IMG/VR virus record: IMGVR_UViG_3300008116_000018
Origin: a virus
Direction: 5' to 3' (one strand)
Length of the DNA stretch: 64,000 nucleotides
The notes below the pieces were generated by a model. That model searched no databases, was not told where the DNA came from, and worked only from the letters and a program-made list of their open reading frames with translations. Below are positions 1 through 64,000 of the stretch, piece by piece. How positions within the stretch are numbered: the first letter of the stretch is position 1; every line of letters begins with the position of its first letter. Position numbers and translations under genes: made by a program.

Positions 1-378
1 TGGCACATCTTCATCATCAACATGGGGTCCACCATGCTTTGTTGCTTGCAATTGTTTCAGCATAGGCAAGACAATCATTGCGAGTGTGTGATCCATTGAC
101 CATGTATCGTATTTGTCAATCTTGATATATGACTTACGATTGCGCTTAGACTCTATCCATTGGCATAGTTTCAACAGCCAAGTTTCTGGAGCATTCTTTG
201 ATTCTACAATTTCTTCTTTTGTAGTTCCGTGAGAAAGCCAAGTACCAAAGTTATGCACCCAATCAGGCTTACGTTTGAATCCATATTCATCCTCGACAGG
301 CTTTGCCCAAAAGCAAAGTGCTTCGGCAATCTGATATGGTCCAACCCAATTCTTATAAGGTCCGATATAAACTTTCAT
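1..378 (-). CDS. Hypothetical phage protein, runs off the window's left edge
   Basis: Not in the ORF track. Read by hand from ATG at 378: MKVYIGPYKNWVGPYQIAE...KIDKYDTWSMDHTLA..., open to position 1; start overlaps the stop of the upstream ORF. Confidence 0.75.
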   Translation of the reverse strand, partial: MKVYIGPYKNWVGPYQIAEALCFWAKPVEDEYGFKRKPDWVHNFGTWLSHGTTKEEIVESKNAPETWLLKLCQWIESKRNRKSYIKIDKYDTWSMDHTLAMIVLPMLKQLQATKHGGPHVDDEDVP

Positions 379-683
379 TTCAATTTCTTCCTAATGTGTG
401 GACATGGATTAGGTCTAGTGCGAATTTCTGCATTCAAAAAGGGATCATCATCTATTAACACACCAAACTCTTTTTCTATATAGTATTTACCCATCGCCTT
501 GATACATTGATCCATCAAACTATTAGAACCAGAAGAATCATCTTCTGCCCAAAAACAGATCGGAGACCTACCCCATGTACGATATCTTAAAACATCGTGG
601 AAAATTTTTCTATGGTTTTTATTACTAGGGTCAAACGTTTCGAACACTCTGCCGAATTGCTGAATCTTGCTCATTACTTTCAC
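375..683 (-). CDS. Hypothetical protein
   Basis: 102-aa ORF in the tightly packed minus-strand run. Confidence 0.65.
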   Translation of the reverse strand: MKVMSKIQQFGRVFETFDPSNKNHRKIFHDVLRYRTWGRSPICFWAEDDSSGSNSLMDQCIKAMGKYYIEKEFGVLIDDDPFLNAEIRTRPNPCPHIRKKLK

Positions 684-810
684 TTTCTATCATAATTAAA
701 AGACGCTTTGATTCTTTACGAACCTCAGCAGTTACTGACCAACCAAAACCCTCAGGATGCAGTAACTCTTGCAAAAAATGCACAACTTCATTTTCAGTTT
801 GCGTTTTCAT
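631..810 (-). CDS. Small hypothetical protein (59 aa)
   Basis: Read by hand: MKTQTENEVVHFLQELLHPEGFGWSVTAEVRKESKRLL...; fills the gap between neighbours and has GAAGGTGA upstream. Confidence 0.55.
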   Translation of the reverse strand: MKTQTENEVVHFLQELLHPEGFGWSVTAEVRKESKRLLIMIESESNEQDSAIRQSVRNV

Positions 811-1027
811 TCGTCACCTTCACAAATGGACTATTGACGGCAAAATCTTCAGGCAATCTCTCCACAATCTTTGTGAAGTGATATGGGTCTGGATAGTGTC
901 GTAGAACACCCAATGCACGTTGACGAATATACTTAGGCACCTTAGGTGTTACTTTTGGATTCAACAAATCCAAAAGCATTTGATGCCCGCAACGCAACGC
1001 ACGATATCTTTCGTCAGGTAGCGTCAT
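794..1027 (-). CDS. Hypothetical protein
   Basis: 77-aa ORF with GAGG Shine-Dalgarno. Confidence 0.7.
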   Translation of the reverse strand: MTLPDERYRALRCGHQMLLDLLNPKVTPKVPKYIRQRALGVLRHYPDPYHFTKIVERLPEDFAVNSPFVKVTNENAN

Positions 1028-1032
1028 TATAG

Positions 1033-1527
1033 TTACCTCGAAGAATCGTCAGAGTAGTCATCTTTTTGAATATGCTCTGCCATTGTCGTGAAGAAATTTT
1101 TAACTTTCATTTCTTCAGTCCACGCTTTGCAGTAGGCATTGTCCTTATCACATAACGCAAGTGCTTCTTCTTTTGTAATGACACGATGTGAGGTGATAGT
1201 TTCACCCAAGTGTTCTTGTGAGAATTCTTTAGCCTCACACAAAGTAACTGTATCAAGTGCCCAATCAGCTTTGTCTTTGCCGTATCTGTCAACGCCAACA
1301 GGCACTTCTACCATGTATCGTTCACGAAACATAGACACGGCTTCAACAAGAACCCATTGTGTTTCAGTCTTCTTCATAGTCCAACTACCATCCTTATTGT
1401 CAATCCAATCAATAGTGTCACCAGTCTTCCAACCAGTTTGCTCTAGTATATCATCATTCAGTGGAAGAATCAAGTCACCAGTCTCAGGGTCTTCTTCCAA
1501 GTTTATAGTCCAAGATTTGTTTGCCAT
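1033..1527 (-). CDS. Hypothetical protein with AbrB/MazE-like N-terminus
   Basis: N-terminus GDLILPLNDDILEQTGWKTGDTIDW resembles the swapped-hairpin AbrB pattern; AAGGAG SD and a sigma70 promoter upstream. Confidence 0.6.
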   Translation of the reverse strand: MANKSWTINLEEDPETGDLILPLNDDILEQTGWKTGDTIDWIDNKDGSWTMKKTETQWVLVEAVSMFRERYMVEVPVGVDRYGKDKADWALDTVTLCEAKEFSQEHLGETITSHRVITKEEALALCDKDNAYCKAWTEEMKVKNFFTTMAEHIQKDDYSDDSSR

Positions 1528-1551
1528 ACGTACTCCTTAAGCGATACATTT

Positions 1552-1580
1552 ATTATAACTCAAGTGTCATGAAAAGTCAA
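1552..1580 (-). promoter_or_regulatory. Sigma70-type promoter
   Basis: Minus strand TTGACT-N17-TATAAT just upstream of the 1033..1527 gene. Confidence 0.75.
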
Positions 1581-1870
1581 GCGGCAAGCATTCTTATCAA
1601 ACCTATGGAATCAATAGTTGTTAGCAGAATATAGTTAGCCAACATGCCAAAAGATTTCCTAGTCCAACTAGCCCAAGCATACATAGCACAGCCAAGGATC
1701 CAGATAGGGTAAAGAGTAAGAAGCGGAGGAGTGGGGACTGTGAGTGCCATAGTAATACTACAGCCAATGCTAATAGCCCAAGCAAGCAACTCAACAACAA
1801 AGCGAATTCTGTTAGACTTAAAATCATCTTTAATCCATTCTATAGTGGGGCGAAACAAATCAATAATCAT
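1577..1870 (-). CDS. Small membrane protein
   Basis: 97 aa with about three hydrophobic segments. Confidence 0.7.
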   Translation of the reverse strand: MIIDLFRPTIEWIKDDFKSNRIRFVVELLAWAISIGCSITMALTVPTPPLLTLYPIWILGCAMYAWASWTRKSFGMLANYILLTTIDSIGLIRMLAA

Positions 1871-1874
1871 AATC

Positions 1875-2693
1875 TCAATCTAAGTTAAATAAATCGGGGT
1901 GTGTCTTTGCGAAATACAACCTCAATAAGTTCCAGTGTTCGAATAACTCATGTGATTGTCTTTCGACAACCATACGTTTAATACCATACAGTGCGTTTAG
2001 CACTTTGCTAAAATCATTAATTTGATTTTGATAAACGTCATAGTCATATGGCTGACTATAGACTTTATATTCTTTCATCTGAAGAAACGTAGAGAACAAT
2101 CGTTCAACGATAAATGGAAACATATTCAGATTTGGGTCTCTGCTATAGTTTGCACTACCGTGATAAATTTCTGCATCTTCTCCAGTCAATGATTCGAGTT
2201 TTTCTTTGATATCTTTTACGAATGCAATGTACTCTAACCAAAATGCTTTTGTCGCAACAAAGTAACTACAATAGCAAGCTGAATCTGTCATTACACTATC
2301 AAGCACATTCGTATCATATCCGCCAGCAGTAAATGCGGAACGAACAACTTGTTTAATTCCTGGATGGAAATAATCTCCTTGTTCCCACACGTTCGCAGTT
2401 AATGCATTCTGTACTCTAGCATGATTGAAAATGTAAACATCAAATCCTTCACTCTCATCAATAGCATTTTTAATTACGTTAGCTTCATAACGCATCTTGC
2501 TTTGCCAGCGAGGACCAAAGACACCCCAAGCATCTAAGTCATCTGCAAAGCCTTCATCAATGATACGATTGAATGAATGAAACTCACGCAACTCGGGCTT
2601 CTCATTTGACGTATTATCAAATGGTGTCAGTAGAGGATCGACTAAAGGAATCTGTCTGTTTTCGAAACAAATCTGAAAAATCTTATAGTTCAA
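1875..2693 (-). CDS. Hypothetical protein, possibly glycosyltransferase-like
   Basis: 272-aa ORF; KIFQI start and FIVERLFS motif resemble phage GT-associated families; coupled to the upstream gene. Confidence 0.5.
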   Translation of the reverse strand: MNYKIFQICFENRQIPLVDPLLTPFDNTSNEKPELREFHSFNRIIDEGFADDLDAWGVFGPRWQSKMRYEANVIKNAIDESEGFDVYIFNHARVQNALTANVWEQGDYFHPGIKQVVRSAFTAGGYDTNVLDSVMTDSACYCSYFVATKAFWLEYIAFVKDIKEKLESLTGEDAEIYHGSANYSRDPNLNMFPFIVERLFSTFLQMKEYKVYSQPYDYDVYQNQINDFSKVLNALYGIKRMVVERQSHELFEHWNLLRLYFAKTHPDLFNLD

Positions 2694-3400
2694 TCTGATA
2701 CCCTCACTCCATTTGGTGCGATATTTCCTTCTACACCAACTTTACCAATATTCTCAATTAACGCAGGATCAAGGTGATGAAACAATAAATGTTCAATGTC
2801 AATGTATCCCTTTGCGTTCAATCTATCTGTCATGTGATTAAACATGTCAGTATAAATGTCTCGAACGTATGGAAGTAAGAATGCATCGAAACTCCACAAG
2901 CGACTCATGTATTGCAATGAAACACCGCCTGTAATATTTGAATTGAATTGGCTTGTGAAAGGACCACGAATGACAACCATGTCTTTAGCTTGCATGTGTT
3001 TGTCATAGTTGAAGTCATCATTCAACGTATAACGTCCACTCATCTTAAAGATACGCTTATACTTTTCACGCCAACCATCTTCAACTGCTTTATCAAAGAA
3101 CGAACCGAATACGATAATCTCAATCATATTCTTTACGATATCGTGATTTGGCACTTGCTGAAGTTGTTGAACATTCTCTGCGTCAGCAAAACTATAAAAT
3201 CTTTTAATGTGTGGTGATAAGATATCACGTTCTTTTTCTGTGATATCTTGATATCCACCATCTAGTATAATGATTTCTGCATCACACTTGTTTCTGATAG
3301 ACTTGCAAGTTTCAATAGTTTGTTCAAGTCTTGTTTGAGTATCATACACACCATGCTTTGCATGAATCGCAGACGATACTAAGAATACACCATCACTCAT
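2690..3400 (-). CDS. Hypothetical protein, possibly GT-A-fold-like
   Basis: 236 aa; FLVSSAI...RLEQTIETCKSIR...IIILDGG...FKMSGRY pattern. Confidence 0.5.
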   Translation of the reverse strand: MSDGVFLVSSAIHAKHGVYDTQTRLEQTIETCKSIRNKCDAEIIILDGGYQDITEKERDILSPHIKRFYSFADAENVQQLQQVPNHDIVKNMIEIIVFGSFFDKAVEDGWREKYKRIFKMSGRYTLNDDFNYDKHMQAKDMVVIRGPFTSQFNSNITGGVSLQYMSRLWSFDAFLLPYVRDIYTDMFNHMTDRLNAKGYIDIEHLLFHHLDPALIENIGKVGVEGNIAPNGVRVSD

Positions 3401-4055
3401 TTGTCTTCCTCACTTTTTTAGCAGGCACCTTTTTGGGGGCTGGTTTGGCTCTAGGTTTTTTAACTTTAGCCTCTGCCTCTTTCATTATATCTTCTCCACG
3501 TTTGTTCAGGCGTTTGAACACTTCTTCTGGTTCCATCCAGATATCTTTGTTCTCTAGCATTGATTTGATTTCAAGATCAGTTAAGAACCCGTCATAAATG
3601 CTACGCATGAATTTATCTGACCATTTGCGTTCATACATGATGTTGTCATACATCTCACCACCCTTACCAATTGTTCCACCCGAATAGTTGTGGAACATAA
3701 ACATAGAATGTTCTGAGATTTCAAATCCATCGCCAGACAAGAACACCATCGTAGCCGCAGACATACATGCGCCTTCTACTGATGTTAAAATGTTTGCTTG
3801 AGATTCGGACATGACACGCATCAACTGTACAGCAGTAAATAGATTACCACCAGAAGAATTGATGTGAATTTTGATAACATCATTCTCTGTTGCATTTCTA
3901 ATGATTTCGAACCACTCAACGTAATCGTCTGGAGATGTTATTTCTCCGACCAAATACAATGTGTATAGTTGTCCTAGTACTTTTGGTTGTCTAGGTTTCT
4001 TAGCGTCATCTAAGCCAAACAAAGAACTAATTTTTTCTTCTTCCATGATTATCAC
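3393..4055 (-). CDS. ClpP-like (S14) protease
   Basis: IHINSSGG, catalytic-Ser region CMSAAT and FMFHN His motif; Lys-rich tail. Confidence 0.85.
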   Translation of the reverse strand: MIIMEEEKISSLFGLDDAKKPRQPKVLGQLYTLYLVGEITSPDDYVEWFEIIRNATENDVIKIHINSSGGNLFTAVQLMRVMSESQANILTSVEGACMSAATMVFLSGDGFEISEHSMFMFHNYSGGTIGKGGEMYDNIMYERKWSDKFMRSIYDGFLTDLEIKSMLENKDIWMEPEEVFKRLNKRGEDIMKEAEAKVKKPRAKPAPKKVPAKKVRKTNE

Positions 4056-4072
4056 TTTCTATAGTAATATAG

Positions 4073-4101
4073 AGTATACTCTATTTTGTTTCGGATGTCA
4101 A
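4073..4101 (-). promoter_or_regulatory. Sigma70-type promoter
   Basis: TTGACA-N17-TATACT upstream of the ClpP-like gene. Confidence 0.7.
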
Positions 4102-4665
4102 ACTGTCAACTCCATATTTGCACAACCAATATGCATCAATCAAGTCGGAAGAAGGATTCCATTGCTTCTCAGTCATATGTAGTTCTTCTTTTAAACGAAT
4201 GTCATTGAATTCTTCAAAAACTTCTTGCATCCGTTCTTTATTTGCATTGCCCTTACCAGTGGCATATTTCTTAAGTACTGTTGGTGGTATCTCTGTGCAT
4301 TCAACACCAAACAACCACAATCTATATTTTAGAATGCCAGCGTTCTCTGCAATGTTGAATACTCTGCCTTTTGATCCCATAGAATATCCTTCTAGGAATA
4401 CGTGACATTGTTTGTCTGTCTCTAACAGTCTATCGATGAAGAAATTTGATATACCATCATATCTTAATACGTCAGTCATTCCTTCGTGGTCGAAAAACTT
4501 ACCTCTTATATTTTTAAATTGTACATCATATTTTCTAGATTGAGTTAGAAAATAAAAATTACAATCAGAAAAATTAAAGTGTCCAATCCTATCATTATCG
4601 TCTCCTGTATCAAATACACACATTGCAGGGCACGTTAGCGAATAATCTACTCCTGCTACGATCAT
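4081..4665 (-). CDS. RuvC-like Holliday junction resolvase
   Basis: GVDYSLTCPA, VFLEGYS, PTVLKKYATGKGNANK and DLIDA match RuvC acidic-residue motifs. Confidence 0.8.
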   Translation of the reverse strand: MIVAGVDYSLTCPAMCVFDTGDDNDRIGHFNFSDCNFYFLTQSRKYDVQFKNIRGKFFDHEGMTDVLRYDGISNFFIDRLLETDKQCHVFLEGYSMGSKGRVFNIAENAGILKYRLWLFGVECTEIPPTVLKKYATGKGNANKERMQEVFEEFNDIRLKEELHMTEKQWNPSSDLIDAYWLCKYGVDSLTSETK

Positions 4666-4871
4666 CTATCGTCTTCCGAGGACCATTCATCATCTTCTAT
4701 TAGTTTGTCCCACTCTTCATCTGTCCACTCTTCGTCTTTTTCCGAAATTGCATCATCGGTTATTGTTGAACCGCAATAGGCGCAATTTGTTGGGGGTGTG
4801 TCTGTTCCTACTAATGGTGTTACTGAATACTCAGCCGCACATGAATCGCAGAATACGTTATATGTTGTCAT
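4662..4871 (-). CDS. Small zinc-ribbon protein with acidic tail
   Basis: CDSC...CAYC pairs. Confidence 0.7.
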   Translation of the reverse strand: MTTYNVFCDSCAAEYSVTPLVGTDTPPTNCAYCGSTITDDAISEKDEEWTDEEWDKLIEDDEWSSEDDR

Positions 4872-4881
4872 TTTTTTCTCC

Positions 4882-5514
4882 TTATTCGTACATTACTGTA
4901 TCAGCATCACCAATCGCCCATTTTGGATTTTGCTCTACAATGTATTTTTTAGTACAGACTTTAAAGTCTGGGAATAGCATCTCTTTTGGATTGCTTGCGG
5001 CGTCAAGCCATATGCAACGGTTGTTTGGTTGTGCCGCATATTGTCCGTTGTCTAGTTCTAAGAAATTATATGATTTATGGTCTTCTGGATTTTCGCTATC
5101 GCCCATATCTAGATATTCATCTGATGCACAATTGTCAACAGTAAACATGTAGTTACCAGAATACCATTGTTTATCTTTAGCGTAAAACTTACCACTTAGA
5201 TTCATTAGAAATGATTTTTGTATTACAGTAAGGTCATACGACAAACAGTCCCATATCTGTAAATGGTCTAGAGGCAAAAATTTATCTCTATCTAAATTGT
5301 GATTTCTACTTACATATGCTTCTAAAGGAAGTTTATCGTACAATGCGCCATACTCAGGCAAATACGATTCAATAAAAAATGCCCTACGGCTCATCGATTT
5401 AATTGATACCCAAATACAAGGTACGTATTCACCAAAGCCTTTTTCAAAATTATAAAGAAATTCTTTTCTTACGTAACATCTAACTCTTGGTGTGTTTGCG
5501 ACTAAAAAACTCAT
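4882..5514 (-). CDS. Conserved phage hypothetical protein
   Basis: 210-aa ORF with GGAG SD; LQIWDC and QPNNR motifs. Confidence 0.7.
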   Translation of the reverse strand: MSFLVANTPRVRCYVRKEFLYNFEKGFGEYVPCIWVSIKSMSRRAFFIESYLPEYGALYDKLPLEAYVSRNHNLDRDKFLPLDHLQIWDCLSYDLTVIQKSFLMNLSGKFYAKDKQWYSGNYMFTVDNCASDEYLDMGDSENPEDHKSYNFLELDNGQYAAQPNNRCIWLDAASNPKEMLFPDFKVCTKKYIVEQNPKWAIGDADTVMYE

Positions 5515-5531
5515 TTAATATCTTCTCCAAT

Positions 5532-5681
5532 TTACCAATGCCTTATAACGCCTGCTACAATAAACAGGTTCGTTATTATATAGCAAAGCACAATACATGT
5601 TCTAATGATTGCAACTTTGTCGGACTCTCTGTCACATGCACTAGCCTTATCGCCCAATGATTTTGCCCACAATCTCCACAT
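5532..5681 (-). CDS. Small membrane protein (49 aa)
   Basis: Not in the ORF track. Read by hand: MWRLWAKSLGDKASACDRESDKVAIIRTCIVLCYIITNLFIVAGVIRHW; GAGGTG SD. Confidence 0.7.
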   Translation of the reverse strand: MWRLWAKSLGDKASACDRESDKVAIIRTCIVLCYIITNLFIVAGVIRHW

Positions 5682-5692
5682 GAACACCTCAA

Positions 5693-6163
5693 TTAATTAC
5701 ACCAAGAAGTTTTAGCCTCGCCGTAGTATTCACGGGCTAGACCATTTGCAATCAATGCTTGACGTAGACTCTTTCCATCTAAAATAACATCACCAAGAAC
5801 ACGACCACCATACTTGTCCCAGTCCATTAAAACGATTTGACGTTTCTGTGCGGAGATAACTGCTTGCTTTGTGAATTCAGTAGCCCTTTTACCCATCACA
5901 TCTTCTTTTGGGCATTGCGCTCTGTGTCCTTTTTCTGGTGTGTCAACACCAAAGACACGAATGCTTAATTCTTTTTTGAGTGGATCAGGAAGGAATGTCG
6001 CTTCAAACGCAACAGTATCCCCATCAATAACCCTAGTAATATTAGCGTCATAGGTAACTCCAGCCTTTTGTTTTCCTGTTTGTGCGTGTGCATTCAATGC
6101 AGAAAATGTAAATCCTGCAACAATCAATGCAAGAGCAAAAAATACATATGTTAATTGTTTCAT
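5693..6163 (-). CDS. Staphylococcal-nuclease-like (thermonuclease) protein with signal peptide
   Basis: RVIDGDT, IRVFGVDTPE and DKYGGRVLG SNase motifs; hydrophobic N-terminus ending in AHA. Confidence 0.88.
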   Translation of the reverse strand: MKQLTYVFFALALIVAGFTFSALNAHAQTGKQKAGVTYDANITRVIDGDTVAFEATFLPDPLKKELSIRVFGVDTPEKGHRAQCPKEDVMGKRATEFTKQAVISAQKRQIVLMDWDKYGGRVLGDVILDGKSLRQALIANGLAREYYGEAKTSWCN

Positions 6164-7155
6164 GCCGCTTTACCCCATACGTCTGCCCAATCACCTTTTG
6201 TAGCACCCTTTGCATAATCGGTTGCTCTGTTCTCAAAGAAATTTGTATGCGTTGGTGCATTAATCATTTCTTCAACCCAAGGTAATGGATTCTTCTTAAC
6301 TTTAAAAATGCCTTTTAGTCCAAGACTGATAAGGCGCCTGTCTGCAATGTAACGAATGTACTTCTTAACTTCTTCTGAAGTGAGTCCTTCCATTTCATTG
6401 ATGCCGAATGCTAAATCGATAAACTTGTCTTCGAGTTCAACCATTCGTTCTGCAATAGTATATATCTTAGATTTTAATTCGTCATTCCAAATCTCATTAT
6501 TTTCTTGAATGAATGTTCTGAATAATTTAATCATAGATTCGGCATGTTGTGTTTCATCAACAATCGACCAAGTAATAATCTGACCCATGCCTCTCATCTT
6601 ACCCATACGTGGAAAGTTCAATAGCATAATGAATGAAGAGAACAACTGCATCCCTTCAGTGAAAGCACTGAACACGGCGATGTGGGTTGCAGTTGATTGT
6701 AAATCCCCATTTGCATTTGAAATGTCTAGCACATAATCGTGCTTGTCTTTCATTTCTTGATATGCTAAGAATTCGTTATATGTTGTATCTGGCAGACCTA
6801 ATGTCTCAATCAAGTGTGAGTATGCGGCAACGTGCAATGCTTCTCTAGCGGCAAAGCCAAGCAACATCATTCTTACTTCTGGTTGCTTGAAGTATGGTAG
6901 ATAGTTTTTTACGTAGCCACCAGCAACGTCAATGTCACCTTGTGTGAAGAAACGAAAAATGTTTGTGAGAAAATGTTTCTCTTCTGCTGTTAATTTTTTC
7001 TTCCAATCTTTCACATCTTCAGCCATTGGTACTTCTGTGTGTAGCCAATGACTCTGTTCGTGCTTCAGCCAAGCATCATACGCCCACGGATAATTAAATG
7101 GCTTGAACGCATCTCTGCCATCCATTAAATTACTTTTTACTTTTGTTGCACTCAT
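6160..7155 (-). CDS. nrdB: Ribonucleotide reductase class I beta subunit
   Basis: Di-iron motifs EALH, FTEG and DETQH; C-terminal NFFENRATDY. Confidence 0.95.
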   Translation of the reverse strand: MSATKVKSNLMDGRDAFKPFNYPWAYDAWLKHEQSHWLHTEVPMAEDVKDWKKKLTAEEKHFLTNIFRFFTQGDIDVAGGYVKNYLPYFKQPEVRMMLLGFAAREALHVAAYSHLIETLGLPDTTYNEFLAYQEMKDKHDYVLDISNANGDLQSTATHIAVFSAFTEGMQLFSSFIMLLNFPRMGKMRGMGQIITWSIVDETQHAESMIKLFRTFIQENNEIWNDELKSKIYTIAERMVELEDKFIDLAFGINEMEGLTSEEVKKYIRYIADRRLISLGLKGIFKVKKNPLPWVEEMINAPTHTNFFENRATDYAKGATKGDWADVWGKAA

Positions 7156-7162
7156 TTTTTTA

Positions 7163-7471
7163 TTATTCTCCGAATTGTATTCTTCTGTTTGGGTAATTGT
7201 TTATAAAATATTTAAACATACTTTCAACGTTAGGCTGTTGTGTGATGAATGCATTCGTGTCTTTTTCGTAGACAAAAATTTGTCCTTCAACGATTTCACT
7301 CTTGCAAAACATAACTTCTCTTACCATATTTTTATATTTAACTTGTTCCGCTTCAGCAAGAACTTTATCAATTTCATTTTCTCTTACTTGAAATCGTTTT
7401 TTCAAATCTCTGAATAAGAAATAAATTGACAATACAACTAAAAATATTACGTCTGAGGTTGAGAATTCCAT
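7163..7471 (-). CDS. Hypothetical protein with N-terminal TM helix
   Basis: 102-aa ORF packed between the thioredoxin gene and nrdB. Confidence 0.65.
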   Translation of the reverse strand: MEFSTSDVIFLVVLSIYFLFRDLKKRFQVRENEIDKVLAEAEQVKYKNMVREVMFCKSEIVEGQIFVYEKDTNAFITQQPNVESMFKYFINNYPNRRIQFGE

Positions 7472-7714
7472 TTAAGCTCCTAACCAAGTTTCTATTTCAT
7501 TTTTCATTTTCATGCCAGAGAATCGTTTAACTTCAATGTCACCATCTATCATCACTAAAGTTGGGACACCACGAATGCCATAGTCCATTGCGATTTGTTG
7601 ATTCTCATCAATGTCAATAACTTCAATTGGAATTTGAGTATCAACGTCTTCTAATGTCTTTGCTAACATCTTACATGGCTGACACCATGATGCTGTAAAT
7701 CTAAGTACTTTCAT
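7472..7714 (-). CDS. Thioredoxin
   Basis: WCQPC active site and GVPT cis-Pro motif. Confidence 0.92.
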   Translation of the reverse strand: MKVLRFTASWCQPCKMLAKTLEDVDTQIPIEVIDIDENQQIAMDYGIRGVPTLVMIDGDIEVKRFSGMKMKNEIETWLGA

Positions 7715-7716
7715 TT

Positions 7717-9498
7717 TTATCCTTCACATGCGAGACATGCATCACCATCGATGAGTGCTTTCATGTCGAGTTCTTTAATTACTTCACGCTCAATGCGTTT
7801 TGATACCTTGTCTGCTTTACCAATCTTCTCTGAACGACAGTAGTACAATGTTTTGAGGCCTTGCTTCCATGCTTGAAAGTGTACTGCATGTAGATACATG
7901 ATGTTCACATCAGGTCGGAAGAATAGATTCAATGACTGTGCTTGATCGATATACTCTTGTCTATCTGCGGCATGATTAACTAACCAACGTTGGTCAATCT
8001 CCATAGAAGTCTTGAATACGTCTTTAGTCCAATCATCTAGAATATCTAAGTGCTGTACACTACCATCATTTGCAATAATGCTAGACCAGACTGTCTGATA
8101 TTCATCATCTGATTTTACTACACTTTTGATGATCCTGTCAAGCCACTTGTTTTTGGCTAATGATGAGCCCGATAAAGTGTCCTGACGATAAGCGTTAGCA
8201 CGATAAGGTTCGATACTAGGGCTAGTATTTCCCATGATGATAGACGAAGAAGCATTTGGAGCAACAGCCATAAGATGGCTAAAACGTTGACCAGTGCCAA
8301 CAGCATCAAGAGCCTCACCTCGCTCTTTACCCAATTTAAGATTCGCAACATTTAATCCATCCCTGATGTGTTTAAAGATTTGTTTGTTTCTTCCGACTGC
8401 GAGTGCTGACTCGAACGGTACGTTATTTCGTTGTAGATAAGCGTGAAAGCCCAAAGCACCGACACCAATACTGCGCTCACGTATGGCAGAATACCTTGCA
8501 CGTTCAACGGCGGCAGGAGCATTATCAATAAAATACTGAAGAACATTGTCGAGCATTTCAGCAATATCAGCAAGGAATAAAGGATCATTCTTCCATTCAT
8601 CAAAGTACTCCAAATTAACTGAAGACAAACAACATACTGCTGTTCTATCTTTGTCTGTAGGTAAAATAATTTCAGAACACAAGTTCGATTGCTTGATGCT
8701 GAGTCCCAACTTCTTCTGAAATTCTGGCATAGCACGATTGCTTGCGTCAATGAAATGTAGATATGGTTCACCAGTCTGCATACGAATATCAAGCACACGT
8801 TGCCACAAGTCTTTAGCAGAAACTACTTCACGCACTTCATTGTTGTGTGGGTCTCTTAATTCCCAAGAGTCATCTGCATCTTTGTCTTGCATACATCGTT
8901 CAACGATTTGCATGAATGAATCTGGAATGTTGATGCCGTGATGCAAGTTCAATGTGCGTAGATTGGGATCACCTGTCGGCTTTCTCATCTCAAGAAATAA
9001 GAGAATATCAGGATGAGAAATATCAAGATAAGTAGCGTAGGAACCACGGCGAGTCCTACCTTGTCTGTAAGCGAGAGATGATGCGTCATACGTGCGAAGG
9101 TGGGGCATGACTCCAACCGATTTATCATCCGAACTGCGAATGCCGACACCGATGCCGACACCACCACCCAACATCGAAAGCCAATTGACTTCAGCGAGAC
9201 AGTTAACAAGACCTTCTGCACTATCGTGTAGATATGGAAGAAAACATGAAATAGGGAGCCCACGACTACTGCGACCAAAAGAAAGAATGGGAGTAGAATA
9301 AGACAACCAATGCCTACTGCTGTATTCATATAATCGCTGTGCATGTTCTGGATTGCTACCAAACGCTTCTGAAACATGAGCAAACCTTTCTTGTGGAGAA
9401 TTTTCATCCTCCTTCATATAACTTTCTTTCAATCTTTTAATACCTAACTCATCGAATAGCGAATCTCTACTATAGTCGATTACAATATCAGTTGTCAT
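7717..9498 (-). CDS. nrdA: Ribonucleotide reductase class I alpha subunit (short, no ATP cone)
   Basis: ISCF, SNLCSEI, APNASSS, KTLYY and C-terminal CLACEG. Confidence 0.95.
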   Translation of the reverse strand: MTTDIVIDYSRDSLFDELGIKRLKESYMKEDENSPQERFAHVSEAFGSNPEHAQRLYEYSSRHWLSYSTPILSFGRSSRGLPISCFLPYLHDSAEGLVNCLAEVNWLSMLGGGVGIGVGIRSSDDKSVGVMPHLRTYDASSLAYRQGRTRRGSYATYLDISHPDILLFLEMRKPTGDPNLRTLNLHHGINIPDSFMQIVERCMQDKDADDSWELRDPHNNEVREVVSAKDLWQRVLDIRMQTGEPYLHFIDASNRAMPEFQKKLGLSIKQSNLCSEIILPTDKDRTAVCCLSSVNLEYFDEWKNDPLFLADIAEMLDNVLQYFIDNAPAAVERARYSAIRERSIGVGALGFHAYLQRNNVPFESALAVGRNKQIFKHIRDGLNVANLKLGKERGEALDAVGTGQRFSHLMAVAPNASSSIIMGNTSPSIEPYRANAYRQDTLSGSSLAKNKWLDRIIKSVVKSDDEYQTVWSSIIANDGSVQHLDILDDWTKDVFKTSMEIDQRWLVNHAADRQEYIDQAQSLNLFFRPDVNIMYLHAVHFQAWKQGLKTLYYCRSEKIGKADKVSKRIEREVIKELDMKALIDGDACLACEG

Positions 9499-10206
9499 TC
9501 AAGTTCCTTCTCGTATACTTTTAATTATTGGAAATACCTTTGCAATTACTTCAGCACACGCCCTTGCAATTTCTGCGTGTTCTTTTTGTGTTCCGTTACC
9601 ATCTCTCAAATCGATGTAGTGGATCCATGATCTAAGTGTGCCATTAGCATAGAGCCTCGATACTGTAAGACCCTCTGGCAAAACTGCTCTCGCTTGCTCT
9701 TTTGCAATACCATTCTTAATAGCCCATTCATATTCTTTTTTTACTGCGTACAATACTCGCTTCTGGGCACGTTCCCATTCATATGCTAATAGTTTTTGCT
9801 TTTCATCGGACATATCAAGTTCTACAGAATTCTGACGATTCTTTGTGTCTTGCATTCTCGCTTCACGTAAAACAAATGCGTCATCAAGTTCGGCTGTAGG
9901 ATCAGCATAACGTTGACTGAATTCTTGAAACGAAAAACTTCTATGTCTCAATAACTGTCTTGCAATGTCTCTTGTTGTTTCTACTTCAATACATGCTGAC
10001 ACCATTTCAAGCGGCGACCAATGCTTATGCTTAATGAGATACTTGATAAGTTTCTCAGACGTTTCGCTGTTGGCTTGATTTGATGGGTTTGATACTCTTG
10101 CACAGTATGCTACAAGGTCTTGTAGATTTGGTAAATCGAATTCAAATTCATCTTGTTTGTTTGCCTCAATCGCTTGTTGTGAATAACTTATTAATTTTAT
10201 GTTCAT
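9499..10206 (-). CDS. thyX: Flavin-dependent thymidylate synthase
   Basis: RHRSFSFQEFSQRY ThyX signature; ATG at 10206 overlaps the primase stop. Confidence 0.95.
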   Translation of the reverse strand: MNIKLISYSQQAIEANKQDEFEFDLPNLQDLVAYCARVSNPSNQANSETSEKLIKYLIKHKHWSPLEMVSACIEVETTRDIARQLLRHRSFSFQEFSQRYADPTAELDDAFVLREARMQDTKNRQNSVELDMSDEKQKLLAYEWERAQKRVLYAVKKEYEWAIKNGIAKEQARAVLPEGLTVSRLYANGTLRSWIHYIDLRDGNGTQKEHAEIARACAEVIAKVFPIIKSIREGT

Positions 10207-11225
10207 CTCATCTTCCATATGTTGTATTCAAGTAGTGCTTTAGGACCACGAAAAGTAAATTTATTTATAGTATTCAAGATTTCATCCTGCGCTTTTCCGG
10301 CGAGTATCATATCATTTATATCTTTTTCTTCATACGTTTTGGGCCATATCACTACATTTGCATCTGTACTAATTGCATCACCAATCTCTCTCACGATTTC
10401 TTTATTGCGAGGTTCGTTGTCGTAAATCAATACTAACTTATCTTTCGGTAAGTGATTGAGTACATACTTCAGATTGGAGTTGCCAACTGCGACTGCATTG
10501 GGTAAGAATAGACTATCGATTGGTCCCTCAGTAACAAAAATAGTCTGTGTTATATCTATTCCGTTCATGTTGTAAATCATGGGCGAATCATCTTTTATTT
10601 TCATCACAAGATAACGTTGTTTCTCACCACGAATACCTCTGGCAGTCAAGCCAACTAATTCATCATCTCTATCATAGAACGGCAATACGATTCTAGGTTC
10701 TTCAGTCACAATCTTCTCTTCATACTCTGGAGAAAAGACTTTCAACTTCTGAACATTATCAACGTAGTATAGCGTCTTTAATTTGTCTTCAGGAATCTTT
10801 CGTGAACGTGCATATACAATCGCTTCATGCGTATCGTTGAGTTTAGATAGAGGAGTTAGAACACCTTTTAGATTGTCTGTTTTGTTACTGCCGAATACGA
10901 CAGGCTTAAAAATGAATCCGTGTTCTTTGTGCGCTTTGCGACCAGTTTCACCTTCTTTGTATCGCTCTAAGCAATACTCTTTGTAAAGGTTAGCATCAAC
11001 TGCTTTGATTAGACTGCCTAGCGAAATGCTGACTGCACAATTGTGGCACTTGTAGAAGAGTCCACCTTTTTGTGCAAAGATGTATCCACGTGCCTTGTTT
11101 CGATTTGTTTGGGAGTCACCGCAGATAGGGCATCTGAAGTTATAGGTGTAGTCGCCTTTGCGAACAAATTTGTCCAAGCGAACCGAGAGTGTACCAATGT
11201 ACTTTTGGTCAATCCAAATACTCAT
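10203..11225 (-). CDS. g61: DNA primase (T4 gp61-like)
   Basis: CPICGDS...CHNC zinc finger and TOPRIM motifs EGPIDS, YDNE, KDIND. Confidence 0.93.
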   Translation of the reverse strand: MSIWIDQKYIGTLSVRLDKFVRKGDYTYNFRCPICGDSQTNRNKARGYIFAQKGGLFYKCHNCAVSISLGSLIKAVDANLYKEYCLERYKEGETGRKAHKEHGFIFKPVVFGSNKTDNLKGVLTPLSKLNDTHEAIVYARSRKIPEDKLKTLYYVDNVQKLKVFSPEYEEKIVTEEPRIVLPFYDRDDELVGLTARGIRGEKQRYLVMKIKDDSPMIYNMNGIDITQTIFVTEGPIDSLFLPNAVAVGNSNLKYVLNHLPKDKLVLIYDNEPRNKEIVREIGDAISTDANVVIWPKTYEEKDINDMILAGKAQDEILNTINKFTFRGPKALLEYNIWKMR

Positions 11226-11262
11226 ATTTTCTCATTATATACAAAAAGTCTATCGAATGTAC

Positions 11263-11291
11263 ATTATAGCGTACATTCGACTGGAAGTCAA
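11263..11291 (-). promoter_or_regulatory. Sigma70-type promoter for primase
   Basis: TTGACT-N17-TATAAT; the -10 sits in the loop of a 10-bp inverted repeat. Confidence 0.75.
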
Positions 11292-11726
11292 TTAATTACC
11301 GAATAGTTTTGATACCGCATCTATTTTGATATTGGACATTATCCATGCGAGAACTACAATTGCGCCAGCGGCCATCCATTTCCATTCCATGATCTTACGC
11401 AATTCATTATCTTCTTTTTTATTATGCTCTTGGATTTCTTCACGGAGTGCTTTAATTTCATCCATGATTCTACGTTCCGTCAATTCTACCTTGTCGGAAA
11501 CTTCACGACTAATTGTAGTAATTCTAGAATGCAATTCTTTGATATCCGTGTTGGTATCTGCTTTTCTTTTTTCCATATCGTCATATATTTGATTGACCAT
11601 ACGGTCGTGATTAACCACCAGTTTTTCGATAACTGAGTCCATTTTACTACAAAGCTGTGTTATTGTCAATACTTGATTCTTCAAGACTTCCACATCAACT
11701 TTTAATTCTACTGTAGCATCACTCAT
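11292..11726 (-). CDS. Coiled-coil protein with C-terminal TM helix (possible lysis-related)
   Basis: Start at 11726 overlaps the o-spanin stop (ATGA); heptad-rich sequence followed by WMAAGAIVVLAWIM. Confidence 0.65.
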   Translation of the reverse strand: MSDATVELKVDVEVLKNQVLTITQLCSKMDSVIEKLVVNHDRMVNQIYDDMEKRKADTNTDIKELHSRITTISREVSDKVELTERRIMDEIKALREEIQEHNKKEDNELRKIMEWKWMAAGAIVVLAWIMSNIKIDAVSKLFGN

Positions 11727-11992
11727 TTGTTTAACTTCTCGAAAATTATTTTTTGTGTCTCGTACCATTCTATCCAACTGTCATTTCTAACCGCACATTC
11801 GTAATACGTTGTGTAGTTTTCGGTTACTGTTTTAGCTATGTCGGATAACTTAGCATCTTCGTTTAGGGTTTTTAACTGAGGGCACTTAATTTTTATTCTA
11901 TCTGGCGCATCAGGAAACTTTACTGTCACTGGAACGACAGTAGAACACCCCGATATTAATATAAGCAATAATGATGCAAGGTATTTAGTCAT
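11723..11992 (-). CDS. Outer-membrane spanin (Rz1-like lipoprotein)
   Basis: Lipobox LISGC, Pro-rich segment and conserved Cys; directly follows the i-spanin candidate. Confidence 0.8.
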   Translation of the reverse strand: MTKYLASLLLILISGCSTVVPVTVKFPDAPDRIKIKCPQLKTLNEDAKLSDIAKTVTENYTTYYECAVRNDSWIEWYETQKIIFEKLNK

Positions 11993-12435
11993 CTTGAATC
12001 CTTTGCCGCATTGTTATGCGCTATAAAAAATTCTTTAGGCAGTTCACAAATACCACCTGGCGCAAATTTAGTGTCATACTTTACAACTTCTCTGTCAACA
12101 TACTTGATAACTTCGTTGCCTTGCACTCTAACAATTTCAAGTTTCTTAACTATCTTTTCGACAATCTTTACATTTTCTTTAGCAGACTGCACTTGAACTT
12201 CTGCAACTTTTGCTTCAACATCTTTTACTTTAGCAAGCCAAGATTCATTGTCTGATATAGCACCTGCCATGTATGTACCAAAGCACAATGCTATGATAGA
12301 TATTACTTGTATCGGAATTTGATACAGCGATAAGAATGGAATGAACTTTAGAAAATACGTTGCAACAAGTCCAAGCAATCCTGCAAAGAAGACTGCATAG
12401 AAAACCCAATTAGGCAACCATTCTAAAATCCACAT
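11989..12435 (-). CDS. Inner-membrane spanin (Rz-like)
   Basis: N-terminal TM helices, coiled coil, and C-terminal C..P..F...HN pattern; coupled to a lipoprotein gene. Confidence 0.75.
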   Translation of the reverse strand: MWILEWLPNWVFYAVFFAGLLGLVATYFLKFIPFLSLYQIPIQVISIIALCFGTYMAGAISDNESWLAKVKDVEAKVAEVQVQSAKENVKIVEKIVKKLEIVRVQGNEVIKYVDREVVKYDTKFAPGGICELPKEFFIAHNNAAKDSR

Positions 12436-12440
12436 GACAA

Positions 12441-12560
12441 TTACTCTTTAGATGCGAATAATGAACGGACTTTAGTTTCTATTGCTTTAGCCCATTCTGG
12501 TTGAGGAAAGTGCCAACCTACAAATGCACCAACTAAAATCCAAAAAATTGTTTCTAACAT
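12441..12560 (-). CDS. Small membrane protein (39 aa)
   Basis: Not in the ORF track. Read by hand: MLETIFWILVGAFVGWHFPQPEWAKAIETKVRSLFASKE; AAGGA SD. Confidence 0.65.
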   Translation of the reverse strand: MLETIFWILVGAFVGWHFPQPEWAKAIETKVRSLFASKE

Positions 12561-12569
12561 ATCGTTTCC

Positions 12570-13610
12570 TTATACTGTGAATTTTTGATTATGCGTCATA
12601 AAGTTTTTCTTACGCATAACTGTCTTTGCTACCAAATCTAACTCTTCAGAGTCTCTGTCCCACTTCAAAACGAATGGTAAATTTATCTGAGTTTGCATGT
12701 CATTCAATACTGCTTCTGCATCAGGTCCCAATGCAGGAATCCTTTTGCCATATTTTTGAATAGTTTTCTTGAACAACAACTGCAACTCATCAACTGTAAT
12801 TGGTTTACCATTACGTGAATCATTTACTCTATCCAGAAAGTGCTTAGTGAAAGATACATCAACATTCAATATTTTGAACAATTGGTCTAAATATTTCTCT
12901 AACTCTTTTAATTGAGATTGGGATACTTCTTCAACCAAGTGCCTTGTTTCGAATTGTTCTGTGAACATACCACTTCGCCCATATCGCAAAAAAATCATCG
13001 AGCCAGTTTTATCATCCTGTAGAATGATTGGCTTCTTAGGATACTTTCTACCATACTCACGAATTGCATTTCCAACTTCATCACTACCAACATACTTTTC
13101 ATATTTAAGATATTTCTTTTTACCAGTACGTGCTTTATTGAAACGTTCTGTGTCAACAACAAACACATCATTCTTTGCGAATCTACGTATGAATGCTCTG
13201 CTTGCTGGAGGGTTACCATCTAGTCCCGCAATACCACCTGTCACGTTTGCAATATCTTCTTCTATGCCTTCTGACAAATATGTCTTGCCATTGTAGTAGT
13301 CTAAGAATTGTTCTTCTAGTGTTTCTTCTTTAATGTTCTTTTCTTCTTTGAGAAGGAACAATGCGGCCGCATAAGACGCAAGTTTATTTTTACCGAATGG
13401 CAATTTTTCCAAAACTCGTTTAAGTTTTAGAATCAATAAGTCAAACTTAGTGAATGAATCGTCTTGTACTGGTGTTCTCTTTTCTGAAGGCACAACAATG
13501 TTTCCTTCGTCATCGATGACGCCAGTTTTGTTTGCTTCCCACTCTGCGAACGGTGTAGTAAACAATCTTAAAATTCTATACACTAAGTATAAGTCTACTA
13601 AATTTGCCAC
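12570..13610 (-). CDS. Modular late hypothetical protein with possible C-terminal RNase-like module
   Basis: 346 aa; T4-like conserved N-domain; C-terminal FTKHFLDR...KTVMRK. Confidence 0.7.
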   Translation of the reverse strand: MANLVDLYLVYRILRLFTTPFAEWEANKTGVIDDEGNIVVPSEKRTPVQDDSFTKFDLLILKLKRVLEKLPFGKNKLASYAAALFLLKEEKNIKEETLEEQFLDYYNGKTYLSEGIEEDIANVTGGIAGLDGNPPASRAFIRRFAKNDVFVVDTERFNKARTGKKKYLKYEKYVGSDEVGNAIREYGRKYPKKPIILQDDKTGSMIFLRYGRSGMFTEQFETRHLVEEVSQSQLKELEKYLDQLFKILNVDVSFTKHFLDRVNDSRNGKPITVDELQLLFKKTIQKYGKRIPALGPDAEAVLNDMQTQINLPFVLKWDRDSEELDLVAKTVMRKKNFMTHNQKFTV

Positions 13611-13967
13611 TTATATTCTTCTCTTTAAAATGTTATACAATGCCAAGTCCAAAACTTCCACATCTTCTAATTTAATATACTCAAGATAGATTAAAAATGC
13701 ATTCAACACATCGTGATGATTTACATCTATCTTGAACCTTAACATATTGACAGCCGCTTCGACACCAAACACATTTGAAAGAGAAATTATGTGATTCAAA
13801 ATCAATCTCTCTTTCAACTCATCTTTATCTACATATTTGTTTATGAGTCTTTTAATGTACTTAATTATTTTCAAGTCATCAAGAAATTCTAAAACAGATA
13901 CACAATTTGGATTTATGTAGTTGCTTACTGCGTACTCATCAAAGTTATCATTATTTAATATAGACAT
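13611..13967 (-). CDS. Conserved T4-like hypothetical protein
   Basis: YINPNC...EFLDDLK...ERLILNHII pattern typical of environmental T4-like phages. Confidence 0.75.
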   Translation of the reverse strand: MSILNNDNFDEYAVSNYINPNCVSVLEFLDDLKIIKYIKRLINKYVDKDELKERLILNHIISLSNVFGVEAAVNMLRFKIDVNHHDVLNAFLIYLEYIKLEDVEVLDLALYNILKRRI

Positions 13968-14503
13968 TAGAATGAACTTAGTGCCACTCGCTTGATTGTC
14001 GATGCATCAACAGCAATATACAAATAGCTTGCGTCCCAAGAAATTGTACCCACACCCCAACCAACAGCAGTATTGTTTGAACTTGCTGGAGTTTGTGTTG
14101 TACGAATACGAATAGCGTCAGAGTTAATATCAAGTGCTTCAGTTGGAGCATCAGTCATAATGCCGATCTTATCTGCTGAAGCATCAACATAAAACATGTT
14201 TGTTTGATTGTCAGATGCAATTTTAGTATCGGAATCTGCAAGCGTACTATTAATCGAAACACCCCTAGTCAAAATGGATTGTGTGTTTGATGTTAACGTA
14301 AAGTTGTTTGCACCCAATGATGTAGTGCCACTAGCAATGATGCTAATTGCATTGACATTTAATGCTGATGTTGCACCAAAGAAGTTATCTACAGTAATTT
14401 TCTTACTTACTGGTGAACCTAATGGATCATCGATGATTAATAACAAATCATCTTTTGTTGCTACAGTCGATGCTGTTAGCTGTGTTACTTTTTTATCTGC
14501 CAT
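13967..14503 (-). CDS. Putative virion structural/fibre protein
   Basis: MADKKVTQL...DDLLLIID start; C-terminal WDASYLYIAV...KRVALS fibre-like motif. Confidence 0.65.
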   Translation of the reverse strand: MADKKVTQLTASTVATKDDLLLIIDDPLGSPVSKKITVDNFFGATSALNVNAISIIASGTTSLGANNFTLTSNTQSILTRGVSINSTLADSDTKIASDNQTNMFYVDASADKIGIMTDAPTEALDINSDAIRIRTTQTPASSNNTAVGWGVGTISWDASYLYIAVDASTIKRVALSSF

Positions 14504-14563
14504 TTCTTTTCCTTAATGTAAACCCAATTGAATGGGAATGCTACTTCCGGGACTCGGACCAAA

Positions 14564-14583
14564 ATGGGGACCTAAGTCCCCAT
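14564..14583 (-). terminator. Hairpin followed by U-tract
   Basis: Minus strand ATGGGGAC-TTAG-GTCCCCAT then TTT. Confidence 0.55.
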
Positions 14584-14589
14584 GTATTA

Positions 14590-15363
14590 TTAAGCAATCG
14601 TCAATACTGCGTTTGCAGATACTGTGTTTGCACCAGTACCGCCTGTAACAGACATTTGAACACGATAGATAGAACCGCTTACTGCAACTGAAGAGTTTGC
14701 AAAGTTTAGAGTTGTTGTCGTTGTGTTTGTGAATGTACCTGTGTTTGTCAAATCTGCGAATGCTACGTTAGCATTAGCCGCACGTTGCCAACGATAGTTA
14801 ATCGTAGCACCAGTTGGTACAGATGTTGTAGCAATAGTGAATGTGTTTGCGCTACCAGCAGTAACAGTTTTGCTTGTTGGTTGTGTACCAATAACAAGTC
14901 TGTAATCTGGATAAACTGTGTCTTCTGCATCAGTAGTAATTGTAGCAAGTGTGCAAAGAACTTCTGATTTTCTGCGAATGTTTCCGTGCATGTCTGTATA
15001 CACGTTTGTGTAAACCCATCCAGGAATTTCATTATTAGCTGTTGCTTCGCCTGCATCAACGCCATAAACGTTTCCGATGCTCTGTACTGTTGCACCAGAA
15101 CCAGCGGCAAGCCATTTCGGTGATTGTTCTAGCGTAGCACTAACACCTGTAGTATTAGCGATTGCCCAAGCTGGACTAATCGTCAATGCAGTATTGCTAG
15201 TGATTCCGATAATTTTTGCGAAAGTGCTGTTAACGGTAATAACATCACCAACTTGTGCTTCTGTTGTAAAAACTGTGCTAGTGCCAGTGACTGTAGCCGA
15301 ACCGTTTGTTGTTGCTACTGTACCCGTCAATGCAAGTGCTTCTTTGTTTCCCCATAGTGCCAT
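14590..15363 (-). CDS. Putative virion protein with Ig-like C-terminal domain
   Basis: Thr/Ala-rich; TQP...YRWQ...GSIYRV...VSANAVLTI Ig-like pattern; late promoter upstream. Confidence 0.7.
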   Translation of the reverse strand: MALWGNKEALALTGTVATTNGSATVTGTSTVFTTEAQVGDVITVNSTFAKIIGITSNTALTISPAWAIANTTGVSATLEQSPKWLAAGSGATVQSIGNVYGVDAGEATANNEIPGWVYTNVYTDMHGNIRRKSEVLCTLATITTDAEDTVYPDYRLVIGTQPTSKTVTAGSANTFTIATTSVPTGATINYRWQRAANANVAFADLTNTGTFTNTTTTTLNFANSSVAVSGSIYRVQMSVTGGTGANTVSANAVLTIA

Positions 15364-15378
15364 GGTGTTCTCCTTTTA

Positions 15379-15873
15379 TTAATATCCTAGTTTTCGTAAT
15401 TGTGAAATAGTGTTCATACTATTTATATGTCGTATTCCAATTCCTCCAGCAGAAACCCATTCTTTGATGTTTTTTTCATAATCATCAATTAATAGATTGC
15501 GGGTTCCGTCCTTATTTACTGCAAATTTCTGTTTATCCTCTCTCGGGACAAGATAAATGTGTTCTACATTACCCAAATGTTTGCGAACCCATTCAATCTT
15601 TTCAGGCTTACATGTCGCCATACGTTTGGATGGTGTAGATAACACAAATGGATTGTGCGGTCTGATATATCTCCATAGCGTCATAGCGTCAGACATAGGC
15701 TCTAAGTTAGCCCAAAACTTTGGAACTTTACTTAGTGCTTCCCATTTGACATTCTTTTCTTCTTGCTGAAAAGGCTGTAGTCCTTGTGCAGTCAATACTT
15801 TATTTGCACCGCCCATAAAGTTGACTAACACTTGGTCCATGTCACAATATATTTGTGGCAATTCGTTATTCAT
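15379..15873 (-). CDS. HAD-family 5'(3')-deoxyribonucleotidase-like protein
   Basis: YCDMDQVL (DxD), LSTP and LLIDD HAD motifs. Confidence 0.8.
   Translation of the reverse strand: MNNELPQIYCDMDQVLVNFMGGANKVLTAQGLQPFQQEEKNVKWEALSKVPKFWANLEPMSDAMTLWRYIRPHNPFVLSTPSKRMATCKPEKIEWVRKHLGNVEHIYLVPREDKQKFAVNKDGTRNLLIDDYEKNIKEWVSAGGIGIRHINSMNTISQLRKLGY
15420..15427 (-). promoter_or_regulatory. T4-type late promoter (TATAAATA)
   Basis: Exact gp55 consensus about 57 nt upstream of the 14590..15363 gene. Confidence 0.6.
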
Positions 15874-15874
15874 T

Positions 15875-17482
15875 TTATTTTGCCGCATCTTTCAATTCGG
15901 GATTGATTTCGATTGGTTCTTTTTTACCAGTCAATGCATCACCCTTTTGAACTGTAGACTTGTTAGGTACTTCTTCTTCTTTTATTTTTTTCTTAATGTT
16001 TTTGAAAGATTTAGGTTTTTTAGCTTCAAGTACAACTTCTTCTTTGTTTAAAAGATTGTGATAGCGAACTGCTTTTTTCAAGTCTTTTCTTGCGTCTGGA
16101 TTCTTTGGATCACCTGCTTTGTCAAAATGATCGTCTGATTTTGCCTTTGCTTCAATACCACGCTTGATAGCTTTAATCTTATTCATTAAACCTTCAGACA
16201 TTTTCTTTCTAGCGGCTAATGCGGCTAGCTTTGCACGTTTGTCGGCAGCCTCTTTATCATGTGGCTTGTCGCTTGGCTTAACGTTCTTGTCGTATGCGTC
16301 ACTCTCTTCCATATCTTTTGGCTTCTTACCAGCCTTCTTCATTGCAATAGCAATGGCGGCTTGTTGTGCAGGGCTACCAGCTTCATCCAATTGAACTTCT
16401 TCAATGTACATGTTCAACTCATACTTCTGATTGTCCATGTTGTACACTTGAAGATGCAATGCTTTCTTAGATTCTTTGCCGTCTTTCTTTAACTTAACAG
16501 AAAATGAATTTGTTTTGCCTGACGATGGCTTCTTAGGACCGGTCGCAACTTTGTCGTGCCAGTCATCCATGTCTACTTCAAAGCCACGCTTCTCTGCTTG
16601 CTTGATAGCTGTCTGTACTGCACCAGAATAATCTTTGTGATAAACTTCGTAGTCAGACTTCGCTTCATCCATACGCCCATTAGATGCAAGTCTTTCTTTG
16701 CGTCTTTGTGCGGCAAAGTCTGCACCTTGTGGCTGTTTCTTTTTACTACGCAAATGCGCTAAGTCACTGCCATCAATTTTACCATTCTTGTTCTTGTCTA
16801 ATGCTTTTTGTTTTGGTGACAACTCCTCAGTCTTCTTACGTAAGTGTGCTAAATCAAATCCGTCAATCTTGCCGTTTTTGTTTTTATCAATTTCTTTTTG
16901 CTTCGGTGATAACTCTTCGGTTTTCTGCTTTGCATCATTGTCAAATTGTTTTCTAGTTGCTTTCATAATGCCAGAGAAACGCTTGTTACCTTTTTTTATA
17001 TCGCCTGCTTTATCGGCAGCCGTTGCATCAGCGCCAGCTTTCTTTTTGTAGTCTGCTAGTTTATCTGTTGACAATTCGGCAAGTTGAATTTCTTCTTTCA
17101 TGTTTTTTCTAGCAACACGATTCTGTGCAAGTTTAGATACGAACTTAACTTCAGCGCCAGCAAGAGATTGTAAAGATTTCAAATCTAATCTATCAAGCAT
17201 AGCAATCAATTTCTTGTATGTGTCACTTGATGGATCGATTGTATTAATCTTAGAGTACTCTGCTTTCAAAGCGGCGATCTGAGATGGGCTAAAAGATTCT
17301 TCAATGCCTTCTTTGACTTGCAAAGATTTCTTTTGCTGTTGAAGTGCGGCACGTTCTTTCTCTTGCTTCAAACGTAACTGAATTGACTTCAATGTCAATT
17401 GGGCACGTTTCTCAGATTGCTTTGTATCTGCAACTTTTGTTCCAGAGCCAACTTCTGCTTCTTGAATATTTTTATCTGTCAT
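15875..17482 (-). CDS. Lys/Ala-rich modular protein, probable internal head protein
   Basis: 535 aa of short modules separated by (I/L/V/M)xE sites; GGTGGAG SD. Confidence 0.7.
   Translation of the reverse strand: MTDKNIQEAEVGSGTKVADTKQSEKRAQLTLKSIQLRLKQEKERAALQQQKKSLQVKEGIEESFSPSQIAALKAEYSKINTIDPSSDTYKKLIAMLDRLDLKSLQSLAGAEVKFVSKLAQNRVARKNMKEEIQLAELSTDKLADYKKKAGADATAADKAGDIKKGNKRFSGIMKATRKQFDNDAKQKTEELSPKQKEIDKNKNGKIDGFDLAHLRKKTEELSPKQKALDKNKNGKIDGSDLAHLRSKKKQPQGADFAAQRRKERLASNGRMDEAKSDYEVYHKDYSGAVQTAIKQAEKRGFEVDMDDWHDKVATGPKKPSSGKTNSFSVKLKKDGKESKKALHLQVYNMDNQKYELNMYIEEVQLDEAGSPAQQAAIAIAMKKAGKKPKDMEESDAYDKNVKPSDKPHDKEAADKRAKLAALAARKKMSEGLMNKIKAIKRGIEAKAKSDDHFDKAGDPKNPDARKDLKKAVRYHNLLNKEEVVLEAKKPKSFKNIKKKIKEEEVPNKSTVQKGDALTGKKEPIEINPELKDAAK
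16748..16925 (-). repeat. Tandem duplication (about 29 aa) with EF-hand-like loop
   Basis: KTEELSPKQKEIDKNKNGKIDGFDLAHLR followed by KTEELSPKQKALDKNKNGKIDGSDLAHLR. Confidence 0.9.
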
Positions 17483-17496
17483 TTTTTATCTCCACC

Positions 17497-20271
17497 TTAA
17501 TCTAAATCGCTTACGCTTTTGTCTGAACGCCACATTTGGCAAGACCAATAGTTTGCTTTCCACTTTGGTCCGGGATTGTCGCAACCGTGTCTAGCACGAT
17601 AACTCTTTAATCTCTCAGGATCGTCACGTTTGATTTCCATATTGGGATCACCAAAACGAACGACAACAACTTTACCATTTGGTCCCATAGTGTAGACACC
17701 AAACTTCTTCGGACCATCAGATGTTCTGAATGGATCGTTCAACTTAACAGACTTACCTTGATACTCTGCTTCGTTAACAACTTGTTCCCAATCAACTTCT
17801 TCTAGTACTTCTTCTACTTCTTCGTTTTTAGGGCGACAGTCGGGAACCATTCTGTTGCCTTTTTTCTTCATACCAACTTGTTTGTGTGTGTCCCAACATG
17901 CTTCGTCAACGACAGCATTTTCATCACAATCATCACAACATGTTTCTTCAGATTGTCCTGGCGTATCTTTTGCATACTTCTTACGCATTGCATCTGTACC
18001 CCACTCTAATGCTTCAGCAAATCTAGAAAACTCTTCGTTACTTCTAACTTTGGAAGCTAAGTCTTTATCTGCTTTACCCCAAGTGCCAGGACCTTTTGTA
18101 ATGAATGAATTCACTCTAGCAAATGCCCATTGCTGTGGTGTTGTTCCAGGACGATGGCCACCTTGCCATGCGGCCATACCTCTGTCGTAAACTGCTTTGA
18201 GAATGCTATAAGCAATACCAGACTTTTCTGATTTCTTTTTCAAGCCTTCGATTTCTTCTAAGATTGGCTTGAATTCTTCGTAAGCATCACCAAACTCATC
18301 TGGTTCCATTTGACTTGCGTACATATCTAACTCTGCGCCAGAAAACTCACCATCGTCTTCTTCCTCGCCACTATCTTCGTCATCATCTTGATAATCAAAG
18401 TCGCCTTCGAATTCTAAGTAATCACGTACTGTTGAAACGTAATCGGCAGCCTTAGTGATCTTAGATAGAACCCAAGCATCTGGCTCTTCATCCATTTCAT
18501 CCATCATTTCAAGCAATTCTTCTGCGTCTTGAATCATGTTAGAAACTTCAATCTGCGCCATTGACAGTCCATCAGTCTCATCATAGTCATTGTCATCGTA
18601 CTCATCGTCTTCGCCCATGAGTTTCATACCAGTAACGTCTTGAATCATTTTCCAAGCGGCTGATTGATTCTTATCGGCAATAAGTTTCTTGAGTTTTTCT
18701 TTTTCTTGTGGTGTTGCAACTTGGAAGAACTTCATCATCTCCATTGCACCAATGTTGCCTTTGTATGCGGCTTCATCAATAGATTCTTTTTGCAACTGCG
18801 TCTTTGTCATTCTAAACAATGCATCGCTTGAAGTTACCATATCAAGTAGCGTTGTCAACAAATCATTTGTGACATTTCGTTCTGACGGATTCAACATGTC
18901 GCCAGATTTTAATTTCTCAACGGAACGCTTAATGACTGTAAGAGATTTAGTGTCTGCCAATCCCAAACGAACCAATTGATCTAATCTAGAAACTTCTTTT
19001 CTTTCTTCTGGTGTCTTTACTGCTTCACCATACATCTGTTTGAATTTGAGTGTATGCTTTGATTGTTGCATACCTTTTTCTCTTGCCTCTTTGTCACCAG
19101 GCGCATCTTTATATGCACTCTTGTCTGAATCTGATTTTGGTCCAGTTTTCTCAAAGTGTGATGCTCTAGCGTCTTTTGTATCTTTGTCTAAACCAACATA
19201 ATACTTTTTCGGTTGTGTTCCATCTCTCTTTGCAATATCTTTGTCTTGCGGTATAGTTGGTTTCTCAACAATGAATTGCTCGAACATATGATTCAAATCT
19301 TCTCTTTTCATCATCATGTTTTTACGTGCAACTTCTTTACTTCTAGCGGCTGGCACTAAACGTACTGCAAACTTTTTAATTGCAGGCAACATCTTTTGCA
19401 ATCTAGTGTCGATTGCAATTTTCTCTCCAGTACCCAAGTCTGCATAGTTCTTACCACCAGCAAGGCGTCCTCTGAAGAATTGATATGCCATTTTAGCGGC
19501 TCTTCTTTTTAATCTCTTAGGGTCGGCAAAACGTTTTGCTTGTAATGCTCTTGCTCTGACTAAACGCTTTTGAATTCGTTTAAATTGTTGCGCTCTTTGT
19601 CTACGTTGTTTGTAGCCAAGAACTGCTTCGTCTTGTTGTTCTATTTCTTCGTTCATGCCACCACCTATGTATTTGTCTAAAAGTTTTTTCACCTTAGCTT
19701 TACTTCTTGCTTTTGGATATAAATCACTGATGATTTTATCTCTGCCTTCTGAGTCTGCGTCCGAATACATTTTTCTAACTTGACTACCAGAGAATGCTTC
19801 TTTGCCATTAACTTTAAAGTCGTGTTTCTTAGTCACAAAAATATATGCGTGTGTTTCGAATGATTCACATTTATCAATGCTGACAAATGGCTGATAGTAC
19901 GCTGGCGAACCATCTTTCTTTGTGTACTTCATTGGGTCACGTTCAGAACGAACAAGAATGAGAACATCTTTCTTTTCGTCATACTTCTTCATAATCTCTT
20001 CTGGATTAATCGGCTGAACGACCTGAACGAAATCGTCTGTAACTCCTGCTTGCTGTGCTAGGAATTCTTTGTCTTTGAATGGGATTGGGCGAACCTTTGT
20101 GTCGTTGCTAGATGCAACATAAAAGTCTGGAGTGCGAAATTTGGATTTGGCTTGAGTGTAACTACTCAAATGACCGGCGTGAAATGGCTGAAAGCCACCG
20201 CCATATACGACAATTACTTTGCCTTTGGCTTTTGCTTCATCAAGCAATATTGATTCTTTAAACGATTTCAT
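17497..20271 (-). CDS. Large modular protein: N-terminal HxGH nucleotidyltransferase (cytidyltransferase-like) plus many small domains
   Basis: YGGGFQPFHAGH and SGSQVRK NTase motifs; N-terminus MKSFKESILLDE; late promoter upstream. Confidence 0.8.
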   Translation of the reverse strand: MKSFKESILLDEAKAKGKVIVVYGGGFQPFHAGHLSSYTQAKSKFRTPDFYVASSNDTKVRPIPFKDKEFLAQQAGVTDDFVQVVQPINPEEIMKKYDEKKDVLILVRSERDPMKYTKKDGSPAYYQPFVSIDKCESFETHAYIFVTKKHDFKVNGKEAFSGSQVRKMYSDADSEGRDKIISDLYPKARSKAKVKKLLDKYIGGGMNEEIEQQDEAVLGYKQRRQRAQQFKRIQKRLVRARALQAKRFADPKRLKRRAAKMAYQFFRGRLAGGKNYADLGTGEKIAIDTRLQKMLPAIKKFAVRLVPAARSKEVARKNMMMKREDLNHMFEQFIVEKPTIPQDKDIAKRDGTQPKKYYVGLDKDTKDARASHFEKTGPKSDSDKSAYKDAPGDKEAREKGMQQSKHTLKFKQMYGEAVKTPEERKEVSRLDQLVRLGLADTKSLTVIKRSVEKLKSGDMLNPSERNVTNDLLTTLLDMVTSSDALFRMTKTQLQKESIDEAAYKGNIGAMEMMKFFQVATPQEKEKLKKLIADKNQSAAWKMIQDVTGMKLMGEDDEYDDNDYDETDGLSMAQIEVSNMIQDAEELLEMMDEMDEEPDAWVLSKITKAADYVSTVRDYLEFEGDFDYQDDDEDSGEEEDDGEFSGAELDMYASQMEPDEFGDAYEEFKPILEEIEGLKKKSEKSGIAYSILKAVYDRGMAAWQGGHRPGTTPQQWAFARVNSFITKGPGTWGKADKDLASKVRSNEEFSRFAEALEWGTDAMRKKYAKDTPGQSEETCCDDCDENAVVDEACWDTHKQVGMKKKGNRMVPDCRPKNEEVEEVLEEVDWEQVVNEAEYQGKSVKLNDPFRTSDGPKKFGVYTMGPNGKVVVVRFGDPNMEIKRDDPERLKSYRARHGCDNPGPKWKANYWSCQMWRSDKSVSDLD

Positions 20272-20335
20272 ATGTAATAGAGTTTTCCGTAGACTTATCT
20301 GTTCAGGTTTGCCGTAGCCTAACTGTGTTATAGTT

Positions 20336-20343
20336 TATTTATA
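20336..20343 (-). promoter_or_regulatory. T4-type late promoter (TATAAATA)
   Basis: Exact consensus in the intergenic gap upstream of the 924-aa gene. Confidence 0.8.
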
Positions 20344-20345
20344 AT

Positions 20346-21140
20346 TTACATGAATGCTAGAAGTATGGGGTCTGCCTTTAATGCTACTTCATCAATTGCC
20401 GCACTAGCGCCTTTTTTAAGGGGTGCAATGTTATATGGGGATTTTGATACTTTACCGAATTGTAACGTCATAACAAACTGATAGTCTCCACCACCCTTAT
20501 ATTGACAGCGAACACGAATAACCGCAGATGCATTCTTAGCAAAATCGGGAATCGGAGAATTCTTGTTTGCTTTGAGTTTTGGCTGTAGACCCAATAAGTC
20601 TTTGCCTGCTAATGTAAAGAATCCGTGAGTTCCCACATTGATATACGAACATTTTTTTGCAATGTAATAGTCACATATTGCTTTTGCTGGAATAGGCACA
20701 TGCACTTCATTTTGCGCCCCAAACTTTTCTAAATCTGATTTGTATGCGGCCGCCTTATCTTTAGCACCAACTATGACTTTTTTACCTCTTTCATCATTTT
20801 GCAAAGAAGGCACCTTACCACGCCAATCTTTACCGTGAGTTCCACTAGTGTTCATCTCTTTTAGCAAATTGAACTTCTTTGCTAATTCAACTAAGAATTC
20901 TTTCTCAGGATCAGTTCCAATGTCACCGAATTGCCACTTACCATCGTAGTATTTCATAACTAAAGAACCAGCGGCAGTCGGTGAATTTTTAAGTTCGCAA
21001 CCAGTAGGCTTTTTACCTTTTGCTTGAATAGTCAAATCTGGTTTGTCGTGTGATGCGCCGGCAGTTCCACCCGTTGAAATCTTATATTTGTTCAACGCCT
21101 TATATGCATTCTCTTCGTATAAAAAGCCTTCTTGTGCCAT
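20346..21140 (-). CDS. Putative PD-(D/E)XK endonuclease-like protein
   Basis: E...KPDLTI...CELK spacing fits a PD-(D/E)xK catalytic motif. Confidence 0.55.
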   Translation of the reverse strand: MAQEGFLYEENAYKALNKYKISTGGTAGASHDKPDLTIQAKGKKPTGCELKNSPTAAGSLVMKYYDGKWQFGDIGTDPEKEFLVELAKKFNLLKEMNTSGTHGKDWRGKVPSLQNDERGKKVIVGAKDKAAAYKSDLEKFGAQNEVHVPIPAKAICDYYIAKKCSYINVGTHGFFTLAGKDLLGLQPKLKANKNSPIPDFAKNASAVIRVRCQYKGGGDYQFVMTLQFGKVSKSPYNIAPLKKGASAAIDEVALKADPILLAFM

Positions 21141-21159
21141 TTTTTATTCCATTTAATTA

Positions 21160-21483
21160 TTATACTGTGAAACTACTACCACACCCACACGTTTGTTTTG
21201 CGTTAGGATTGATAAACACAAACTCTTTACTCATCAACTTTTCTTGATAGTCTATTGTTGCACCTTGAAGATATTGCATACTCGTAGCATCTACAAGTAC
21301 TTTAAATTCTCCAAGAGAAACTTCAAAATCATCTTCGTTCATTATTTCATCGAATGTAAATCCGTAGTTGAATCCCGAACATCCGCCACCTTGAATGAAT
21401 GCTCTCAAAGATAGATTTGGATTATTTTCTTCCATCAACAAGTCTATGATTTTAGACTTTGCAACATCTGTTATTGTAATCAT
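21160..21483 (-). CDS. erpA: A-type Fe-S carrier (ErpA/IscA family)
   Basis: GGGCSGFNY and [14 protein letters not shown] signatures. Confidence 0.9.
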
Positions 21484-21835
21484 TTATAGCCGCCTTTATA
21501 GCATCTTCTGCAAGTATTGAACAATGAATTTTAACCGGTGGTAAGGCAAGTTCTTCAGCAATTTGTGAATTAGATATCTTTCCTGCTTCGTCAAGTGTTC
21601 TGCCCTTGACCCACTCTGTAACAAGACTGGAACTTGCAATTGCACTTCCACATCCGTATGTTTTGAATTTCGCATCTGTAATTACTCCATCTTCTACTTT
21701 AATTTGAAGTTTCATAACATCGCCACACGCTGGCGCACCCACCATACCCGTACCTATGTTATCGGCATCTTTGTCGAATGATCCCACATTTCGTGGATTT
21801 TCGTAATGATCTAAAACTTTTTCAGAATATGACAT
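21452..21835 (-). CDS. iscU: Fe-S cluster scaffold IscU
   Basis: [29 protein letters not shown] and LPPVKIHC. Confidence 0.95.
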
Positions 21836-21896
21836 ATTTACCGTTAAAAATAGTTACCCGATGTATACATAAAGGTGTCCGGTTTCAAATTAAACC

Positions 21897-22346
21897 TTAT
21901 TTAGATCCCCATACAATGTACCATGAAATCCAAGCGGCTACAAAGAAACACCAAAATTGAACCCATCTAACTTTTGACAACTCAGCATCAAAATACGCTT
22001 TGTCTGCTTGTTCTATCTTTTCAATTTCATTCTTAATCTGAATAACTTTATCCCACTCTTTAGTTCCGTACTTCTTTACAAACTCTACCCTTAATTTGTA
22101 CTCTTCTTCCGATATTTGCTTGCGGTGTCGGTACTCTTCAAGGGCTTTAAATATTGCTTTTTCTTTTCTTAACTCTGCTTCTCTGCGTTCACGAATTTTT
22201 GCATTCGCTCTTTCTTTTGCAACATCTACCGCTTCCCTTTGAACATCTTCGATATTCTTGCCAATTTCTCTTCCGGCTTCTCTTCCAGTTTTAAAGCCTT
22301 CGCTTATACCCTTGGCACCAGCCAAGAACCCAAATTCATCTGGCAT
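21897..22346 (-). CDS. Coiled-coil protein with C-terminal TM helix
   Basis: 149 aa, charged helical body and aromatic hydrophobic tail. Confidence 0.7.
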   Translation of the reverse strand: MPDEFGFLAGAKGISEGFKTGREAGREIGKNIEDVQREAVDVAKERANAKIRERREAELRKEKAIFKALEEYRHRKQISEEEYKLRVEFVKKYGTKEWDKVIQIKNEIEKIEQADKAYFDAELSKVRWVQFWCFFVAAWISWYIVWGSK

Positions 22347-22354
22347 GTCTCAAC

Positions 22355-23581
22355 TTACCTCTGCCAACCTTTAATGATATCAGGCGAGAAGTTTGCGTAA
22401 CTGAATTGCATTCTGTCAACTAACTTGACTGCATTGCCTTTGATCTTGTCGATTGCAACATAACCCTCAACACCAGTCACTTCGTAGCCTTTCTTAGTCA
22501 ACAAGAAAGTGTTCAACGTTTTAACTTCATCCATCTTCTTAATCAAAATCAACTTCGCTTCTGCTAAGAGATTCATCATTGTGAAAATGTCTTCTAGATG
22601 TGATTTGTTTTTTGGCGAGAAGAATTTAAGCACTTTGCTTTTCTTTAGCATCTGAGTAGCACGACCACGTTCACCTTTGCCCTCGGCTTGTTTCTCGTAG
22701 TAATCTTCTATGTAGGTAATCAATTCTTTAACGTGCGCTTTGACGTTTGTGATTTTCAACTGTTGACGTACTTTTGAATTGTTGAATGTCTTAATGCGTT
22801 CAATCAAGTCTTCGTCTGTATTGATGTAGTTTAGTGTTGGTGCATCTAGCTTTTGGAATATCTTTCCAGCTTCAGATAGAATTGCAGTCACTTCATCATT
22901 TTCTGATTGTGTGAGTGTAGCTTTACCTGATACGTCTTGATAGACTGCACTTGTCATCCAAACGTTTGGTGTCTTTGTGAGTGTGCTTAGAATATCTTTA
23001 CCAAAGACTGCGGACATTGTTTCGAATGTATCGCCTTCGTAAATTGTATGCCAGACAATGCCAATCTTTGCTCTTTTGATATCTTTAGCAAGTTCACTTT
23101 CTGACGGTACTGCATACACTAGCGTATTTGGATGAAACGTGACGTATGATTCGCCTTCAATTGTTTCTGTCTTCAAGTCTGACTGTGTGAATAGTAAGTC
23201 GCCTTGAATGACGCCTTTGATGTTGATCTTAGGCAAATACATCAAACATGCTTTGAGTTTGGTTGCTAAGTCGCCAGAAGTGTCTGCATCAATTTCTGCT
23301 GGAGTTTTGTATACTTTGGGATTTTTATTGAAGACGCCCTTCTTCGCAACAAAGAATTTGCCGTCTGTTGGATCTTGTCCTGCAAAGACTGCTGGCGCAC
23401 CATCCCATTTGACTGAAATGTCAACTTTGCTTTTGGAATGTCCAGCAAGCATATCACGCACCGCTCTGAGTGCGTTTATGCTATCTCTAGTTCCTTCAAC
23501 ACCCCCATTAAGAACATCGTCTTCCGCATGTTCCATGTGAGTGTTTTTCTTTTCAATAAGGTATTCTTTAAATTTAAACAT
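22355..23581 (-). CDS. Conserved T4-like late protein with ligase-superfamily motifs
   Basis: SVKWDG, IQGDLLF, EGYV and VKLV; N-terminus MFKFKEYLIE. Confidence 0.7.
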   Translation of the reverse strand: MFKFKEYLIEKKNTHMEHAEDDVLNGGVEGTRDSINALRAVRDMLAGHSKSKVDISVKWDGAPAVFAGQDPTDGKFFVAKKGVFNKNPKVYKTPAEIDADTSGDLATKLKACLMYLPKINIKGVIQGDLLFTQSDLKTETIEGESYVTFHPNTLVYAVPSESELAKDIKRAKIGIVWHTIYEGDTFETMSAVFGKDILSTLTKTPNVWMTSAVYQDVSGKATLTQSENDEVTAILSEAGKIFQKLDAPTLNYINTDEDLIERIKTFNNSKVRQQLKITNVKAHVKELITYIEDYYEKQAEGKGERGRATQMLKKSKVLKFFSPKNKSHLEDIFTMMNLLAEAKLILIKKMDEVKTLNTFLLTKKGYEVTGVEGYVAIDKIKGNAVKLVDRMQFSYANFSPDIIKGWQR

Positions 23582-23606
23582 GATAGGTCTGTCGTTGCAA
23601 TAGACC

Positions 23607-23614
23607 TATTTATA
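23607..23614 (-). promoter_or_regulatory. T4-type late promoter (TATAAATA)
   Basis: Exact consensus about 26 nt upstream of the ATG at 23581. Confidence 0.8.
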
Positions 23615-23615
23615 A

Positions 23616-23954
23616 TTACCTTCGCATTGATGCTTGATCCTTTGCATCATCACTAGAGAAAATAGGTACTGCATTGCTTTTGTGTAATGTGCCAATGCCA
23701 ATCATCTTGTCGCCAGTGTAAACTTTGCCGTGAATTGGCTTAGTGCAACTGTCGCCAACTGTCGCTAAACTGGGATGACGTACAGTTTCACGAATATATG
23801 CTTTTGGAGGTTTGTATGCTTCGATTTCTTTAGACTTCTTGAAACCTTTAGAGAATGAAGTAGTTGGCAGATTGTCTAGCCATTGTTGATACTCTGCAAC
23901 TTTCTTTGCAGGAGTTTTTTTCTTCTTCGATTTTTGATTTGTGTAAATTAACAT
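23616..23954 (-). CDS. Basic hypothetical protein
   Basis: 112 aa; YTGDKMIGIGTLHKSNAVPIF motif seen in T4-like phages. Confidence 0.7.
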   Translation of the reverse strand: MLIYTNQKSKKKKTPAKKVAEYQQWLDNLPTTSFSKGFKKSKEIEAYKPPKAYIRETVRHPSLATVGDSCTKPIHGKVYTGDKMIGIGTLHKSNAVPIFSSDDAKDQASMRR

Positions 23955-24586
23955 AATGTAAGTTCGTCAACAAAGTTTAACAACAATTTATGGTTTTGTT
24001 CTTCGTGCCAATGTTCTGATATATAATTTTTATACCAATACTTTTGACTCTCAGGATGACAACCAATCACACCTACACGATTTTGAATGATTGCCATGGC
24101 GTCACCATTCGCATAAGTAGAGACTATTTTAGCACGTTCTAGATTGCCTGTCAATGCACACCCATCATAGAAGAACATTGTCTCAGGTTTGCCGTTCCAA
24201 GTAACGTTTGCAATGGTAGAATAAGACCTACGAATGTCTGCGGTATTTTGTTTAATATACTGAACAGGTTCAATGTCATCTAGTATATCGAAATAGTGAC
24301 TGCCAGCCCAATATGCACCCATACATATTCCAAGATAATATCCTTTAGACTCAACAAAGTCTGCTATCATATTAGCACGTTTGCGTCTAAAGAATTTATC
24401 ATAAGAATCTGCATCTCCGATACCTCCAGGAAATGCAACAATATCTGCATTGTTTAATACTGTCACTAAATCACTATCAACATTGAATAAATTAATTTCA
24501 TAGTTTGGCGATAGTGCTTTAATCATCCCATCACAACAATCTGTTGAACATTCGGGATGATTAACAAACAATGCTATCGATTTCAC
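23948..24586 (-). CDS. Class I glutamine-amidotransferase-like (BPL_N-like) protein
   Basis: FPGG, nucleophile elbow GICMGAY and HPE triad motif. Confidence 0.75.
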   Translation of the reverse strand: MKSIALFVNHPECSTDCCDGMIKALSPNYEINLFNVDSDLVTVLNNADIVAFPGGIGDADSYDKFFRRKRANMIADFVESKGYYLGICMGAYWAGSHYFDILDDIEPVQYIKQNTADIRRSYSTIANVTWNGKPETMFFYDGCALTGNLERAKIVSTYANGDAMAIIQNRVGVIGCHPESQKYWYKNYISEHWHEEQNHKLLLNFVDELTLC

Positions 24587-24587
24587 T

Positions 24588-24785
24588 CTATGCCATTCTA
24601 TCTACATTCTGTCCAGGACGATTCATTCTACGATTCATTTCGATACGTGCTTCTTCACTAACTTCACGCAGATGTTTAATTCTACGTTCTTCTAAACGCA
24701 ATTCATCAATTCTTCTCTCCGTTTTGTTGAGAATAAGTTGTTCATACATCTTATTGTTGTATGCTCTAATACTATCTACACTCAT
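24588..24785 (-). CDS. Small hypothetical protein
   Basis: 65-aa charged ORF coupled to its neighbours. Confidence 0.6.
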   Translation of the reverse strand: MSVDSIRAYNNKMYEQLILNKTERRIDELRLEERRIKHLREVSEEARIEMNRRMNRPGQNVDRMA

Positions 24786-25069
24786 TTTAACACCAAGAAT
24801 GCCAACATGATACTTTGCATGAAGAATCCAATGCCGTTTGAGATCATGTAAAGTTTATCTTTTACAATTGCAGAACGAATAAAGAATAATAGCAAACCAG
24901 TCCAAATTAGTAACACCATGCTTAATGGGGGCAATACTGTAGGCTCACCTTGAATTGCTAAGTACGTTACTGGTACTGTAGACCCATGAATTAGAACTAA
25001 TCCAATCCAACCACAAATCTCACCAAACTGACGTACAATCCAGTTATACCATTCTGTAACTTTAATCAT
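24782..25069 (-). CDS. Three-TM membrane protein (PQ-loop/SemiSWEET-like topology)
   Basis: Likely start MIKVTEW at 25069; three hydrophobic helices. Confidence 0.6.
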   Translation of the reverse strand: MIKVTEWYNWIVRQFGEICGWIGLVLIHGSTVPVTYLAIQGEPTVLPPLSMVLLIWTGLLLFFIRSAIVKDKLYMISNGIGFFMQSIMLAFLVLK

Positions 25070-25070
25070 T

Positions 25071-25553
25071 TCAAATTTCTTTCCTAAGAAGTTTAAGAGT
25101 TGGTCTAAATTTTTGATAGAGTCCGACTTCACGTCCATATGCTTCAATCTCCCATAATGATTCCCAATATTCATCACCTTGGTATTGTTCTCGTTGAAAC
25201 GTTACCAAGTTCCCTCTTTCATGGAATTTTAATTCACCTTTAGCATACTGCTTAACGTGAACCATTTCATGTGCAAGACATTGTAAAACACGCTTGCCAA
25301 GTTTATTATTCCATTCCAAATTTATTACAAACTGTTTATTGCTTGGTATTCCTAGAACATCATCTTTAGGAAACGCTTCACCAAGTATTTTGTTTTTCAC
25401 ATAAAAATCTTTTATGACGTTTATGCTAATTTCTAATGTATTCGACAACCTGTCACTCATCAAACGACTAGCATAAAAATGCGTAGCCATCTTTAAAATC
25501 TTTCTCTCCTTTGGTGTCAAGGTTGCCCCTTTTGCCCTGAGAATGAGTTTCAT
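25071..25553 (-). CDS. Zincin-like metallopeptidase-domain protein
   Basis: LAHEMVHVKQY (HExxH) plus downstream WEIEAY. Confidence 0.75.
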   Translation of the reverse strand: MKLILRAKGATLTPKERKILKMATHFYASRLMSDRLSNTLEISINVIKDFYVKNKILGEAFPKDDVLGIPSNKQFVINLEWNNKLGKRVLQCLAHEMVHVKQYAKGELKFHERGNLVTFQREQYQGDEYWESLWEIEAYGREVGLYQKFRPTLKLLRKEI

Positions 25554-25579
25554 GTCGTATCCCTTTCTTAACAATATCT

Positions 25580-25608
25580 ATTATAGTACAGTTATGGTAT
25601 CTTGTCAA
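25580..25608 (-). promoter_or_regulatory. Sigma70-type promoter
   Basis: Perfect TTGACA-N17-TATAAT. Confidence 0.85.
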
Positions 25609-25647
25609 GGGATATTTAGGGAAAGGGATACATTTCACATTATGAAA

Positions 25648-27063
25648 TTAAACCTTTAGATTGCCGAAATCTCGGTTTTTCTGCATTCGTTTGCCGAAAC
25701 CAGACTTATCAAATACGGGTTTATCGTCTTCAATCTGCCCACTATCGGAAATGTTAGTCTGCGCTGACTCTTCTGCATCATACAGTTTCATTTTCGCTCT
25801 ATCAACACCAATCACAAAACGTTTGTTTGTTGTTGGGTCGCTGTAACGATTCTTCAACTGCTTAACCATAATCTGATTCAACTCTGCAAGTTCTTCGGTT
25901 GAAATCAAAGCAAACATCAAGTCTGCTGTTGCAGGCAGACCAAACGATTCTGAAGTATCTTCAAGTCCAACGTCTGAGTTTGTATAACCACTTCTCGTTG
26001 TTTGTGTAGCTGATACAATTGGTAATTTATGTTCAACTGCAAGCCCACGCAACTCTTCTGCAATTGCTTTGATGTATGTGTATGAGTTAATAGAAGAACC
26101 CATCTTCATACGTGCAGAGGAACAAATGTTCAGATAGTCAATGTAAATGATATCAGGAATGAATTGTCGTTTCAATTTCAACTCATTCAACAAATGATTG
26201 AAGTGATTTACGTTTGCACTAGCGGTTGGATATTCTTTGATGATTAGCTTACCTTTAGTCTTCTCACGTAGAGTTTCGACTTTCTTCAAGTATACATCTT
26301 TAGGCATACCAATCAATCTATCAAGTTCAACGTTCATCAAGTTAGCATCGATACGTTCTGCAATACGTTCTTCAGCCATTTCCATTGTGATGTACAAAAC
26401 GTTTTTACCCATCGTCAGATTGGCTGCGGCACAATGACACATGAACAAAGATTTACCAACACCAGTACCAGCAAGAACAATGTTCAAAGATTTTTCTGCA
26501 AGCCCACCTTTAGTGATTCTGTTTAGATAGTCAAGGTCGAATGGGATTCGTCTTTCAACTTTATGATAGAAGTCATATCGTGTTTCTGCGTCATCAATAA
26601 AATCGTGACCAATGTGATTATCAAAAGAAACTGAAAGCGCATCTGCTAGAATTTTAGGGATCGAACCTTTATCAAGTTTTTCTGTGCTGTTCTTATTCTT
26701 GTCATCAAGAATTTGAATGCTCTGCATGATACCATTGTAGATTGCTTTTTCTTGACAGAAATTTTCTGTTGCATCAATCAACCATTTGGTGTCGGACACT
26801 TCGGGATCGATTGTAATTTCTTTAACAAGCGCAATCGTTTTCTTGTGCTGGTCATCTGTTAGATTAACTCTCTTGTCAATCTCAATAGCCAATGCCTCTT
26901 GCGTTGGCATTGTGTTATACTTATTTACATAACTTTCAATTTCAGAGAACAATAGTTTTTCTGAAGATTCCTGAAAATACTCGCCTTTAATGAATGGTAA
27001 AGTCTTTCGTGTATACTCTTCATCCAATATCAGGTGTTTCAGTATTTTTTGTTCCAAGTTCAT
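25648..27063 (-). CDS. g41: Replicative DNA helicase (T4 gp41)
   Basis: Walker A AGTGVGKS, IDYLN and SESFGLPATAD. Confidence 0.95.
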   Translation of the reverse strand: MNLEQKILKHLILDEEYTRKTLPFIKGEYFQESSEKLLFSEIESYVNKYNTMPTQEALAIEIDKRVNLTDDQHKKTIALVKEITIDPEVSDTKWLIDATENFCQEKAIYNGIMQSIQILDDKNKNSTEKLDKGSIPKILADALSVSFDNHIGHDFIDDAETRYDFYHKVERRIPFDLDYLNRITKGGLAEKSLNIVLAGTGVGKSLFMCHCAAANLTMGKNVLYITMEMAEERIAERIDANLMNVELDRLIGMPKDVYLKKVETLREKTKGKLIIKEYPTASANVNHFNHLLNELKLKRQFIPDIIYIDYLNICSSARMKMGSSINSYTYIKAIAEELRGLAVEHKLPIVSATQTTRSGYTNSDVGLEDTSESFGLPATADLMFALISTEELAELNQIMVKQLKNRYSDPTTNKRFVIGVDRAKMKLYDAEESAQTNISDSGQIEDDKPVFDKSGFGKRMQKNRDFGNLKV

Positions 27064-27364
27064 TCTTATACCTTTTCTCTGCTTCGTTCAATGCGTGTTT
27101 CAGCAAGTCATTTAAAACCTCACCAAGATATGCTTCAAAGATATCATTACCTTGAAGTGCTTTGTGTTCTTCACTTATTATATCATAGTTGAAGCCAATT
27201 GAATAGGTTCCGTCAGGATTTTCTTCTTCGGCAAAATTAATTTCACCAAAATGGAATACTGTGTCTTTAAAGTCGCCAGCAGTAATTTTGATTGTTGCGA
27301 CAACATCTTTATCTTTGTATTTGATATCGCTTTCGGCAATCTCATAAGTTTCTTCAATCTTCAT
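27020..27364 (-). CDS. Probable head vertex assembly chaperone (gp40 position)
   Basis: Size and position between uvsX and g41 match T4 synteny; sequence match is weak. Confidence 0.5.
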
Positions 27365-28424
27365 TGACTAACTCCAACTCTTCTTCATCAGTAACACCCT
27401 CAACACCATCTTGCCCATACAAGAATTCTTTCTTACATGCTTCGTCAATCAATGCTAAGATATCAGGTGTGAAATACTTCTCTGGCTCTTCGTTGATGTT
27501 CTTGCCGAATACTTTAGTACCATTAGCAAGTTCATATCGTGTAGATACTTTTTTGATGATACCATACTTCTCTGCAATTTCAAGCAAGCCAAAGTATCTG
27601 TCAAGCCCTGTGCTGTATGTAATCTTCACTTCGACTTGAGAGTTTTCTTTTGTCAAACGTGACTTCTGCAACTTGCAACGAACGATGTTACCAACAACAG
27701 CAGTACCATCTTTATCTTTACGCTTAGACAAGTAAATGATTGTAGATGCGGTGTACTTTAAGCCAGAGCCACCAGACATTTCTTTAGTTGGGATGTATGC
27801 ACCAACAACATCATAAACGTGATTCGTTACAAGCAAAGGCACACCAATCTTAGCAAGTTTCAAATTCAATACACGGAATGTTGCTTTGAGAATAGCAGAC
27901 TTGGTCATGTCTTTAGTCTCTTTGCCTTCAGCAGTATCTTCCATTTCTTTAGTAGATGATAACTGACCAAGAGAATCAAGAACCATAATCATTGGCTTGC
28001 GTTTCGCTTCTGGTTGTGCTTGATACTTCTCAATGATTTGCAATGCGGTGTGACGAAACTTTTGAATTGTATCTGGCTCAGAGATAACAACCCGTTTAGT
28101 ATCAACGCCACGAGATTCCATCATTTGTTTTGTAACTGCGGCTTCTGTATCAAAGTAGATAACACCGCCTTCGGGATTTGCATCGAGAAATTGTTTAACA
28201 ATCCCAAGCACAAAGAATGTTTTACCAGTTGACGATTCACCAGCGAATGCAGTCACTTTGTTGTTAGGCACACCGCCATAGATGCTACCTGATAGAACAG
28301 CATTCAATGCATATGAACCCGTATCAATACATCCACTATACTCAGCAGATGCACCACCTTCAGATAAAATCTTTGTGTCTTCATCTTTCAATTGGTCAAC
28401 TAAATCTGTAAAAAAATTGCTCAT
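27354..28424 (-). CDS. uvsX: RecA-like recombinase UvsX
   Basis: [17 protein letters not shown] and MSGGSG. Confidence 0.95.
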
Positions 28425-28921
28425 TGTGTTTTTCCTTCATAATATTTGTTTAATAACTTTGGCGAATGCTGTTCATATTCACTAACATCAGGTTCGCTTT
28501 TCTTTTGCACTTCTAAATCATGGGTACGCTGACGGAGTTCTGATGTACTGTAACTATGATTTCTCACATGATAGTATAACTCAATTCCGTTCTCAATGCA
28601 ATACTGTTTACCGGTAAAGTCTTTATTTTTGTATTCTTCGCCAAGAAATCTTATGTGCATTGTTTGCGTCATAATCAGATTAGCTAAGTCTTCTTCGGTA
28701 TGGTAGACAAGAATTTCATCCACATACTTACACGCTTGCAATTGAACATATCTTTCATATACCGATTGTACAGGTTTATTTTTTGTACTAGGTCTATCTA
28801 CAGTAGGATCAACTTGTAACGCAACAATCAAATAGTCACACAACTTTTTTTCCATCTTCAACATCGTCACATGACCAGCATGAAATAAATCAAATGACGA
28901 ACAATTAAAACCAATTTTCAT
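28421..28921 (-). CDS. Glycerol-3-phosphate cytidylyltransferase-like protein
   Basis: [21 protein letters not shown] and [11 protein letters not shown] TagD/RfaE-type motifs. Confidence 0.85.
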
Positions 28922-28924
28922 AAA

Positions 28925-29911
28925 TTATCTTTCTGCAAACTCTGCAAATTTTGATCTGCCATCCCTAGTGTATTTACGTTTAAAATCTTCCAGTTCTTCT
29001 TTCGTCATTGGTATAGGTTCAATGAGTGTCGCATTCAAATTTTCATCGCCAATAGATTGATCTGGCGTTCGTTTTCTTTGTCTTCTTTTTTGTTTTGGTT
29101 CAACTTCATTGGTTGGAATATCAACTTGATATCCACCAGACTTCTCTTCTTTCTCTTTTGCTATTTGTCTCAAAGAAAAGTTTCCTGCAATAACAAGCAA
29201 GACTGCCATTGGGTCAAACACAAGAACTAAAAGAATAATAACGAATCGTACAGACTTATCTAGTAAACTAGAATCGATGCTATCTCCGTAGATTAACGCC
29301 GCAATATATTTGATCGGACCAACCTCTGCTTCCACTTTACGAATTTCGGCGGCGATAGGAGCCCGTTCTTCATTAAGAGTCGCCACCCGCTTGTTATATG
29401 TTTCGATTTCTTTAAGTAAGCGACCACGTTCAACCTGTTGGGCTTTGCGTAGACTTGCCGCTTTTTCTGCACCCTTTTCGTTTGTTGAACGAACCATAAC
29501 TTGGTCCACAGCTTCATCCATCTGTTTGAGCGTTTTGCGATTAACATCAATATTATCCTTCTCAACTTTAATCTTCTCATCGATCATTTCAATTTTTGCA
29601 GATACATCACCACTCACTAAACTTTGATCGTTATGTGCTTTAGAAAGATATCCAAAAATTCCCAATGATGTAATGAACATCAGAATCATAACTGCTACTG
29701 TGAAATAGTATTTCAAAAATTTCGGAGCAACTTTCCAATTCTTATATGCCCATGATGCGGCAATGAGTTTAGAAAACTCTAGCGCACCACCCATGATTGC
29801 AATTGGTATTGGGCTAGCCGCAAAGATAGCCATCAAGCCAATGACTGAATAGTATGCGGCAATAGCAGAAAGAGATATCGCACTCAATAATGTAATCAAA
29901 GCGAATAGCAT
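28925..29911 (-). CDS. Membrane protein with long coiled coil
   Basis: N-terminal TM helices, coiled coil, then FIILLVLVFDPMA-type TM segment. Confidence 0.75.
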   Translation of the reverse strand: MLFALITLLSAISLSAIAAYYSVIGLMAIFAASPIPIAIMGGALEFSKLIAASWAYKNWKVAPKFLKYYFTVAVMILMFITSLGIFGYLSKAHNDQSLVSGDVSAKIEMIDEKIKVEKDNIDVNRKTLKQMDEAVDQVMVRSTNEKGAEKAASLRKAQQVERGRLLKEIETYNKRVATLNEERAPIAAEIRKVEAEVGPIKYIAALIYGDSIDSSLLDKSVRFVIILLVLVFDPMAVLLVIAGNFSLRQIAKEKEEKSGGYQVDIPTNEVEPKQKRRQRKRTPDQSIGDENLNATLIEPIPMTKEELEDFKRKYTRDGRSKFAEFAER

Positions 29912-29913
29912 AA

Positions 29914-30324
29914 TTATCCTCTAGTCAACGCCAACACCCTATCAATTTGATCTTGGATCTTTGAAGTTCGATTAGGCCAATAGATATATTCTTTTTCTGG
30001 ATTCTTCATCAAGTTAACTAGCAAAGGCATGATGAGTTGTTCTAACTCTTTTAGATTTGCTTGCACTTCTGATTTCATGTTTTGGCGTTCTGCATCAAGT
30101 CCTAGTTTACCTTGATTGTATAGTGCCAACATTGCGTCTAACTTCTCTTCTACTCGGTGTAGTGATTCTGAAGATTGTTCAACAGTTTCTCTAACGAGAA
30201 TAGTATCTTCTAATGTATTTGGATCAGTGAGTCTAGTTAACGTTGATTCGTCAACTGCACTAAATCCAAAATCATCTTCTTTTCTAAACGCTAGGTATTC
30301 TGCGGGTATTGTTCTTGTTGTCAT
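29914..30324 (-). CDS. Conserved hypothetical protein
   Basis: DDFGFSAVDE...NPEKEYIYWPNR; coupled to g43. Confidence 0.7.
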   Translation of the reverse strand: MTTRTIPAEYLAFRKEDDFGFSAVDESTLTRLTDPNTLEDTILVRETVEQSSESLHRVEEKLDAMLALYNQGKLGLDAERQNMKSEVQANLKELEQLIMPLLVNLMKNPEKEYIYWPNRTSKIQDQIDRVLALTRG

Positions 30325-32813
30325 GCGAAAAAACTCTCCAATGAAGAAACACGTTCAGTCTTCCAACCAATTGTGTTTACGATTGTTTTTAATGGTTCAA
30401 GATATGCTTTATCAAACTGCGTATCGTAGTCGATATATTTTTCTACGCCAAACTCTTTTGGTAAGACTGTGAGAATAGAAAATACATTTTCTTGAACGGG
30501 ATTTGGAACTTTCATGTAACAGAATTTAGTCTTGTCACCATCCTGAATAAGTTGATACTTCTTAGTCAGTTTATACTTTTTCAGAAACGCATTAAACATT
30601 ATCGCACCACGCACATGCATAGGTGTGCCTTTTGAATATAGTTCCGAACTGCTCACATATTTAGACAGGTCACTAACACCACGTGGAAATGCAATGTCTT
30701 CGAATGGAAGAGTTTTGAATTCTTGTTTGAATAATTCAACGAAAGATTGAAACTCTTGTTCATTGCCATTCATCACAATCTTCAAAGACTCTTTAATCTT
30801 CTCACGGCATGACATTGGTGTGGAAGACTTAACGGCTTCAATGCCCATCATCTTCAACTTTGGTTCTGCGAATCGAACACCTTCAGAATCGTACACGTTT
30901 AGAATGTAACGTTTTTTTGCAGTCCAGATGCCTTTGTTTGCGATAACTTCACGCTTCATCTGCATCTTCTGGTCGAATGCATTCATGTAGTCTGCTAGTT
31001 CTTGGTATGACTTGTCGATGAATGGTTCGAATTTTTCGATACACGCTTTGTTGACGAAATCAACAATCGTTTCAACTTTCGTTTCACTCTTCGATCCGTA
31101 GACCATATGTACCAGCGGACCAAGATTGACGTATACAGAGTCCGTGTCCGATGCGATAACATAATCAATATCCTTAGTCTTCAATAGTTTGTTTAGATAA
31201 CTATTCAACTTCATTTCAATCCATCGAATAGCTAGTTGACCAGACAGAGTAATTGCCTCTGCTTGGCGAATGTCAAAGAACCTAAAGTATTGATTACCAA
31301 GTGCGCCATAAGCGGAGTTCAATTGTACTTTCTTTGCGAGTTGCAAGTTCTTGTACTTTGAAATCTGATTTGTTATTTCACGTTTACGTTCTTTATCAGT
31401 TTCTTTTTCGTAAGCCTTTTGTGCCTCGATCATTTTCTTTTTGTACAATGAACGATCATCATACATGCGTTGCATCATAGCAGGCAAGAAGCCTTGCTTG
31501 TCACGCTTGAAGTAATGGCCATTGGCTGCCATGCAATATTCACCTTGTGCTTGATACTCACCATCTAGCAAATTATCAATAGAGATACTTGTGTGGCGAC
31601 CTTCAATAATTGTTTCAGGTGAAACATTGTACTGCATAATCAAGTGTGGATACAATGAGTTCAAGTCAAACGATACAACCCATTCGTGCATACCAACGAT
31701 TGGGTCTTTCACATAAGCGCCAGCATACTGTTCATCTTTTGCGGTATGAACATTCTGTGGCACAACAATATTTTGTTCAATCAATTCGTTATGAATCAAA
31801 GTATCCCACATGCGTACTTGTGTGAACACATCGGTGTAATTAACTTTAGCATCGTATGCGAGGGCAAGCGCCATGTCAATCAATTGCATCTTAGCATCAA
31901 TACGATCCACAAGTTCAACGTCATGGATGTTGTACTCAATAAACTTTTGAAAGTTTGTTCGATATAACTGATGTAGACTTTCAACTTCAGAGTAGTCAAG
32001 TTTCTTCTCACCAAGTTCTAGATACGCAATGTGATTGAGACTAAAACTTTCTTGCTGTGAGTATGTAAACTTCTTGTACAATTCAATGTAATCAAGAATA
32101 GCAATACCCACCAAATCGAATGCTACTTGTTGTTTGTTGTGAATCGTAGTTGTACGTTCACCGATTCTACGGAATGGTGATAGACGCTTTGCAGTATTGT
32201 CGCCCATGAGTCTTGTGATACGATTGTTCAGATATGGAATATCAAAGAATTGAATGTTCCAACCAGTCACAATGTCTGGTGATGTTTCTTCCCACATGTC
32301 AAGAAAGCGCATGATGAGATTATTTTCATCACGACACTTCATGTATGTTACATCATCACGATAGTTATCATAGTCACCACAGCCAAACACATAGAAGTGT
32401 CCTGATATCTTAAATGTGATTGCAGTGATTGGCTCACTCGCAGATGCAGGTTCAGGAAAACCATTTTCAGAACCAACCTCAATGTCGATGTTCGCAATCT
32501 TAATTTGGTCTGGATCATAATCTAATTTGCCTGGATACGCTTCATTGATATAAACGTATGGAAAGTTTGTTGAGCCATACACTTTGAAGTTGTCAACATC
32601 TTCATAACGTTTCATAAACTCTGTTGCGTCACGCATTGTGCCTTGCGATACTGCCGCAAGCGATTGGCCATCTAATGTTCGATAATCACCATCTTTAGAT
32701 TGTAGATATAACGTTGGATTGTATTCGACCTTATCGGTAAATCGTTTGCCGTTGTTGTATCCACGAACAAGAATGTTGTTGCCGAGTTTAGAAAAATGCG
32801 TATAAAATTTCAT
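30321..32813 (-). CDS. g43: Family B DNA polymerase (T4 gp43)
   Basis: Exonuclease DIEV, SFDLNSLYP, KVQLNSAYG and SDTDS. Confidence 0.97.
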   Translation of the reverse strand: MKFYTHFSKLGNNILVRGYNNGKRFTDKVEYNPTLYLQSKDGDYRTLDGQSLAAVSQGTMRDATEFMKRYEDVDNFKVYGSTNFPYVYINEAYPGKLDYDPDQIKIANIDIEVGSENGFPEPASASEPITAITFKISGHFYVFGCGDYDNYRDDVTYMKCRDENNLIMRFLDMWEETSPDIVTGWNIQFFDIPYLNNRITRLMGDNTAKRLSPFRRIGERTTTIHNKQQVAFDLVGIAILDYIELYKKFTYSQQESFSLNHIAYLELGEKKLDYSEVESLHQLYRTNFQKFIEYNIHDVELVDRIDAKMQLIDMALALAYDAKVNYTDVFTQVRMWDTLIHNELIEQNIVVPQNVHTAKDEQYAGAYVKDPIVGMHEWVVSFDLNSLYPHLIMQYNVSPETIIEGRHTSISIDNLLDGEYQAQGEYCMAANGHYFKRDKQGFLPAMMQRMYDDRSLYKKKMIEAQKAYEKETDKERKREITNQISKYKNLQLAKKVQLNSAYGALGNQYFRFFDIRQAEAITLSGQLAIRWIEMKLNSYLNKLLKTKDIDYVIASDTDSVYVNLGPLVHMVYGSKSETKVETIVDFVNKACIEKFEPFIDKSYQELADYMNAFDQKMQMKREVIANKGIWTAKKRYILNVYDSEGVRFAEPKLKMMGIEAVKSSTPMSCREKIKESLKIVMNGNEQEFQSFVELFKQEFKTLPFEDIAFPRGVSDLSKYVSSSELYSKGTPMHVRGAIMFNAFLKKYKLTKKYQLIQDGDKTKFCYMKVPNPVQENVFSILTVLPKEFGVEKYIDYDTQFDKAYLEPLKTIVNTIGWKTERVSSLESFFA

Positions 32814-33115
32814 TAAGTAATAATGCCTTGAGTCGGTGGCAGGACAATTCCTGATCCGTATATCTCATTATACTTGTTTTTTATCTCTTGTGCAACTGAT
32901 ACGTTGTAAATTACATGGTTAGGATTAAACTCTACCACTTTTTGTTCGGAGAAGATTAAAAGAGGTTGCATTTGCAAAGCGGCTTTGCCAGCTTGATTCA
33001 TACCAATAGCAAGAACACATGGGTTCTCTACACGATACTTATCCGCAGTCTCTTCTACAATATCACCAACAATTTCTTCACCTGTTGATAATTTCAAAAT
33101 TCTTAAGTTTGCCAT
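32813..33115 (-). CDS. Conserved small Sm-like-fold hypothetical protein
   Basis: Start MANLRILKLSTGEEIVG with AGGA SD; lies immediately upstream of g43. Confidence 0.7.
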   Translation of the reverse strand: MANLRILKLSTGEEIVGDIVEETADKYRVENPCVLAIGMNQAGKAALQMQPLLIFSEQKVVEFNPNHVIYNVSVAQEIKNKYNEIYGSGIVLPPTQGIIT

Positions 33116-33130
33116 TTTATATCCTATAAT

Positions 33131-33154
33131 AAAATGGGGGCATTGCGCCCCCAT
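33131..33154 (-). terminator. Rho-independent terminator
   Basis: ATGGGGGC/GCCCCCAT stem followed by TTTT on the minus strand. Confidence 0.75.
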
Positions 33155-33158
33155 GTGT

Positions 33159-33242
33159 TTATTTAAAACGCTCTGCTTTATGTCTCTTTGCGTCTTGAAT
33201 TGCTTCAAGTAAAGCAATAAAGAAGTTTTTTATTGATTTCAT
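33159..33242 (-). CDS. 27-aa micro-ORF coupled to hsp20
   Basis: Read by hand: MKSIKNFFIALLEAIQDAKRHKAERFK; ATGA overlap with the hsp20 stop, GAGGA SD, ends just before the terminator. Confidence 0.5.
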   Translation of the reverse strand: MKSIKNFFIALLEAIQDAKRHKAERFK

Positions 33243-33748
33243 AATTCATCCTCAGTTAAATATTGCTGAGATGATTTTTTAGTTTTAGGCGCAGTATCAA
33301 CTGTGTCTTTAACTTCAATCTTCTTTGGCTTCTTATGTTCTGGAATGATTCGTTCCAAAGCAATCTTCAACATACCATTAATCAAAGCGGCATCTTGAAT
33401 TTCGATTTGGTCATCAAGTGCGAATGTGCGAGTGAACGCACGATTAGCAATACCCTTGAACAAGAAATTATCTCCATCATCTTTTGTGTTACCGGCAACA
33501 ATTAGTTTGTTGTCTTCTAAAGTGATATCGATTTCCTGTTTACCAAAACCAGCAACCGCAATTTCAATGACGTATGTATTGTCACCAGTCTTGCGAATGT
33601 TGTAAGGTGGGTAGTTAGGAATGTTCTTAGTCACATCATCATGTATTTTTGCTAGTCGATTGAATTGCTCATCGAAGCCAACAAAGAATTTATCAAAATC
33701 TTTGAAACCTTGTCCGCCAAAAAGTGCGGGAATTGGTGTGTGTCCCAT
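33239..33748 (-). CDS. hsp20: Small heat-shock protein (Hsp20/IbpA-like)
   Basis: YPPYNI, EIAVAGF, GIANRAFTRTF and NGML; start at 33748 with AGGAG SD. Confidence 0.93.
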   Translation of the reverse strand: MGHTPIPALFGGQGFKDFDKFFVGFDEQFNRLAKIHDDVTKNIPNYPPYNIRKTGDNTYVIEIAVAGFGKQEIDITLEDNKLIVAGNTKDDGDNFLFKGIANRAFTRTFALDDQIEIQDAALINGMLKIALERIIPEHKKPKKIEVKDTVDTAPKTKKSSQQYLTEDEL

Positions 33749-33761
33749 TTTGTATCTCCTC

Positions 33762-33989
33762 TTACTTATTTTTTGAAAACGCTTTTTTAGCGTCAAAAGT
33801 GTATGCAGACATGCCAAGAGTTGTAAAAAACTTATTGACTTCTACTGCAACAGCTTTTGCGTAAAGTGTTTGCGCTTCAATGAAAGTGTTGAGGGGTTTT
33901 GCAAGTTCTTCATTCTTGACGAATGTTTTGACGAATTGCGTTTTTGTGCCTTGAAAAGTATCGATAGCACTATTGATGTTTTGTAACAT
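33762..33989 (-). CDS. Small helical hypothetical protein
   Basis: 75 aa with AGGAG SD. Confidence 0.7.
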   Translation of the reverse strand: MLQNINSAIDTFQGTKTQFVKTFVKNEELAKPLNTFIEAQTLYAKAVAVEVNKFFTTLGMSAYTFDAKKAFSKNK

Positions 33990-34007
33990 AGTTTCTCCTA
34001 TTAAGCG

Positions 34008-34147
34008 AGTTAAAAAATAAAATTGATACCCCGAAGGCGTATCATTAAAGTCCTGCTTACTGGCTACAGGGGCACCATATCGTTGTGCCAGCTTTAGACG
34101 CTCCTAAGGTAGAAGAGCCATTTACGTTCCCATCCCTGAGATACGTT
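34008..34147 (-). ncRNA. Candidate structured RNA or leader
   Basis: Starts after TATAAATA; four predicted stem elements including a GGGA tetraloop and a UUCG hairpin with U-tract. Confidence 0.45.
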
Positions 34148-34155
34148 TATTTATA
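34148..34155 (-). promoter_or_regulatory. T4-type late promoter (TATAAATA)
   Basis: Exact consensus, intergenic. Confidence 0.75.
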
Positions 34156-34160
34156 ACAGA

Positions 34161-34388
34161 TTAAGCCTGTCCAACCATTCTACGTGAAACAAAATATGTT
34201 GTATTACCTTCTGTGTTCATTGCTGTACGAACTTTGTAACCGCACTGGCGCAAGTCACTCATACGGGCACGAAGGTTTTTAACGCCAAACAAAGACCTTG
34301 CTTGGGGTGCAGAGATTCCACGACCTGTACCACGCAAGTACGATACCAAGAGTTCTGTCTGTGTTTTGCTAGAATTTACAAATGCCAT
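34161..34388 (-). CDS. Small winged-HTH-like protein
   Basis: LVSYL...ISAPQARSLFGVKNLRARMSDLRQCGY HTH-like pattern. Confidence 0.6.
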   Translation of the reverse strand: MAFVNSSKTQTELLVSYLRGTGRGISAPQARSLFGVKNLRARMSDLRQCGYKVRTAMNTEGNTTYFVSRRMVGQA

Positions 34389-34430
34389 TTTATATACCTC
34401 ATCAATTAATGATAAAAAATTTACTAAGAA

Positions 34431-34682
34431 TTATTTCTTAGCTTCTGATTTAGCTTCCGCTTTATTAGCTTCTGCTTTTTTAGCCTCTGCTCGTTCGGCT
34501 TTCTCTTTTGGAGTAATCACTTTAGGACGTGGTTTCTCTTTAGAGTCTGCTTTAGCGGCAGGTGCTGATGCTGTTGTTGCAGGTTTGTCAGCAGGTTTCT
34601 TTTCTGCTGGTTTGTCTGCCGCAACGGCAACTAGGGAGAGAGTAGTCAATGCTACTGCTGTCAATACTGTCATGGATTTCAT
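34431..34682 (-). CDS. Secreted Lys/Ala/Pro-rich low-complexity protein
   Basis: Signal peptide ending in AVA-ADK followed by KPA/AEAK repeats; AGGAG SD; TTGACA-N17-GATAAT upstream. Confidence 0.75.
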   Translation of the reverse strand: MKSMTVLTAVALTTLSLVAVAADKPAEKKPADKPATTASAPAAKADSKEKPRPKVITPKEKAERAEAKKAEANKAEAKSEAKK

Positions 34683-34735
34683 AAAATCTCCTAATTTATT
34701 TCAAGATAACATTATCTCACATTATACAACGTTTG

Positions 34736-35173
34736 TCAAGCCCTGATAGTTGACCTAATCATCCATGCATGTTTATTGAATGCATCTTGACGCTCTGCCA
34801 TAAAGTTACTTATGTTGTGGCAACGTTCTTGTTCTGCAAGTTCGTATGTACGTTGAATGCTTGTCAGCATTGTTGGAATATCATCTAATAATCTTTGCAT
34901 CATCACTTCTGCTGGTGGCACAGTTTCGTCACCTTGGATTTGTGATAACTGAATGAAGCGATTAAAACTTCCTGGTGCATATGAATCCAATGTTCGAATC
35001 TCTTCTGCAATTTTATCCACAACACCATACACTTCAGTATAGATGTTTTCTAAAAAATCGTGATACTGAGGGAAGTTAGGACCAGTTACGTTCCAATGGT
35101 AGTAATGCGCCTTCAGATAAAATGCGTAGTGGTTCGCTAAAGACACTTTTAGTGATTGTACTAGTTCTTCCAT
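34736..35173 (-). CDS. dps: Dps / ferritin-like protein
   Basis: HYYHWNVTGPNFPQYH, DKIAEEIR and KHAWMI. Confidence 0.92.
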   Translation of the reverse strand: MEELVQSLKVSLANHYAFYLKAHYYHWNVTGPNFPQYHDFLENIYTEVYGVVDKIAEEIRTLDSYAPGSFNRFIQLSQIQGDETVPPAEVMMQRLLDDIPTMLTSIQRTYELAEQERCHNISNFMAERQDAFNKHAWMIRSTIRA

Positions 35174-35174
35174 T

Positions 35175-35588
35175 TTATTCCATTTCCCTCTTTTTATTTC
35201 CGATATTATATTTAGCAGTTAAAAGCCATTCATTTTTTTCTTTATAAGATATGATTTTGATTTGAGACAATGGTGCTATAGGCTCTTCAACGTTTGTTGC
35301 CCTAGGAACAATTTCAATTAATCCCCATTCGGCTAATAGCTTTGCAATTGTGTTTCTTCTCGCTAAATCATTTTCTTCAAAGTCGGTTGGTTTACCATCT
35401 AATGCAAATAACTCTTTAAAATGTACAATATAATATTTACCTTTTTTGTGTAAAATATGACATGACTGGTATAGTGTTTTATCTTTACGTGACGCAACGC
35501 CAATACGGGTTAGTGTTTCTTTTACTTTTAAGAAATCGTCTTCTTGTTTTAATCTTATCTCAAGTAAGTCTTCAATGTTCACCGCCAT
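35175..35588 (-). CDS. regA: Translational repressor RegA
   Basis: DDFLKVKETLTRIGVASR...QSCHILHKKGKYYIVHFKELF. Confidence 0.95.
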   Translation of the reverse strand: MAVNIEDLLEIRLKQEDDFLKVKETLTRIGVASRKDKTLYQSCHILHKKGKYYIVHFKELFALDGKPTDFEENDLARRNTIAKLLAEWGLIEIVPRATNVEEPIAPLSQIKIISYKEKNEWLLTAKYNIGNKKREME

Positions 35589-35991
35589 TCTTTTTCTCCT
35601 TGGACTTCACGCCACCTTTTTGTATTTTTTGTTTCATCATCTGGAGTTGATCTGACGTTATAAGATTCTGCACTTGTTTAGCTTTAGCATAACTATAGCC
35701 AAAATATTCAGAAATCACATTAATGTCTTCAACTACTTCATTCTTAAACCACTTGCTAAAGCGTTTTCGTGGCCTGATGGTATTTAGTAAATACAAAAAT
35801 TGAGGTTTGTTGTCGAGGAGATGACGGCTGTTCATCTCATTTGCATATAAGATTGTGTCTGAGAAGTAGGATAGTCCTTTATTTACGATGTACGCATTGT
35901 ACGATTTTTCGGCAAGTTCATCATTATCAGTGCCAACCATCATATTTTCTTTTGATTGGTTGATGGCGTTTAGGTAGTCAAATGGTGTCAT
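35572..35991 (-). CDS. g62: Clamp loader small subunit gp62
   Basis: PFDYLNAIN, YANEMN and KRFSKW; synteny before regA. Confidence 0.9.
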   Translation of the reverse strand: MTPFDYLNAINQSKENMMVGTDNDELAEKSYNAYIVNKGLSYFSDTILYANEMNSRHLLDNKPQFLYLLNTIRPRKRFSKWFKNEVVEDINVISEYFGYSYAKAKQVQNLITSDQLQMMKQKIQKGGVKSKEKKNGGEH

Positions 35992-36419
35992 AATGTAATC
36001 AATTTCAATGTGTTTACCGGAACTTTATAGAAATATTCTCCATCTTTTACATACTTGTTTTTATTTTCTACAAGAGGACATTGTAACACAATTTCGGCTT
36101 TACAGCAAAACATTCTAGTCAAAATTTTATTTACGGAAAAGAAAAAAGTTGGCAATTCATTTTCAAGTAATTTCTTTTTTCTACTAGGAACATTTAATGT
36201 GTCAAAAGGAAAATTATCTTTATCCCAATTATTTCTAACTTCTACTTCTGCATATCCAACAACAGTATTGTTTTTTGTTAAAATTAAATCTACCCCATAT
36301 AAATCTGAATTGTCTATGGCATCTATATTTAATTTGGACTTGAAATAATTTTTTACTACAGTTCTGCCAACATCATCATACTTGTCGTATAGTGAAGGAT
36401 CAAATTTTTTATTAATCAT
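35988..36419 (-). CDS. AT-rich inserted gene, PD-(D/E)XK-like
   Basis: YGVDLIL...YAEVEVR; interrupts the usual g44-g62 adjacency. Confidence 0.6.
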   Translation of the reverse strand: MINKKFDPSLYDKYDDVGRTVVKNYFKSKLNIDAIDNSDLYGVDLILTKNNTVVGYAEVEVRNNWDKDNFPFDTLNVPSRKKKLLENELPTFFFSVNKILTRMFCCKAEIVLQCPLVENKNKYVKDGEYFYKVPVNTLKLITL

Positions 36420-37354
36420 TTGAATTCGCAGTCAACCATCACTTCTGTCAAGAAAGCGACAAAGTTAATTTCTTGGTCAACGACAAATGCAGACTTGTAT
36501 TGATAGTCGGCAAGCAATAGAACCATACGTGGAACAGAATCAGGCTTCAAGCATTCGTTGCTGTTATCAAAGATTCGTTTGAATAGTACATAAGGTTCAT
36601 TGTCTAGATTCTCTGCAACCCACTTACGCATACCCGTGAAGTCTTTTGCTTTTAATCTTTCGACTAATGACTTGAAATTGTCACTTGAGATATTTGCAAG
36701 AATTCCAGTATCGATCTTACCTGTAGCAGAGTAACGTTGCAGTTCATTGAGAACACGCCTCCAATCAGGAAAGTGTTTCATAATAAGTTCAGCAACAACC
36801 TTCTCTTCAAATTCTACATTTTCTTTTTGCAGAATGCCAGTCATACGTTTCATAAAACGACCAGCAAGTTTTGGCTTGTCTGATGCGTTTATCTTAAAAT
36901 GTACAACGGAGCACCTACTGTGGAGAGGGGCGATGATACGATTAAGAAAGTTGCAAGTAAGGATAAAACCACAATTAGCAGAAAACTCTTCCATGAAGTT
37001 TCGTAATGCGGGTTGAGTAGATTGCGGATTAAGGTAATCAGCCTCGTCAAGAATAACATATTTACGACCACCAGAGAATGATACGGTTGAGGCAAAGTTT
37101 TTAATTTCATTTCGCAAGGTATCGATGTTGCCATTCATCGATCCGTTAATAACAATATAAGTACATCCAAGTTCTTCAAGCATAGCCTTTGCGATAGTAG
37201 TTTTACCAACGCCAGGACCGCCCGTAAGAATTAGATTGGGAACGTTCTTTTGCTCAACGAATTGTTGGAACGTAGCCTTTAAGTCTGCTGGAAGAATTGT
37301 CTCTTCAACAGTTTTTGGTCGATACTTTTCGACCCACAAGAAATCTTGTAGCAT
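36416..37354 (-). CDS. g44: Clamp loader large subunit gp44
   Basis: WVEKYRP, GPGVGKT, DEAD and SRC. Confidence 0.95.
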   Translation of the reverse strand: MLQDFLWVEKYRPKTVEETILPADLKATFQQFVEQKNVPNLILTGGPGVGKTTIAKAMLEELGCTYIVINGSMNGNIDTLRNEIKNFASTVSFSGGRKYVILDEADYLNPQSTQPALRNFMEEFSANCGFILTCNFLNRIIAPLHSRCSVVHFKINASDKPKLAGRFMKRMTGILQKENVEFEEKVVAELIMKHFPDWRRVLNELQRYSATGKIDTGILANISSDNFKSLVERLKAKDFTGMRKWVAENLDNEPYVLFKRIFDNSNECLKPDSVPRMVLLLADYQYKSAFVVDQEINFVAFLTEVMVDCEFK

Positions 37355-37383
37355 GTGTTCACCTTATCATAACATAAAAATAT

Positions 37384-37412
37384 ATTCTAACACATTGCAT
37401 GTTAGAATGCAA
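37384..37412 (-). promoter_or_regulatory. Sigma70-type promoter overlapped by an inverted repeat
   Basis: TTGCAT-N17-TAGAAT; ATTCTAACA/TGTTAGAAT inverted repeat. Confidence 0.55.
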
Positions 37413-37420
37413 ACTGAGTG

Positions 37421-37681
37421 TTACTTAGCCACACTCTCATATAAAGTCTCAACATCATCTTGCTCTTGTTGAACTTCGGTGAAGTTTTGTTTGTGATAAA
37501 TCTTTGCAAGTTTGCGAGTGTACTTTTTAGGCAACTCAAATTTATCTTCCACAGTAGTGAGAATATCTTTAATCAAATCACGCTCGGCTTCAATTCGAGT
37601 GAGTGAGTTTGAAATTTCGACAAGTGCATCCAGAATCTTTTTACGGTCCTCTGGAGAGGACGGAACAATCACATTACTCAT
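37421..37681 (-). CDS. dsbA: T4 DsbA-like dsDNA-binding protein
   Basis: LIKDI...KLAKIYHKQN...VETLYESV parallels T4 DsbA; start at 37681. Confidence 0.7.
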   Translation of the reverse strand: MSNVIVPSSPEDRKKILDALVEISNSLTRIEAERDLIKDILTTVEDKFELPKKYTRKLAKIYHKQNFTEVQQEQDDVETLYESVAK

Positions 37682-37685
37682 AATA

Positions 37686-38357
37686 TTAACCTTCGTACTT
37701 AGAGCCAGCTTCAGTAGCAATCCAATATTCAATTGGGTCTGTCGCATGTTTGAAATGCGAAATACCTTTAGATGAAATCGATACATCATATGTACCAGCA
37801 ACCATCTTAAGATTTTCTGTATTGAAAATTAATTTAAAGGTTGCACTAGTCTCACCGACTTTGATTGAGAAATTATCTGAATCTGCATTCTTAACGTCAA
37901 GTGCAGAGATAGAGATTTCACTGCCATCACCAACAACCGCAATGTTTGGAAGACCCAAGATGCCAGACAATTTCAATACTTGATTCATATCGTCTTTTGT
38001 CAGACGAAAATTCACTTCGGCATTGTCGATCTTAATTTCTTTTGCAGGCGGTGCGACAATCATAGACTCATCGGCAAGTCCATAAGTTGTCTTGGACGTT
38101 CCAGACTTGATTGTGATATTATTGTTATCTGTATTGACAACAATCTCAGGGTCTGTCAAAGAACCACACAGAGACAAGAAACGATTCAAGTCATAGATGA
38201 CAAAATCTTTCTCAAAGTTTTCTGTTACTGTAGCTTTGCCGAGTACGTTCTGTCCTTTGGAGATAGTTCGCACGACAGAGCCTTCTTTAAATTGCATACC
38301 AGCATTAATGGTTGCAAAGTTTTTTAGAACATTGATTGTTGATTCACTTAATTTCAT
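37686..38357 (-). CDS. g45: Sliding clamp gp45
   Basis: MKLSESTINVLKNFATIN, IYDLNRFL and YWIATE. Confidence 0.93.
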   Translation of the reverse strand: MKLSESTINVLKNFATINAGMQFKEGSVVRTISKGQNVLGKATVTENFEKDFVIYDLNRFLSLCGSLTDPEIVVNTDNNNITIKSGTSKTTYGLADESMIVAPPAKEIKIDNAEVNFRLTKDDMNQVLKLSGILGLPNIAVVGDGSEISISALDVKNADSDNFSIKVGETSATFKLIFNTENLKMVAGTYDVSISSKGISHFKHATDPIEYWIATEAGSKYEG

Positions 38358-38631
38358 TTTGTTTTCCTTCATTCAAGTCATGTACGTGTAACATGATTAT
38401 AGCATAGTGTAAAATTTTTAGCAAGTCTTTACGATTCCGTCCATCCTTCTTGCCATACCTTTGTGCATATTTCAGCACATTCCCAATACAGAATCCTTCA
38501 CCGTGGCCACCATCGATGATGAATTCTGTTGCTTGAAATTTATCACGGGAATAATGTTGCCCGTATGTTGCATCAATATAAGACTTCAGTTCTTCCAAAG
38601 TCTTATCTTCATTATATCGATAGTCTATCAT
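38344..38631 (-). CDS. DUF3310-like protein
   Basis: HY...GFCIGNVLKYAQRYGKKDG...DLLKILHY. Confidence 0.75.
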   Translation of the reverse strand: MIDYRYNEDKTLEELKSYIDATYGQHYSRDKFQATEFIIDGGHGEGFCIGNVLKYAQRYGKKDGRNRKDLLKILHYAIIMLHVHDLNEGKQNEIK

Positions 38632-39488
38632 TTCAAATTTTCAGCCACAGTTCGTTGCATAACATCATTACCAGCAGTAGGTGACGCATTAATTGCCGCA
38701 AGTGCTTGTAAAGAACCACCAAAGATATAACTGCCAGCATGTTTCAAACGCATCCATGGAAGCAACCACACCTTACCACCAGCTTTACGCATCCACTGAC
38801 AGAACATATAATCTTCTGAGAGATAACGTTTTGTATCTGGACAAATAACGCAATCAAAGTAAGCCATGATTTCTCTGCTACCATCAAAGTTTGCAGTACG
38901 CAAATGATCTGGTTTATAGCTTTGCATTGGGAATGCTTTGTCATATTTTTGAAGTGCTTCACGGGTAATCAACATGAAACCTGTGCCGCTTTCTTTCACT
39001 TCAACTGGCTCATCGATTCGAAACTCAGTTACGCCATCTGCTGGATTGAAAACATAGTCACCAACAAACTCTTCCAATTGATTTGGATTCTTGTCTGCAT
39101 ATCCTTTGTCAACTGCGATTTTAATCTTCTCCCAAGAAATTGCTTTCTTTGGATATGGACCACAAACAACATCCATGTCATCACGGCTTGACGCAAAGTG
39201 CATCATCACTAAAACGTCTTGTGGCTCAAAGTGAATATCGCTATCAATAAAAATCATATGGTCATAACCACTACGAACAAACTCATCTGTCAAATAATTT
39301 CTAGCACGTTGCACTAGTGATTCGTTAAAGATGAAAAACAGTTTAGCCTCGATACCATATTTGGTACAGAGGATCATAAGGTCTGTAATTGCTTTAGTGT
39401 ATGCTCCGTGGCATTGTCCACCATACATTGGTGTTGCGACAAAAAGTTTCTTGGTTCTTAGTTTTTGGATATCAAGTTCAAATTGCAT
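38628..39488 (-). CDS. GT-A-fold glycosyltransferase-like protein
   Basis: LFVATPMYGG, ESLVQRARN, FIDSDI (DxD), GTGFMLI and LSEDYMFC. Confidence 0.7.
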   Translation of the reverse strand: MQFELDIQKLRTKKLFVATPMYGGQCHGAYTKAITDLMILCTKYGIEAKLFFIFNESLVQRARNYLTDEFVRSGYDHMIFIDSDIHFEPQDVLVMMHFASSRDDMDVVCGPYPKKAISWEKIKIAVDKGYADKNPNQLEEFVGDYVFNPADGVTEFRIDEPVEVKESGTGFMLITREALQKYDKAFPMQSYKPDHLRTANFDGSREIMAYFDCVICPDTKRYLSEDYMFCQWMRKAGGKVWLLPWMRLKHAGSYIFGGSLQALAAINASPTAGNDVMQRTVAENLK

Positions 39489-39520
39489 AATCTCTCCATG
39501 TTAATAAAAATTATCTCACT

Positions 39521-39558
39521 ATTATATATAAAAAAAGAGGCTACGTCAAGTAGCCTCT
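39521..39558 (-). terminator. Intrinsic terminator overlapping a sigma70 promoter
   Basis: AGAGGCTAC/GTAGCCTCT stem plus U-tract; TTGACG-N17-TATAAT starts in the loop. Confidence 0.75.
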
Positions 39559-39579
39559 AAGGCATTACTGCCAGGAGAT

Positions 39580-40767
39580 TTAGAACGGTACTTCATCAAC
39601 TGCTGGCGCAGGAGTCACTTCCGCAGTAGGGTCGATGCCAGCATCAATCTTGGTATACAAATCAAGGAATGATGTTTTGGTTTCTGCATCAAAGCGGTTG
39701 ATACAGTACTTGATTGCTTCCATCTTATCATTGAAGATAGTGTATGCTTCGGCAATGTGAGACAAACGGCGAGTGGAAATCAATTCATCGATAGCGCCTT
39801 CTTCGAAAGTCTTACGGATGATATCAGCCCACTTCACAAGATTTTCTGCAAATGCTTTGTCATCGATACCGAGACTGGTAAACAACTTAGTCAAAATCTT
39901 TGTTTCAACTTTAGTGTCAGGATATTCCTGTTCAACCGTAATTGGAAAACGCTCAAGGAACGCATCATCAAGAATCGTAGCGGCCATGTAGCGACCAGAC
40001 TCATCACCTTTACCTTTAGTATTGGCAGTAGCGATAACGTTGAAACCCGTAACTGGTTCAACAAATTCACCAGTCTTCTTAACGAACAAACCTTTGCCTT
40101 CAAGTACACCTTGCAAGCACATTAGTTTATTTGAACCACGATCAATTTCATCAAGAATCAAAACGGCACCAGACTTCATTGCTTGAACAACTGGACCATC
40201 AAACCACTTTGTCTCTCCGTCAATCAAACGGAAGCCACCAATCAAATCGTCTTCATCAGTCTCAGGTGAAATATTCACACGGAGACATTCCGTTTTCAAT
40301 TGGGCACAGGCTTGTTCGACCATGAAAGTCTTGCCGTTACCAGAGAGACCAGAAACGAATACTGGATAAAATTTCTTTGATGCAACAATGCGTTTCATGT
40401 TGTCAAAGAATCCAAAAGGAACATACAATGAATTCACTTTAGGAATAATTGCACCTTCTTGCATACGTGCAACGGAGGACATTTTTGCTACTGCCTTTGC
40501 AACAGGAGCCATGATAGGTTGTGTAATTGGCATAGCAGAAACTGGATCGGATTTGACTAGTGCAAGACCAGCCATGTTAACATTAAATTCTTGGAGGGGC
40601 AATTCGTATTTGCCACGACCACAACGGTACTGGTCGGCTTCGAGCCAGAAGTGGCGCTTGCTACCAAGTTCTTCAGAAAGTGTCACCAATTGCTGGCGGG
40701 TCACAACGGCACCGAAACGTTTAGCGGCTTCGGTAACGAATGTAGCCTTTTCACTTTGCGTAATCAT
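39580..40767 (-). CDS. CobS/MoxR-like AAA+ ATPase
   Basis: GLSGNGKT, LDEID, TANTKGKG and AFLERF. Confidence 0.9.
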   Translation of the reverse strand: MITQSEKATFVTEAAKRFGAVVTRQQLVTLSEELGSKRHFWLEADQYRCGRGKYELPLQEFNVNMAGLALVKSDPVSAMPITQPIMAPVAKAVAKMSSVARMQEGAIIPKVNSLYVPFGFFDNMKRIVASKKFYPVFVSGLSGNGKTFMVEQACAQLKTECLRVNISPETDEDDLIGGFRLIDGETKWFDGPVVQAMKSGAVLILDEIDRGSNKLMCLQGVLEGKGLFVKKTGEFVEPVTGFNVIATANTKGKGDESGRYMAATILDDAFLERFPITVEQEYPDTKVETKILTKLFTSLGIDDKAFAENLVKWADIIRKTFEEGAIDELISTRRLSHIAEAYTIFNDKMEAIKYCINRFDAETKTSFLDLYTKIDAGIDPTAEVTPAPAVDEVPF

Positions 40768-40809
40768 AATATAATTGCCTTTCAGTTAAAAATCAATTTC
40801 AATACTAGT

Positions 40810-40838
40810 AGTATAACAGAGTATTTATGGTAAGTCAA
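40810..40838 (-). promoter_or_regulatory. Sigma70-type (early) promoter
   Basis: TTGACT-N17-TATACT. Confidence 0.75.
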
Positions 40839-40869
40839 GGGATGTTTTGATTGTTGTTTTTATACAACA

Positions 40870-43062
40870 TCAAGCAATTTCCTTGATTACCTTAGAGAGA
40901 AGAACACGGTTTGTCAAACGGTTTTGGTTCATTTTCATAAATGCGCCTTTCAACTTACGTGCGGAAACATCTTTAGCTTCACCAAGAATGTCACTTAGCG
41001 AATCATCATCGGTAGACAAATCTTCACCACCAGGGATCAGGAAGTACTCAGAGTATCCATATCCATTGACAGAGAAAAACTTTTCATTACGAAATTGTTT
41101 GTATCCATCATCAGTCATTATCATATTGAAACGTGACATTGCATTTTGGAAGTAACGTCTGCTTTTTGGCAAGATATAGAATCCAATCAAATTGCAACCA
41201 GTACGATCCTTTAGAATTTGCAATAACGTTGGCGTTACACCTTTGTCACTCACACGATAATTCTTTGCGGAATCTTTGTCTTCAATATAAGATACTGAAC
41301 GATAGTCAGACGGTCCGATACGGGTTGAACGATTATCACCAGATGAAGTCCACATTGTACTGCTGTCTTCTCCGTCTGTTAAAAAGATAACATTCACAAT
41401 TTCAGACCGAGTACGTTTACGAAAATCATTCACTACATTAGATGCGACTTGAATTGTTGCATTCAATGGAGTACCACCAAGACCCATACCTTCTTTGATA
41501 TAACTTGATTTGTAATTTCTACGATAACTTGTGTAAGGCTTGTATGCATCGGCAACGTTCAACAAATCATTTGCAAATTTGCGATACGTTTGATTTTTCA
41601 TACTGCTAGACAAAATATTCATCAAAGAAAAATAGTCAATGTCTAATTGATTAGGTTCCATATCAATAGATTGATTTGGTCTGTCTATCAAATTCTTTCT
41701 ATACTCAGTACTGAATGCATAAACATCAAAAGGAATATTCACTTTGCGGCAGAAGGTTGTCATTGTAATCAACTGTTCGATTGTGCCAGACATATTGTCT
41801 ACCATAGAACCAGACCAGTCAATGAACATCACAATGCCGTGATTCTTACCTTGTGCAACTGCACCGATCTTGCGGAAGATATCATCATTGAATTTGTAAG
41901 TGTGCAATTTGTTGGTGTCAAGTGTACCAGTATCGGAGACTGTTACACGGCGCAACTCGGCCGCTTTCTTTTTCATTTCGAATTCTTTTACAAGATAAGC
42001 AATTGGATTCTTATTCTTGGCTTCAAATTTCATTAGCAAAGTAGAATCATAACGCTCATGCGCTTCCAATTCTTCATTATCAAAGAATGATTCATCAAAG
42101 AATTTCAACTCTTTAAAAGGAATAATATAATTCTTTAAATCGATTTTCTTTTGACTAGCAATCTTACCAACATTAATTTCTTTTGTTTCTGCAAGACCTT
42201 TTAATGCTTGCTGAAATTTTTCATCCGTTACAGATTTAACTTCATCACCATACACCTTTAATTCGTTAGGCATTGCCTGTTCGAATGTTGGCGTATTAGA
42301 ATAGCCATTGTCGAATTGATCTTCAGATTCGAAATCTTCATCACCGTCATCGGAGCCATTGGAATCATAATCATTTGGATTTTTGTCTTCATAGTCTTCA
42401 GTATCATCACCACCGAAAATATCATCACCAAAATCTTCATCATCGAATTCGCCATTCTCTTTGCGCTTTTCGAATTCTTCTTTAGCCTCTTGACGTTTTT
42501 GGTCTAACTCTGCTTTGCAAAATGCATACAAACGTTCGGTGATATCTTTCACTTGTTCAAACGAATCTGCTTTTTCAACTTCGTTGACGTATGACATTTC
42601 TTCGGCATTGAATTTGATACCTGCAATAGCACCAAGTTTAAAATGCAAATTGATTCTATCAATCAACATCATTGCATTTACATCTTGACCTTTGATGCCA
42701 AAGAAATCACGTTCAGTAAATTGACGATAAGCAATAGCCATTGGTTTACGCAAACCAGGATATCTGTCTTTCATTCTACGTTCGACCCTTGCATCTTCAA
42801 CCACATTCAGGAATGTAGAAAATGCAGAACCGCCAGCCTTTGCAGACTCAACGTATGATTGTGGTGTGTCTAATGCGTGACCCACTTCATGCCCGACCAA
42901 AAGGTCTGTCATTTCAGGTGTGGTGTCATTCATAATGGGAAGAGTAAGACGGCGATTAACGATATCGAATGATGCAGTTTGCACCTTGCGATACTCTACC
43001 GAAATATTCTCTGTAGCAAGTAACTTTGCTAGAGTGGATTTTGAAATTTGTGTATTAAGCAT
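40870..43062 (-). CDS. CobT-like VWA protein with N-terminal HExxH peptidase domain
   Basis: HEVGH, NVVED, acidic linker, MIDAS DWSGS, TPL and LTDG. Confidence 0.85.
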   Translation of the reverse strand: MLNTQISKSTLAKLLATENISVEYRKVQTASFDIVNRRLTLPIMNDTTPEMTDLLVGHEVGHALDTPQSYVESAKAGGSAFSTFLNVVEDARVERRMKDRYPGLRKPMAIAYRQFTERDFFGIKGQDVNAMMLIDRINLHFKLGAIAGIKFNAEEMSYVNEVEKADSFEQVKDITERLYAFCKAELDQKRQEAKEEFEKRKENGEFDDEDFGDDIFGGDDTEDYEDKNPNDYDSNGSDDGDEDFESEDQFDNGYSNTPTFEQAMPNELKVYGDEVKSVTDEKFQQALKGLAETKEINVGKIASQKKIDLKNYIIPFKELKFFDESFFDNEELEAHERYDSTLLMKFEAKNKNPIAYLVKEFEMKKKAAELRRVTVSDTGTLDTNKLHTYKFNDDIFRKIGAVAQGKNHGIVMFIDWSGSMVDNMSGTIEQLITMTTFCRKVNIPFDVYAFSTEYRKNLIDRPNQSIDMEPNQLDIDYFSLMNILSSSMKNQTYRKFANDLLNVADAYKPYTSYRRNYKSSYIKEGMGLGGTPLNATIQVASNVVNDFRKRTRSEIVNVIFLTDGEDSSTMWTSSGDNRSTRIGPSDYRSVSYIEDKDSAKNYRVSDKGVTPTLLQILKDRTGCNLIGFYILPKSRRYFQNAMSRFNMIMTDDGYKQFRNEKFFSVNGYGYSEYFLIPGGEDLSTDDDSLSDILGEAKDVSARKLKGAFMKMNQNRLTNRVLLSKVIKEIA

Positions 43063-43068
43063 GTATGT

Positions 43069-43097
43069 ATCTTAACTCAGTCTCGAATAAATGTCAA
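43069..43097 (-). promoter_or_regulatory. Sigma70-type promoter, possibly producing a leaderless mRNA
   Basis: TTGACA-N17-TAAGAT, with the ATG only 6 nt downstream of the -10. Confidence 0.65.
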
Positions 43098-43696
43098 GCG
43101 GTTTCTGCAACAGGTTGTTGTACCATGGCAACAGTCTTGGGACGGATGATAACTGTCTGTGGCACTTCAATGTCGTTTTGTTTATAGTAGCGGTGCATTT
43201 TTACTGTAGCGGTAATGGTTGCTGTTTCACCTTCGGCAGGGAAATCTGCATTGCCGCTGAATACAATTACATTGCCGTCGGCATCTTCACAGATACGGAG
43301 AAGACTAGTGCCAGAATCAGCCCAGTAAAATTTAGGGCGATCAACGACAATTGCTTTTTTAACTGTTAGAGTAACAGTAATCTTTTTCTTTTCGGTGCCA
43401 ACGAATGTACGGGTTGCGTTTTTCTCTGCCGCTTGTGCAATCCATTGTGCTTTACGTTCTGCCATGGTGGCAATTGATTTGCGTACAGCAAGGACTTGTT
43501 TTTCTGTTAACTTGCCGTAACTGTTTAACGAACCAAGAAGGTTTGCATAGAATGAATTCTTTTCAGAATTAGAAATGAGGAATTGAACGATATCGCCTGC
43601 ATCGGGATACGTTTTGTAAAACGTTTTGGTGGCATTGTTTATGATGTTCCGCTTGATAGCGGCTTCATATGCGGCAGGATGTTCAACGTATGACAT
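43094..43696 (-). CDS. Early hypothetical protein with OB-fold-like C-terminus
   Basis: GKLTEKQ motif, beta-rich C-terminus; AGAGGA SD. Confidence 0.7.
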   Translation of the reverse strand: MSYVEHPAAYEAAIKRNIINNATKTFYKTYPDAGDIVQFLISNSEKNSFYANLLGSLNSYGKLTEKQVLAVRKSIATMAERKAQWIAQAAEKNATRTFVGTEKKKITVTLTVKKAIVVDRPKFYWADSGTSLLRICEDADGNVIVFSGNADFPAEGETATITATVKMHRYYKQNDIEVPQTVIIRPKTVAMVQQPVAETA

Positions 43697-43727
43697 AAAT
43701 TCCTCTGTAATCTCAATCTATATATAG

Positions 43728-43755
43728 AGTATAGCATAGTAGGAATGAATGTCAA
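43728..43755 (-). promoter_or_regulatory. Sigma70-type (early) promoter
   Basis: TTGACA-N16-TATACT. Confidence 0.65.
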
Positions 43756-43853
43756 CGATTATTTGACGTACTGTTGCATCAAAACAACATATTTGTGCAA
43801 AATAAAGGGCTTTTCCTTAAAAACACAGCAAAAAACCCTTTAAAATCAACAAG

Positions 43854-45428
43854 TTACGGCTTGTAAAAAACAAAAATCGGTTCATACTTCAACCACATCC
43901 CGTTTACTTTGCAGAAATTCTTTGCTTTTGGCAAACCAGTGTCAGGGTCGATACGATTGCCGCCTGGCATTTGTGCTAGTGCCATCTTAACCACACCTTT
44001 GAATTGCATACCGAGTGATTCCAAAATGTCTTTGCTATCTTTTTCAAGTGGCAACATGTCAGCACCAAACTTAGCATCAGCAATATTCCAAAGTAAGTAT
44101 CTGTCATTACGCAAATACTCAACAGCAGTCTCTAGCGTTGGACGCAAGAAACCTTCACGCCATGCATCATAGCCAGTAAACTTTTTATATGATTGCGTTG
44201 GGTCTTCACTATACGCTTCCTTAGCAAAGTAAGGAGGGCTAGTGAACACCATATCTAATTCGCCCTTGTACTTTTGGAACGAACTATCATCTCGGACAAC
44301 TTCAGAACCAAGTTGAAAAACTTCGTAAGTGTTTGACTGTTCGAACAAAACTCCTTCGTTCTTTGCGGAGTTATAGAACTCAGCCAAGTCGGCATATTTA
44401 GTACTAGGACTGCCGCTATCGCTAACAATGCTGTGATCGGTATTAGGATCAGTACCCACATAGTGTAAAGGAAGAGAAGTGCGAGAAGCCATAGCACCCA
44501 AAATACGCCCACCCCAACCAGAAGAGGGATCGTAAACAACAATTCTGTCTTGGTTCTTAACGTGTCTAGTAAATTTTTCATAAAGAAGTTTTGCAGTCAA
44601 AGGTGGGAAGTTAACAGCATATTGGCACCACGATACACGAAATGCTTTCAAGCCAACAGGAAAAATCTTTTGTCCGTACTTGTACATACGCAGACGATAC
44701 TTCTTCTGGTCATGCGACTTTATGTTCATTGTAGACTTAGATGGAATTGTCTCTAGAATTTCTTGCGTCACTTCAAGATACTTTACGCCCTTGAGTTGTT
44801 CATTGTAACCACTATACTCTTCATCATCATCACGACTCTCTACCCAATAGTCATAACCATACTGACGAATGTTGTTCTCTTCAAACCAACGAACAAAATC
44901 ATCGCCATTCTTAAACTTCACATTATAAGAACCAACGTTGATAATCTCATTGACTTTAACAGTATTTGAATATGCATAGAACGAATCACGTTTGAAGTGT
45001 CGCTTAGAATACTTCAAAGTCTTCTCAAGCAATTCATCTTTCAGAAAGTGGTCATAGATTGAAAGCCCATCGTCATTCTTAGTGTAGTTGATACGTGTCT
45101 TCATCATGGTTGGAAACCATTGATTAGCGGCATTGCCAACTACGCTAGTGTTTCGAATTACATCTTTCTCACCAGTTAATTCGTCAACGTGTTCAAACTC
45201 ATGCACAGAGAATCCATACATCTCTTTGAATTGTTTTTTGATTGCATCTTCACTCCAACCAACTCTTGGTGGTTGACCCATAGTGTCCCATGAGTGTACA
45301 ACTGCTTTACGCAAATCAATAAACCATTGACGAAATTCGTCTTCAGTCATCCATTGCACTTCTTCAAATGTCTTGTTTGTTTCGTGGTTCAATAACCAAT
45401 CGTTACGTTCATAAAAATGTTTTGTCAT
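43854..45428 (-). CDS. Amino (N6A/N4C) methyltransferase-like protein
   Basis: Motif I YDPSSGWGGR and motif IV FTSPPYF; long unique N-terminal region; ATG at 45428 overlaps the deaminase stop. Confidence 0.8.
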   Translation of the reverse strand: MTKHFYERNDWLLNHETNKTFEEVQWMTEDEFRQWFIDLRKAVVHSWDTMGQPPRVGWSEDAIKKQFKEMYGFSVHEFEHVDELTGEKDVIRNTSVVGNAANQWFPTMMKTRINYTKNDDGLSIYDHFLKDELLEKTLKYSKRHFKRDSFYAYSNTVKVNEIINVGSYNVKFKNGDDFVRWFEENNIRQYGYDYWVESRDDDEEYSGYNEQLKGVKYLEVTQEILETIPSKSTMNIKSHDQKKYRLRMYKYGQKIFPVGLKAFRVSWCQYAVNFPPLTAKLLYEKFTRHVKNQDRIVVYDPSSGWGGRILGAMASRTSLPLHYVGTDPNTDHSIVSDSGSPSTKYADLAEFYNSAKNEGVLFEQSNTYEVFQLGSEVVRDDSSFQKYKGELDMVFTSPPYFAKEAYSEDPTQSYKKFTGYDAWREGFLRPTLETAVEYLRNDRYLLWNIADAKFGADMLPLEKDSKDILESLGMQFKGVVKMALAQMPGGNRIDPDTGLPKAKNFCKVNGMWLKYEPIFVFYKP

Positions 45429-45880
45429 GTTATCTGTTTTACTGTTATTCCACATTTATTTAGGAAATTGATTCCTGCATCATCACGATAATCTTCGGCA
45501 TAGAAGACTTCTTTAATACCTGTTTGAAATATCATTTTAGCACAGTCCATGCATGGAGCGCAAGTGATAAACATACTTGCACCATCACCACTCTCGGTAG
45601 ACTTAGCAAGTTTGGCAATTGCATTAGACTCGGCATGGAGAACTTCGGGTTTTGTTTTTAATTGTTTAATCTCTCTTTGTGGCACTCCGTCAACTACTGC
45701 AACCACTACTTCTTCTTCACAATTGTTATCCCATCCACTTGGCATACCATTGTAACCGATTGAAATGATTCTGTCATCTTTAACGACAACAGCACCAACT
45801 TGTTTGCGTCTAGCAGTACTCAATTCGGCAAAGACTCTTGCAGTCTTCATGTATGCGCCAAGATATTTTTCTTTAATCAT
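45425..45880 (-). CDS. cd: dCMP deaminase
   Basis: GYNG, HAESNAI and PCMDC zinc motifs. Confidence 0.92.
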   Translation of the reverse strand: MIKEKYLGAYMKTARVFAELSTARRKQVGAVVVKDDRIISIGYNGMPSGWDNNCEEEVVVAVVDGVPQREIKQLKTKPEVLHAESNAIAKLAKSTESGDGASMFITCAPCMDCAKMIFQTGIKEVFYAEDYRDDAGINFLNKCGITVKQIT

Positions 45881-46124
45881 TATCAAATTTTTCTGTCTGT
45901 TCAAAACGTCTTTCTTGAATCGTTTTTTCTTTCCATACTTTTCTAGGATTTGCACACATCACGCAATTTGGATTCCCACAATCTAAGACATGATGTTTAG
46001 CTAATTGATGCGGAGACTCAACTGGTATATTATACGCTTTTGCAATTTTCAATTGCTTTCGTATTGCGTTTTCGTCTTCAAGGATTCGTTTAGATTTTTT
46101 AAATTTATCTTCTTCGTTACTCAT
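45873..46124 (-). CDS. Small Cys-containing hypothetical protein
   Basis: CGNPNCVMCANPR; AAGGAG SD. Confidence 0.7.
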   Translation of the reverse strand: MSNEEDKFKKSKRILEDENAIRKQLKIAKAYNIPVESPHQLAKHHVLDCGNPNCVMCANPRKVWKEKTIQERRFEQTEKFDND

Positions 46125-46146
46125 GTTCGACTCCTTTGAATATTAA

Positions 46147-46911
46147 TTAAGCTACATTCCAGATTAGTGCGCCTGGTTTCCCACTACTCACTACAAACTG
46201 CCAAAGTTTAGCATCGTAGTATTTCTCAGATGGATATGGAGGTGCTTGACTCTCTTCCACTACTTGGTCATACTTGTAAGGTGAACGCATAGTGATAGCA
46301 CGACCTTTTTCATAATCACTCATCTTGTGTCCAATCTCTACTGCATATGCAGGCACATCAGGAAATGCTAATTGCAGTCCACGATTTAACGTTCCGCTTG
46401 ATGCAACAGTCCAAATCTCTGTTGGCTTGATATTTAAATCTCTAGCAACTTTAACAATCGATGCAAGCACAGATGGATGTTCTAACCCCAAAGGCAAACA
46501 TTGTCTGCGCTTTGTATCTTCTTCTTGATAACGTCTTGCTCTTGCTTTTGTCACAGTAAGCATACCATTGTCAACCCAATGAATAGTGCCGCCAAGGTCC
46601 AATACTCTTTGCTGATGCCATGTAGGCTCTTTGCGTTTAGCCATAAAGAACGTTGCTTTTTTTCCATAGAGATTACATACATAGGTTAATGATATAGGAC
46701 CCCAACCAACTTTGTTTGCACCACCAAAGACCCATTCGTCACATTCGGTAGTCTTCACAAGATGGTCGATGAATCGACTCTTACTTCCATACTCTAATAA
46801 GTCATCACGCACAACATGAAAGCCATGGTGCATCTCGACTATCGGTGCAGGGTTTGGGTCTTTCCAATCTTTAATTATATCAGAAACTTCTTCAGGATAC
46901 AAGCGACTCAT
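46147..46911 (-). CDS. Fold-type II PLP-dependent enzyme
   Basis: VRDDLL..GSKSR (Schiff-base Lys), ASSGTL phosphate loop, YDAKLW and IWNVA. Confidence 0.78.
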   Translation of the reverse strand: MSRLYPEEVSDIIKDWKDPNPAPIVEMHHGFHVVRDDLLEYGSKSRFIDHLVKTTECDEWVFGGANKVGWGPISLTYVCNLYGKKATFFMAKRKEPTWHQQRVLDLGGTIHWVDNGMLTVTKARARRYQEEDTKRRQCLPLGLEHPSVLASIVKVARDLNIKPTEIWTVASSGTLNRGLQLAFPDVPAYAVEIGHKMSDYEKGRAITMRSPYKYDQVVEESQAPPYPSEKYYDAKLWQFVVSSGKPGALIWNVA

Positions 46912-47992
46912 ACAGTTCTCCTTCAGAAATTGCGTCTATGACTAAGTGAATTCTATTATCTGTTCCATTGTTGATTGCTTGATGTGGCTTACGTGTATCT
47001 AAGAACCACAAGTCTCCAACGTCCATATGTATCTTCTGTGGAGTACCTTTAGTGTCCCACACAGTAAAAATCATGTTTGGATTAGTAATGATTGGTATGT
47101 GTAGTCTTGCAAGTTTGCCTTTAGAACCACCAGAGTCTTTATCAACTTGATCGGTATGTCTTTCAAGTTCTCCACCGCCAGGTTTCAATTGCATGAAACG
47201 AACACGATGCACTTCTTTGTATTTACTTAACAACTCACGCACCTCAGGAAACATATCGTAGAGTGGTGTGTCTTGCAATTCAAATTTCACATCTTTGTTT
47301 TTTTCTTTCCAGTCATCACTCATCTCTGAAGGCTTTGTGATGAAGTCTGATTCTGGACGATAACCACGTAGTGACAATGCAGACCATGCTTTATCTTTGT
47401 TGTAGTTACTATAATGATTTGTGAATGCAGGTAATGTTGCTAACTTAGCAGAAACAGATTGAATAAACTCTGGCATGATTGCACCAATCTTTTTGATACT
47501 CAAATATTCTGTTGATTCTACTTTAGGAAACGAACGTGGAAAAGGACTATTGCTCTTAAAGTAAATTGCATGTACTTCTCCGTATGTTGTGATCTTAGGA
47601 CCAACATAACAGAAACCTAACTCTTCAGCTAAGTCGCAATGTGCTTTGTTCTCTGCCCATACAGTTAGCCAAAAATCTCTACCCGACAATACAGAAATTT
47701 GTTGTTTGATAGTATTGATGTTGCCCGAAAGTTTTCCAATCGAAACATCACCCTTTACTTTTGTTGCAATAACTGTGTCGCCATGCATCGTAATGTCTGA
47801 TGCAACTTTGTTTACTGTTACGTCAATCATTGCATCACCAAGCAAAACAAGAGTTCCTTTTTTCAAAGACTCTGCAATATTGTTCTTCTTATACTTTGCA
47901 AAAGGCGATAACGTATATGCATTGTAGTCTGCATACTGCGTTTCAAGTCCCTTGAGATAATCTATGTCATACCCATGTTGCCAAGGTTTCAT
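46892..47992 (-). CDS. GNAT-like N-domain fused to Asp/Asn beta-hydroxylase-like 2OG-Fe(II) domain
   Basis: C-domain RVRFMQLKPGG..HTD, RLHIPI, H and RIHLVID; N-domain WLTVWAEN...AEELGF. Confidence 0.7.
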   Translation of the reverse strand: MKPWQHGYDIDYLKGLETQYADYNAYTLSPFAKYKKNNIAESLKKGTLVLLGDAMIDVTVNKVASDITMHGDTVIATKVKGDVSIGKLSGNINTIKQQISVLSGRDFWLTVWAENKAHCDLAEELGFCYVGPKITTYGEVHAIYFKSNSPFPRSFPKVESTEYLSIKKIGAIMPEFIQSVSAKLATLPAFTNHYSNYNKDKAWSALSLRGYRPESDFITKPSEMSDDWKEKNKDVKFELQDTPLYDMFPEVRELLSKYKEVHRVRFMQLKPGGGELERHTDQVDKDSGGSKGKLARLHIPIITNPNMIFTVWDTKGTPQKIHMDVGDLWFLDTRKPHQAINNGTDNRIHLVIDAISEGELYESLVS

Positions 47993-48492
47993 TTTTTTAC
48001 CTTACGTTTTAGAATCATACGTTTACGCATTGCACGTTGTGCTTCAAATGCTGAAGCCTTTTGAGTATACACTTTTCCAAGCATATGGTCAAACTCATGC
48101 AATGCAATTCTGGCAGTCATGCCAATAAACCTTTCAGTTCTTGTTTCACCATTTTCATCTTGAAAACGAATACGTATCGAATCTGGACGTTTAACATTCA
48201 AGTACAACAAAGGAAAACTTAAGCAACCTTCTTTCATTGTAAGTTCTTTATCTGATACATCAACAACTCTTGGATTGAACACTGCGTATGGTTCATTAGC
48301 CGTTCTCATAACAAAAACACGATATGGGTGTCCGACTTGATTTGCTGACAAGCCAAGCCCATCACTCTTCACCATCTTGTCGTGTAGTGCTTGTGCAAAC
48401 TCTTTTGGGTCGAATGGTGGATTTGAGAAATCAAACTCTTTGCATTCTTGCAAAAGAATGGGTGATGTTTCTGAAACAAATTCAAGGTTCAT
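47989..48492 (-). CDS. def: Peptide deformylase
   Basis: GLGLSANQ, EGCLS and HEFDH. Confidence 0.93.
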   Translation of the reverse strand: MNLEFVSETSPILLQECKEFDFSNPPFDPKEFAQALHDKMVKSDGLGLSANQVGHPYRVFVMRTANEPYAVFNPRVVDVSDKELTMKEGCLSFPLLYLNVKRPDSIRIRFQDENGETRTERFIGMTARIALHEFDHMLGKVYTQKASAFEAQRAMRKRMILKRKVKK

Positions 48493-48670
48493 GGGATTCT
48501 CCTAATACATAATTTTCTGCGAAATTTTCAGCTTCATCTATATTATTAAAGAATGCTACAAAGTATGAGCCAAATTCATTTCGCATTCTAACTTTATAGA
48601 ATCCTTCATCGTAATGAACGTGCGCTTCTCTATCGATATCTGTTCCATAATGTTCACTGAGTATTTTCAT
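48482..48670 (-). CDS. Small hypothetical protein
   Basis: Start MKILSEHY with AAGGA SD. Confidence 0.65.
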   Translation of the reverse strand: MKILSEHYGTDIDREAHVHYDEGFYKVRMRNEFGSYFVAFFNNIDEAENFAENYVLGESHEP

Positions 48671-49286
48671 TTTTATGTTCCTTTCCAGTATTAAATGATA
48701 TTGAAATTCTGTCTTCATTTATATTTGAATTTCTATCAACTGAGTGTTCCATCCATGATGGAAATATAATTATCATATTTTCTTTACAAGGAAACATTGC
48801 ACCACTACTAAACCAAGGATAGTAACTCACTTCATTCTCTTTAAAATTCCAAAAATGCAAATAAGAGTCCATCAAAGGTGCCATTGGATTTTCAAATCTA
48901 ATATTTCCACAATTTTCAGGAGTTTTAACGTAAAAAGTTCCCGATAAAATTGATCCAGTATGACGATGTGAATTATTATAATTTCCATATTGATTTATGT
49001 TAATCCACAAATTACCAATATCCAATTTAGGAACAATACCAATATTAGAAGAAACTTTGTTTATTCCAACACGAATTTCATTGAGAAGTTTTTTGAATTC
49101 TATATTTTTAATCGACTCTATATCAACATTACCACTCTGCCAACCTCCACAATTACTTTTTTCATTTTTAACGGTCGTGTTGTTTTTTAAATCATAACAA
49201 AAATCTGCAATTTGATTAACATCAAGCGTTAAATCTTCGACAGAAAATGGTTGAGGAAATACTGCTTCTACATTATATAAGTTCAT
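48654..49286 (-). CDS. 2OG-Fe(II) oxygenase (TIGR02466-like)
   Basis: GGWQS, WININ..HRH, SGTFY, FPSWMEHSV and RISISFN. Confidence 0.85.
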   Translation of the reverse strand: MNLYNVEAVFPQPFSVEDLTLDVNQIADFCYDLKNNTTVKNEKSNCGGWQSGNVDIESIKNIEFKKLLNEIRVGINKVSSNIGIVPKLDIGNLWININQYGNYNNSHRHTGSILSGTFYVKTPENCGNIRFENPMAPLMDSYLHFWNFKENEVSYYPWFSSGAMFPCKENMIIIFPSWMEHSVDRNSNINEDRISISFNTGKEHKNENTQ

Positions 49287-50995
49287 TTTGCAATCCTTGA
49301 AAAATTATTTACCTTCTCGAATCTAATCACGTTGGCAAACTTGTCTTGTAGAATATCACCTTTGTGTGATATGACAAATAGGTTAGAACCTTCAAGCATG
49401 TTTAGAATCTTCATCAAATCTTCTGTACCATTTGTGTCTAATGATGAATCAAAGATTTCATCAAGTATTAATATGTTTGTGCTGGCGCTGTTCTTCAGTT
49501 TGGCAACTGCTCTCCATGTCAACATCAATGCCATATCGATGCGTTGTTTCTCACCTTCACTGAATGATGCATATGTGAAATCATCACGATGGCGAGACTT
49601 GATTGTTTCTTTGAATGATTCATCCAAATTGAAGTTCACAAAGAAATCTAATGATGCAAGATACTTGTTAACTAGCTTGTTGATGACTGGTATGTATTGA
49701 CGAATGATTTTCGTTTTGATGCCTGTGTCTTTCAATAAGTTCGTTGCAATCTCAAAATACAAACGCTCTTCAGCAATAACTTTAATTTCAGATTCTAGTT
49801 CTGCTAGTTCTGTAGTCAACGTTGCAAGTTTCTCTTGTTCTGCATTAACATCATCCTTAACGGAATTCAATCGCACAATCTCTTTATTAATATTGTCAAT
49901 GTGTCTTTGATTTACTCTGACCTCACTCTGTTCAAATGTCAACTGAGAATTCAATGTTTGAATTTGTTCAGCAATCGTTTCAATCTCAACAAGTCTACCA
50001 TTGACAAGATCAAGTTCAGTTTTAACTTTTGACAATGCATCATCGACTTCAACTAATTTTTTGTTTCGTTCTTCTACAATGTGTGTCTTATATTCATTAC
50101 CAATAGCTTGTTTGCATGTTGGGCAATCATCATTGTTATGATAAAACTCAATGTCAGTATCAATTTTTTTATGAGTCTTTATTAAATTCTGACGAATCGT
50201 TGTAAATTTAGATAGCTTTGCATCGACTTTAGACTTGTCTGAAATTTGTGTACATATTTCTGACAAAGTTGTTTGTAGTGCTATGCATCTAGTTTCACTC
50301 TCTGCAATCAACAATTGTGTGTTAGCAATGTCTTGTTGCTTAGATAAAATCTGAGTTGCGTTGTTCTTATTCAATGAATCGATAAACTGAATTTGATATT
50401 GAATCTTTTCACTCTTCAGATCAACAGCATACTTCGACTGCGAATGTTTTTCTTTCAACAAAAGAAACTTATCTTTGAGAACACTATTCATGCGTGAGAA
50501 GATTTGAATATCTAACAAGTCTTCAATGATAGAACGTCTATCGCTTGCAGACAATTGCATGAATGGAGTAAACGATGCTGAACCCAACAAAACAATTTGA
50601 GTAAAAGATTTGTAGTTGAGTTTGAGGATGAATTTCTCTAGGTGTTCTTGATAGTCTTTGACTGCGGCATCTTGATTGACTAGATGCCCATTGCAGTAAA
50701 TTTCAAACACATTTGGTTTGATACCACGAACGATTTTGTATGACTTATTGCCTGTGTCGAATTCAATTTCAACAGTACAATCTTTTTGATTGATCGTATT
50801 GACAAGTTGTCCTTTGTTGATATTACGAAATGGTTTGCCAAACAGCACAAAGCACAATGCGTCAAGCATAGTAGACTTACCCGAACCATTAGAGCCAACA
50901 ATCAACGTGGTGTTGTTGCCATCTAAGTTCAGTTCAGTAAAGAAGTTACCAGTTGATAGAAAGTTCTTCCATCTCAAATTACGAAAAATAATCAT
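49283..50995 (-). CDS. g46: Recombination nuclease ATPase subunit gp46 (Rad50/SbcC-like)
   Basis: GSNGSGKS, zinc hook CPTC, FSEGE and LDEIFD. Confidence 0.95.
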   Translation of the reverse strand: MIIFRNLRWKNFLSTGNFFTELNLDGNNTTLIVGSNGSGKSTMLDALCFVLFGKPFRNINKGQLVNTINQKDCTVEIEFDTGNKSYKIVRGIKPNVFEIYCNGHLVNQDAAVKDYQEHLEKFILKLNYKSFTQIVLLGSASFTPFMQLSASDRRSIIEDLLDIQIFSRMNSVLKDKFLLLKEKHSQSKYAVDLKSEKIQYQIQFIDSLNKNNATQILSKQQDIANTQLLIAESETRCIALQTTLSEICTQISDKSKVDAKLSKFTTIRQNLIKTHKKIDTDIEFYHNNDDCPTCKQAIGNEYKTHIVEERNKKLVEVDDALSKVKTELDLVNGRLVEIETIAEQIQTLNSQLTFEQSEVRVNQRHIDNINKEIVRLNSVKDDVNAEQEKLATLTTELAELESEIKVIAEERLYFEIATNLLKDTGIKTKIIRQYIPVINKLVNKYLASLDFFVNFNLDESFKETIKSRHRDDFTYASFSEGEKQRIDMALMLTWRAVAKLKNSASTNILILDEIFDSSLDTNGTEDLMKILNMLEGSNLFVISHKGDILQDKFANVIRFEKVNNFSRIAK

Positions 50996-52065
50996 TCTAT
51001 ATTTTCTTTGGATAGTGCCTCAACGTAAAGTTCACGCATCAATGTTTTAAGTTTATTAGTGTCTGAAATATTTAGGCTTTGCGTATCGATAAATGAAGAA
51101 AGAATTGTCATGGTGTCTTGCGCTTGGTCAATAATATCACTATCAGTTTCTTCATTCGATATAGTAAAGTCTTCAACAATCGTAACGTCTACAGGACCAA
51201 ATTTATAAATTTCATCTATCAACTTTTCAAATAGATAAGGATCCTGTTTATTCAAAACAACAACTTTCACATAAGCATTTGCATACTTAGAAAAGTTTAT
51301 GTCTTTCAAGTCTTCAATCTTTAATTGATTGTCATCATAATTTACCTTATAAAACATTCGGTGAGGATTCTCTACGAATGTAGTCTGCATTGTTTCAGTG
51401 TCTAAAATACCAAACTGTTTTTTGTCTTTGTAATCATTCCAAAACAATTCATAGGGCGCACCAACATACGTGATGTTGTCGTGCTGTGATGGTGTATGAT
51501 AGTGTCCGCTGTATACATGATTATAGTTGCTTAGAAACTTATAGTCAAGTCCTTCATGGCTATCTACACCACGGAACAATGGAAAGCCAGCAAGTTCAAA
51601 GTGCCCCATGCACAATGAAGAAGATGTGTTCTTCACAAACTCAAAAACTTCCGCTTCATTGCTTTTGCAAATCCATGGTATCATATCGATTTTGATCCCA
51701 TCAACTTCAAGTGTACCAGGTTTCTGCCATAGCACAATGTTATGATAGTCTCTCAGCAACAAGTCAGGAGAATTAACTTCAAGACTTTCTTTCCAAAAGA
51801 TATCGTGATTACCAATCAATGCGTGAAGAGTAATGCCTTCTTCAACGCATCTGTCAAAGAAGTATCTACGACTTTCCATCAGCGAATGAAAGTTGATGTA
51901 CTTGCGTCTATCGAACAAGTCACCAAGCTGAATGATTGTTCTTACACCACGATGTTTCAGTTCTGGAAAGAATGTCTCATCATAAAATTTTTCATAGTAA
52001 GCATGAAACGCTTTGGAGTCATTTCTAACACCAAAGTGAGTATCACCTAGTAAACATATTCTCAT
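50992..52065 (-). CDS. g47: Recombination nuclease subunit gp47 (Mre11/SbcD-like)
   Basis: GDTHFG, GDLFD, GNHD and SGHYH. Confidence 0.95.
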   Translation of the reverse strand: MRICLLGDTHFGVRNDSKAFHAYYEKFYDETFFPELKHRGVRTIIQLGDLFDRRKYINFHSLMESRRYFFDRCVEEGITLHALIGNHDIFWKESLEVNSPDLLLRDYHNIVLWQKPGTLEVDGIKIDMIPWICKSNEAEVFEFVKNTSSSLCMGHFELAGFPLFRGVDSHEGLDYKFLSNYNHVYSGHYHTPSQHDNITYVGAPYELFWNDYKDKKQFGILDTETMQTTFVENPHRMFYKVNYDDNQLKIEDLKDINFSKYANAYVKVVVLNKQDPYLFEKLIDEIYKFGPVDVTIVEDFTISNEETDSDIIDQAQDTMTILSSFIDTQSLNISDTNKLKTLMRELYVEALSKENIE

Positions 52066-52231
52066 ACTTTCGTTGCCCTTGCTTCTTCATTGTTGTACCT
52101 AAAGACTTGTCGATTATAGCACGAATCTCAGTCAAATGCAAGACGGCAGTTTCTCTGAGATTTTGTGGCGATCTTTTGTCGTTAACAATTTTTAGCCAGT
52201 TTTCAAGTTGGGCTGGTATTGGTGTCTGCAT
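52043..52231 (-). CDS. Small hypothetical protein
   Basis: Likely start MQTPIPAQ with GGAG SD, between g55 and g47. Confidence 0.55.
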   Translation of the reverse strand: MQTPIPAQLENWLKIVNDKRSPQNLRETAVLHLTEIRAIIDKSLGTTMKKQGQRKYENMFTR

Positions 52232-52832
52232 TGTCTTTCTCCAGAAATTCATCGAATGCGGTAGCAGTATCTGCCTTTTTCTTTCTAGGCTTTGCACTTG
52301 CGATCTTCTTCTCTTTATTCACTTCAAATGCTTTGATAAAGTCACTAATGAATTCTTCGCTATACGAATCGTGCATCACACCATTTAGACTTGAAGAAAC
52401 GTATTCTTCGCCATTGTTTTCAATGAGAGAGGTAATGATTAAATTGTCCATGCTCTTATACTTGATGTATAGATGCTTTTTCTCTTTTTGAATTCTTCGC
52501 AAGAATGCATAGTAGATAATTTGGGTAAAGTATGCAAATGGATTCTTAGACTTCTCAGGATCAAAGTTATCAATGTACAACAGACAGTTTTCAATACCAT
52601 CCGATACCATATCTTCTTTGAATGTGTAGTTTGCAAAGTTTGGTTTACGTGCCAAGTGCGTTGCAATCTTAAACAAGCATTCGCCAATGTACTCAGGTAC
52701 TCTTGGGCGCTCTCCGTTTGTTGCTTCTGCTTCTTTGACGCCGGCACGAAAGACAACCATCTCTTCTAGGAAATGTTCGTTGTTGACGTAGTGTTTTTGT
52801 TTTGGTTTTACGGTAGCGGTAGTAATAGTCAT
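52203..52832 (-). CDS. g55: Late sigma factor gp55
   Basis: HYVNN, DMVSDGIENC and NPFAYFTQIIYYAFLRRIQKEKK. Confidence 0.95.
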   Translation of the reverse strand: MTITTATVKPKQKHYVNNEHFLEEMVVFRAGVKEAEATNGERPRVPEYIGECLFKIATHLARKPNFANYTFKEDMVSDGIENCLLYIDNFDPEKSKNPFAYFTQIIYYAFLRRIQKEKKHLYIKYKSMDNLIITSLIENNGEEYVSSSLNGVMHDSYSEEFISDFIKAFEVNKEKKIASAKPRKKKADTATAFDEFLEKDNADTNTSPT

Positions 52833-52901
52833 GTTTCACCTCAGTTAGTTGACAAACACTTGACAATGAGTTATTATTGCAGTGTCCTGTTTGATAAAGA
52901 C

Positions 52902-53294
52902 TTAATGTAATATATGATTGTTAGATGAAGCCATTGCTTCTCTCATCTTATCAATCTCTTCTTTGATTTCAGACATTCTATCGTCTGCTTGAATTTCAAT
53001 TTCATCTTCTTCATTCGAATCGAATTCTTGATATGCTTCGCCATAGATTCTTATAATTTCTGATGTTGCTTCAGATACGGAAACAATACTTTGTTTAAAT
53101 ATTCTAGAAGGCAAATCAAAATTTGTAAGTGGATCCCATTTCATCATCGACAAGCTAAACATATGATCTTCAGACATTCTAGGAACAAGAACAACTTTCA
53201 TAGGACGATGCACTTCAATGTATCCTCTACTTTCTTCAACAACATTTCCGATGAGAGTATCACCGTTTGTTAATTTTAGTACTTTGCAAAGCAT
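52902..53294 (-). CDS. Conserved hypothetical protein downstream of uvsW
   Basis: KVLKLTNGDTLIG Sm-like start; usual position in environmental T4-like phages. Confidence 0.7.
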   Translation of the reverse strand: MLCKVLKLTNGDTLIGNVVEESRGYIEVHRPMKVVLVPRMSEDHMFSLSMMKWDPLTNFDLPSRIFKQSIVSVSEATSEIIRIYGEAYQEFDSNEEDEIEIQADDRMSEIKEEIDKMREAMASSNNHILH

Positions 53295-54754
53295 TATTCT
53301 TCCTTTAAATTTAACGTGTAAATTTTATATTCAAACTTTTCATCGTTATAAATTTTCATTCGTTCGATAAAATGTTCTAATGTAAAATTCTTTCTACTCT
53401 TATAAGTCATGTCATCCGATATGTCATACAGAATAGCTTCTTTCTTGTTATCTCCCAAACGCAATCCTCGACCAATAGACTGTAGTGTTCTAATTTTACT
53501 CTTGCTTGGTGAAGCAAAAATAACATTATGTAGATTACGAATGTTGATACCAGTAGAGAATGTTCCATATGATGCTACGATAATTGCATTCTCTTCATCT
53601 TCAGTAATTCTACGAACTTCTTCTCTTTCATCTACGCCAACCGCACCATGAATAAAGAATACAGGTCTATTTTCTTCTACTGCGTCCTTAAGCATATTAT
53701 ACAATATTCTGCCGTGCTTGTCAACGAACTGATATAGTAGAAGAGTGTTACCTTCTAAACTCATAGTCAAATTTCTAATGAATCTATTACGTGACGGCTT
53801 ACCTATAATATAATTTATCTCATCTTGATATTTAAAATTCTTACCTAGCTTACATGATTCTTCGTTATGCTTAAGCACCAATGCTTTAATTCTAAACTTA
53901 GCTAATCGTCCAGAGTCAATCAATTCTTTTGTTGTTGTTATCTGTTTGACTTTACCGAACAAACCTTCTAAGACTAATCTATGTGTCTGTGTTCCATCTA
54001 GTGTACCTGTGAGTCCAAATCTATACTTGCACTTTGTTAGTTTTGTTAGAATTGATATCAACGACTTTGCTTTAAACAAATGCGCTTCATCTCCAACAAC
54101 TAATTCAAATTCTTCGAACCATTCTTTTGGCATCTTGTAAATTGACTGCCATGTAGATATGACAATGGGGCAATCAGTTTGTTTGCTTGCACCTGACATA
54201 ATCTGGTGTATGTATTTATCACTCTCAAACCCATAGTCTTCAAAGTCTTTGTATAACTGTGCGACAAGTGAGATAGTGGGAACAATGATAAGAGTCTTGC
54301 AATTTAAATATCTCGCAATGAGATATATGATAAGCGACTTGCCTGATGCTGTGGGTGATACTAATAAGTTTCTTCTACTGCGTACTGCATGAATGAATGC
54401 TTGAATCTGATAGTCTCTAACTTCAAATGGTATACCTAGAGTATCGATGAAGTCTGTTGCTTCTGCTACAGAGAATTCATCATAAGTTTCTACTGATTCG
54501 TCAAATTCAATTACGTAGTCACGTTCTTTAGCAAACTTTTCTAAGTATGGAATCAAACCATAATAGATTTGTCTGTTCTGAGAATTGAATAGGCGTATTT
54601 TTCCATCCCACACTTTGTTTCTAAATGCGGGCATGAATTTATAACCGGGAACGTAGAACGTAAAGTATTCATTCAACTCCATTGCATCGGAGTTCTCACA
54701 CTTGATGTGTGCGTAGACTTCATCTACTTTTGAAATATAGAGTTTATTGTACAC
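53294..54754 (-). CDS. uvsW: UvsW helicase
   Basis: PTASGKS, DEAH, GLTGT and QSIGRGLR. Confidence 0.95.
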   Translation of the reverse strand: MYNKLYISKVDEVYAHIKCENSDAMELNEYFTFYVPGYKFMPAFRNKVWDGKIRLFNSQNRQIYYGLIPYLEKFAKERDYVIEFDESVETYDEFSVAEATDFIDTLGIPFEVRDYQIQAFIHAVRSRRNLLVSPTASGKSLIIYLIARYLNCKTLIIVPTISLVAQLYKDFEDYGFESDKYIHQIMSGASKQTDCPIVISTWQSIYKMPKEWFEEFELVVGDEAHLFKAKSLISILTKLTKCKYRFGLTGTLDGTQTHRLVLEGLFGKVKQITTTKELIDSGRLAKFRIKALVLKHNEESCKLGKNFKYQDEINYIIGKPSRNRFIRNLTMSLEGNTLLLYQFVDKHGRILYNMLKDAVEENRPVFFIHGAVGVDEREEVRRITEDEENAIIVASYGTFSTGINIRNLHNVIFASPSKSKIRTLQSIGRGLRLGDNKKEAILYDISDDMTYKSRKNFTLEHFIERMKIYNDEKFEYKIYTLNLKEE

Positions 54755-54930
54755 CTTGCGTAAACTTCTTCCATTCTATAGCGTTCTTAATCTGAAATGC
54801 GTCTTTCATCAAAATAAATTTTGAGATATTTACTGTGTAATTCTGGTATCTTTAAAGATGCGATACCTAACTCTGTCGAGTCAACTGTGGCGTCTAATCT
54901 CCACTCTTCCATCATCTGATCTAGCGTCAT
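54744..54930 (-). pseudogene. uvsY: uvsY with internal out-of-frame deletion
   Basis: N-terminus MTLDQMMEEWRLD...KIPELHSKYL...DERR joins directly, in another frame, to the C-terminus FQIKNAIEWKKFTQGVQ*; premature stop at 54787. Confidence 0.8.
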
Positions 54931-54987
54931 AATAATTCCTCAAGTCAATATTCGTATTCATCATAATAACACATTCCTAGGCAAATG

Positions 54988-55503
54988 TCAAATGTTTATT
55001 GCTTCGTAATAACCATAATTGAATGTTACTGTTGATGTAACAAATTCTTGATTATCGGTAGTTGTGAAACTCATCTCTCCGAGATCGGTTGGGTACACAT
55101 CAACAAAATCAAATCTTAAATTTGGATTGTTTGCATTTGATTTTATAAACAATGTTGCATCAGATGTTGTGCTAGTAACAGAGCCTGGTCTGCCTGTGAG
55201 TGTTCCAACTTTATTGTATCCTTTTGGATTGCCTAGCTGTGCGATCCAATTGTACAACTCCAACCATGATTGCATGTCTTCATCAACTAAGAATGTTAGC
55301 GTGAGTGAACTAAAAGTAATTTGATTTCCTGGAATACTAACAGCAGAAAATGGCGTGTTAATTGAACTAGACTGCAATGTGAGTCCAGGTAAATTTACAC
55401 TCTGCACTAAGTATGTGAAATTGGGAATTCTCTTAAGAACAAAATCAAACTTGTTGTTCGAAAGAAAACTTCTATTTACGGGTGTTGTTATTAGGGTAGC
55501 CAT
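54988..55503 (-). CDS. g3: Tail tube terminator gp3
   Basis: FLSNNKF, QSVNLPG, FLVDEDM and YPTDL; position after g23. Confidence 0.85.
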   Translation of the reverse strand: MATLITTPVNRSFLSNNKFDFVLKRIPNFTYLVQSVNLPGLTLQSSSINTPFSAVSIPGNQITFSSLTLTFLVDEDMQSWLELYNWIAQLGNPKGYNKVGTLTGRPGSVTSTTSDATLFIKSNANNPNLRFDFVDVYPTDLGEMSFTTTDNQEFVTSTVTFNYGYYEAINI

Positions 55504-55535
55504 GTTATCTCCTCTTGTCTTCTATTTATGCAGAC

Positions 55536-55564
55536 AAAAAAAGAGGACCCTAAGGTCCTCTTTT
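55536..55564 (-). terminator. Intrinsic terminator after g23 (bidirectional shape)
   Basis: AAAAGAGGACC-ctaa-GGTCCTCTTTT. Confidence 0.85.
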
Positions 55565-55592
55565 AAATACCGATGTGTCTCGGTTTAATCAA

Positions 55593-56921
55593 TTACATCA
55601 AGTTAGTAATTGCAATTCTACGATAGTAGATGTTCTTATTAGCGAATGCTAATGTACCGTCAGCGGCTGATGTTGCGAATGGGTTTGCGACCATACCATA
55701 ACGTGTCTTAAATCCAATTTTTGGTTGGAAAGAATCTTGACCAACTGCACGAACCATTTGCAACGGAACGTATGGGCAATAGAACAAGCCAGCGTCAAAA
55801 GCTGAAGTGCCTTTGTAACCGATTGTTGCATAGTGTGTACCAGATGTTGCGGCGAAATATGGATCGATGTAAACCTTGATACGACCATTCAATACACCAG
55901 CGAATGTGTTACCAGAGTCATCAACTTGCAAGTTGTTTGCAAGTGCTGGAGTGTAATCAAGAACACCAGCCATTTGCAATGCAGATGCTACGTCTGAAGA
56001 ACAGATAAGCACGTTACCTTTACCACGGCGAGTTGCTTTAGCGATTGCGTTGGACTCACGCTCCAATTGGAACATCAAGCCTTTGAACTTCTCAACAGAC
56101 CAACGACCGTTAGCATCAACGTCAAGGTTGAATGTACCAGCAGTTGTAACGTTTTCTTGTGCGCCAACAGTAGCTGTGATGTTGATTGTACGAACAACTT
56201 CACGGTTAATTTCAGCTAAAATTTCTGTAGAAAGAATGTTAGCCAATTCTTGTTCAGCATCCAAACCATGGACTGCTTTCAAGTCTTGTGCTAATTCCAT
56301 TGTGTATTCTGCTTTCAAAGCACGGCTACGTGCAGTAACAGCAACTTTCTCAATAGAGAATGCCATCTCTTGGAAACCTTGACCAGAACCATCACCCAAT
56401 GCTTCAGCTTGTGCTGTAGTGAAACCAGTACCACGTGTGTACTCTGTACCACTAGACAAGTCAGCAGGTGATGCACCTGTCTGTGATTGTGCTGTAGATG
56501 GGAATGCTGTGTTAGCTTCGTTGAACAATGCTTCAGTACCACTTTGTGATGTGTAACGTGAACGCATTGCAAAGATCAAGCCTGTTGGACCTGTCATTGG
56601 TTGAACACCGCAAATGTCGTATGCGATCAAGTTAGGTGCGGCACGGCGAACCAAGCTGATTAAGACTGGATCGTAAAGGTCGATTGAACCATCGCCTGCT
56701 GTAGATGAAGATGCGCCCATGTTGTTAGCAGGTGCGGCTTCAGACAACAACGATGTTTGGTTGCGATAACCACCAGAACCCTGTGCATCACCACGGCAAG
56801 CAATTTCTTGGTTCTCAAGAAGCTGTGCCGTTACGGAACGCTTGTGGGAATCCTTGATTGCGGCTAAATCGCCATGGTCAAGAACTGGTGCCCATTTTTT
56901 TAAAAGATTTTCTACGCTCAT
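55593..56921 (-). CDS. g23: Major capsid protein gp23
   Basis: GVQPMTGPTGLIFAMR, ELAQDLKAVHGLDAE and KTRYG; maturation site LSE-A. Confidence 0.98.
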   Translation of the reverse strand: MSVENLLKKWAPVLDHGDLAAIKDSHKRSVTAQLLENQEIACRGDAQGSGGYRNQTSLLSEAAPANNMGASSSTAGDGSIDLYDPVLISLVRRAAPNLIAYDICGVQPMTGPTGLIFAMRSRYTSQSGTEALFNEANTAFPSTAQSQTGASPADLSSGTEYTRGTGFTTAQAEALGDGSGQGFQEMAFSIEKVAVTARSRALKAEYTMELAQDLKAVHGLDAEQELANILSTEILAEINREVVRTINITATVGAQENVTTAGTFNLDVDANGRWSVEKFKGLMFQLERESNAIAKATRRGKGNVLICSSDVASALQMAGVLDYTPALANNLQVDDSGNTFAGVLNGRIKVYIDPYFAATSGTHYATIGYKGTSAFDAGLFYCPYVPLQMVRAVGQDSFQPKIGFKTRYGMVANPFATSAADGTLAFANKNIYYRRIAITNLM

Positions 56922-56949
56922 GTTTTTCTCCTTTGAGTATTGTTTAATT

Positions 56950-56957
56950 TATTTATA
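56950..56957 (-). promoter_or_regulatory. T4-type late promoter
   Basis: TATAAATA upstream of g23. Confidence 0.85.
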
Positions 56958-56962
56958 AAAAC

Positions 56963-57847
56963 TTATTTCTTCAGTGTTCTAGAAATATTTTGTACATAGT
57001 GGTTCATTACAGGAGTGAATGATTCTTCGATAGTAGAAACATCATCGTCCATTGGAGCCGCCTTTTTGACTGTATCTTTTGAAGATTCATCAAAATATTT
57101 CTTCTTTGTTAGAAGAAGTTTTTCTTTGTAGTCTTGTTCAGAAACAAATTCAATGCCTTCTGCTAAAGATTTCAACTTTGCAGATTGAACTTCGCTAAGA
57201 CCTTCAGAAACTTCGCCAACGATATGGTCTTTCTTGTAAACACTAATTTGTGCATTCAAATTTGCAACTTCAGTTACTGCTTTGTCTAACTCAGACTCAA
57301 GCACTTCAACTTGCTCTGCAAATTCTTCAACAACATTTACTTTGTCTTCTGGAATATCAACATAATGCTCTGTGAATAGATTTTTAAGTCCAATCATGAA
57401 ATCTTCAGCTAATTCAGCTTTGATGCCTTTTTCGATAGCTAATTTGTTGTCTTCCATCCATTCAGTCACAACATACTCAAGGTATTCGTCAACTTTTGTG
57501 ACCAAGTTTTCATTGATCGAATTGACTTCTTCTTGAAGTTTAATAGAATATTCTTCGTCTAATTTAGTTGTTGCTTCTTCTACCTTAGCAAAAATTGCCG
57601 CTTCAAAGATAGCTTTAGCATTGTTTTTGAATTCTTCAGAAAGAGATTCGCCAGAGAAAATAGCATCAATGTCTTCTTTCATTTTTGATTGCTTTTTCTC
57701 TTTCATCATCTTTTCTTTTTCATCATCAGACTCTTCGCTATCGTCAGTGTCAACTTCTTTAGCTTTTTTCTTTTCGATGGCTGCTTTTAACGCAGGTGGA
57801 AGTTCTCCTTCCAACAATTCATCATCCTTGTTATTTACATCGGTCAT
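56963..57847 (-). CDS. g22: Prohead core scaffold gp22
   Basis: LSEEFK..AKAIFEAA and VDEYLEYVVTEW; synteny. Confidence 0.92.
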   Translation of the reverse strand: MTDVNNKDDELLEGELPPALKAAIEKKKAKEVDTDDSEESDDEKEKMMKEKKQSKMKEDIDAIFSGESLSEEFKNNAKAIFEAAIFAKVEEATTKLDEEYSIKLQEEVNSINENLVTKVDEYLEYVVTEWMEDNKLAIEKGIKAELAEDFMIGLKNLFTEHYVDIPEDKVNVVEEFAEQVEVLESELDKAVTEVANLNAQISVYKKDHIVGEVSEGLSEVQSAKLKSLAEGIEFVSEQDYKEKLLLTKKKYFDESSKDTVKKAAPMDDDVSTIEESFTPVMNHYVQNISRTLKK

Positions 57848-57891
57848 AGTAGGTTCTCCTTTATACGATATTTAAAATTTGTTAGTATATG

Positions 57892-57899
57892 TATTTATA
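57892..57899 (-). promoter_or_regulatory. T4-type late promoter
   Basis: TATAAATA upstream of g22. Confidence 0.85.
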
Positions 57900-57903
57900 A
57901 ACA

Positions 57904-58554
57904 TTATAGCTTGGAGATGAAATTTTTGAAGACTTTTATCATGTTTTCTTCTAAGTCTTTCTTAGAAGATTTGACAATAACATCCTTTTGTTTTTGAATG
58001 TCAGCTTCTCTGATAATTCCATTGTCCCAAACCCATGCTTTATCTTCCATGATACCACGTACATATGCATCTGGTGCTGAAGGATCGGCTACGATATCTG
58101 CACAAGTTGCAAGATAAAAATCATTACCAACAACTTTAGTTCCATCTTTTCCTTCTACAAGACTACCTAAGCCTCTTGTAGATACGCCTAATGTTGCGCC
58201 TTCAGCCATCAAATTCTTTACGATGTTGCCGTACGGTGTGTCCATAATCTTTGCTTTACCGATGAAATTATTTCCATCTTGACGTAAACTCTTAGTAATG
58301 TGTGATACACGTTCTAAGTTAATAGTTGGACCATCTGGATGTCCCAACTCACCATAAGCACGATTCTTCATTACGTGTTCTGTTACATATCTTTCGGTTT
58401 CTTTTTGCAAAACATCTAATGGATACATTCTTCCATTACGATTCTTTTGTTCTGCTTGCATGAAGATACCTTCAATGAAGAAACTTCTACCGCCAGCTTC
58501 GTTTGCTTCGGTGATGATATTTACTTGCTCATTGATTTCTGTAATTAGTTTCAT
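57904..58554 (-). CDS. g21: Prohead protease gp21
   Basis: NRNGRMY, GELGHP, GVSTRGLGS and DIVADPSAPDA. Confidence 0.95.
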   Translation of the reverse strand: MKLITEINEQVNIITEANEAGGRSFFIEGIFMQAEQKNRNGRMYPLDVLQKETERYVTEHVMKNRAYGELGHPDGPTINLERVSHITKSLRQDGNNFIGKAKIMDTPYGNIVKNLMAEGATLGVSTRGLGSLVEGKDGTKVVGNDFYLATCADIVADPSAPDAYVRGIMEDKAWVWDNGIIREADIQKQKDVIVKSSKKDLEENMIKVFKNFISKL

Positions 58555-58841
58555 TTTAGTCCCGCCGATGTTCTCTTTTTAAGTGACCTTGTTCTTTTAC
58601 GTAGAATCAAAGCAAGTTTTGGTGCACGTTTTCTAGCCGCTTTGCGTTGTGCAATTCTACGATGCATTTTTTCTTGTGAAGACATTCTGACAAGTTTGCC
58701 TCCTAAGACTTTATATCCAGGTGTTGCAGAAACAACTTTTCTGCGCTGAACAATTCCAGCACGTACTCTATTGACTTTTACAATTCTAGCTTCATCTAAC
58801 TGTTCATCAGAGAGAGATATAAACTCTTTAAATTTCAACAT
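58551..58841 (-). CDS. g68: Prohead core protein gp68-like
   Basis: Arg/Lys-rich body ending RKRTRSLKKRTSAGL; immediately upstream of g21. Confidence 0.75.
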   Translation of the reverse strand: MLKFKEFISLSDEQLDEARIVKVNRVRAGIVQRRKVVSATPGYKVLGGKLVRMSSQEKMHRRIAQRKAARKRAPKLALILRKRTRSLKKRTSAGLK

Positions 58842-58842
58842 A

Positions 58843-59304
58843 TTATGGGCTTACACCATCATCGGTAGTTTCACGGCTAGAATATCCAGCAGTCTTCTTG
58901 CCTTCTAATATGATTGTATATCCAGCACTAGCAGTAAATCCTGTAGTAGTTAACAAGATATCTCCATTGGCTCCAGCGCCAGCATTGTTTGTGAGTGGTG
59001 CTTGTAAATTTGTTGTCAAGTCTAGAGTGCCAGAGCCAGTCAAAGTCACAATAGTTGTGTTTGATGTTCCTCTCCACGCCAATGTAACTCTAGGGTCTTG
59101 CAGTGATGAAGTACCTCTTGCTACATTCCAAAATATTTTATTGATTGACAATCGTTGTGTTGCTCCGCCATCAGATGCAATTAGTGTGTTTGCAGAAACT
59201 TTTACAACGCCTGCTTCACCAGTGCCGTCAGAAATATTTGTCAGCTTAACTGCCCATGCCGATGCGCTATCTTTTAGCGTTTGTGAGGTTACTGTATCTG
59301 CCAT
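58843..59304 (-). CDS. Putative virion protein
   Basis: MADTVTSQTL...TNISDGTGE; beta-rich, within the head operon. Confidence 0.65.
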   Translation of the reverse strand: MADTVTSQTLKDSASAWAVKLTNISDGTGEAGVVKVSANTLIASDGGATQRLSINKIFWNVARGTSSLQDPRVTLAWRGTSNTTIVTLTGSGTLDLTTNLQAPLTNNAGAGANGDILLTTTGFTASAGYTIILEGKKTAGYSSRETTDDGVSP

Positions 59305-59305
59305 T

Positions 59306-59812
59306 TTATTCTTCCGCTATAGTTTTTGCAAATGCTAAAAGTACTTCAACATCTTCTTCCAACTGATTCAAAAAGATTTCTTGATTGCTTTCATCTAGTT
59401 TGTCATACAAATCAGAAAGTAACTCAACGTCTTCATTCTTTAAAGCACCACGTGCCTTTGCGGCTTGAAGCATATCTAGTCTATCCTTAACACCTTTGAT
59501 ACCAGGCTTGATATCTTTAGCGGCTTTCTTTTCAGCGGCATTTGGTTTGTTGATATGCTTCATTGTAGTACTAGACTGATGACTCTCAGCTTCACCGAAT
59601 GGTTGCTTGTTATCGAGTCTGTCAGCCGGACGCTTGCCAGAACCTTTTTTGGTGTCGTGCGGTCCAACCTCTTCAGGTCCTACTTTTTCTAAATCGCCTG
59701 GATCTTTTACTTGGGCAAGATACGACACGGCTGCCATTTTATTGGCAATGCCGTCTTTATATTTTACTCGTTCTATTTCATCCAACTGGATAAAACTTTT
59801 AAAGTTCTTCAT
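59306..59812 (-). CDS. Putative internal head protein
   Basis: N-terminus MKNFKSFIQLDE resembles a capsid-targeting sequence; head operon. Confidence 0.65.
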   Translation of the reverse strand: MKNFKSFIQLDEIERVKYKDGIANKMAAVSYLAQVKDPGDLEKVGPEEVGPHDTKKGSGKRPADRLDNKQPFGEAESHQSSTTMKHINKPNAAEKKAAKDIKPGIKGVKDRLDMLQAAKARGALKNEDVELLSDLYDKLDESNQEIFLNQLEEDVEVLLAFAKTIAEE

Positions 59813-60020
59813 CTACATTTCCTTCTGAACTAGATTGAAATTCCTCTTCACCAGATGCGACTTCTTCTTCGCTATCTTTAAAAATCGACCCTGCCAATTC
59901 CATTCGTTTAACAGAAATATGATTCTGAATCTTGTCGTTTAATGCGTCAAGAATAGAACTTTTAAATTCTGTAGGTTTTGCATCATATGCACTCTGAATT
60001 GCTGTCTGAATATTTTCCAT
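59799..60020 (-). CDS. g67: Prohead core protein gp67-like
   Basis: 73 aa, helical N-terminus plus acidic tail; own late promoter. Confidence 0.7.
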   Translation of the reverse strand: MENIQTAIQSAYDAKPTEFKSSILDALNDKIQNHISVKRMELAGSIFKDSEEEVASGEEEFQSSSEGNVDEEL

Positions 60021-60043
60021 AGTATATCTCCGTTTGTTTATGT

Positions 60044-60051
60044 TATTTATA
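60044..60051 (-). promoter_or_regulatory. T4-type late promoter
   Basis: TATAAATA upstream of the g67-like gene. Confidence 0.8.
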
Positions 60052-60062
60052 CTTTATCGTTT

Positions 60063-60890
60063 TTATGGATTGTAATACGGCATCATGTAGTCGGTTCCAC
60101 CAATATTTATTGATATAAACCCTACCGGATTACTCGGAAGTGTTGCATTACCAGCCGCTGCCGTTTGTGATCCTGCTGACGATGGATTGATTCTAATTCC
60201 ACCAGCAACAACAACCGCATCATTGTCGCCCACTTTAGATATGTTATCGTCCTTAAAAACAAGCAATCTATGAATGTTGTCAATAAAGTTTGAAGTTCCA
60301 AAGTTTGCTGTCGTAGCAATACCCAATGGACCAATAACATATCTAACGCTTGGTTGAGAAATTATTACTGTTGATTCTATCGATGGAAATGGAACATCGT
60401 CAATTTCCATGTTGATTCGAGAATTACCAAATGCAACATCAACATCAATCGACTCTAACGTTATGTTTCTTGATAGTGAAGAAGTTCCAAATGATATTTC
60501 AGGATCAATAGAATTTGCATTTATTATGATTTTTACATTATTTAATCCAAATGCAAGATTCGATGCAATCGAGTACTCTAATGAAGCAATTACTTCAGAA
60601 ATTGTTGTGCTTACATAATTCTGAATTGGGTATATTGAAAGTGCTTCAATATTATCACCCAAGAATAAGTTTTGATTATACTGGAATCGAGTTGCACCAA
60701 GAACCGAAGTTGAGTCTATAGAATCAACATAAATTATCGAATTTAGTTGTGTGGTGCCAAATAAATTTATAGGTAAAACTGTATCATCAAATCTTGTTGT
60801 TTGATAATCTAATATGACTACATTGCCAAATTCAACAACGCCTAAACTATCATATAGGGTTTCATTTTGATATATAAATTGAGTCGCCAT
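60063..60890 (-). CDS. Putative structural/fibre-associated protein
   Basis: Ile/Ser-rich beta repeats (xFG); C-terminal LPSNPVGFISINIGGTDYMMPYY. Confidence 0.6.
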   Translation of the reverse strand: MATQFIYQNETLYDSLGVVEFGNVVILDYQTTRFDDTVLPINLFGTTQLNSIIYVDSIDSTSVLGATRFQYNQNLFLGDNIEALSIYPIQNYVSTTISEVIASLEYSIASNLAFGLNNVKIIINANSIDPEISFGTSSLSRNITLESIDVDVAFGNSRINMEIDDVPFPSIESTVIISQPSVRYVIGPLGIATTANFGTSNFIDNIHRLLVFKDDNISKVGDNDAVVVAGGIRINPSSAGSQTAAAGNATLPSNPVGFISINIGGTDYMMPYYNP

Positions 60891-60913
60891 ACCATTACGA
60901 TTTCAAAAACAAA

Positions 60914-61315
60914 TTAAAGAGAGAAAATCTTGTTTGCGCCACTAGAGAATACTACAGTAATATCACCTCCGTTAGGTAGAATTGGCAAACCAGTTGCATT
61001 ATCAATATATGCAATTAATCTAGATGTGCCTTGAACTCCAGTGTCTGAAAATATGAGAAGTGCTTCACAATTTGCACCAGTAACAGAAGTAAATGTCGCA
61101 TCATCTGCATCAAAAACTCCGCTAGTAATTGTTTTGTTGGCCAGCGTTGCGGTTGAAATTACAGCCGAGTTTGATACATCACTTCGAAATTCGTGTACTG
61201 CGCTGTAAGTATAAACACCAGTATCGATAAGCGCCAACGTAATTGTATTAGCTGCCATGTTGATACTGCCATTTAAAAATGCTTGTTTTGCTTTTGGGTA
61301 AAGTGCGTTTGCCAT
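60914..61315 (-). CDS. Putative virion protein
   Basis: 133 aa; FDADDATF and LPILPNGGDITV; late promoter upstream. Confidence 0.65.
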   Translation of the reverse strand: MANALYPKAKQAFLNGSINMAANTITLALIDTGVYTYSAVHEFRSDVSNSAVISTATLANKTITSGVFDADDATFTSVTGANCEALLIFSDTGVQGTSRLIAYIDNATGLPILPNGGDITVVFSSGANKIFSL

Positions 61316-61342
61316 GTAGATTGCTCCTTAATATTTTATATC

Positions 61343-61350
61343 TATTTATA
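61343..61350 (-). promoter_or_regulatory. T4-type late promoter
   Basis: TATAAATA upstream of the 60914..61315 gene. Confidence 0.75.
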
Positions 61351-62917
61351 AAACGATTGGTGTTCCGATTTTAATAAACGCTTTTGTTGCCGAGATAGCA
61401 TATCCAATCTTTAAAGAAAATGCGGCACCGTCAATAGTCGATGTTGTGACAATTGCGCCGTTACTTCCTAGATACAAAGATTGTTCTGGCGTCCACGTCC
61501 AACTTGGATTTGTTATTCCACCAAACGTAACAGTTTCAGACACGTTATCCAATACACCTAAAATTTTATCAACTTGAGATATTTCTAACGCTGATGCTAA
61601 TATTGTTTCGCCATTTGCATTTAATGCGACCAATTTGTATTGAGTTGCATTATTGTTAGTGAAAACAACATTCAAAGATTCGGATGCACCTGCACCACCA
61701 GTATTTGCTTGATTGTATGCGGCTTGTGCTAATGTTGTTGCGGTGTTTGCTTGTGCGTATGCACTATTGGCAGTTGTTCTTGCTAATGTATCGTAGCCAG
61801 CTTGTCCACCAGTATTTGCTTGGTCATAAGCCGCTTGTGCTAGAGTGGTTGCCGTGTTCGCAGTTGTTCTTGCGAGTGTATCAATGCCAGCGCCACCGCC
61901 AGTGTTAGCTTGATTGTATGCGGCTTGTGCTAATGTTGTAGCCGTATTGGCTTGTGTATACGCTGAGTTTGCTTGGGTAAAGGCAGAGTTTGCTCTTGTT
62001 CTTGCAAACGTATCTACAGTACCGCCACCGCCTGCGGCTTGTTCTACGAATACGAATTTCTTTGATGCTTCATCATACGATAAAACATAACCATCTGTGA
62101 TACTGTCTCTATCAACGTCATCTAAGTATCGTAGATTGACTTCACCTGAGCCGGTTGCTTTCCAAGCATCATTAGCCATTGCTTTAGATACTGATGCATT
62201 GATTCTATTTTTGTATTGCTGTAAATCTTTTTCGAGAACATCTTGAAATTTTTTAAATTTCTCTTCGACAGGTTTTACGTCTCCGTCTTTACCATCCTTA
62301 CCTGAAACGCCTTGAATGCCCTGTGGTCCTGCTGGTCCTTGAATTCCTTGTTGTCCGTCTTGTCCTCGTTCGCCTTTGTCGCCCTTAGGTCCTTGTCCGC
62401 CCTGAACTCCCTGTGGACCAGCTGGTCCAACGGGACCAATTGCGCCTGCTTCTCCATCTCTTCCGTCCAAACCAGTTTTGCCATCTTCGCCCCTATCGCC
62501 TTTCAGTCCTTGCGGACCACGTTCGCCAGCAACACCTTGTATTCCCTGTTTGCCTTGAGGACCAACTTCGCCTTTGTCGCCCTTATCACCTTTTAATCCA
62601 CGTGGACCATCAAGTCCCATGTTTCCTTGGGGACCAACTTCACCTTTTTCTCCACGATCACCGGTATCTCCCTTGTCCCCTTTGTCGCCTTTAGAACCCT
62701 GTGCGCCAGTTGCACCAAGGGCTCCACGTGGACCGACAGGACCAGGAACTTGTTCAACGATTACTTCTGTTGTTTTCTTTTCTAAAAGAGATACTAACTC
62801 CGTCTTGAGTTTTTTTATCTCTTGTCTTGTATACGCTACAGATGTTGCAACAGAAACTGCTTCGCTAAGAGTGTCGCTAAGATTAGGTACCTTCTTTGTC
62901 ACCTTTGGCCTCTTCAA
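61346..62917 (-). CDS. Collagen-like fibre protein
   Basis: About 52 uninterrupted Gly-X-Y triplets followed by [14 protein letters not shown] repeats; exact start uncertain. Confidence 0.85.
61690..62030 (-). repeat. Three [25 protein letters not shown] repeats
   Basis: Visible at both protein and DNA level. Confidence 0.85.
62278..62745 (-). repeat. Collagen Gly-X-Y repeat tract
   Basis: GPVGPRGAL...GKDGKDGD; GC-rich. Confidence 0.92.
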
Positions 62918-64000
62918 CTAATGTTCCAAAAAATGCAGTCATAGACTTAGCTAATTCTTTTTGATCTGCGTCATCAATTACTCTATTTTCAGTTTCTTCT
63001 TTTTTTACGCTAACAACAAGTTGTTGTGGTGCTGGCGCTGGAGGTGGAATTGGTGGTGCATCATCTGCCGTAGAATCGTCATCCATATTCGCTTTGTCTT
63101 CTTCCATCTCTTCATCCATCTGTTTAATATCATCTTCACTCTGGCGCAGAATGTTTGTTCTGATATAATTAACAGAGAAGTATTTACCAACGTATCCGTC
63201 AATGTCTGAAAGAATAGATAAACGTTCTTTCATAATTTCAACGTTCTTTAATTCGGCAAAGTGTGCATCTGATTGATAATCATAGCTAATTTCTTCTTTC
63301 ATTTGTTCCCACTCTTTACGGGTACAAACGCCTTTAAGAAGAAGCTGTGTCTCAAGCATCTTATCGAATAGAATAGAGAATCTTAAACGTAAACGTGAAA
63401 TGAACTTACCAAACTTCAATTCATCTCTAGTAATTTCAGAAGCACGACCTAAAGAGAATCCATTGTCGGCTTCTAAACGTGATACTGGAACATTCAGTGA
63501 CTTGAACATTTTCTTTTGAAAGTACAATACGTCATCAATCTCTCCGAGATTCTGTCCACCTGATAGTGTAGTAATCTCTGTACCTTTACCACCTTCTCTA
63601 CGTGGCAACCAAAAGTCTTCAAGCATTGTTTGGTATCGTCTATCGTCACGAATCTCACCAGTGTTTGCATCATACACTAGTTTGTTTTTATACTTCTGCA
63701 TGATTTCACGCAAGTATTGTTCTGCCTTCATCTTAGGCAAGTTACCTACGTCAATGTAAAAGATTCTACGTTCTGGCGCTCTTGAAATACGATAGATAAC
63801 TGTCGCATCTTCAAGCATACGTAATTGATTAAGTGGTTTGATTGCTTTGTGTAAGTGTGAAACAATAATCTTACCATCTTTGTCTGTGATGCCAGAGTTT
63901 GCATAGCAGATTGAATCTACTGCAATCTTGATCCCTTGTGAGCCATCTCTAGAAAATCCTTTATCTGAGTACATAAAGTATTCATGGAATTTTTGTGATG
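62883..64000 (-). CDS. g20: Portal vertex protein gp20 (5' part outside the window)
   Basis: YRISRAPERRIFYIDVGNLPK, EDFWLPRREGGKGTEI and EITRDELKF. Confidence 0.97.
   Translation of the reverse strand, partial: SQKFHEYFMYSDKGFSRDGSQGIKIAVDSICYANSGITDKDGKIIVSHLHKAIKPLNQLRMLEDATVIYRISRAPERRIFYIDVGNLPKMKAEQYLREIMQKYKNKLVYDANTGEIRDDRRYQTMLEDFWLPRREGGKGTEITTLSGGQNLGEIDDVLYFQKKMFKSLNVPVSRLEADNGFSLGRASEITRDELKFGKFISRLRLRFSILFDKMLETQLLLKGVCTRKEWEQMKEEISYDYQSDAHFAELKNVEIMKERLSILSDIDGYVGKYFSVNYIRTNILRQSEDDIKQMDEEMEEDKANMDDDSTADDAPPIPPPAPAPQQLVVSVKKEETENRVIDDADQKELAKSMTAFFGTLVEEAKGDKEGT

Follow-up and report, generated by a model that had tools for sequence, protein, structure and literature searches.

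Does this phage fill its head with proteins that enter the host along with the DNA, and are its largest late proteins chains of such cargo? The question is raised by a 64,000-nt stretch of DNA, here called the window, whose source is an uncultured marine T4-like (Kyanoviridae-like) myovirus. According to the original prediction, several late proteins carry a T4-type capsid-targeting leader, and the large ones are strings of modules joined at sites of the form (I/L/V/M)xE-(A/S/G), here called the strict motif, at which a gp21-type protease would release small effectors. Because a T4-type tag stands on several late proteins and swappable modules meet at Glu sites, we conclude that the phage probably packs and injects a protein kit.

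Head machinery and leader-bearing genes

The following features of the window concern the head machinery, the leaders and a late-promoter-like motif (here and below, a hyphen after Glu marks the site).

55593..57847, minus strand: gp23 major capsid protein together with the gp22 scaffold (7 strict sites), which serve as reference substrates for the protease (PHROG, alignment)
57904..58554, minus strand: gp21-type prohead protease (Peptidase_S77, E=2.1e-35)
58551..58841, minus strand: 96-aa gp68-like prohead core protein with leader MLKFKEFISLSDEQLDE-A (phrog_3503; matrix rank 1)
59306..59812, minus strand: 168-aa protein in the head-core gene cluster with leader MKNFKSFIQLDE-I (pattern and matrix)
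22355..23581, minus strand: 408-aa DUF6267 protein (Pfam DUF6267, E=1e-106)
23552..23581, minus strand: codons of its leader MFKFKEYLIE, followed by KKNTH (leader analysis)
23607..23614, minus strand: T4 late-promoter-like TATAAATA, 25 nt upstream of the 408-aa gene (motif scan)
17497..20271, minus strand: 924-aa candidate cargo polyprotein, a chain of about nine modules
20236..20271, minus strand: its leader, aa 1-12, MKSFKESILLDE-A (pattern, T4 comparison and matrix)
20336..20343, minus strand: TATAAATA, 64 nt upstream of the 924-aa gene (motif scan)

Over 144 aa the window protease shares 40% identity with T4 gp21, and the GELxHP and GVSxRG motifs of the two line up; the scaffold matches phrog_237 (E=9e-76). 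The site LSE-A that had been read in gp23 is present at residue 61, where it aligns with LTE-A of T4 gp23. The late-promoter-like motif also lies upstream of gp22 and gp23, and all 9 of its copies in the window are on the coding strand (4.0 expected, both strands combined), late timing being predicted from this sequence motif.

Translation confirmed the four leader-bearing ORFs, their minus-strand coordinates and the N-termini originally quoted for them. These N-termini match M-x(1-3)-[FY][KQ][EDSQ][FYSIL][ILV], a pattern with four occurrences in total when all six frames of the 64 kb are read, every one of them on the opening Met of an ORF (96-924 aa). Since the pattern was derived from the same four ORFs, we built an independent nine-column matrix from 17 leaders, all of them taken from other phages (T4, HTVC008M, Melnitz, C48C1, DLP_6, S-CREM2 and S-PM2). 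Scored against 86 window proteins (20,007 positions), the four leaders rank 1, 4, 6 (tie) and 12, the first place falling to the 96-aa gp68-like protein; internal leader-like relics score low, at 6.3 and 5.6 bits.

The window leaders resemble those of T4 IPI, IPII and IPIII as taken from the T4 record. The key residues are F4, Y7, L8 and E10 in the 408-aa protein, F4, F7 and I8 with Glu at 12 and 17 in the 168-aa and 96-aa proteins, and F4, S7, I8 and E12 in the 924-aa protein, which departs from the tag at position 7, Ser standing in place of the aromatic residue in its family. A leader is present in 101 of the 120 listed relatives of the 408-aa protein. Among the 39 distinct leaders of this family F4, Y/F7, L/I8 and E10 are each kept in 39/39, and only these positions are fixed, with 5-7 residue types at each of positions 2, 3, 5, 6 and 9. 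They are the very positions that T4 genetics, in the available text of PMC9026906, links to targeting (residues 4 and 7 of the IPIII tag) and to processing (residues 8 and 10). The analysis supports the view that the window leaders behave like T4 capsid targeting sequences.

Modular architecture of the candidate cargo

Behind its leader, the 924-aa protein can be divided as follows.

19627..20235, minus strand: aa 13-215, HxGH nucleotidyltransferase (GGGFQPFHAGH), end QQDE-A (Pfam CTP_transf_like)
19264..19626, minus strand: aa 216-336, very basic module (pI 11.6), end FIVE-K (C48C1 comparison)
19024..19263, minus strand: aa 337-416, QDKDI...KFKQMYGE module, end YGE-A (585 clusters contain the module)
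18772..19023, minus strand: aa 417-500, module with end LQKESIDE-A (Q492, L493, Q494 and E496 invariant)
18604..18771, minus strand: aa 501-556, AAYKG module, which some relatives have and others lack (family indels)
18253..18603, minus strand: aa 557-673, strongly acidic segment, end FKPILEE-I (E672 and E673 invariant)
18004..18252, minus strand: aa 674-756, DUF5824 module, end ALE-W (Pfam; C48C1 comparison)
17770..18003, minus strand: aa 757-834, Cys-rich segments (CCDDC; CWDTHK...PDC), end VVNE-A (family indels)
17500..17769, minus strand: aa 835-924, C-terminal module (phrog_7595; PHROG match)

Seven PHROG families match separate parts of this protein, whose relatives reach 1377 aa. The nucleotidyltransferase named in the original prediction is borne out as an HxGH enzyme by PF01467 (CTP_transf_like; 27.2 bits against a cut-off of 21, aa 22-108, FHAGH present), with TIGR00125 just under its cut-off (25.8 against 27.7), and most relatives listed have this module swapped for a second transferase type. 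In the acidic segment D and E make up 45 of 117 residues (pI 4.05), and the CWDTHK unit, present or absent in relatives, has a different place in Melnitz and C48C1.

In the 408-aa protein, the ligase-like label is limited to short motifs. K-W-D-G, E-G-Y-V and K-L-V-D-R are invariant across the DUF6267 family, as are K58, D60, G61, E372, G373 and K386 in 17 sequences. A covalent nucleotidyltransferase (ATP-dependent ligase or capping enzyme) would be expected to combine the KxDG lysine of motif I with profile or fold similarity to ligases, but comparison by hhalign with T4 Rnl2 and with T4 DNA ligase yielded a probability of 0.3%, and PDB searches were empty or returned E of at least 0.75. The RNase-like label found no match in profile searches of the segments. 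Pfam and PHROG profile searches likewise gave no match between the cargo and T4 IPI-III or Alt, and Pfam searches with whole proteins and 10 segments (E<=1) gave none to a peptidase or to other hallmark domains of polyvalent proteins (MPTase, ART, MuF, ArdC-N).

Two further ORFs lie downstream of the 924-aa gene.

15875..17482, minus strand: 535-aa basic protein with short leader MTDKNIQE-A, 8 strict sites and two EF-hand/dockerin-type loops
12570..13610, minus strand: 346-aa protein with GTG start, without leader, membership doubtful

The 535-aa protein corresponds to two adjacent Melnitz genes, and its EF-hand-like label stands for Dockerin_1 (25.4 against a cut-off of 22.9) but just misses for EF-hand_1 (25.3 against 25.4). 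The 346-aa protein has no tag-type leader at its N-terminus. Its last 118 residues align with the terminal part of phrog_23027, and the central part of that family aligns with the basic module found in the 924-aa protein. Genes for IscU, an A-type carrier and a deoxyribonucleotidase are also found in the stretch and lie outside the system.

Glutamate joints and module exchange

The joints of the 924-aa protein are Glu sites in a context wider than the strict motif (QDE-A, IVE-K, YGE-A, IDE-A, LEE-I, ALE-W, VDE-A and VNE-A). Counted against 2000 shuffles, the strict motif is clearly enriched in the 535-aa protein (8 against 1.7, P<0.0005) and in scaffold gp22 (7 against 2.0, P=0.0025); the 408-aa protein has 3 against 1.3 (P=0.13). 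The claim that the large proteins are joined by this motif is only partly confirmed, since in the 924-aa protein it is not enriched (4 against 3.0, P=0.35).

Relatives encode several of these units apart. In C48C1 three modules of the 924-aa protein are separate genes (123, 90 and 105 aa), every one headed by a leader: the 123-aa gene equals the basic module (aa 216-336), its first post-leader residue aligning with V217, one residue past the QDE-A joint; the 90-aa gene is the DUF5824 module; and the phrog_7595 module is likewise a separate leader-bearing gene. Conversely, P0077 and P0080 have DUF6267 fused ahead of the transferase, with MKESFIxE-A retained at the joint. These arrangements support the view that the large proteins unite, in fused form, units that stand alone in relatives behind leaders of their own.

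Gain and loss of modules point to the same sites. The QDKDI module, as a unit of 81 aa, is absent in 8 of 100 aligned relatives of the 924-aa protein, the gap running precisely from the FIVE site to the MYGE site. Indel events with a Glu no more than 3 residues from either end number 14 of 23 in the 924-aa family (3.3±1.5 at random) and 52 of 98 in the 535-aa family (11.6±3.3), where the events are mutually non-independent and the null draws random positions over the whole protein, so that Glu-rich linkers alone could put indel ends near Glu. Gain and loss had been proposed to fall at xE sites; with a hydrophobic P3 required in addition to Glu, only 5/23 and 14/98 events, respectively, remain within ±3 residues. 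Module gain and loss at Glu sites far above random placement is nevertheless supported. Taken as a whole, the T4-style reading of tagged cargo is partly supported: it held up in the behaviour of the leaders, in the modular fusions and in the place of module gain and loss, but not in the strict-site enrichment of the 924-aa protein or in part of the domain labels.

Proposed mechanism and alternatives

We regard it as fairly probable, judging from sequence, that tagged cargo is loaded on the core, that the gp21-type protease removes the tag and separates the modules, and that the basic and enzyme modules are injected. Late proteins would bear a tag of the T4 internal-protein type (aromatic at 4, aromatic or hydrophobic at 7, L/I at 8, Glu at about 10-12), which would bind them to the gp22/gp68 scaffolding core during prohead assembly. 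The gp21-type protease would then cut after Glu and so take off the tag; the 924-aa and 535-aa proteins would most likely also be split into modules at the conserved hydrophobic-x-Glu joints. What would remain with the DNA and be injected are the basic and enzyme modules, among them the DUF6267 enzyme, the EF-hand-like units and the HxGH nucleotidyltransferase, and acidic pieces would exit the head, as scaffold fragments do. Units could fuse, split and swap freely at the joints because the mature pieces would be identical, fused or separate. It is from the conserved Glu that we infer tag removal and ejection with the DNA; the modules may also have a role in the host.

It is unlikely, in our view, that the proteins are packaged but stay uncut inside, with only the leader removed and the joints serving as linker or helix-cap motifs or as recombination hot spots. 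In T4 Alt (682 aa), a packaged enzyme of large size, cutting is confined to the two ends, at ITE-6 and LTE-619 (PMC5694885), so a long packaged protein need not undergo internal cutting; the lack of strict-motif enrichment in the 924-aa protein fits this, and several indels have the joint motif as a direct repeat on either side, which recombination joints would be expected to show. A recombination joint, however, should be constrained at the DNA level and not at a single residue. In a survey of the QDKDI module (150 representatives, 50% identity or less), the residue aligned to E416 is Glu in 131/133 contexts with more than 6 aa downstream, although the sequence after the Glu is unrelated between matches; where the protein ends within 6 aa the end residue is D, D, D, K and E (Fisher P=5e-6), so that Glu is replaced in 4/5 cases with nothing to release. 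Of 108 internal contexts, 78 have a hydrophobic-x-E in the 14 aa upstream (24.1±4.0 in random windows). Fused and separate forms would, moreover, give identical mature pieces only with cutting.

A role for the tagged proteins in building or filling the core, with degradation by gp21 and exit of most of the material from the head before DNA entry, seems to us quite improbable. The best leader score does belong to the gp68-like core protein, another leader lies in the head-core gene cluster, the 117-aa acidic segment resembles segments of scaffold proteins, and gp22 has the same type of site enrichment. Yet a scaffold has no need of enzyme modules or of very basic ones (pI 11.6), and homologous cytidylyltransferases and neighbouring proteins remain in mature CsCl-purified virions. 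Leader-bearing cytidylyltransferases occur in the virion proteomes of two cultured cyanophages (PMC10665884, PMC9146016): S-CREM2 ORF154 (MKNFSSFLTE-A) was detected by MS in purified particles (PMC10665884), as was S-SZBM1_140 (MRFRQFIIE-A; PMC9146016). S-SZBM1_139 was also detected by MS in that phage, and the leaderless DUF6267 protein of S-SZBM1 (gene 141) goes unnamed in the main text of PMC9146016. Among 35 S-CREM2 ORFs that we scored, six of the seven best leader scores belong to virion-detected proteins, including a SAM hydrolase, a kinase and ORF13; the authors warn that these MS data may include co-purified abundant proteins (PMC10665884).

It is highly improbable that there is no capsid tag and that the N-termini of proteins cytoplasmic in late infection reflect a translation-start constraint or shared descent of the 5' end, for although MK-rich starts are common among highly expressed genes and TTTAAAGA is the sole DNA-level sequence common to the four leader genes, conservation is at the protein level and position-specific (4, 7, 8 and 10 fixed, the rest free), high leader score accompanies virion detection in S-CREM2, and the phrog_7595 module, leader-bearing in T4-like phages, starts directly at Met without leader in a podovirus and an archaeal spindle virus.

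Comparison with known systems

Read as tagged cargo that is probably processed by the head protease and injected, the locus has close counterparts in S-CREM2 (PMC10665884) and S-SZBM1 (PMC9146016), which share the gene neighbourhood after primase-helicase and leader-bearing HxGH transferases, although their cytidylyltransferases, at 286 and 362 aa, are shorter than the window polyprotein. The available text of both accounts treats these as metabolic genes or possible contaminants and names neither a targeting tag nor protease sites.

Polyvalent proteins of phages and conjugative elements (Iyer et al. 2017), as described in the available portion of PMC5512222, are likewise multidomain (2-15 domains), are proposed to accompany the DNA and to function in the host at an early stage, and have domains shuffled among relatives. 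The 924-aa protein shares with them the many unrelated domains on one polypeptide in a phage late/packaging context, but not the hallmark domains searched for above. An embedded metallopeptidase is proposed to process them, whereas the window joints match the head protease instead, and the phrase 'capsid targeting' has 0 occurrences in that paper.

In phiKZ, 201phi2-1 and SPN3US, cleavage of many proteins inside the head follows Glu in a motif of three residues, as is proposed for the window, a gp21-like protease processes head and ejection proteins, and propeptides, some with several sites, have been proposed to target the prohead (PMC5694885, PMC10052503). Their motif has a small P3 (A/S/G-x-E) whereas that of the window is hydrophobic, and these giants are without a T4-type tag and are not described as having chains of unrelated, swappable modules.

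The internal proteins of T4 and their capsid targeting sequence (Mullaney and Black 1996, described in PMC9026906 and PMC3012670) offer a close parallel. IPI, IPII, IPIII and Alt share with the window proteins an N-terminal tag of about 10 aa with equal key positions and late-promoter-like motifs, varied cargo stands behind a constant tag, and a gp21-type S77 protease, gp22 scaffold and gp68-like core protein are encoded together. The window phage differs from T4 in its marine host; the tag is also found on a core protein, and the cargo units are chained into proteins of 535-924 aa with conserved Glu joints.

The N-terminal leader

The leader that the original prediction described on several late proteins, an N-terminal sequence of about ten residues like the T4 capsid targeting sequence, is fully confirmed. 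A loose leader pattern searched through six frames of the window gave exactly four matches, each the first Met of an ORF, and these ORFs encode proteins of 924, 408, 168 and 96 aa. Because the loose pattern came from these same four ORFs, an independent matrix was trained on 17 leaders from other phages only; when 20,007 positions across 86 proteins of the window were scored, it placed the four N-termini at ranks 1, 4, 6 and 12. All long ORFs of the window lie on the minus strand, and those discussed most are:

12570..13610, minus strand, 346-aa protein
15875..17482, minus strand, 535-aa basic chain
17497..20271, minus strand, 924-aa candidate multi-module cargo polyprotein
22355..23581, minus strand, 408-aa leader-bearing DUF6267 protein
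55593..56921, minus strand, major capsid protein, at most 66.9% identical to those of cultured phages

In the T4 record the corresponding leaders read MKTYQEFIAE-A (IPII and IPIII) and MKTFKEF... (IPI), the hyphen here and below marking a known or predicted Glu cut or joint position. Among the 120 listed relatives of the 408-aa protein, the leader is present in 101, and the other 19 begin at an internal Met. The former group comprises 39 distinct leaders, every one of which has F at position 4, Y or F at 7, L or I at 8 and E at 10 (39/39 each), while positions 2, 3, 5, 6 and 9 are free, with 5-7 residue types apiece. At the level of sequence, this conservation of positions is the strongest single result on the leader. 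Amber-suppressor tests of the IPIII tag, as summarised in a review, assigned residues 4 and 7 to targeting and 8 and 10 to processing, with Asp at position 10 blocking processing and leaving targeting intact (PMC9026906). The 924-aa family departs from this pattern, with Ser at position 7 of the leader.

The DUF6267 proteins of cyanophages begin without a leader at a conserved KNTH...EH box, so that the leader is an add-on. In a roseophage podovirus and a thaumarchaeal spindle virus, the module that forms the C-terminus of the 924-aa protein starts with a Met; in the T4-like phage C48C1 it starts with a leader.

Several further sequences resemble the leader. The short leader of the 535-aa family, M(T/S)D(K)NIQE-A, is similar to the leader of Alt, which is six residues long and is cut at ITE-6. 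Rank 2 of the leader matrix in the window falls on the C-terminal 10 residues of the gp21 protease (KVFKNFISKL; 57907..57936, minus strand), and rank 3 on an internal 10-residue stretch of a 424-aa protein that contains collagen-like G-x-y repeats (61346..62620, minus strand). C-terminal targeting of a gp21-like protease has been proposed for SPN3US; we rejected the idea that this end of gp21 is a conserved tag, the protease ends of S-CREM2 and T4 being unlike KVFKNFISKL. Candidate relics of full tags inside the 924-aa protein (MFEQFIVE, LKFKQMYGE and EFKPILEE) were likewise set aside, as they reach only 5.6-6.3 bits with the independent matrix, among many chance matches, and the case for its internal boundaries is therefore built on Glu joints.

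Genomic context

The major capsid protein finds its cultured matches in Stenotrophomonas phage DLP_6, Methylophilales phage Melnitz, pelagimyophages and cyanomyoviruses, and T4 gp23 is 37% identical to it. Genes upstream of it encode a gp22-type scaffold, an S77 prohead protease that shares 40% identity with T4 gp21, and also a gp68-like core protein. Megablast against 50,697 phage records found no DNA near-identical to 12570-23614. Past the primase-helicase, an order of DUF6267 gene, small genes, 'cytidyltransferase', long basic protein and deoxyribonucleotidase is common to the window, HTVC008M, Melnitz, C48C1, DLP_6, S-PM2, S-CREM2 and S-SZBM1. The proposal that 12570-23614 forms one cargo stretch holds in part, as it includes unrelated genes and the 346-aa protein, whose N-terminus on inspection bears no leader.

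Two other loci of this region may be recorded. An IscU-like gene and an A-type (HesB/IscA-like) Fe-S carrier gene form a pair between two tagged genes (21160..21835, minus strand), neither with a leader. A 257-aa protein (14590..15363, minus strand) has the N-terminus MALWGNKE, and its positional counterparts, the 'S-layer domain protein' of HTVC008M and Melnitz and the 'virion structural protein' S-SZBM1_136, begin similarly, a likeness that refers to the compared starts; S-SZBM1_136 is reported from S-SZBM1 virions (PMC9146016).

Modules and Glu joints

Seven PHROG families match separate parts of the 924-aa protein. C48C1 has three of its modules as stand-alone genes (123, 90 and 105 aa), every one with a leader, and the first residue past one of these leaders aligns with V217, one residue beyond the QQDE-A joint. 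The 535-aa protein's counterparts in Melnitz are two adjacent genes, the join in the 535-aa protein being ...VQLDE-AGSPAQQ, and in two metagenome relatives (P0077, 1377 aa; P0080, 1314 aa) DUF6267 is fused N-terminal to the transferase, with a shortened leader, MKESFIxE-A, retained at the joint. Modules are also swapped, as two HxGH transferase types alternate among close relatives, GGGFQPFHAGH versus SFGRMNPxTNGH (window 19627..20235, minus strand; P0027, P0120), both behind one leader and ahead of one MNxEELEQQDE joint.

The module at aa 337-416 of the 924-aa protein (QDKDI module) allowed one joint to be followed through many contexts. Residues 327-420, searched against 1.84 billion representatives, matched 585 clusters at E ≤ 0.001, and in the best 150 of the 585 the module occurs at many positions in proteins of 94-2336 aa. 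Within these best 150, 133 matches continue for more than 6 residues past the position of E416, and 131 of them have Glu there; the five matches that end there have D, D, D, K and E (Fisher P = 5e-6 against the continuing contexts). The sequence past this Glu is unrelated between matches; HTVC008M, Melnitz, C48C1 and the window phage each have a different module after ...KFKxMFGE-. Of 108 internal contexts, 78 have a hydrophobic-x-E within 14 residues upstream of the module core, against 24.1 ± 4.0 in random windows; so do 29 of 34 N-terminal contexts, a count that excludes 7 in which the module is preceded by fewer than 9 residues. In 57 closer relatives, hand-picked for spread from 120 listed, E215, E416, E672, E673 and E756 are invariant and E336 and E834 at least 90% conserved.

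The strict motif of the original prediction, (I/L/V/M)xE-(A/S/G), fared unevenly. Relative to shuffles, the 535-aa protein (8 vs 1.7) and the scaffold (7 vs 2.0) have an excess of it and the 924-aa protein (4 vs 3.0) does not. Only 48 of 138 aligned matches have A, S or G as P1' at the E416 joint. The joint motif is confirmed in a wider Glu form.

Insertions and deletions point to the same residues. The 924-aa family alignment comprised 100 of the 120 listed relatives, the 20 without a leader pattern in the first 20 residues being left out, and in 8 of the 100 an 81-aa module is missing whose ends fall exactly at FIVE- and MYGE-; inserts of 61 and 64 aa have joint-motif repeats on both sides. 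The 535-aa family (P0242-P0361) spans 509-936 aa at 45-93% identity across shared parts and shows 98 roughly distinct indels of at least 20 aa. Table values come from 924-aa family members longer than 700 aa and from all 120 listed members of the 535-aa family; they are rough, as events were merged loosely and cannot be treated as independent, and linker composition does not enter the null. The expectation that module gain and loss would fall at xE sites was borne out in this rough test for Glu-flanked ends and, in a smaller share of events, with a hydrophobic P3.

Indel events with both ends at most 3 residues from Glu, observed and expected under random placement (rough test)
Family; Glu at both ends; random placement; with hydrophobic P3; expected
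924-aa; 14/23; 3.3 ± 1.5; 5/23; 0.4
535-aa; 52/98; 11.6 ± 3.3; 14/98; 1.4

Virion proteomes of relatives

The proteins reported from CsCl-purified virions of S-CREM2 include the cytidylyltransferase ORF154 as well as the neighbouring ORF155, ORF156 and ORF160, with a warning from the authors that abundant proteins may co-purify (PMC10665884). The N-terminus of ORF154 is MKNFSSFLTE-A. When leader scores were compared across 35 S-CREM2 ORFs, with virion status as reported in PMC10665884, six of the top seven were virion-detected, the SAM hydrolase, the kinase and ORF13 among them, and only 1 of 19 undetected ORFs scored as high as the top leaders. The 'non-structural' virion proteins, the SAM hydrolase ORF6, the kinase ORF14, ORF13 and the cytidylyltransferase ORF154, start with a T4-type leader. 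The Cas9-like ORF12 has LRFASFMAE-A at residues 17-25. In S-SZBM1, the products of genes 140 and 139 are reported from virions (PMC9146016); the former begins MRFRQFIIE-A and the latter contains a Cys module of the 924-aa protein, and the leaderless DUF6267 protein (gene 141) is not named in the main text of that report.

Function searches

Two of the proposed effector labels found no support. DUF6267, called ligase-like, gave no significant hhalign score against T4 Rnl2 or T4 DNA ligase; phmmer and profile searches of the PDB returned 0 matches and 3 matches at E ≥ 0.75, and the ESM Atlas gave only viral clusters without names and no model. The end of the 346-aa protein, called RNase-like, was searched against Pfam together with six other segments, with a best E of 0.028 and all far under the cut-offs. 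NCBIfam gave nothing except the transferase, and the sole PDB match to the profile of the hand-picked 924-aa alignment was phosphopantetheine adenylyltransferase (E = 0.019).

Discussion

Overall the original observation is partly confirmed and its interpretation partly supported. The tagged proteins are very probably packaged, and the long ones would probably be cut at one joint or more; that the pieces so released serve as injected effectors is a reading we judge evenly balanced. More broadly, marine T4-like phages may share a plug-in grammar for head cargo, in which small units bounded by tag-like hydrophobic-x-Glu joints load behind a single leader and are released by the head protease; as any jointed unit could be so loaded and released, units would pass freely from stand-alone genes into long chains and back. 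We lean neither towards this proposal nor against it. If true, it would give 'non-structural' enzymes (nucleotidyltransferase, SAM hydrolase, kinase) a general route into the virions of the ocean's commonest myoviruses, to be injected as a first-minute toolkit, and would offer a simple, testable reason for cytidylyltransferases, kinases and SAM hydrolase in cyanophage particles. The leader would then predict injected phage proteins by sequence alone, and the relatives of the 924-aa protein, at least 2254 at E ≤ 0.001 among 8000 candidates scored, point to a large untapped pool of early-acting phage proteins.

The T4 capsid tag has so far been regarded as a feature of T-even coliphages, and in the openly accessible literature searched we found no description of the tag or of protease-cut cargo chains in marine or cyanobacterial T4-like phages. 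Here a distant marine lineage keeps it at each of its key positions, and its use goes beyond single small proteins to whole chains of exchangeable units. The head proteins of giant phages are alike in multi-site Glu cleavage, which is predicted in the window phage, and differ in a small-residue P3 that is absent here. Polyvalent proteins share the multidomain logic and differ in an embedded peptidase, for which Pfam searches of the proteins discussed here gave no match. As T4 Alt illustrates, packaging of a large enzyme need not entail cuts other than at its ends (PMC5694885). With the T4 internal-protein and capsid-tag system, all sequence-level features tested are held in common, a likeness known here from sequence; in contrast to that system, the window phage carries other cargo and chains its units through conserved Glu joints.

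Follow-up and report, generated by a model that had tools for sequence, protein, structure and literature searches.

We asked whether a run of enzyme genes lying next to the genes gp47 and gp46 of an uncultured T4-like phage encodes a pathway for an undescribed DNA base, and, if so, which of the genes belong to it. The window analysed was a 64,000-nucleotide stretch of the virus record IMGVR_UViG_3300008116_000018. The original prediction placed a 2OG-Fe(II) oxygenase, a GNAT-like/Asp-beta-hydroxylase fusion, a fold-II PLP enzyme, a dCMP deaminase and a large SPPY amino-methyltransferase-like protein directly after these genes, and proposed that together they install a methyl or aminocarboxypropyl group on A or C and then tailor it. 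The genes were found where they had been placed, all on the minus strand, and the observation was confirmed. The interpretation was only partly supported, since the stretch proved to be a mixed gene island between gp46 and gp45, in which three genes form a linked module.

Beyond gp47 (50992-52065) and gp46 (49283-50995), the first gene (48654-49286) encodes a 2OG-Fe(II) oxygenase (2OG-FeII_Oxy_5, PF13759 at 1.8e-20, TIGR02466, phrog_81). A peptide deformylase gene (47989-48492; PF01327 at 2.7e-36, phrog_2890 at 1.2e-40), overlooked by the original prediction, lies between this oxygenase and the GNAT-like/AspH-type fusion gene (46892-47992). The PLP enzyme gene (46147-46911) overlaps the fusion gene by 20 nt and has its own GAAGGAG ribosome-binding site. 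Two small ORFs, at 48482-48718 and 45873-46124, had also been missed; the latter encodes an 83-aa protein (phrog_4499) and travels with the module in the closer relatives. The dCMP deaminase gene (45425-45955; PF00383 at 1.4e-21, phrog_174 at 4e-50) is followed by the methyltransferase-like ORF (43854-45455), whose homologues start at Met10 (45428), a start that gives an ATGA stop/start overlap with the deaminase gene. The resulting 524-aa protein (43854-45428) is here called MT533, and the 254-aa PLP enzyme PLP254. The window also encodes ThyX (9499-10218; PF02511 at 1.2e-41).

We first examined whether all five enzymes could form one pathway, either as originally proposed or as a cryptic thymidine route in which the extra oxygenase makes hmU. 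The genes are adjacent on one strand without clear terminators between them, and the deaminase gene and MT533 are coupled by the ATGA overlap. However, in nearly all of about 190 related loci the 2OG oxygenase has no orthologue at this place, with only 23-36% identical hits in a few; the deaminase gene lies kilobases away or is missing in many relatives; the deformylase interrupts the set; and no Tet_JBP, ThyA-type hydroxymethylase or amino-acid:DNA transferase is present in complete relatives. A five-enzyme pathway is therefore very unlikely. The 2OG oxygenase next to gp46, an accessory gene specific to this phage's island, and the deformylase, an auxiliary metabolic gene, are not part of the module, and the deaminase, coupled only locally, is ordinary nucleotide metabolism and not a conserved module member.

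MT533 comprises an N-terminal domain of unassigned fold (44706-45428) and a class-I methyltransferase domain (43857-44618). Motif I, DPSSGWGGR (309-317), and motif IV, TSPPY (405-409), are invariant in 41 homologues. Family matches were weak for PF01555 (19.2 bits against a cut-off of 26.7, although several homologues pass), 8.5e-10 for phrog_12517 and 2.8e-6 for phrog_498. Motif I comes before motif IV, so that only part of the Pfam model matches. The AF2 model (pLDDT 85) has a class-I methyltransferase fold matching known structures at Z 12-15. No ParB domain was detected in MT533. The conserved 240-aa N-domain falls in 194 representative clusters and lies N-terminal to the methyltransferase domain in every hit checked. 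We found 2278 homologues of MT533, all named only "hypothetical protein", and across the clade the protein is as conserved as core replication genes (60-98% identity).

The best structural matches of the catalytic domain, aTrm11 (Z 14.9), TrmN (14.4) and Trm14 (13.9), raise the possibility that the module modifies host or phage tRNA or rRNA, with MT533 acting like an m2G tRNA methyltransferase and the other two enzymes tailoring the RNA base. Aminocarboxypropyl transfer has so far been described only on RNA (Tyw2, Tsr3, TapT). These Z-scores are, however, not separated from those of generic methyltransferases at 12-13, the sequence-level relatives are phage DNA methylase families and ParB fusions, and the partners of the other two enzymes elsewhere (Tet_JBP, amino-acid:DNA transferase and M6 gp52) are DNA-specific. 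We consider the RNA reading very unlikely.

The fusion protein matches Asp_Arg_Hydrox (PF05118) at 4e-12 over residues 185-354 (46.7 bits against a cut-off of 22.6). In the AF2 model (pLDDT 92), residues 157-362 (oxygenase domain, about 46907-47524) have an AspH-type fold, with matches at Z 14-15 and L-proline cis-4-hydroxylase nearest (Z 14.8, 24% identity). H279, D281, H337, H349 and R347 are invariant, in keeping with the HxD...H iron triad and basic residue for 2OG of this class. The GNAT fold of residues 9-150 (about 47543-47968) is evident only in the predicted structure (Z 12.3 to 2pc1, rmsd 3.4, 137 aligned, with more than ten further GNATs at Z 9.8-11.4). On inspection, neither the sequence nor the conserved columns showed a clear Q/RxxGxG/A CoA motif, and only a motif-B-like WAENxxHxxLAExxGF segment was visible. 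The family has 839 full-length homologues.

PLP254, a small and putatively fold-type-II-like PLP enzyme, falls in phrog_7093 (8.4e-29), as does M6 gp52. An hhalign comparison of the PLP254 family with M6 gp52 gave a full-length alignment (probability 97.6%, E 2.8e-12, 217 columns) in which K44 aligned with the PLP lysine of gp52, and hmmsearch gave 9e-14. Gp52 is a PLP-dependent decarboxylase acting on DNA-borne amino acids (Lee et al. 2021, PMC8989533). K44 (within GSKxR) and S172-G173 are invariant in the PLP254 family. The window's own protein scores only 17.4 bits against the PALP cut-off of 35, whereas 16 of 32 family members match PF00291 at E < 0.01.

Co-occurrence of the three enzymes across phages had been set beforehand as a test. 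Within the T4-like clade, 46 of 47 distinct AspH genes have MT533 downstream, 42 of 46 MT533 genes have AspH upstream, and 31 of 46 have PLP254 upstream; in 52 of 54 distinct PLP254 copies the AspH gene ends within 200 nt upstream. Most of this co-occurrence could be inherited synteny, and the linkage is not absolute. MT533 occurs without the other two genes in about 4 of 46 sampled loci, two near-complete genomes have MT533 and the fusion but no PLP254, indicating that the PLP step is dispensable and PLP254 an optional member, and one 56-kb fragment has the fusion and PLP254 but no MT533.

The same three functions also recur with non-orthologous parts in two other phage contigs, in other orders and with other methylase forms. 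A 64% GC phage-like contig with DnaB, replication and terminase genes, binned with an Anaerolineaceae MAG, encodes a ParB-methylase (phrog_12517 at 5e-100, with CPPY), a PLP254-like gene (6e-41) and a GNAT/AspH-like gene (5.5e-66); apart from one 55-residue, 38% match to a 77-aa ORF, nothing else on it credibly matches the window. A 32% GC phage contig (L201) carries GNAT/AspH, PALP and a small N6_N4 methylase gene in that order, all overlapping. Gene fusions were also found: an in-frame AspH-PLP254 fusion (P0190), an MT533-like protein fused to PALP (P0438), whose PALP is 47% identical to that of L201, and gp1 of Erythrobacter phage R6L (vB_EliS_R6L), in which a PLP254-like domain is inserted between methylase motifs I and IV.

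Homologues of the fusion (profile matches at 4e-44 and similar) lie directly after ParB_N, Tet_JBP and amino-acid:DNA transferase (ADDT; PF18724, 44-48 bits) in five actinobacterial (pro)phage loci, namely Mycobacterium phage LilMcDreamy and four further loci (L204, L206, L207 and L208). The ParB-dependent T-dioxygenase subclass has been linked to known thymidine-hypermodification machinery such as kinases, GATases and AADTs (PMC13229309), the gene set seen here. In the 64% GC contig and in the cultured phages R6L and Mae-JY30, the methylase partner carries or adjoins a ParB domain.

In the thymidine pathways of phages M6, ViI and PaMx11, 5-hmdU, the 5-HMUDK kinase and amino-acid:DNA transferase precede a PLP decarboxylase, radical-SAM isomerase, FAD lyase or GNAT acetyltransferase (PMC8989533). 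PLP254 corresponds to the M6 gp52/ViI gp226-type tailoring enzyme, and a GNAT domain is present as in PaMx11 gp48; the logic would be the same, to append an amino-acid-like group to a base in DNA and then tailor it. By contrast, three complete or near-complete relatives (150 kb with terminal repeats, 163 kb and 143 kb) gave no match to ThyA-type synthase (PF00303; 10 control genomes matched), to Tet_JBP (PF12851; LilMcDreamy matched weakly) or to ADDT (PF18724; LilMcDreamy matched at 47 bits and M6-like PC1 at 161 bits). Tblastn of the LilMcDreamy Tet_JBP-like protein against the window, and of its ADDT (gp3) against the window and the loci collected up to that stage, gave nothing. A search for the kinase helical domain (PF18723) gave no match, but no control genome matched either. 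R6L and Mae-JY30 pair the methylase with the PLP enzyme and likewise lack ADDT. In place of these enzymes stands an xPPY amino-methyltransferase-fold protein, so that the target is probably the exocyclic amine of A or C rather than C5 of thymine. An AspH-type 2OG oxygenase fused to a GNAT domain was not found as a tailoring enzyme in the papers searched.

We therefore consider it somewhat more likely than not, on comparative genomics alone, that the three genes make a post-replicative hypermodification of phage DNA on an exocyclic amino group of adenine or cytosine. In this view, MT533 would flip out the base and use SAM to install the starting group. We favour transfer of the 3-amino-3-carboxypropyl part of SAM, since only that would give the free alpha-amino acid on which M6 gp52-type decarboxylases act, with a plain methyl group as the alternative. 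PLP254 would then decarboxylate the appended amino acid to an aminopropyl chain, the fusion would hydroxylate and N-acylate it, and the product would protect the DNA from host nucleases. The analysis establishes the folds, motifs, homologies, gene fusions and recurrent co-occurrence, whereas DNA as the substrate in this phage, the target base, the group transferred (methyl or aminocarboxypropyl) and the order of steps are inferred. The parallel with Tyw2/Taw2 is one of idea only, a class-I methyltransferase fold handing over the amino-acid part of SAM; no specific sequence or structural match to Tyw2 was seen among the listed hits, and the substrate here would be DNA. Phage Mu Mom, a GNAT-fold enzyme making N6-carbamoylmethyl-adenine with iron involved (PMC7261163), offers a parallel in the use of a GNAT fold to decorate an exocyclic amine of adenine in phage DNA, although no sequence relation was seen and here the GNAT-like domain is fused to a 2OG oxygenase and partnered with a methylase and a PLP enzyme.

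The main alternative is that two unrelated systems lie side by side, MT533 being an ordinary orphan m4C or m6A DNA methyltransferase used against restriction, and the fusion and PLP254 an auxiliary metabolic pair acting on a free amino acid, another small molecule or a protein. MT533 keeps complete SAM and xPPY motifs, which are equally compatible with plain methylation; SPPY is the classic m4C motif, distant phage homologues are annotated as DNA methylases, and MT533 stands alone in some relatives. Moreover, the nearest solved oxygenases are free proline/pipecolate hydroxylases, and the island also holds plain auxiliary genes (deformylase, 2OG oxygenase and CobS/CobT). Against this stand the homology of PLP254 to a decarboxylase of DNA-borne amino acids, the presence of the fusion family in ADDT cassettes, and the recurrence of methylase, PLP enzyme and fusion in unrelated phages with gene displacement and fusions, and we regard this alternative as unlikely.

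Taken in full, the aminocarboxypropyl route to an N-aminopropyl base in double-stranded DNA that is then hydroxylated and acylated is possible but remains unlikely on present evidence; if true, it would be the first SAM-derived, polyamine-like hypermodification of A or C in DNA. All known phage pathways that hang amino acids on DNA start from 5-hydroxymethyl-uracil and an amino-acid:DNA transferase. Here the characteristic tailoring enzymes are joined instead, repeatedly and in unrelated phages, to an exocyclic-amine methyltransferase fold, which points to a second way of starting DNA hypermodification, probably on A or C. The idea is directly testable, because the cultured phages vB_EliS_R6L, Mae-JY30 and LilMcDreamy carry parts of the module, and methylase-plus-PLP pairs occur in cultured Erythrobacter and Microcystis phages. 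The more than 2000 MT533 homologues come from public metagenome protein sets and lay on contigs of T4-like phages wherever we examined them, and the family is as conserved as replication genes in a large clade of uncultured T4-like phages. An unknown base could therefore be common in environmental phage DNA, where it would affect restriction and CRISPR evasion, sequencing and metagenome recovery, and could yield new enzymes for DNA labelling.

The window derives from an uncultured T4-like myovirus and encodes gp46, gp47, gp45, gp44, gp55, UvsW, a major head protein, RNR and primase. Its gp46 was only 49% identical to those of cyanophages, and a nucleotide search of the region against cultured phages returned no match. 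All genes considered here lie on the minus strand. In transcription order, gp47 and gp46 are followed by a PF13759/TIGR02466 2OG-Fe(II) oxygenase (48654-49286), a 78-aa ORF, a peptide deformylase (47989-48492), a 366-aa protein with an AspH-type oxygenase domain (46892-47992), a 254-aa PLP-like protein overlapping it by 20 nt (46147-46911; PLP254), an 83-aa ORF, a dCMP deaminase (45425-45955), a 533-codon ORF with an SPPY motif (43854-45455; MT533), a 200-aa unknown, CobT, CobS, a 286-aa protein and gp45. Homologues of the SPPY protein begin at Met10, and that start creates an ATGA stop/start overlap with the deaminase gene. The gene content described in the original prediction was therefore confirmed, although the deformylase had been missed. 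The CobS-like ATPase and the CobT-like gene (phrog_459, “peptidase”) form a pair at 39580-43062, just downstream of the module as in cyanophages, and are absent from one sub-clade, where MT533 abuts gp45. The 286-aa protein (phrog_1574; 38628-39488), located between CobS and gp45, is conserved, gave a faint glycosyltransferase-like match (Glyco_transf_21, 20 bits, and phrog_34859), and is present in most relatives that carry MT533.

The AF2 model of MT533 (pLDDT 85) has a C-terminal class-I methyltransferase domain, in which motif I (DPSSGWGGR) and motif IV (TSPPY) are invariant. Structural matches were led by the tRNA m2G enzymes aTrm11 and TrmN (Z 14-15), only slightly above generic methyltransferases, whereas at sequence level the protein matched phrog_12517, phrog_498 and, weakly, PF01555. 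Its 240-aa N-domain has no assignable family; it occurs in 194 representative clusters and, in every hit that we checked, lies N-terminal to this methyltransferase domain. An ESM Atlas feature search returned no named or confident look-alike of the N-domain, and searches with the whole model gave no fold assignment; we do not claim a new fold. The family has 2278 detectable members, none with a functional name. Some homologues (L124:353-2668, on one of the fetched loci, and the proteins P0378, P0380, P0381 and P0389) are 725-771 aa long and carry a C-terminal extension of about 190 aa, which matched no family and showed no relation to genes of the window. Distant homologues P0438, P0441 and P0512 sit on contigs that look like bacterial mobile islands, two of them with integrase genes; each is preceded by an abutting or overlapping unknown gene of 333-417 aa, and the neighbours include an HNH+HIT protein, a PycTM protein or a Sel1/trypsin protein, contexts that resemble restriction-modification or defence islands.

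The 366-aa fusion protein was modelled at pLDDT 92 as two domains. Residues 9-150 form a predicted GNAT fold (Z 12.3 to 2pc1, with many GNATs at 10-12), so that the “GNAT-like” assignment of the original prediction holds structurally. Residues 157-362 form a predicted AspH-type oxygenase, closest to L-proline cis-4-hydroxylase (Z 14.8, 24% identity), with invariant iron-binding residues. PLP254 is only weakly PALP-like by Pfam, with 16 of 32 homologues matching, but has an invariant GSKxR lysine and an SSGT loop. Sequence and profile searches of MT533 and PLP254 against PDB sequences gave nothing useful, and NCBIfam had no family for any of the three module proteins. A complex prediction of MT533 with PLP254 returned no verdict and is not used either way.

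To examine whether these genes are linked, we fetched about 190 related loci from IMG/VR; of the 267 IMG/VR contigs with MT533 relatives, only the best 80 were included. MT533 (60-98% identical) always lies between gp46 and gp45. Of 47 distinct fusion genes with enough downstream sequence, 46 are followed by MT533, a count that includes seven directly abutting cases listed as exceptions in the raw count but shown on inspection to have MT533. Conversely, 42 of 46 MT533 genes have the fusion gene upstream and 31 of 46 have PLP254 upstream, and for 52 of 54 PLP254 genes the fusion gene ends within 200 nt upstream. The pattern is nested, with MT533 alone, MT533 with the fusion, or all three genes. 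Two near-complete genomes have the fusion and MT533 but no PLP254 anywhere, and one 56-kb fragment has the fusion and PLP254 but no MT533. The other genes behave differently: the 2OG oxygenase next to gp46 has no orthologue in almost all relatives, the dCMP deaminase lies kilobases away or is missing in many, and the deformylase is an unrelated auxiliary gene. The original prediction, which had placed the 2OG oxygenase, the fusion, the PLP enzyme, the deaminase and the MTase-like protein in one candidate base-hypermodification pathway, was thus only partly supported. Because synteny within one phage clade could simply be inherited, we looked for evidence outside it.

The fusion family was found in thymidine-hypermodification cassettes. 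Its only cultured-phage relative is gp4 of Mycobacterium phage LilMcDreamy (4e-44 with a profile HMM of the family, colinear and of the same length), which follows gp1 (annotated ParB-like), gp2 (L195:855-1787) and gp3 (ADDT amino-acid:DNA transferase, 47 bits). The gp2 gene is annotated as queuine tRNA-ribosyltransferase, but it gave no match to PF01702 (TGT/DpdA), a family that had returned no match in our searches, and gave a weak Tet_JBP match. Together with the ParB-like gp1 and the ADDT gp3 it looks like a ParB-dependent thymine dioxygenase cassette, so that the annotation is probably wrong. The same four-gene cassette occurs in two Kribbella genomes and in Microbacteriaceae and Acidimicrobiales MAG contigs. 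The ParB-dependent T-dioxygenase subclass has been linked to known thymidine-hypermodification machinery, namely kinases, GATases and AADTs (PMC13229309), where the AspH-type fusion is not mentioned. A profile comparison of MT533 with the LilMcDreamy amino-acid:DNA transferase showed no relation.

Two further contigs carried the three functions together. The first is a 62-kb, 64% GC phage-like contig (L203) binned with an Anaerolineaceae MAG, which encodes DnaB, a replication protein and a terminase and which, apart from one 55-residue, 38% match to a 77-aa ORF, shares nothing with the window except these genes. Within 4.5 kb it carries a ParB-methylase of the same PHROGs as MT533 (phrog_12517 at 5e-100; motif FSCPPY...ERYSDDP, compared with FTSPPY...EAYSEDP in MT533), a PLP254 homologue (6e-41) and a fusion homologue (5.5e-66), in a gene order different from that of the window; a DUF6527 gene (L203:6993-7505) directly follows the fusion homologue. 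The second is a 32% GC phage contig (L201) with the fusion gene, a PALP gene and a small canonical N6_N4 methylase, all overlapping. This methylase (L201:7984-8670) has TSLPD where motif IV (SPPY) is expected, a possible sign of altered chemistry. The L201 PALP is 47% identical to a PALP domain fused to the C-terminus of a distant MT533 homologue in a bacterial island. An in-frame fusion-PLP254 protein also exists.

Among cultured phages, PLP254 homologues at 34-35% identity occur under “DNA modification methylase” annotations in Erythrobacter phages vB_EliS_R6L and ZS04 and in Microcystis phage Mae-JY30. The 807-aa R6L gp1 (L213:2843-5265) comprises a ParB domain and a methyltransferase, and its gp52-like PLP domain (residues 399-622, 1.5e-58) is inserted between methylase motif I (DPFAG, 341) and motif IV (CPPY, 662). 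In Mae-JY30 the ParB, methylase and PLP parts are three adjacent genes.

PLP254 falls in phrog_7093 together with M6 gp52 and its PC1 orthologue. A profile comparison with M6 gp52 gave 97.6% probability and E 2.8e-12 over the full length, with the lysine aligned. Lee et al. 2021 showed that gp52 is the PLP-dependent decarboxylase that trims an amino acid already attached to thymidine in DNA, and that a GNAT enzyme acetylates the unmasked amine in PaMx11 (PMC8989533). We initially read all parts as independent, with a joint pathway unlikely. This reading was abandoned after the gp52 comparison, the LilMcDreamy-type cassettes, the L203 and L201 contigs and the R6L insertion.

The thymidine-modifying and amino-acid-transferring machinery that starts the M6- and PaMx11-type pathways was not found here. 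Searches for it used relatives in place of the whole genome of the window: three complete or near-complete relatives, one of them a 150-kb genome with terminal repeats and 97% identical MT533 (G002), lack ThyA-type enzymes, Tet_JBP and ADDT. The kinase search was uninformative, as was a PF00291 genome search, which missed even the known PLP254 copy. R6L and Mae-JY30 also lack ADDT, while M6-like PC1 and LilMcDreamy gave positive matches. The window encodes ThyX (9499-10218; PF02511 at 1.2e-41), whereas G002 gave no ThyX or ThyA match and two more distant relatives have ThyX, indicating that thymidylate synthase is variable in this clade.

We found no description of this module in the literature searched. 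Both accessory enzymes belong to families whose other associations are with amino-acid adducts on DNA, and in this phage, and in several unrelated ones, their only DNA-modifying partner is an xPPY methyltransferase-fold enzyme. We consider a DNA hypermodification module centred on MT533 somewhat more likely than not; the main rival explanation, an ordinary orphan methylase lying next to a small-molecule enzyme pair, is considered less likely. The homologies, motifs, predicted folds, gene fusions and recurrent co-occurrence are results of the analysis, whereas the action of the module on DNA in this phage, the group transferred and the tailoring reactions are inferred from them. A gp52-type decarboxylase needs a free alpha-amino acid, and the amino-carboxypropyl part of SAM is the obvious source, which makes the Tyw2-like transfer suggested in the original prediction attractive as a hypothesis. 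Overall, however, acp transfer remains doubtful on present evidence, and plain methylation followed by other chemistry is not excluded. The simplest model is that the methyltransferase-fold enzyme installs the group that the others would tailor. The nested gene pattern fits such stepwise elaboration, and it also shows that MT533 has a function of its own.
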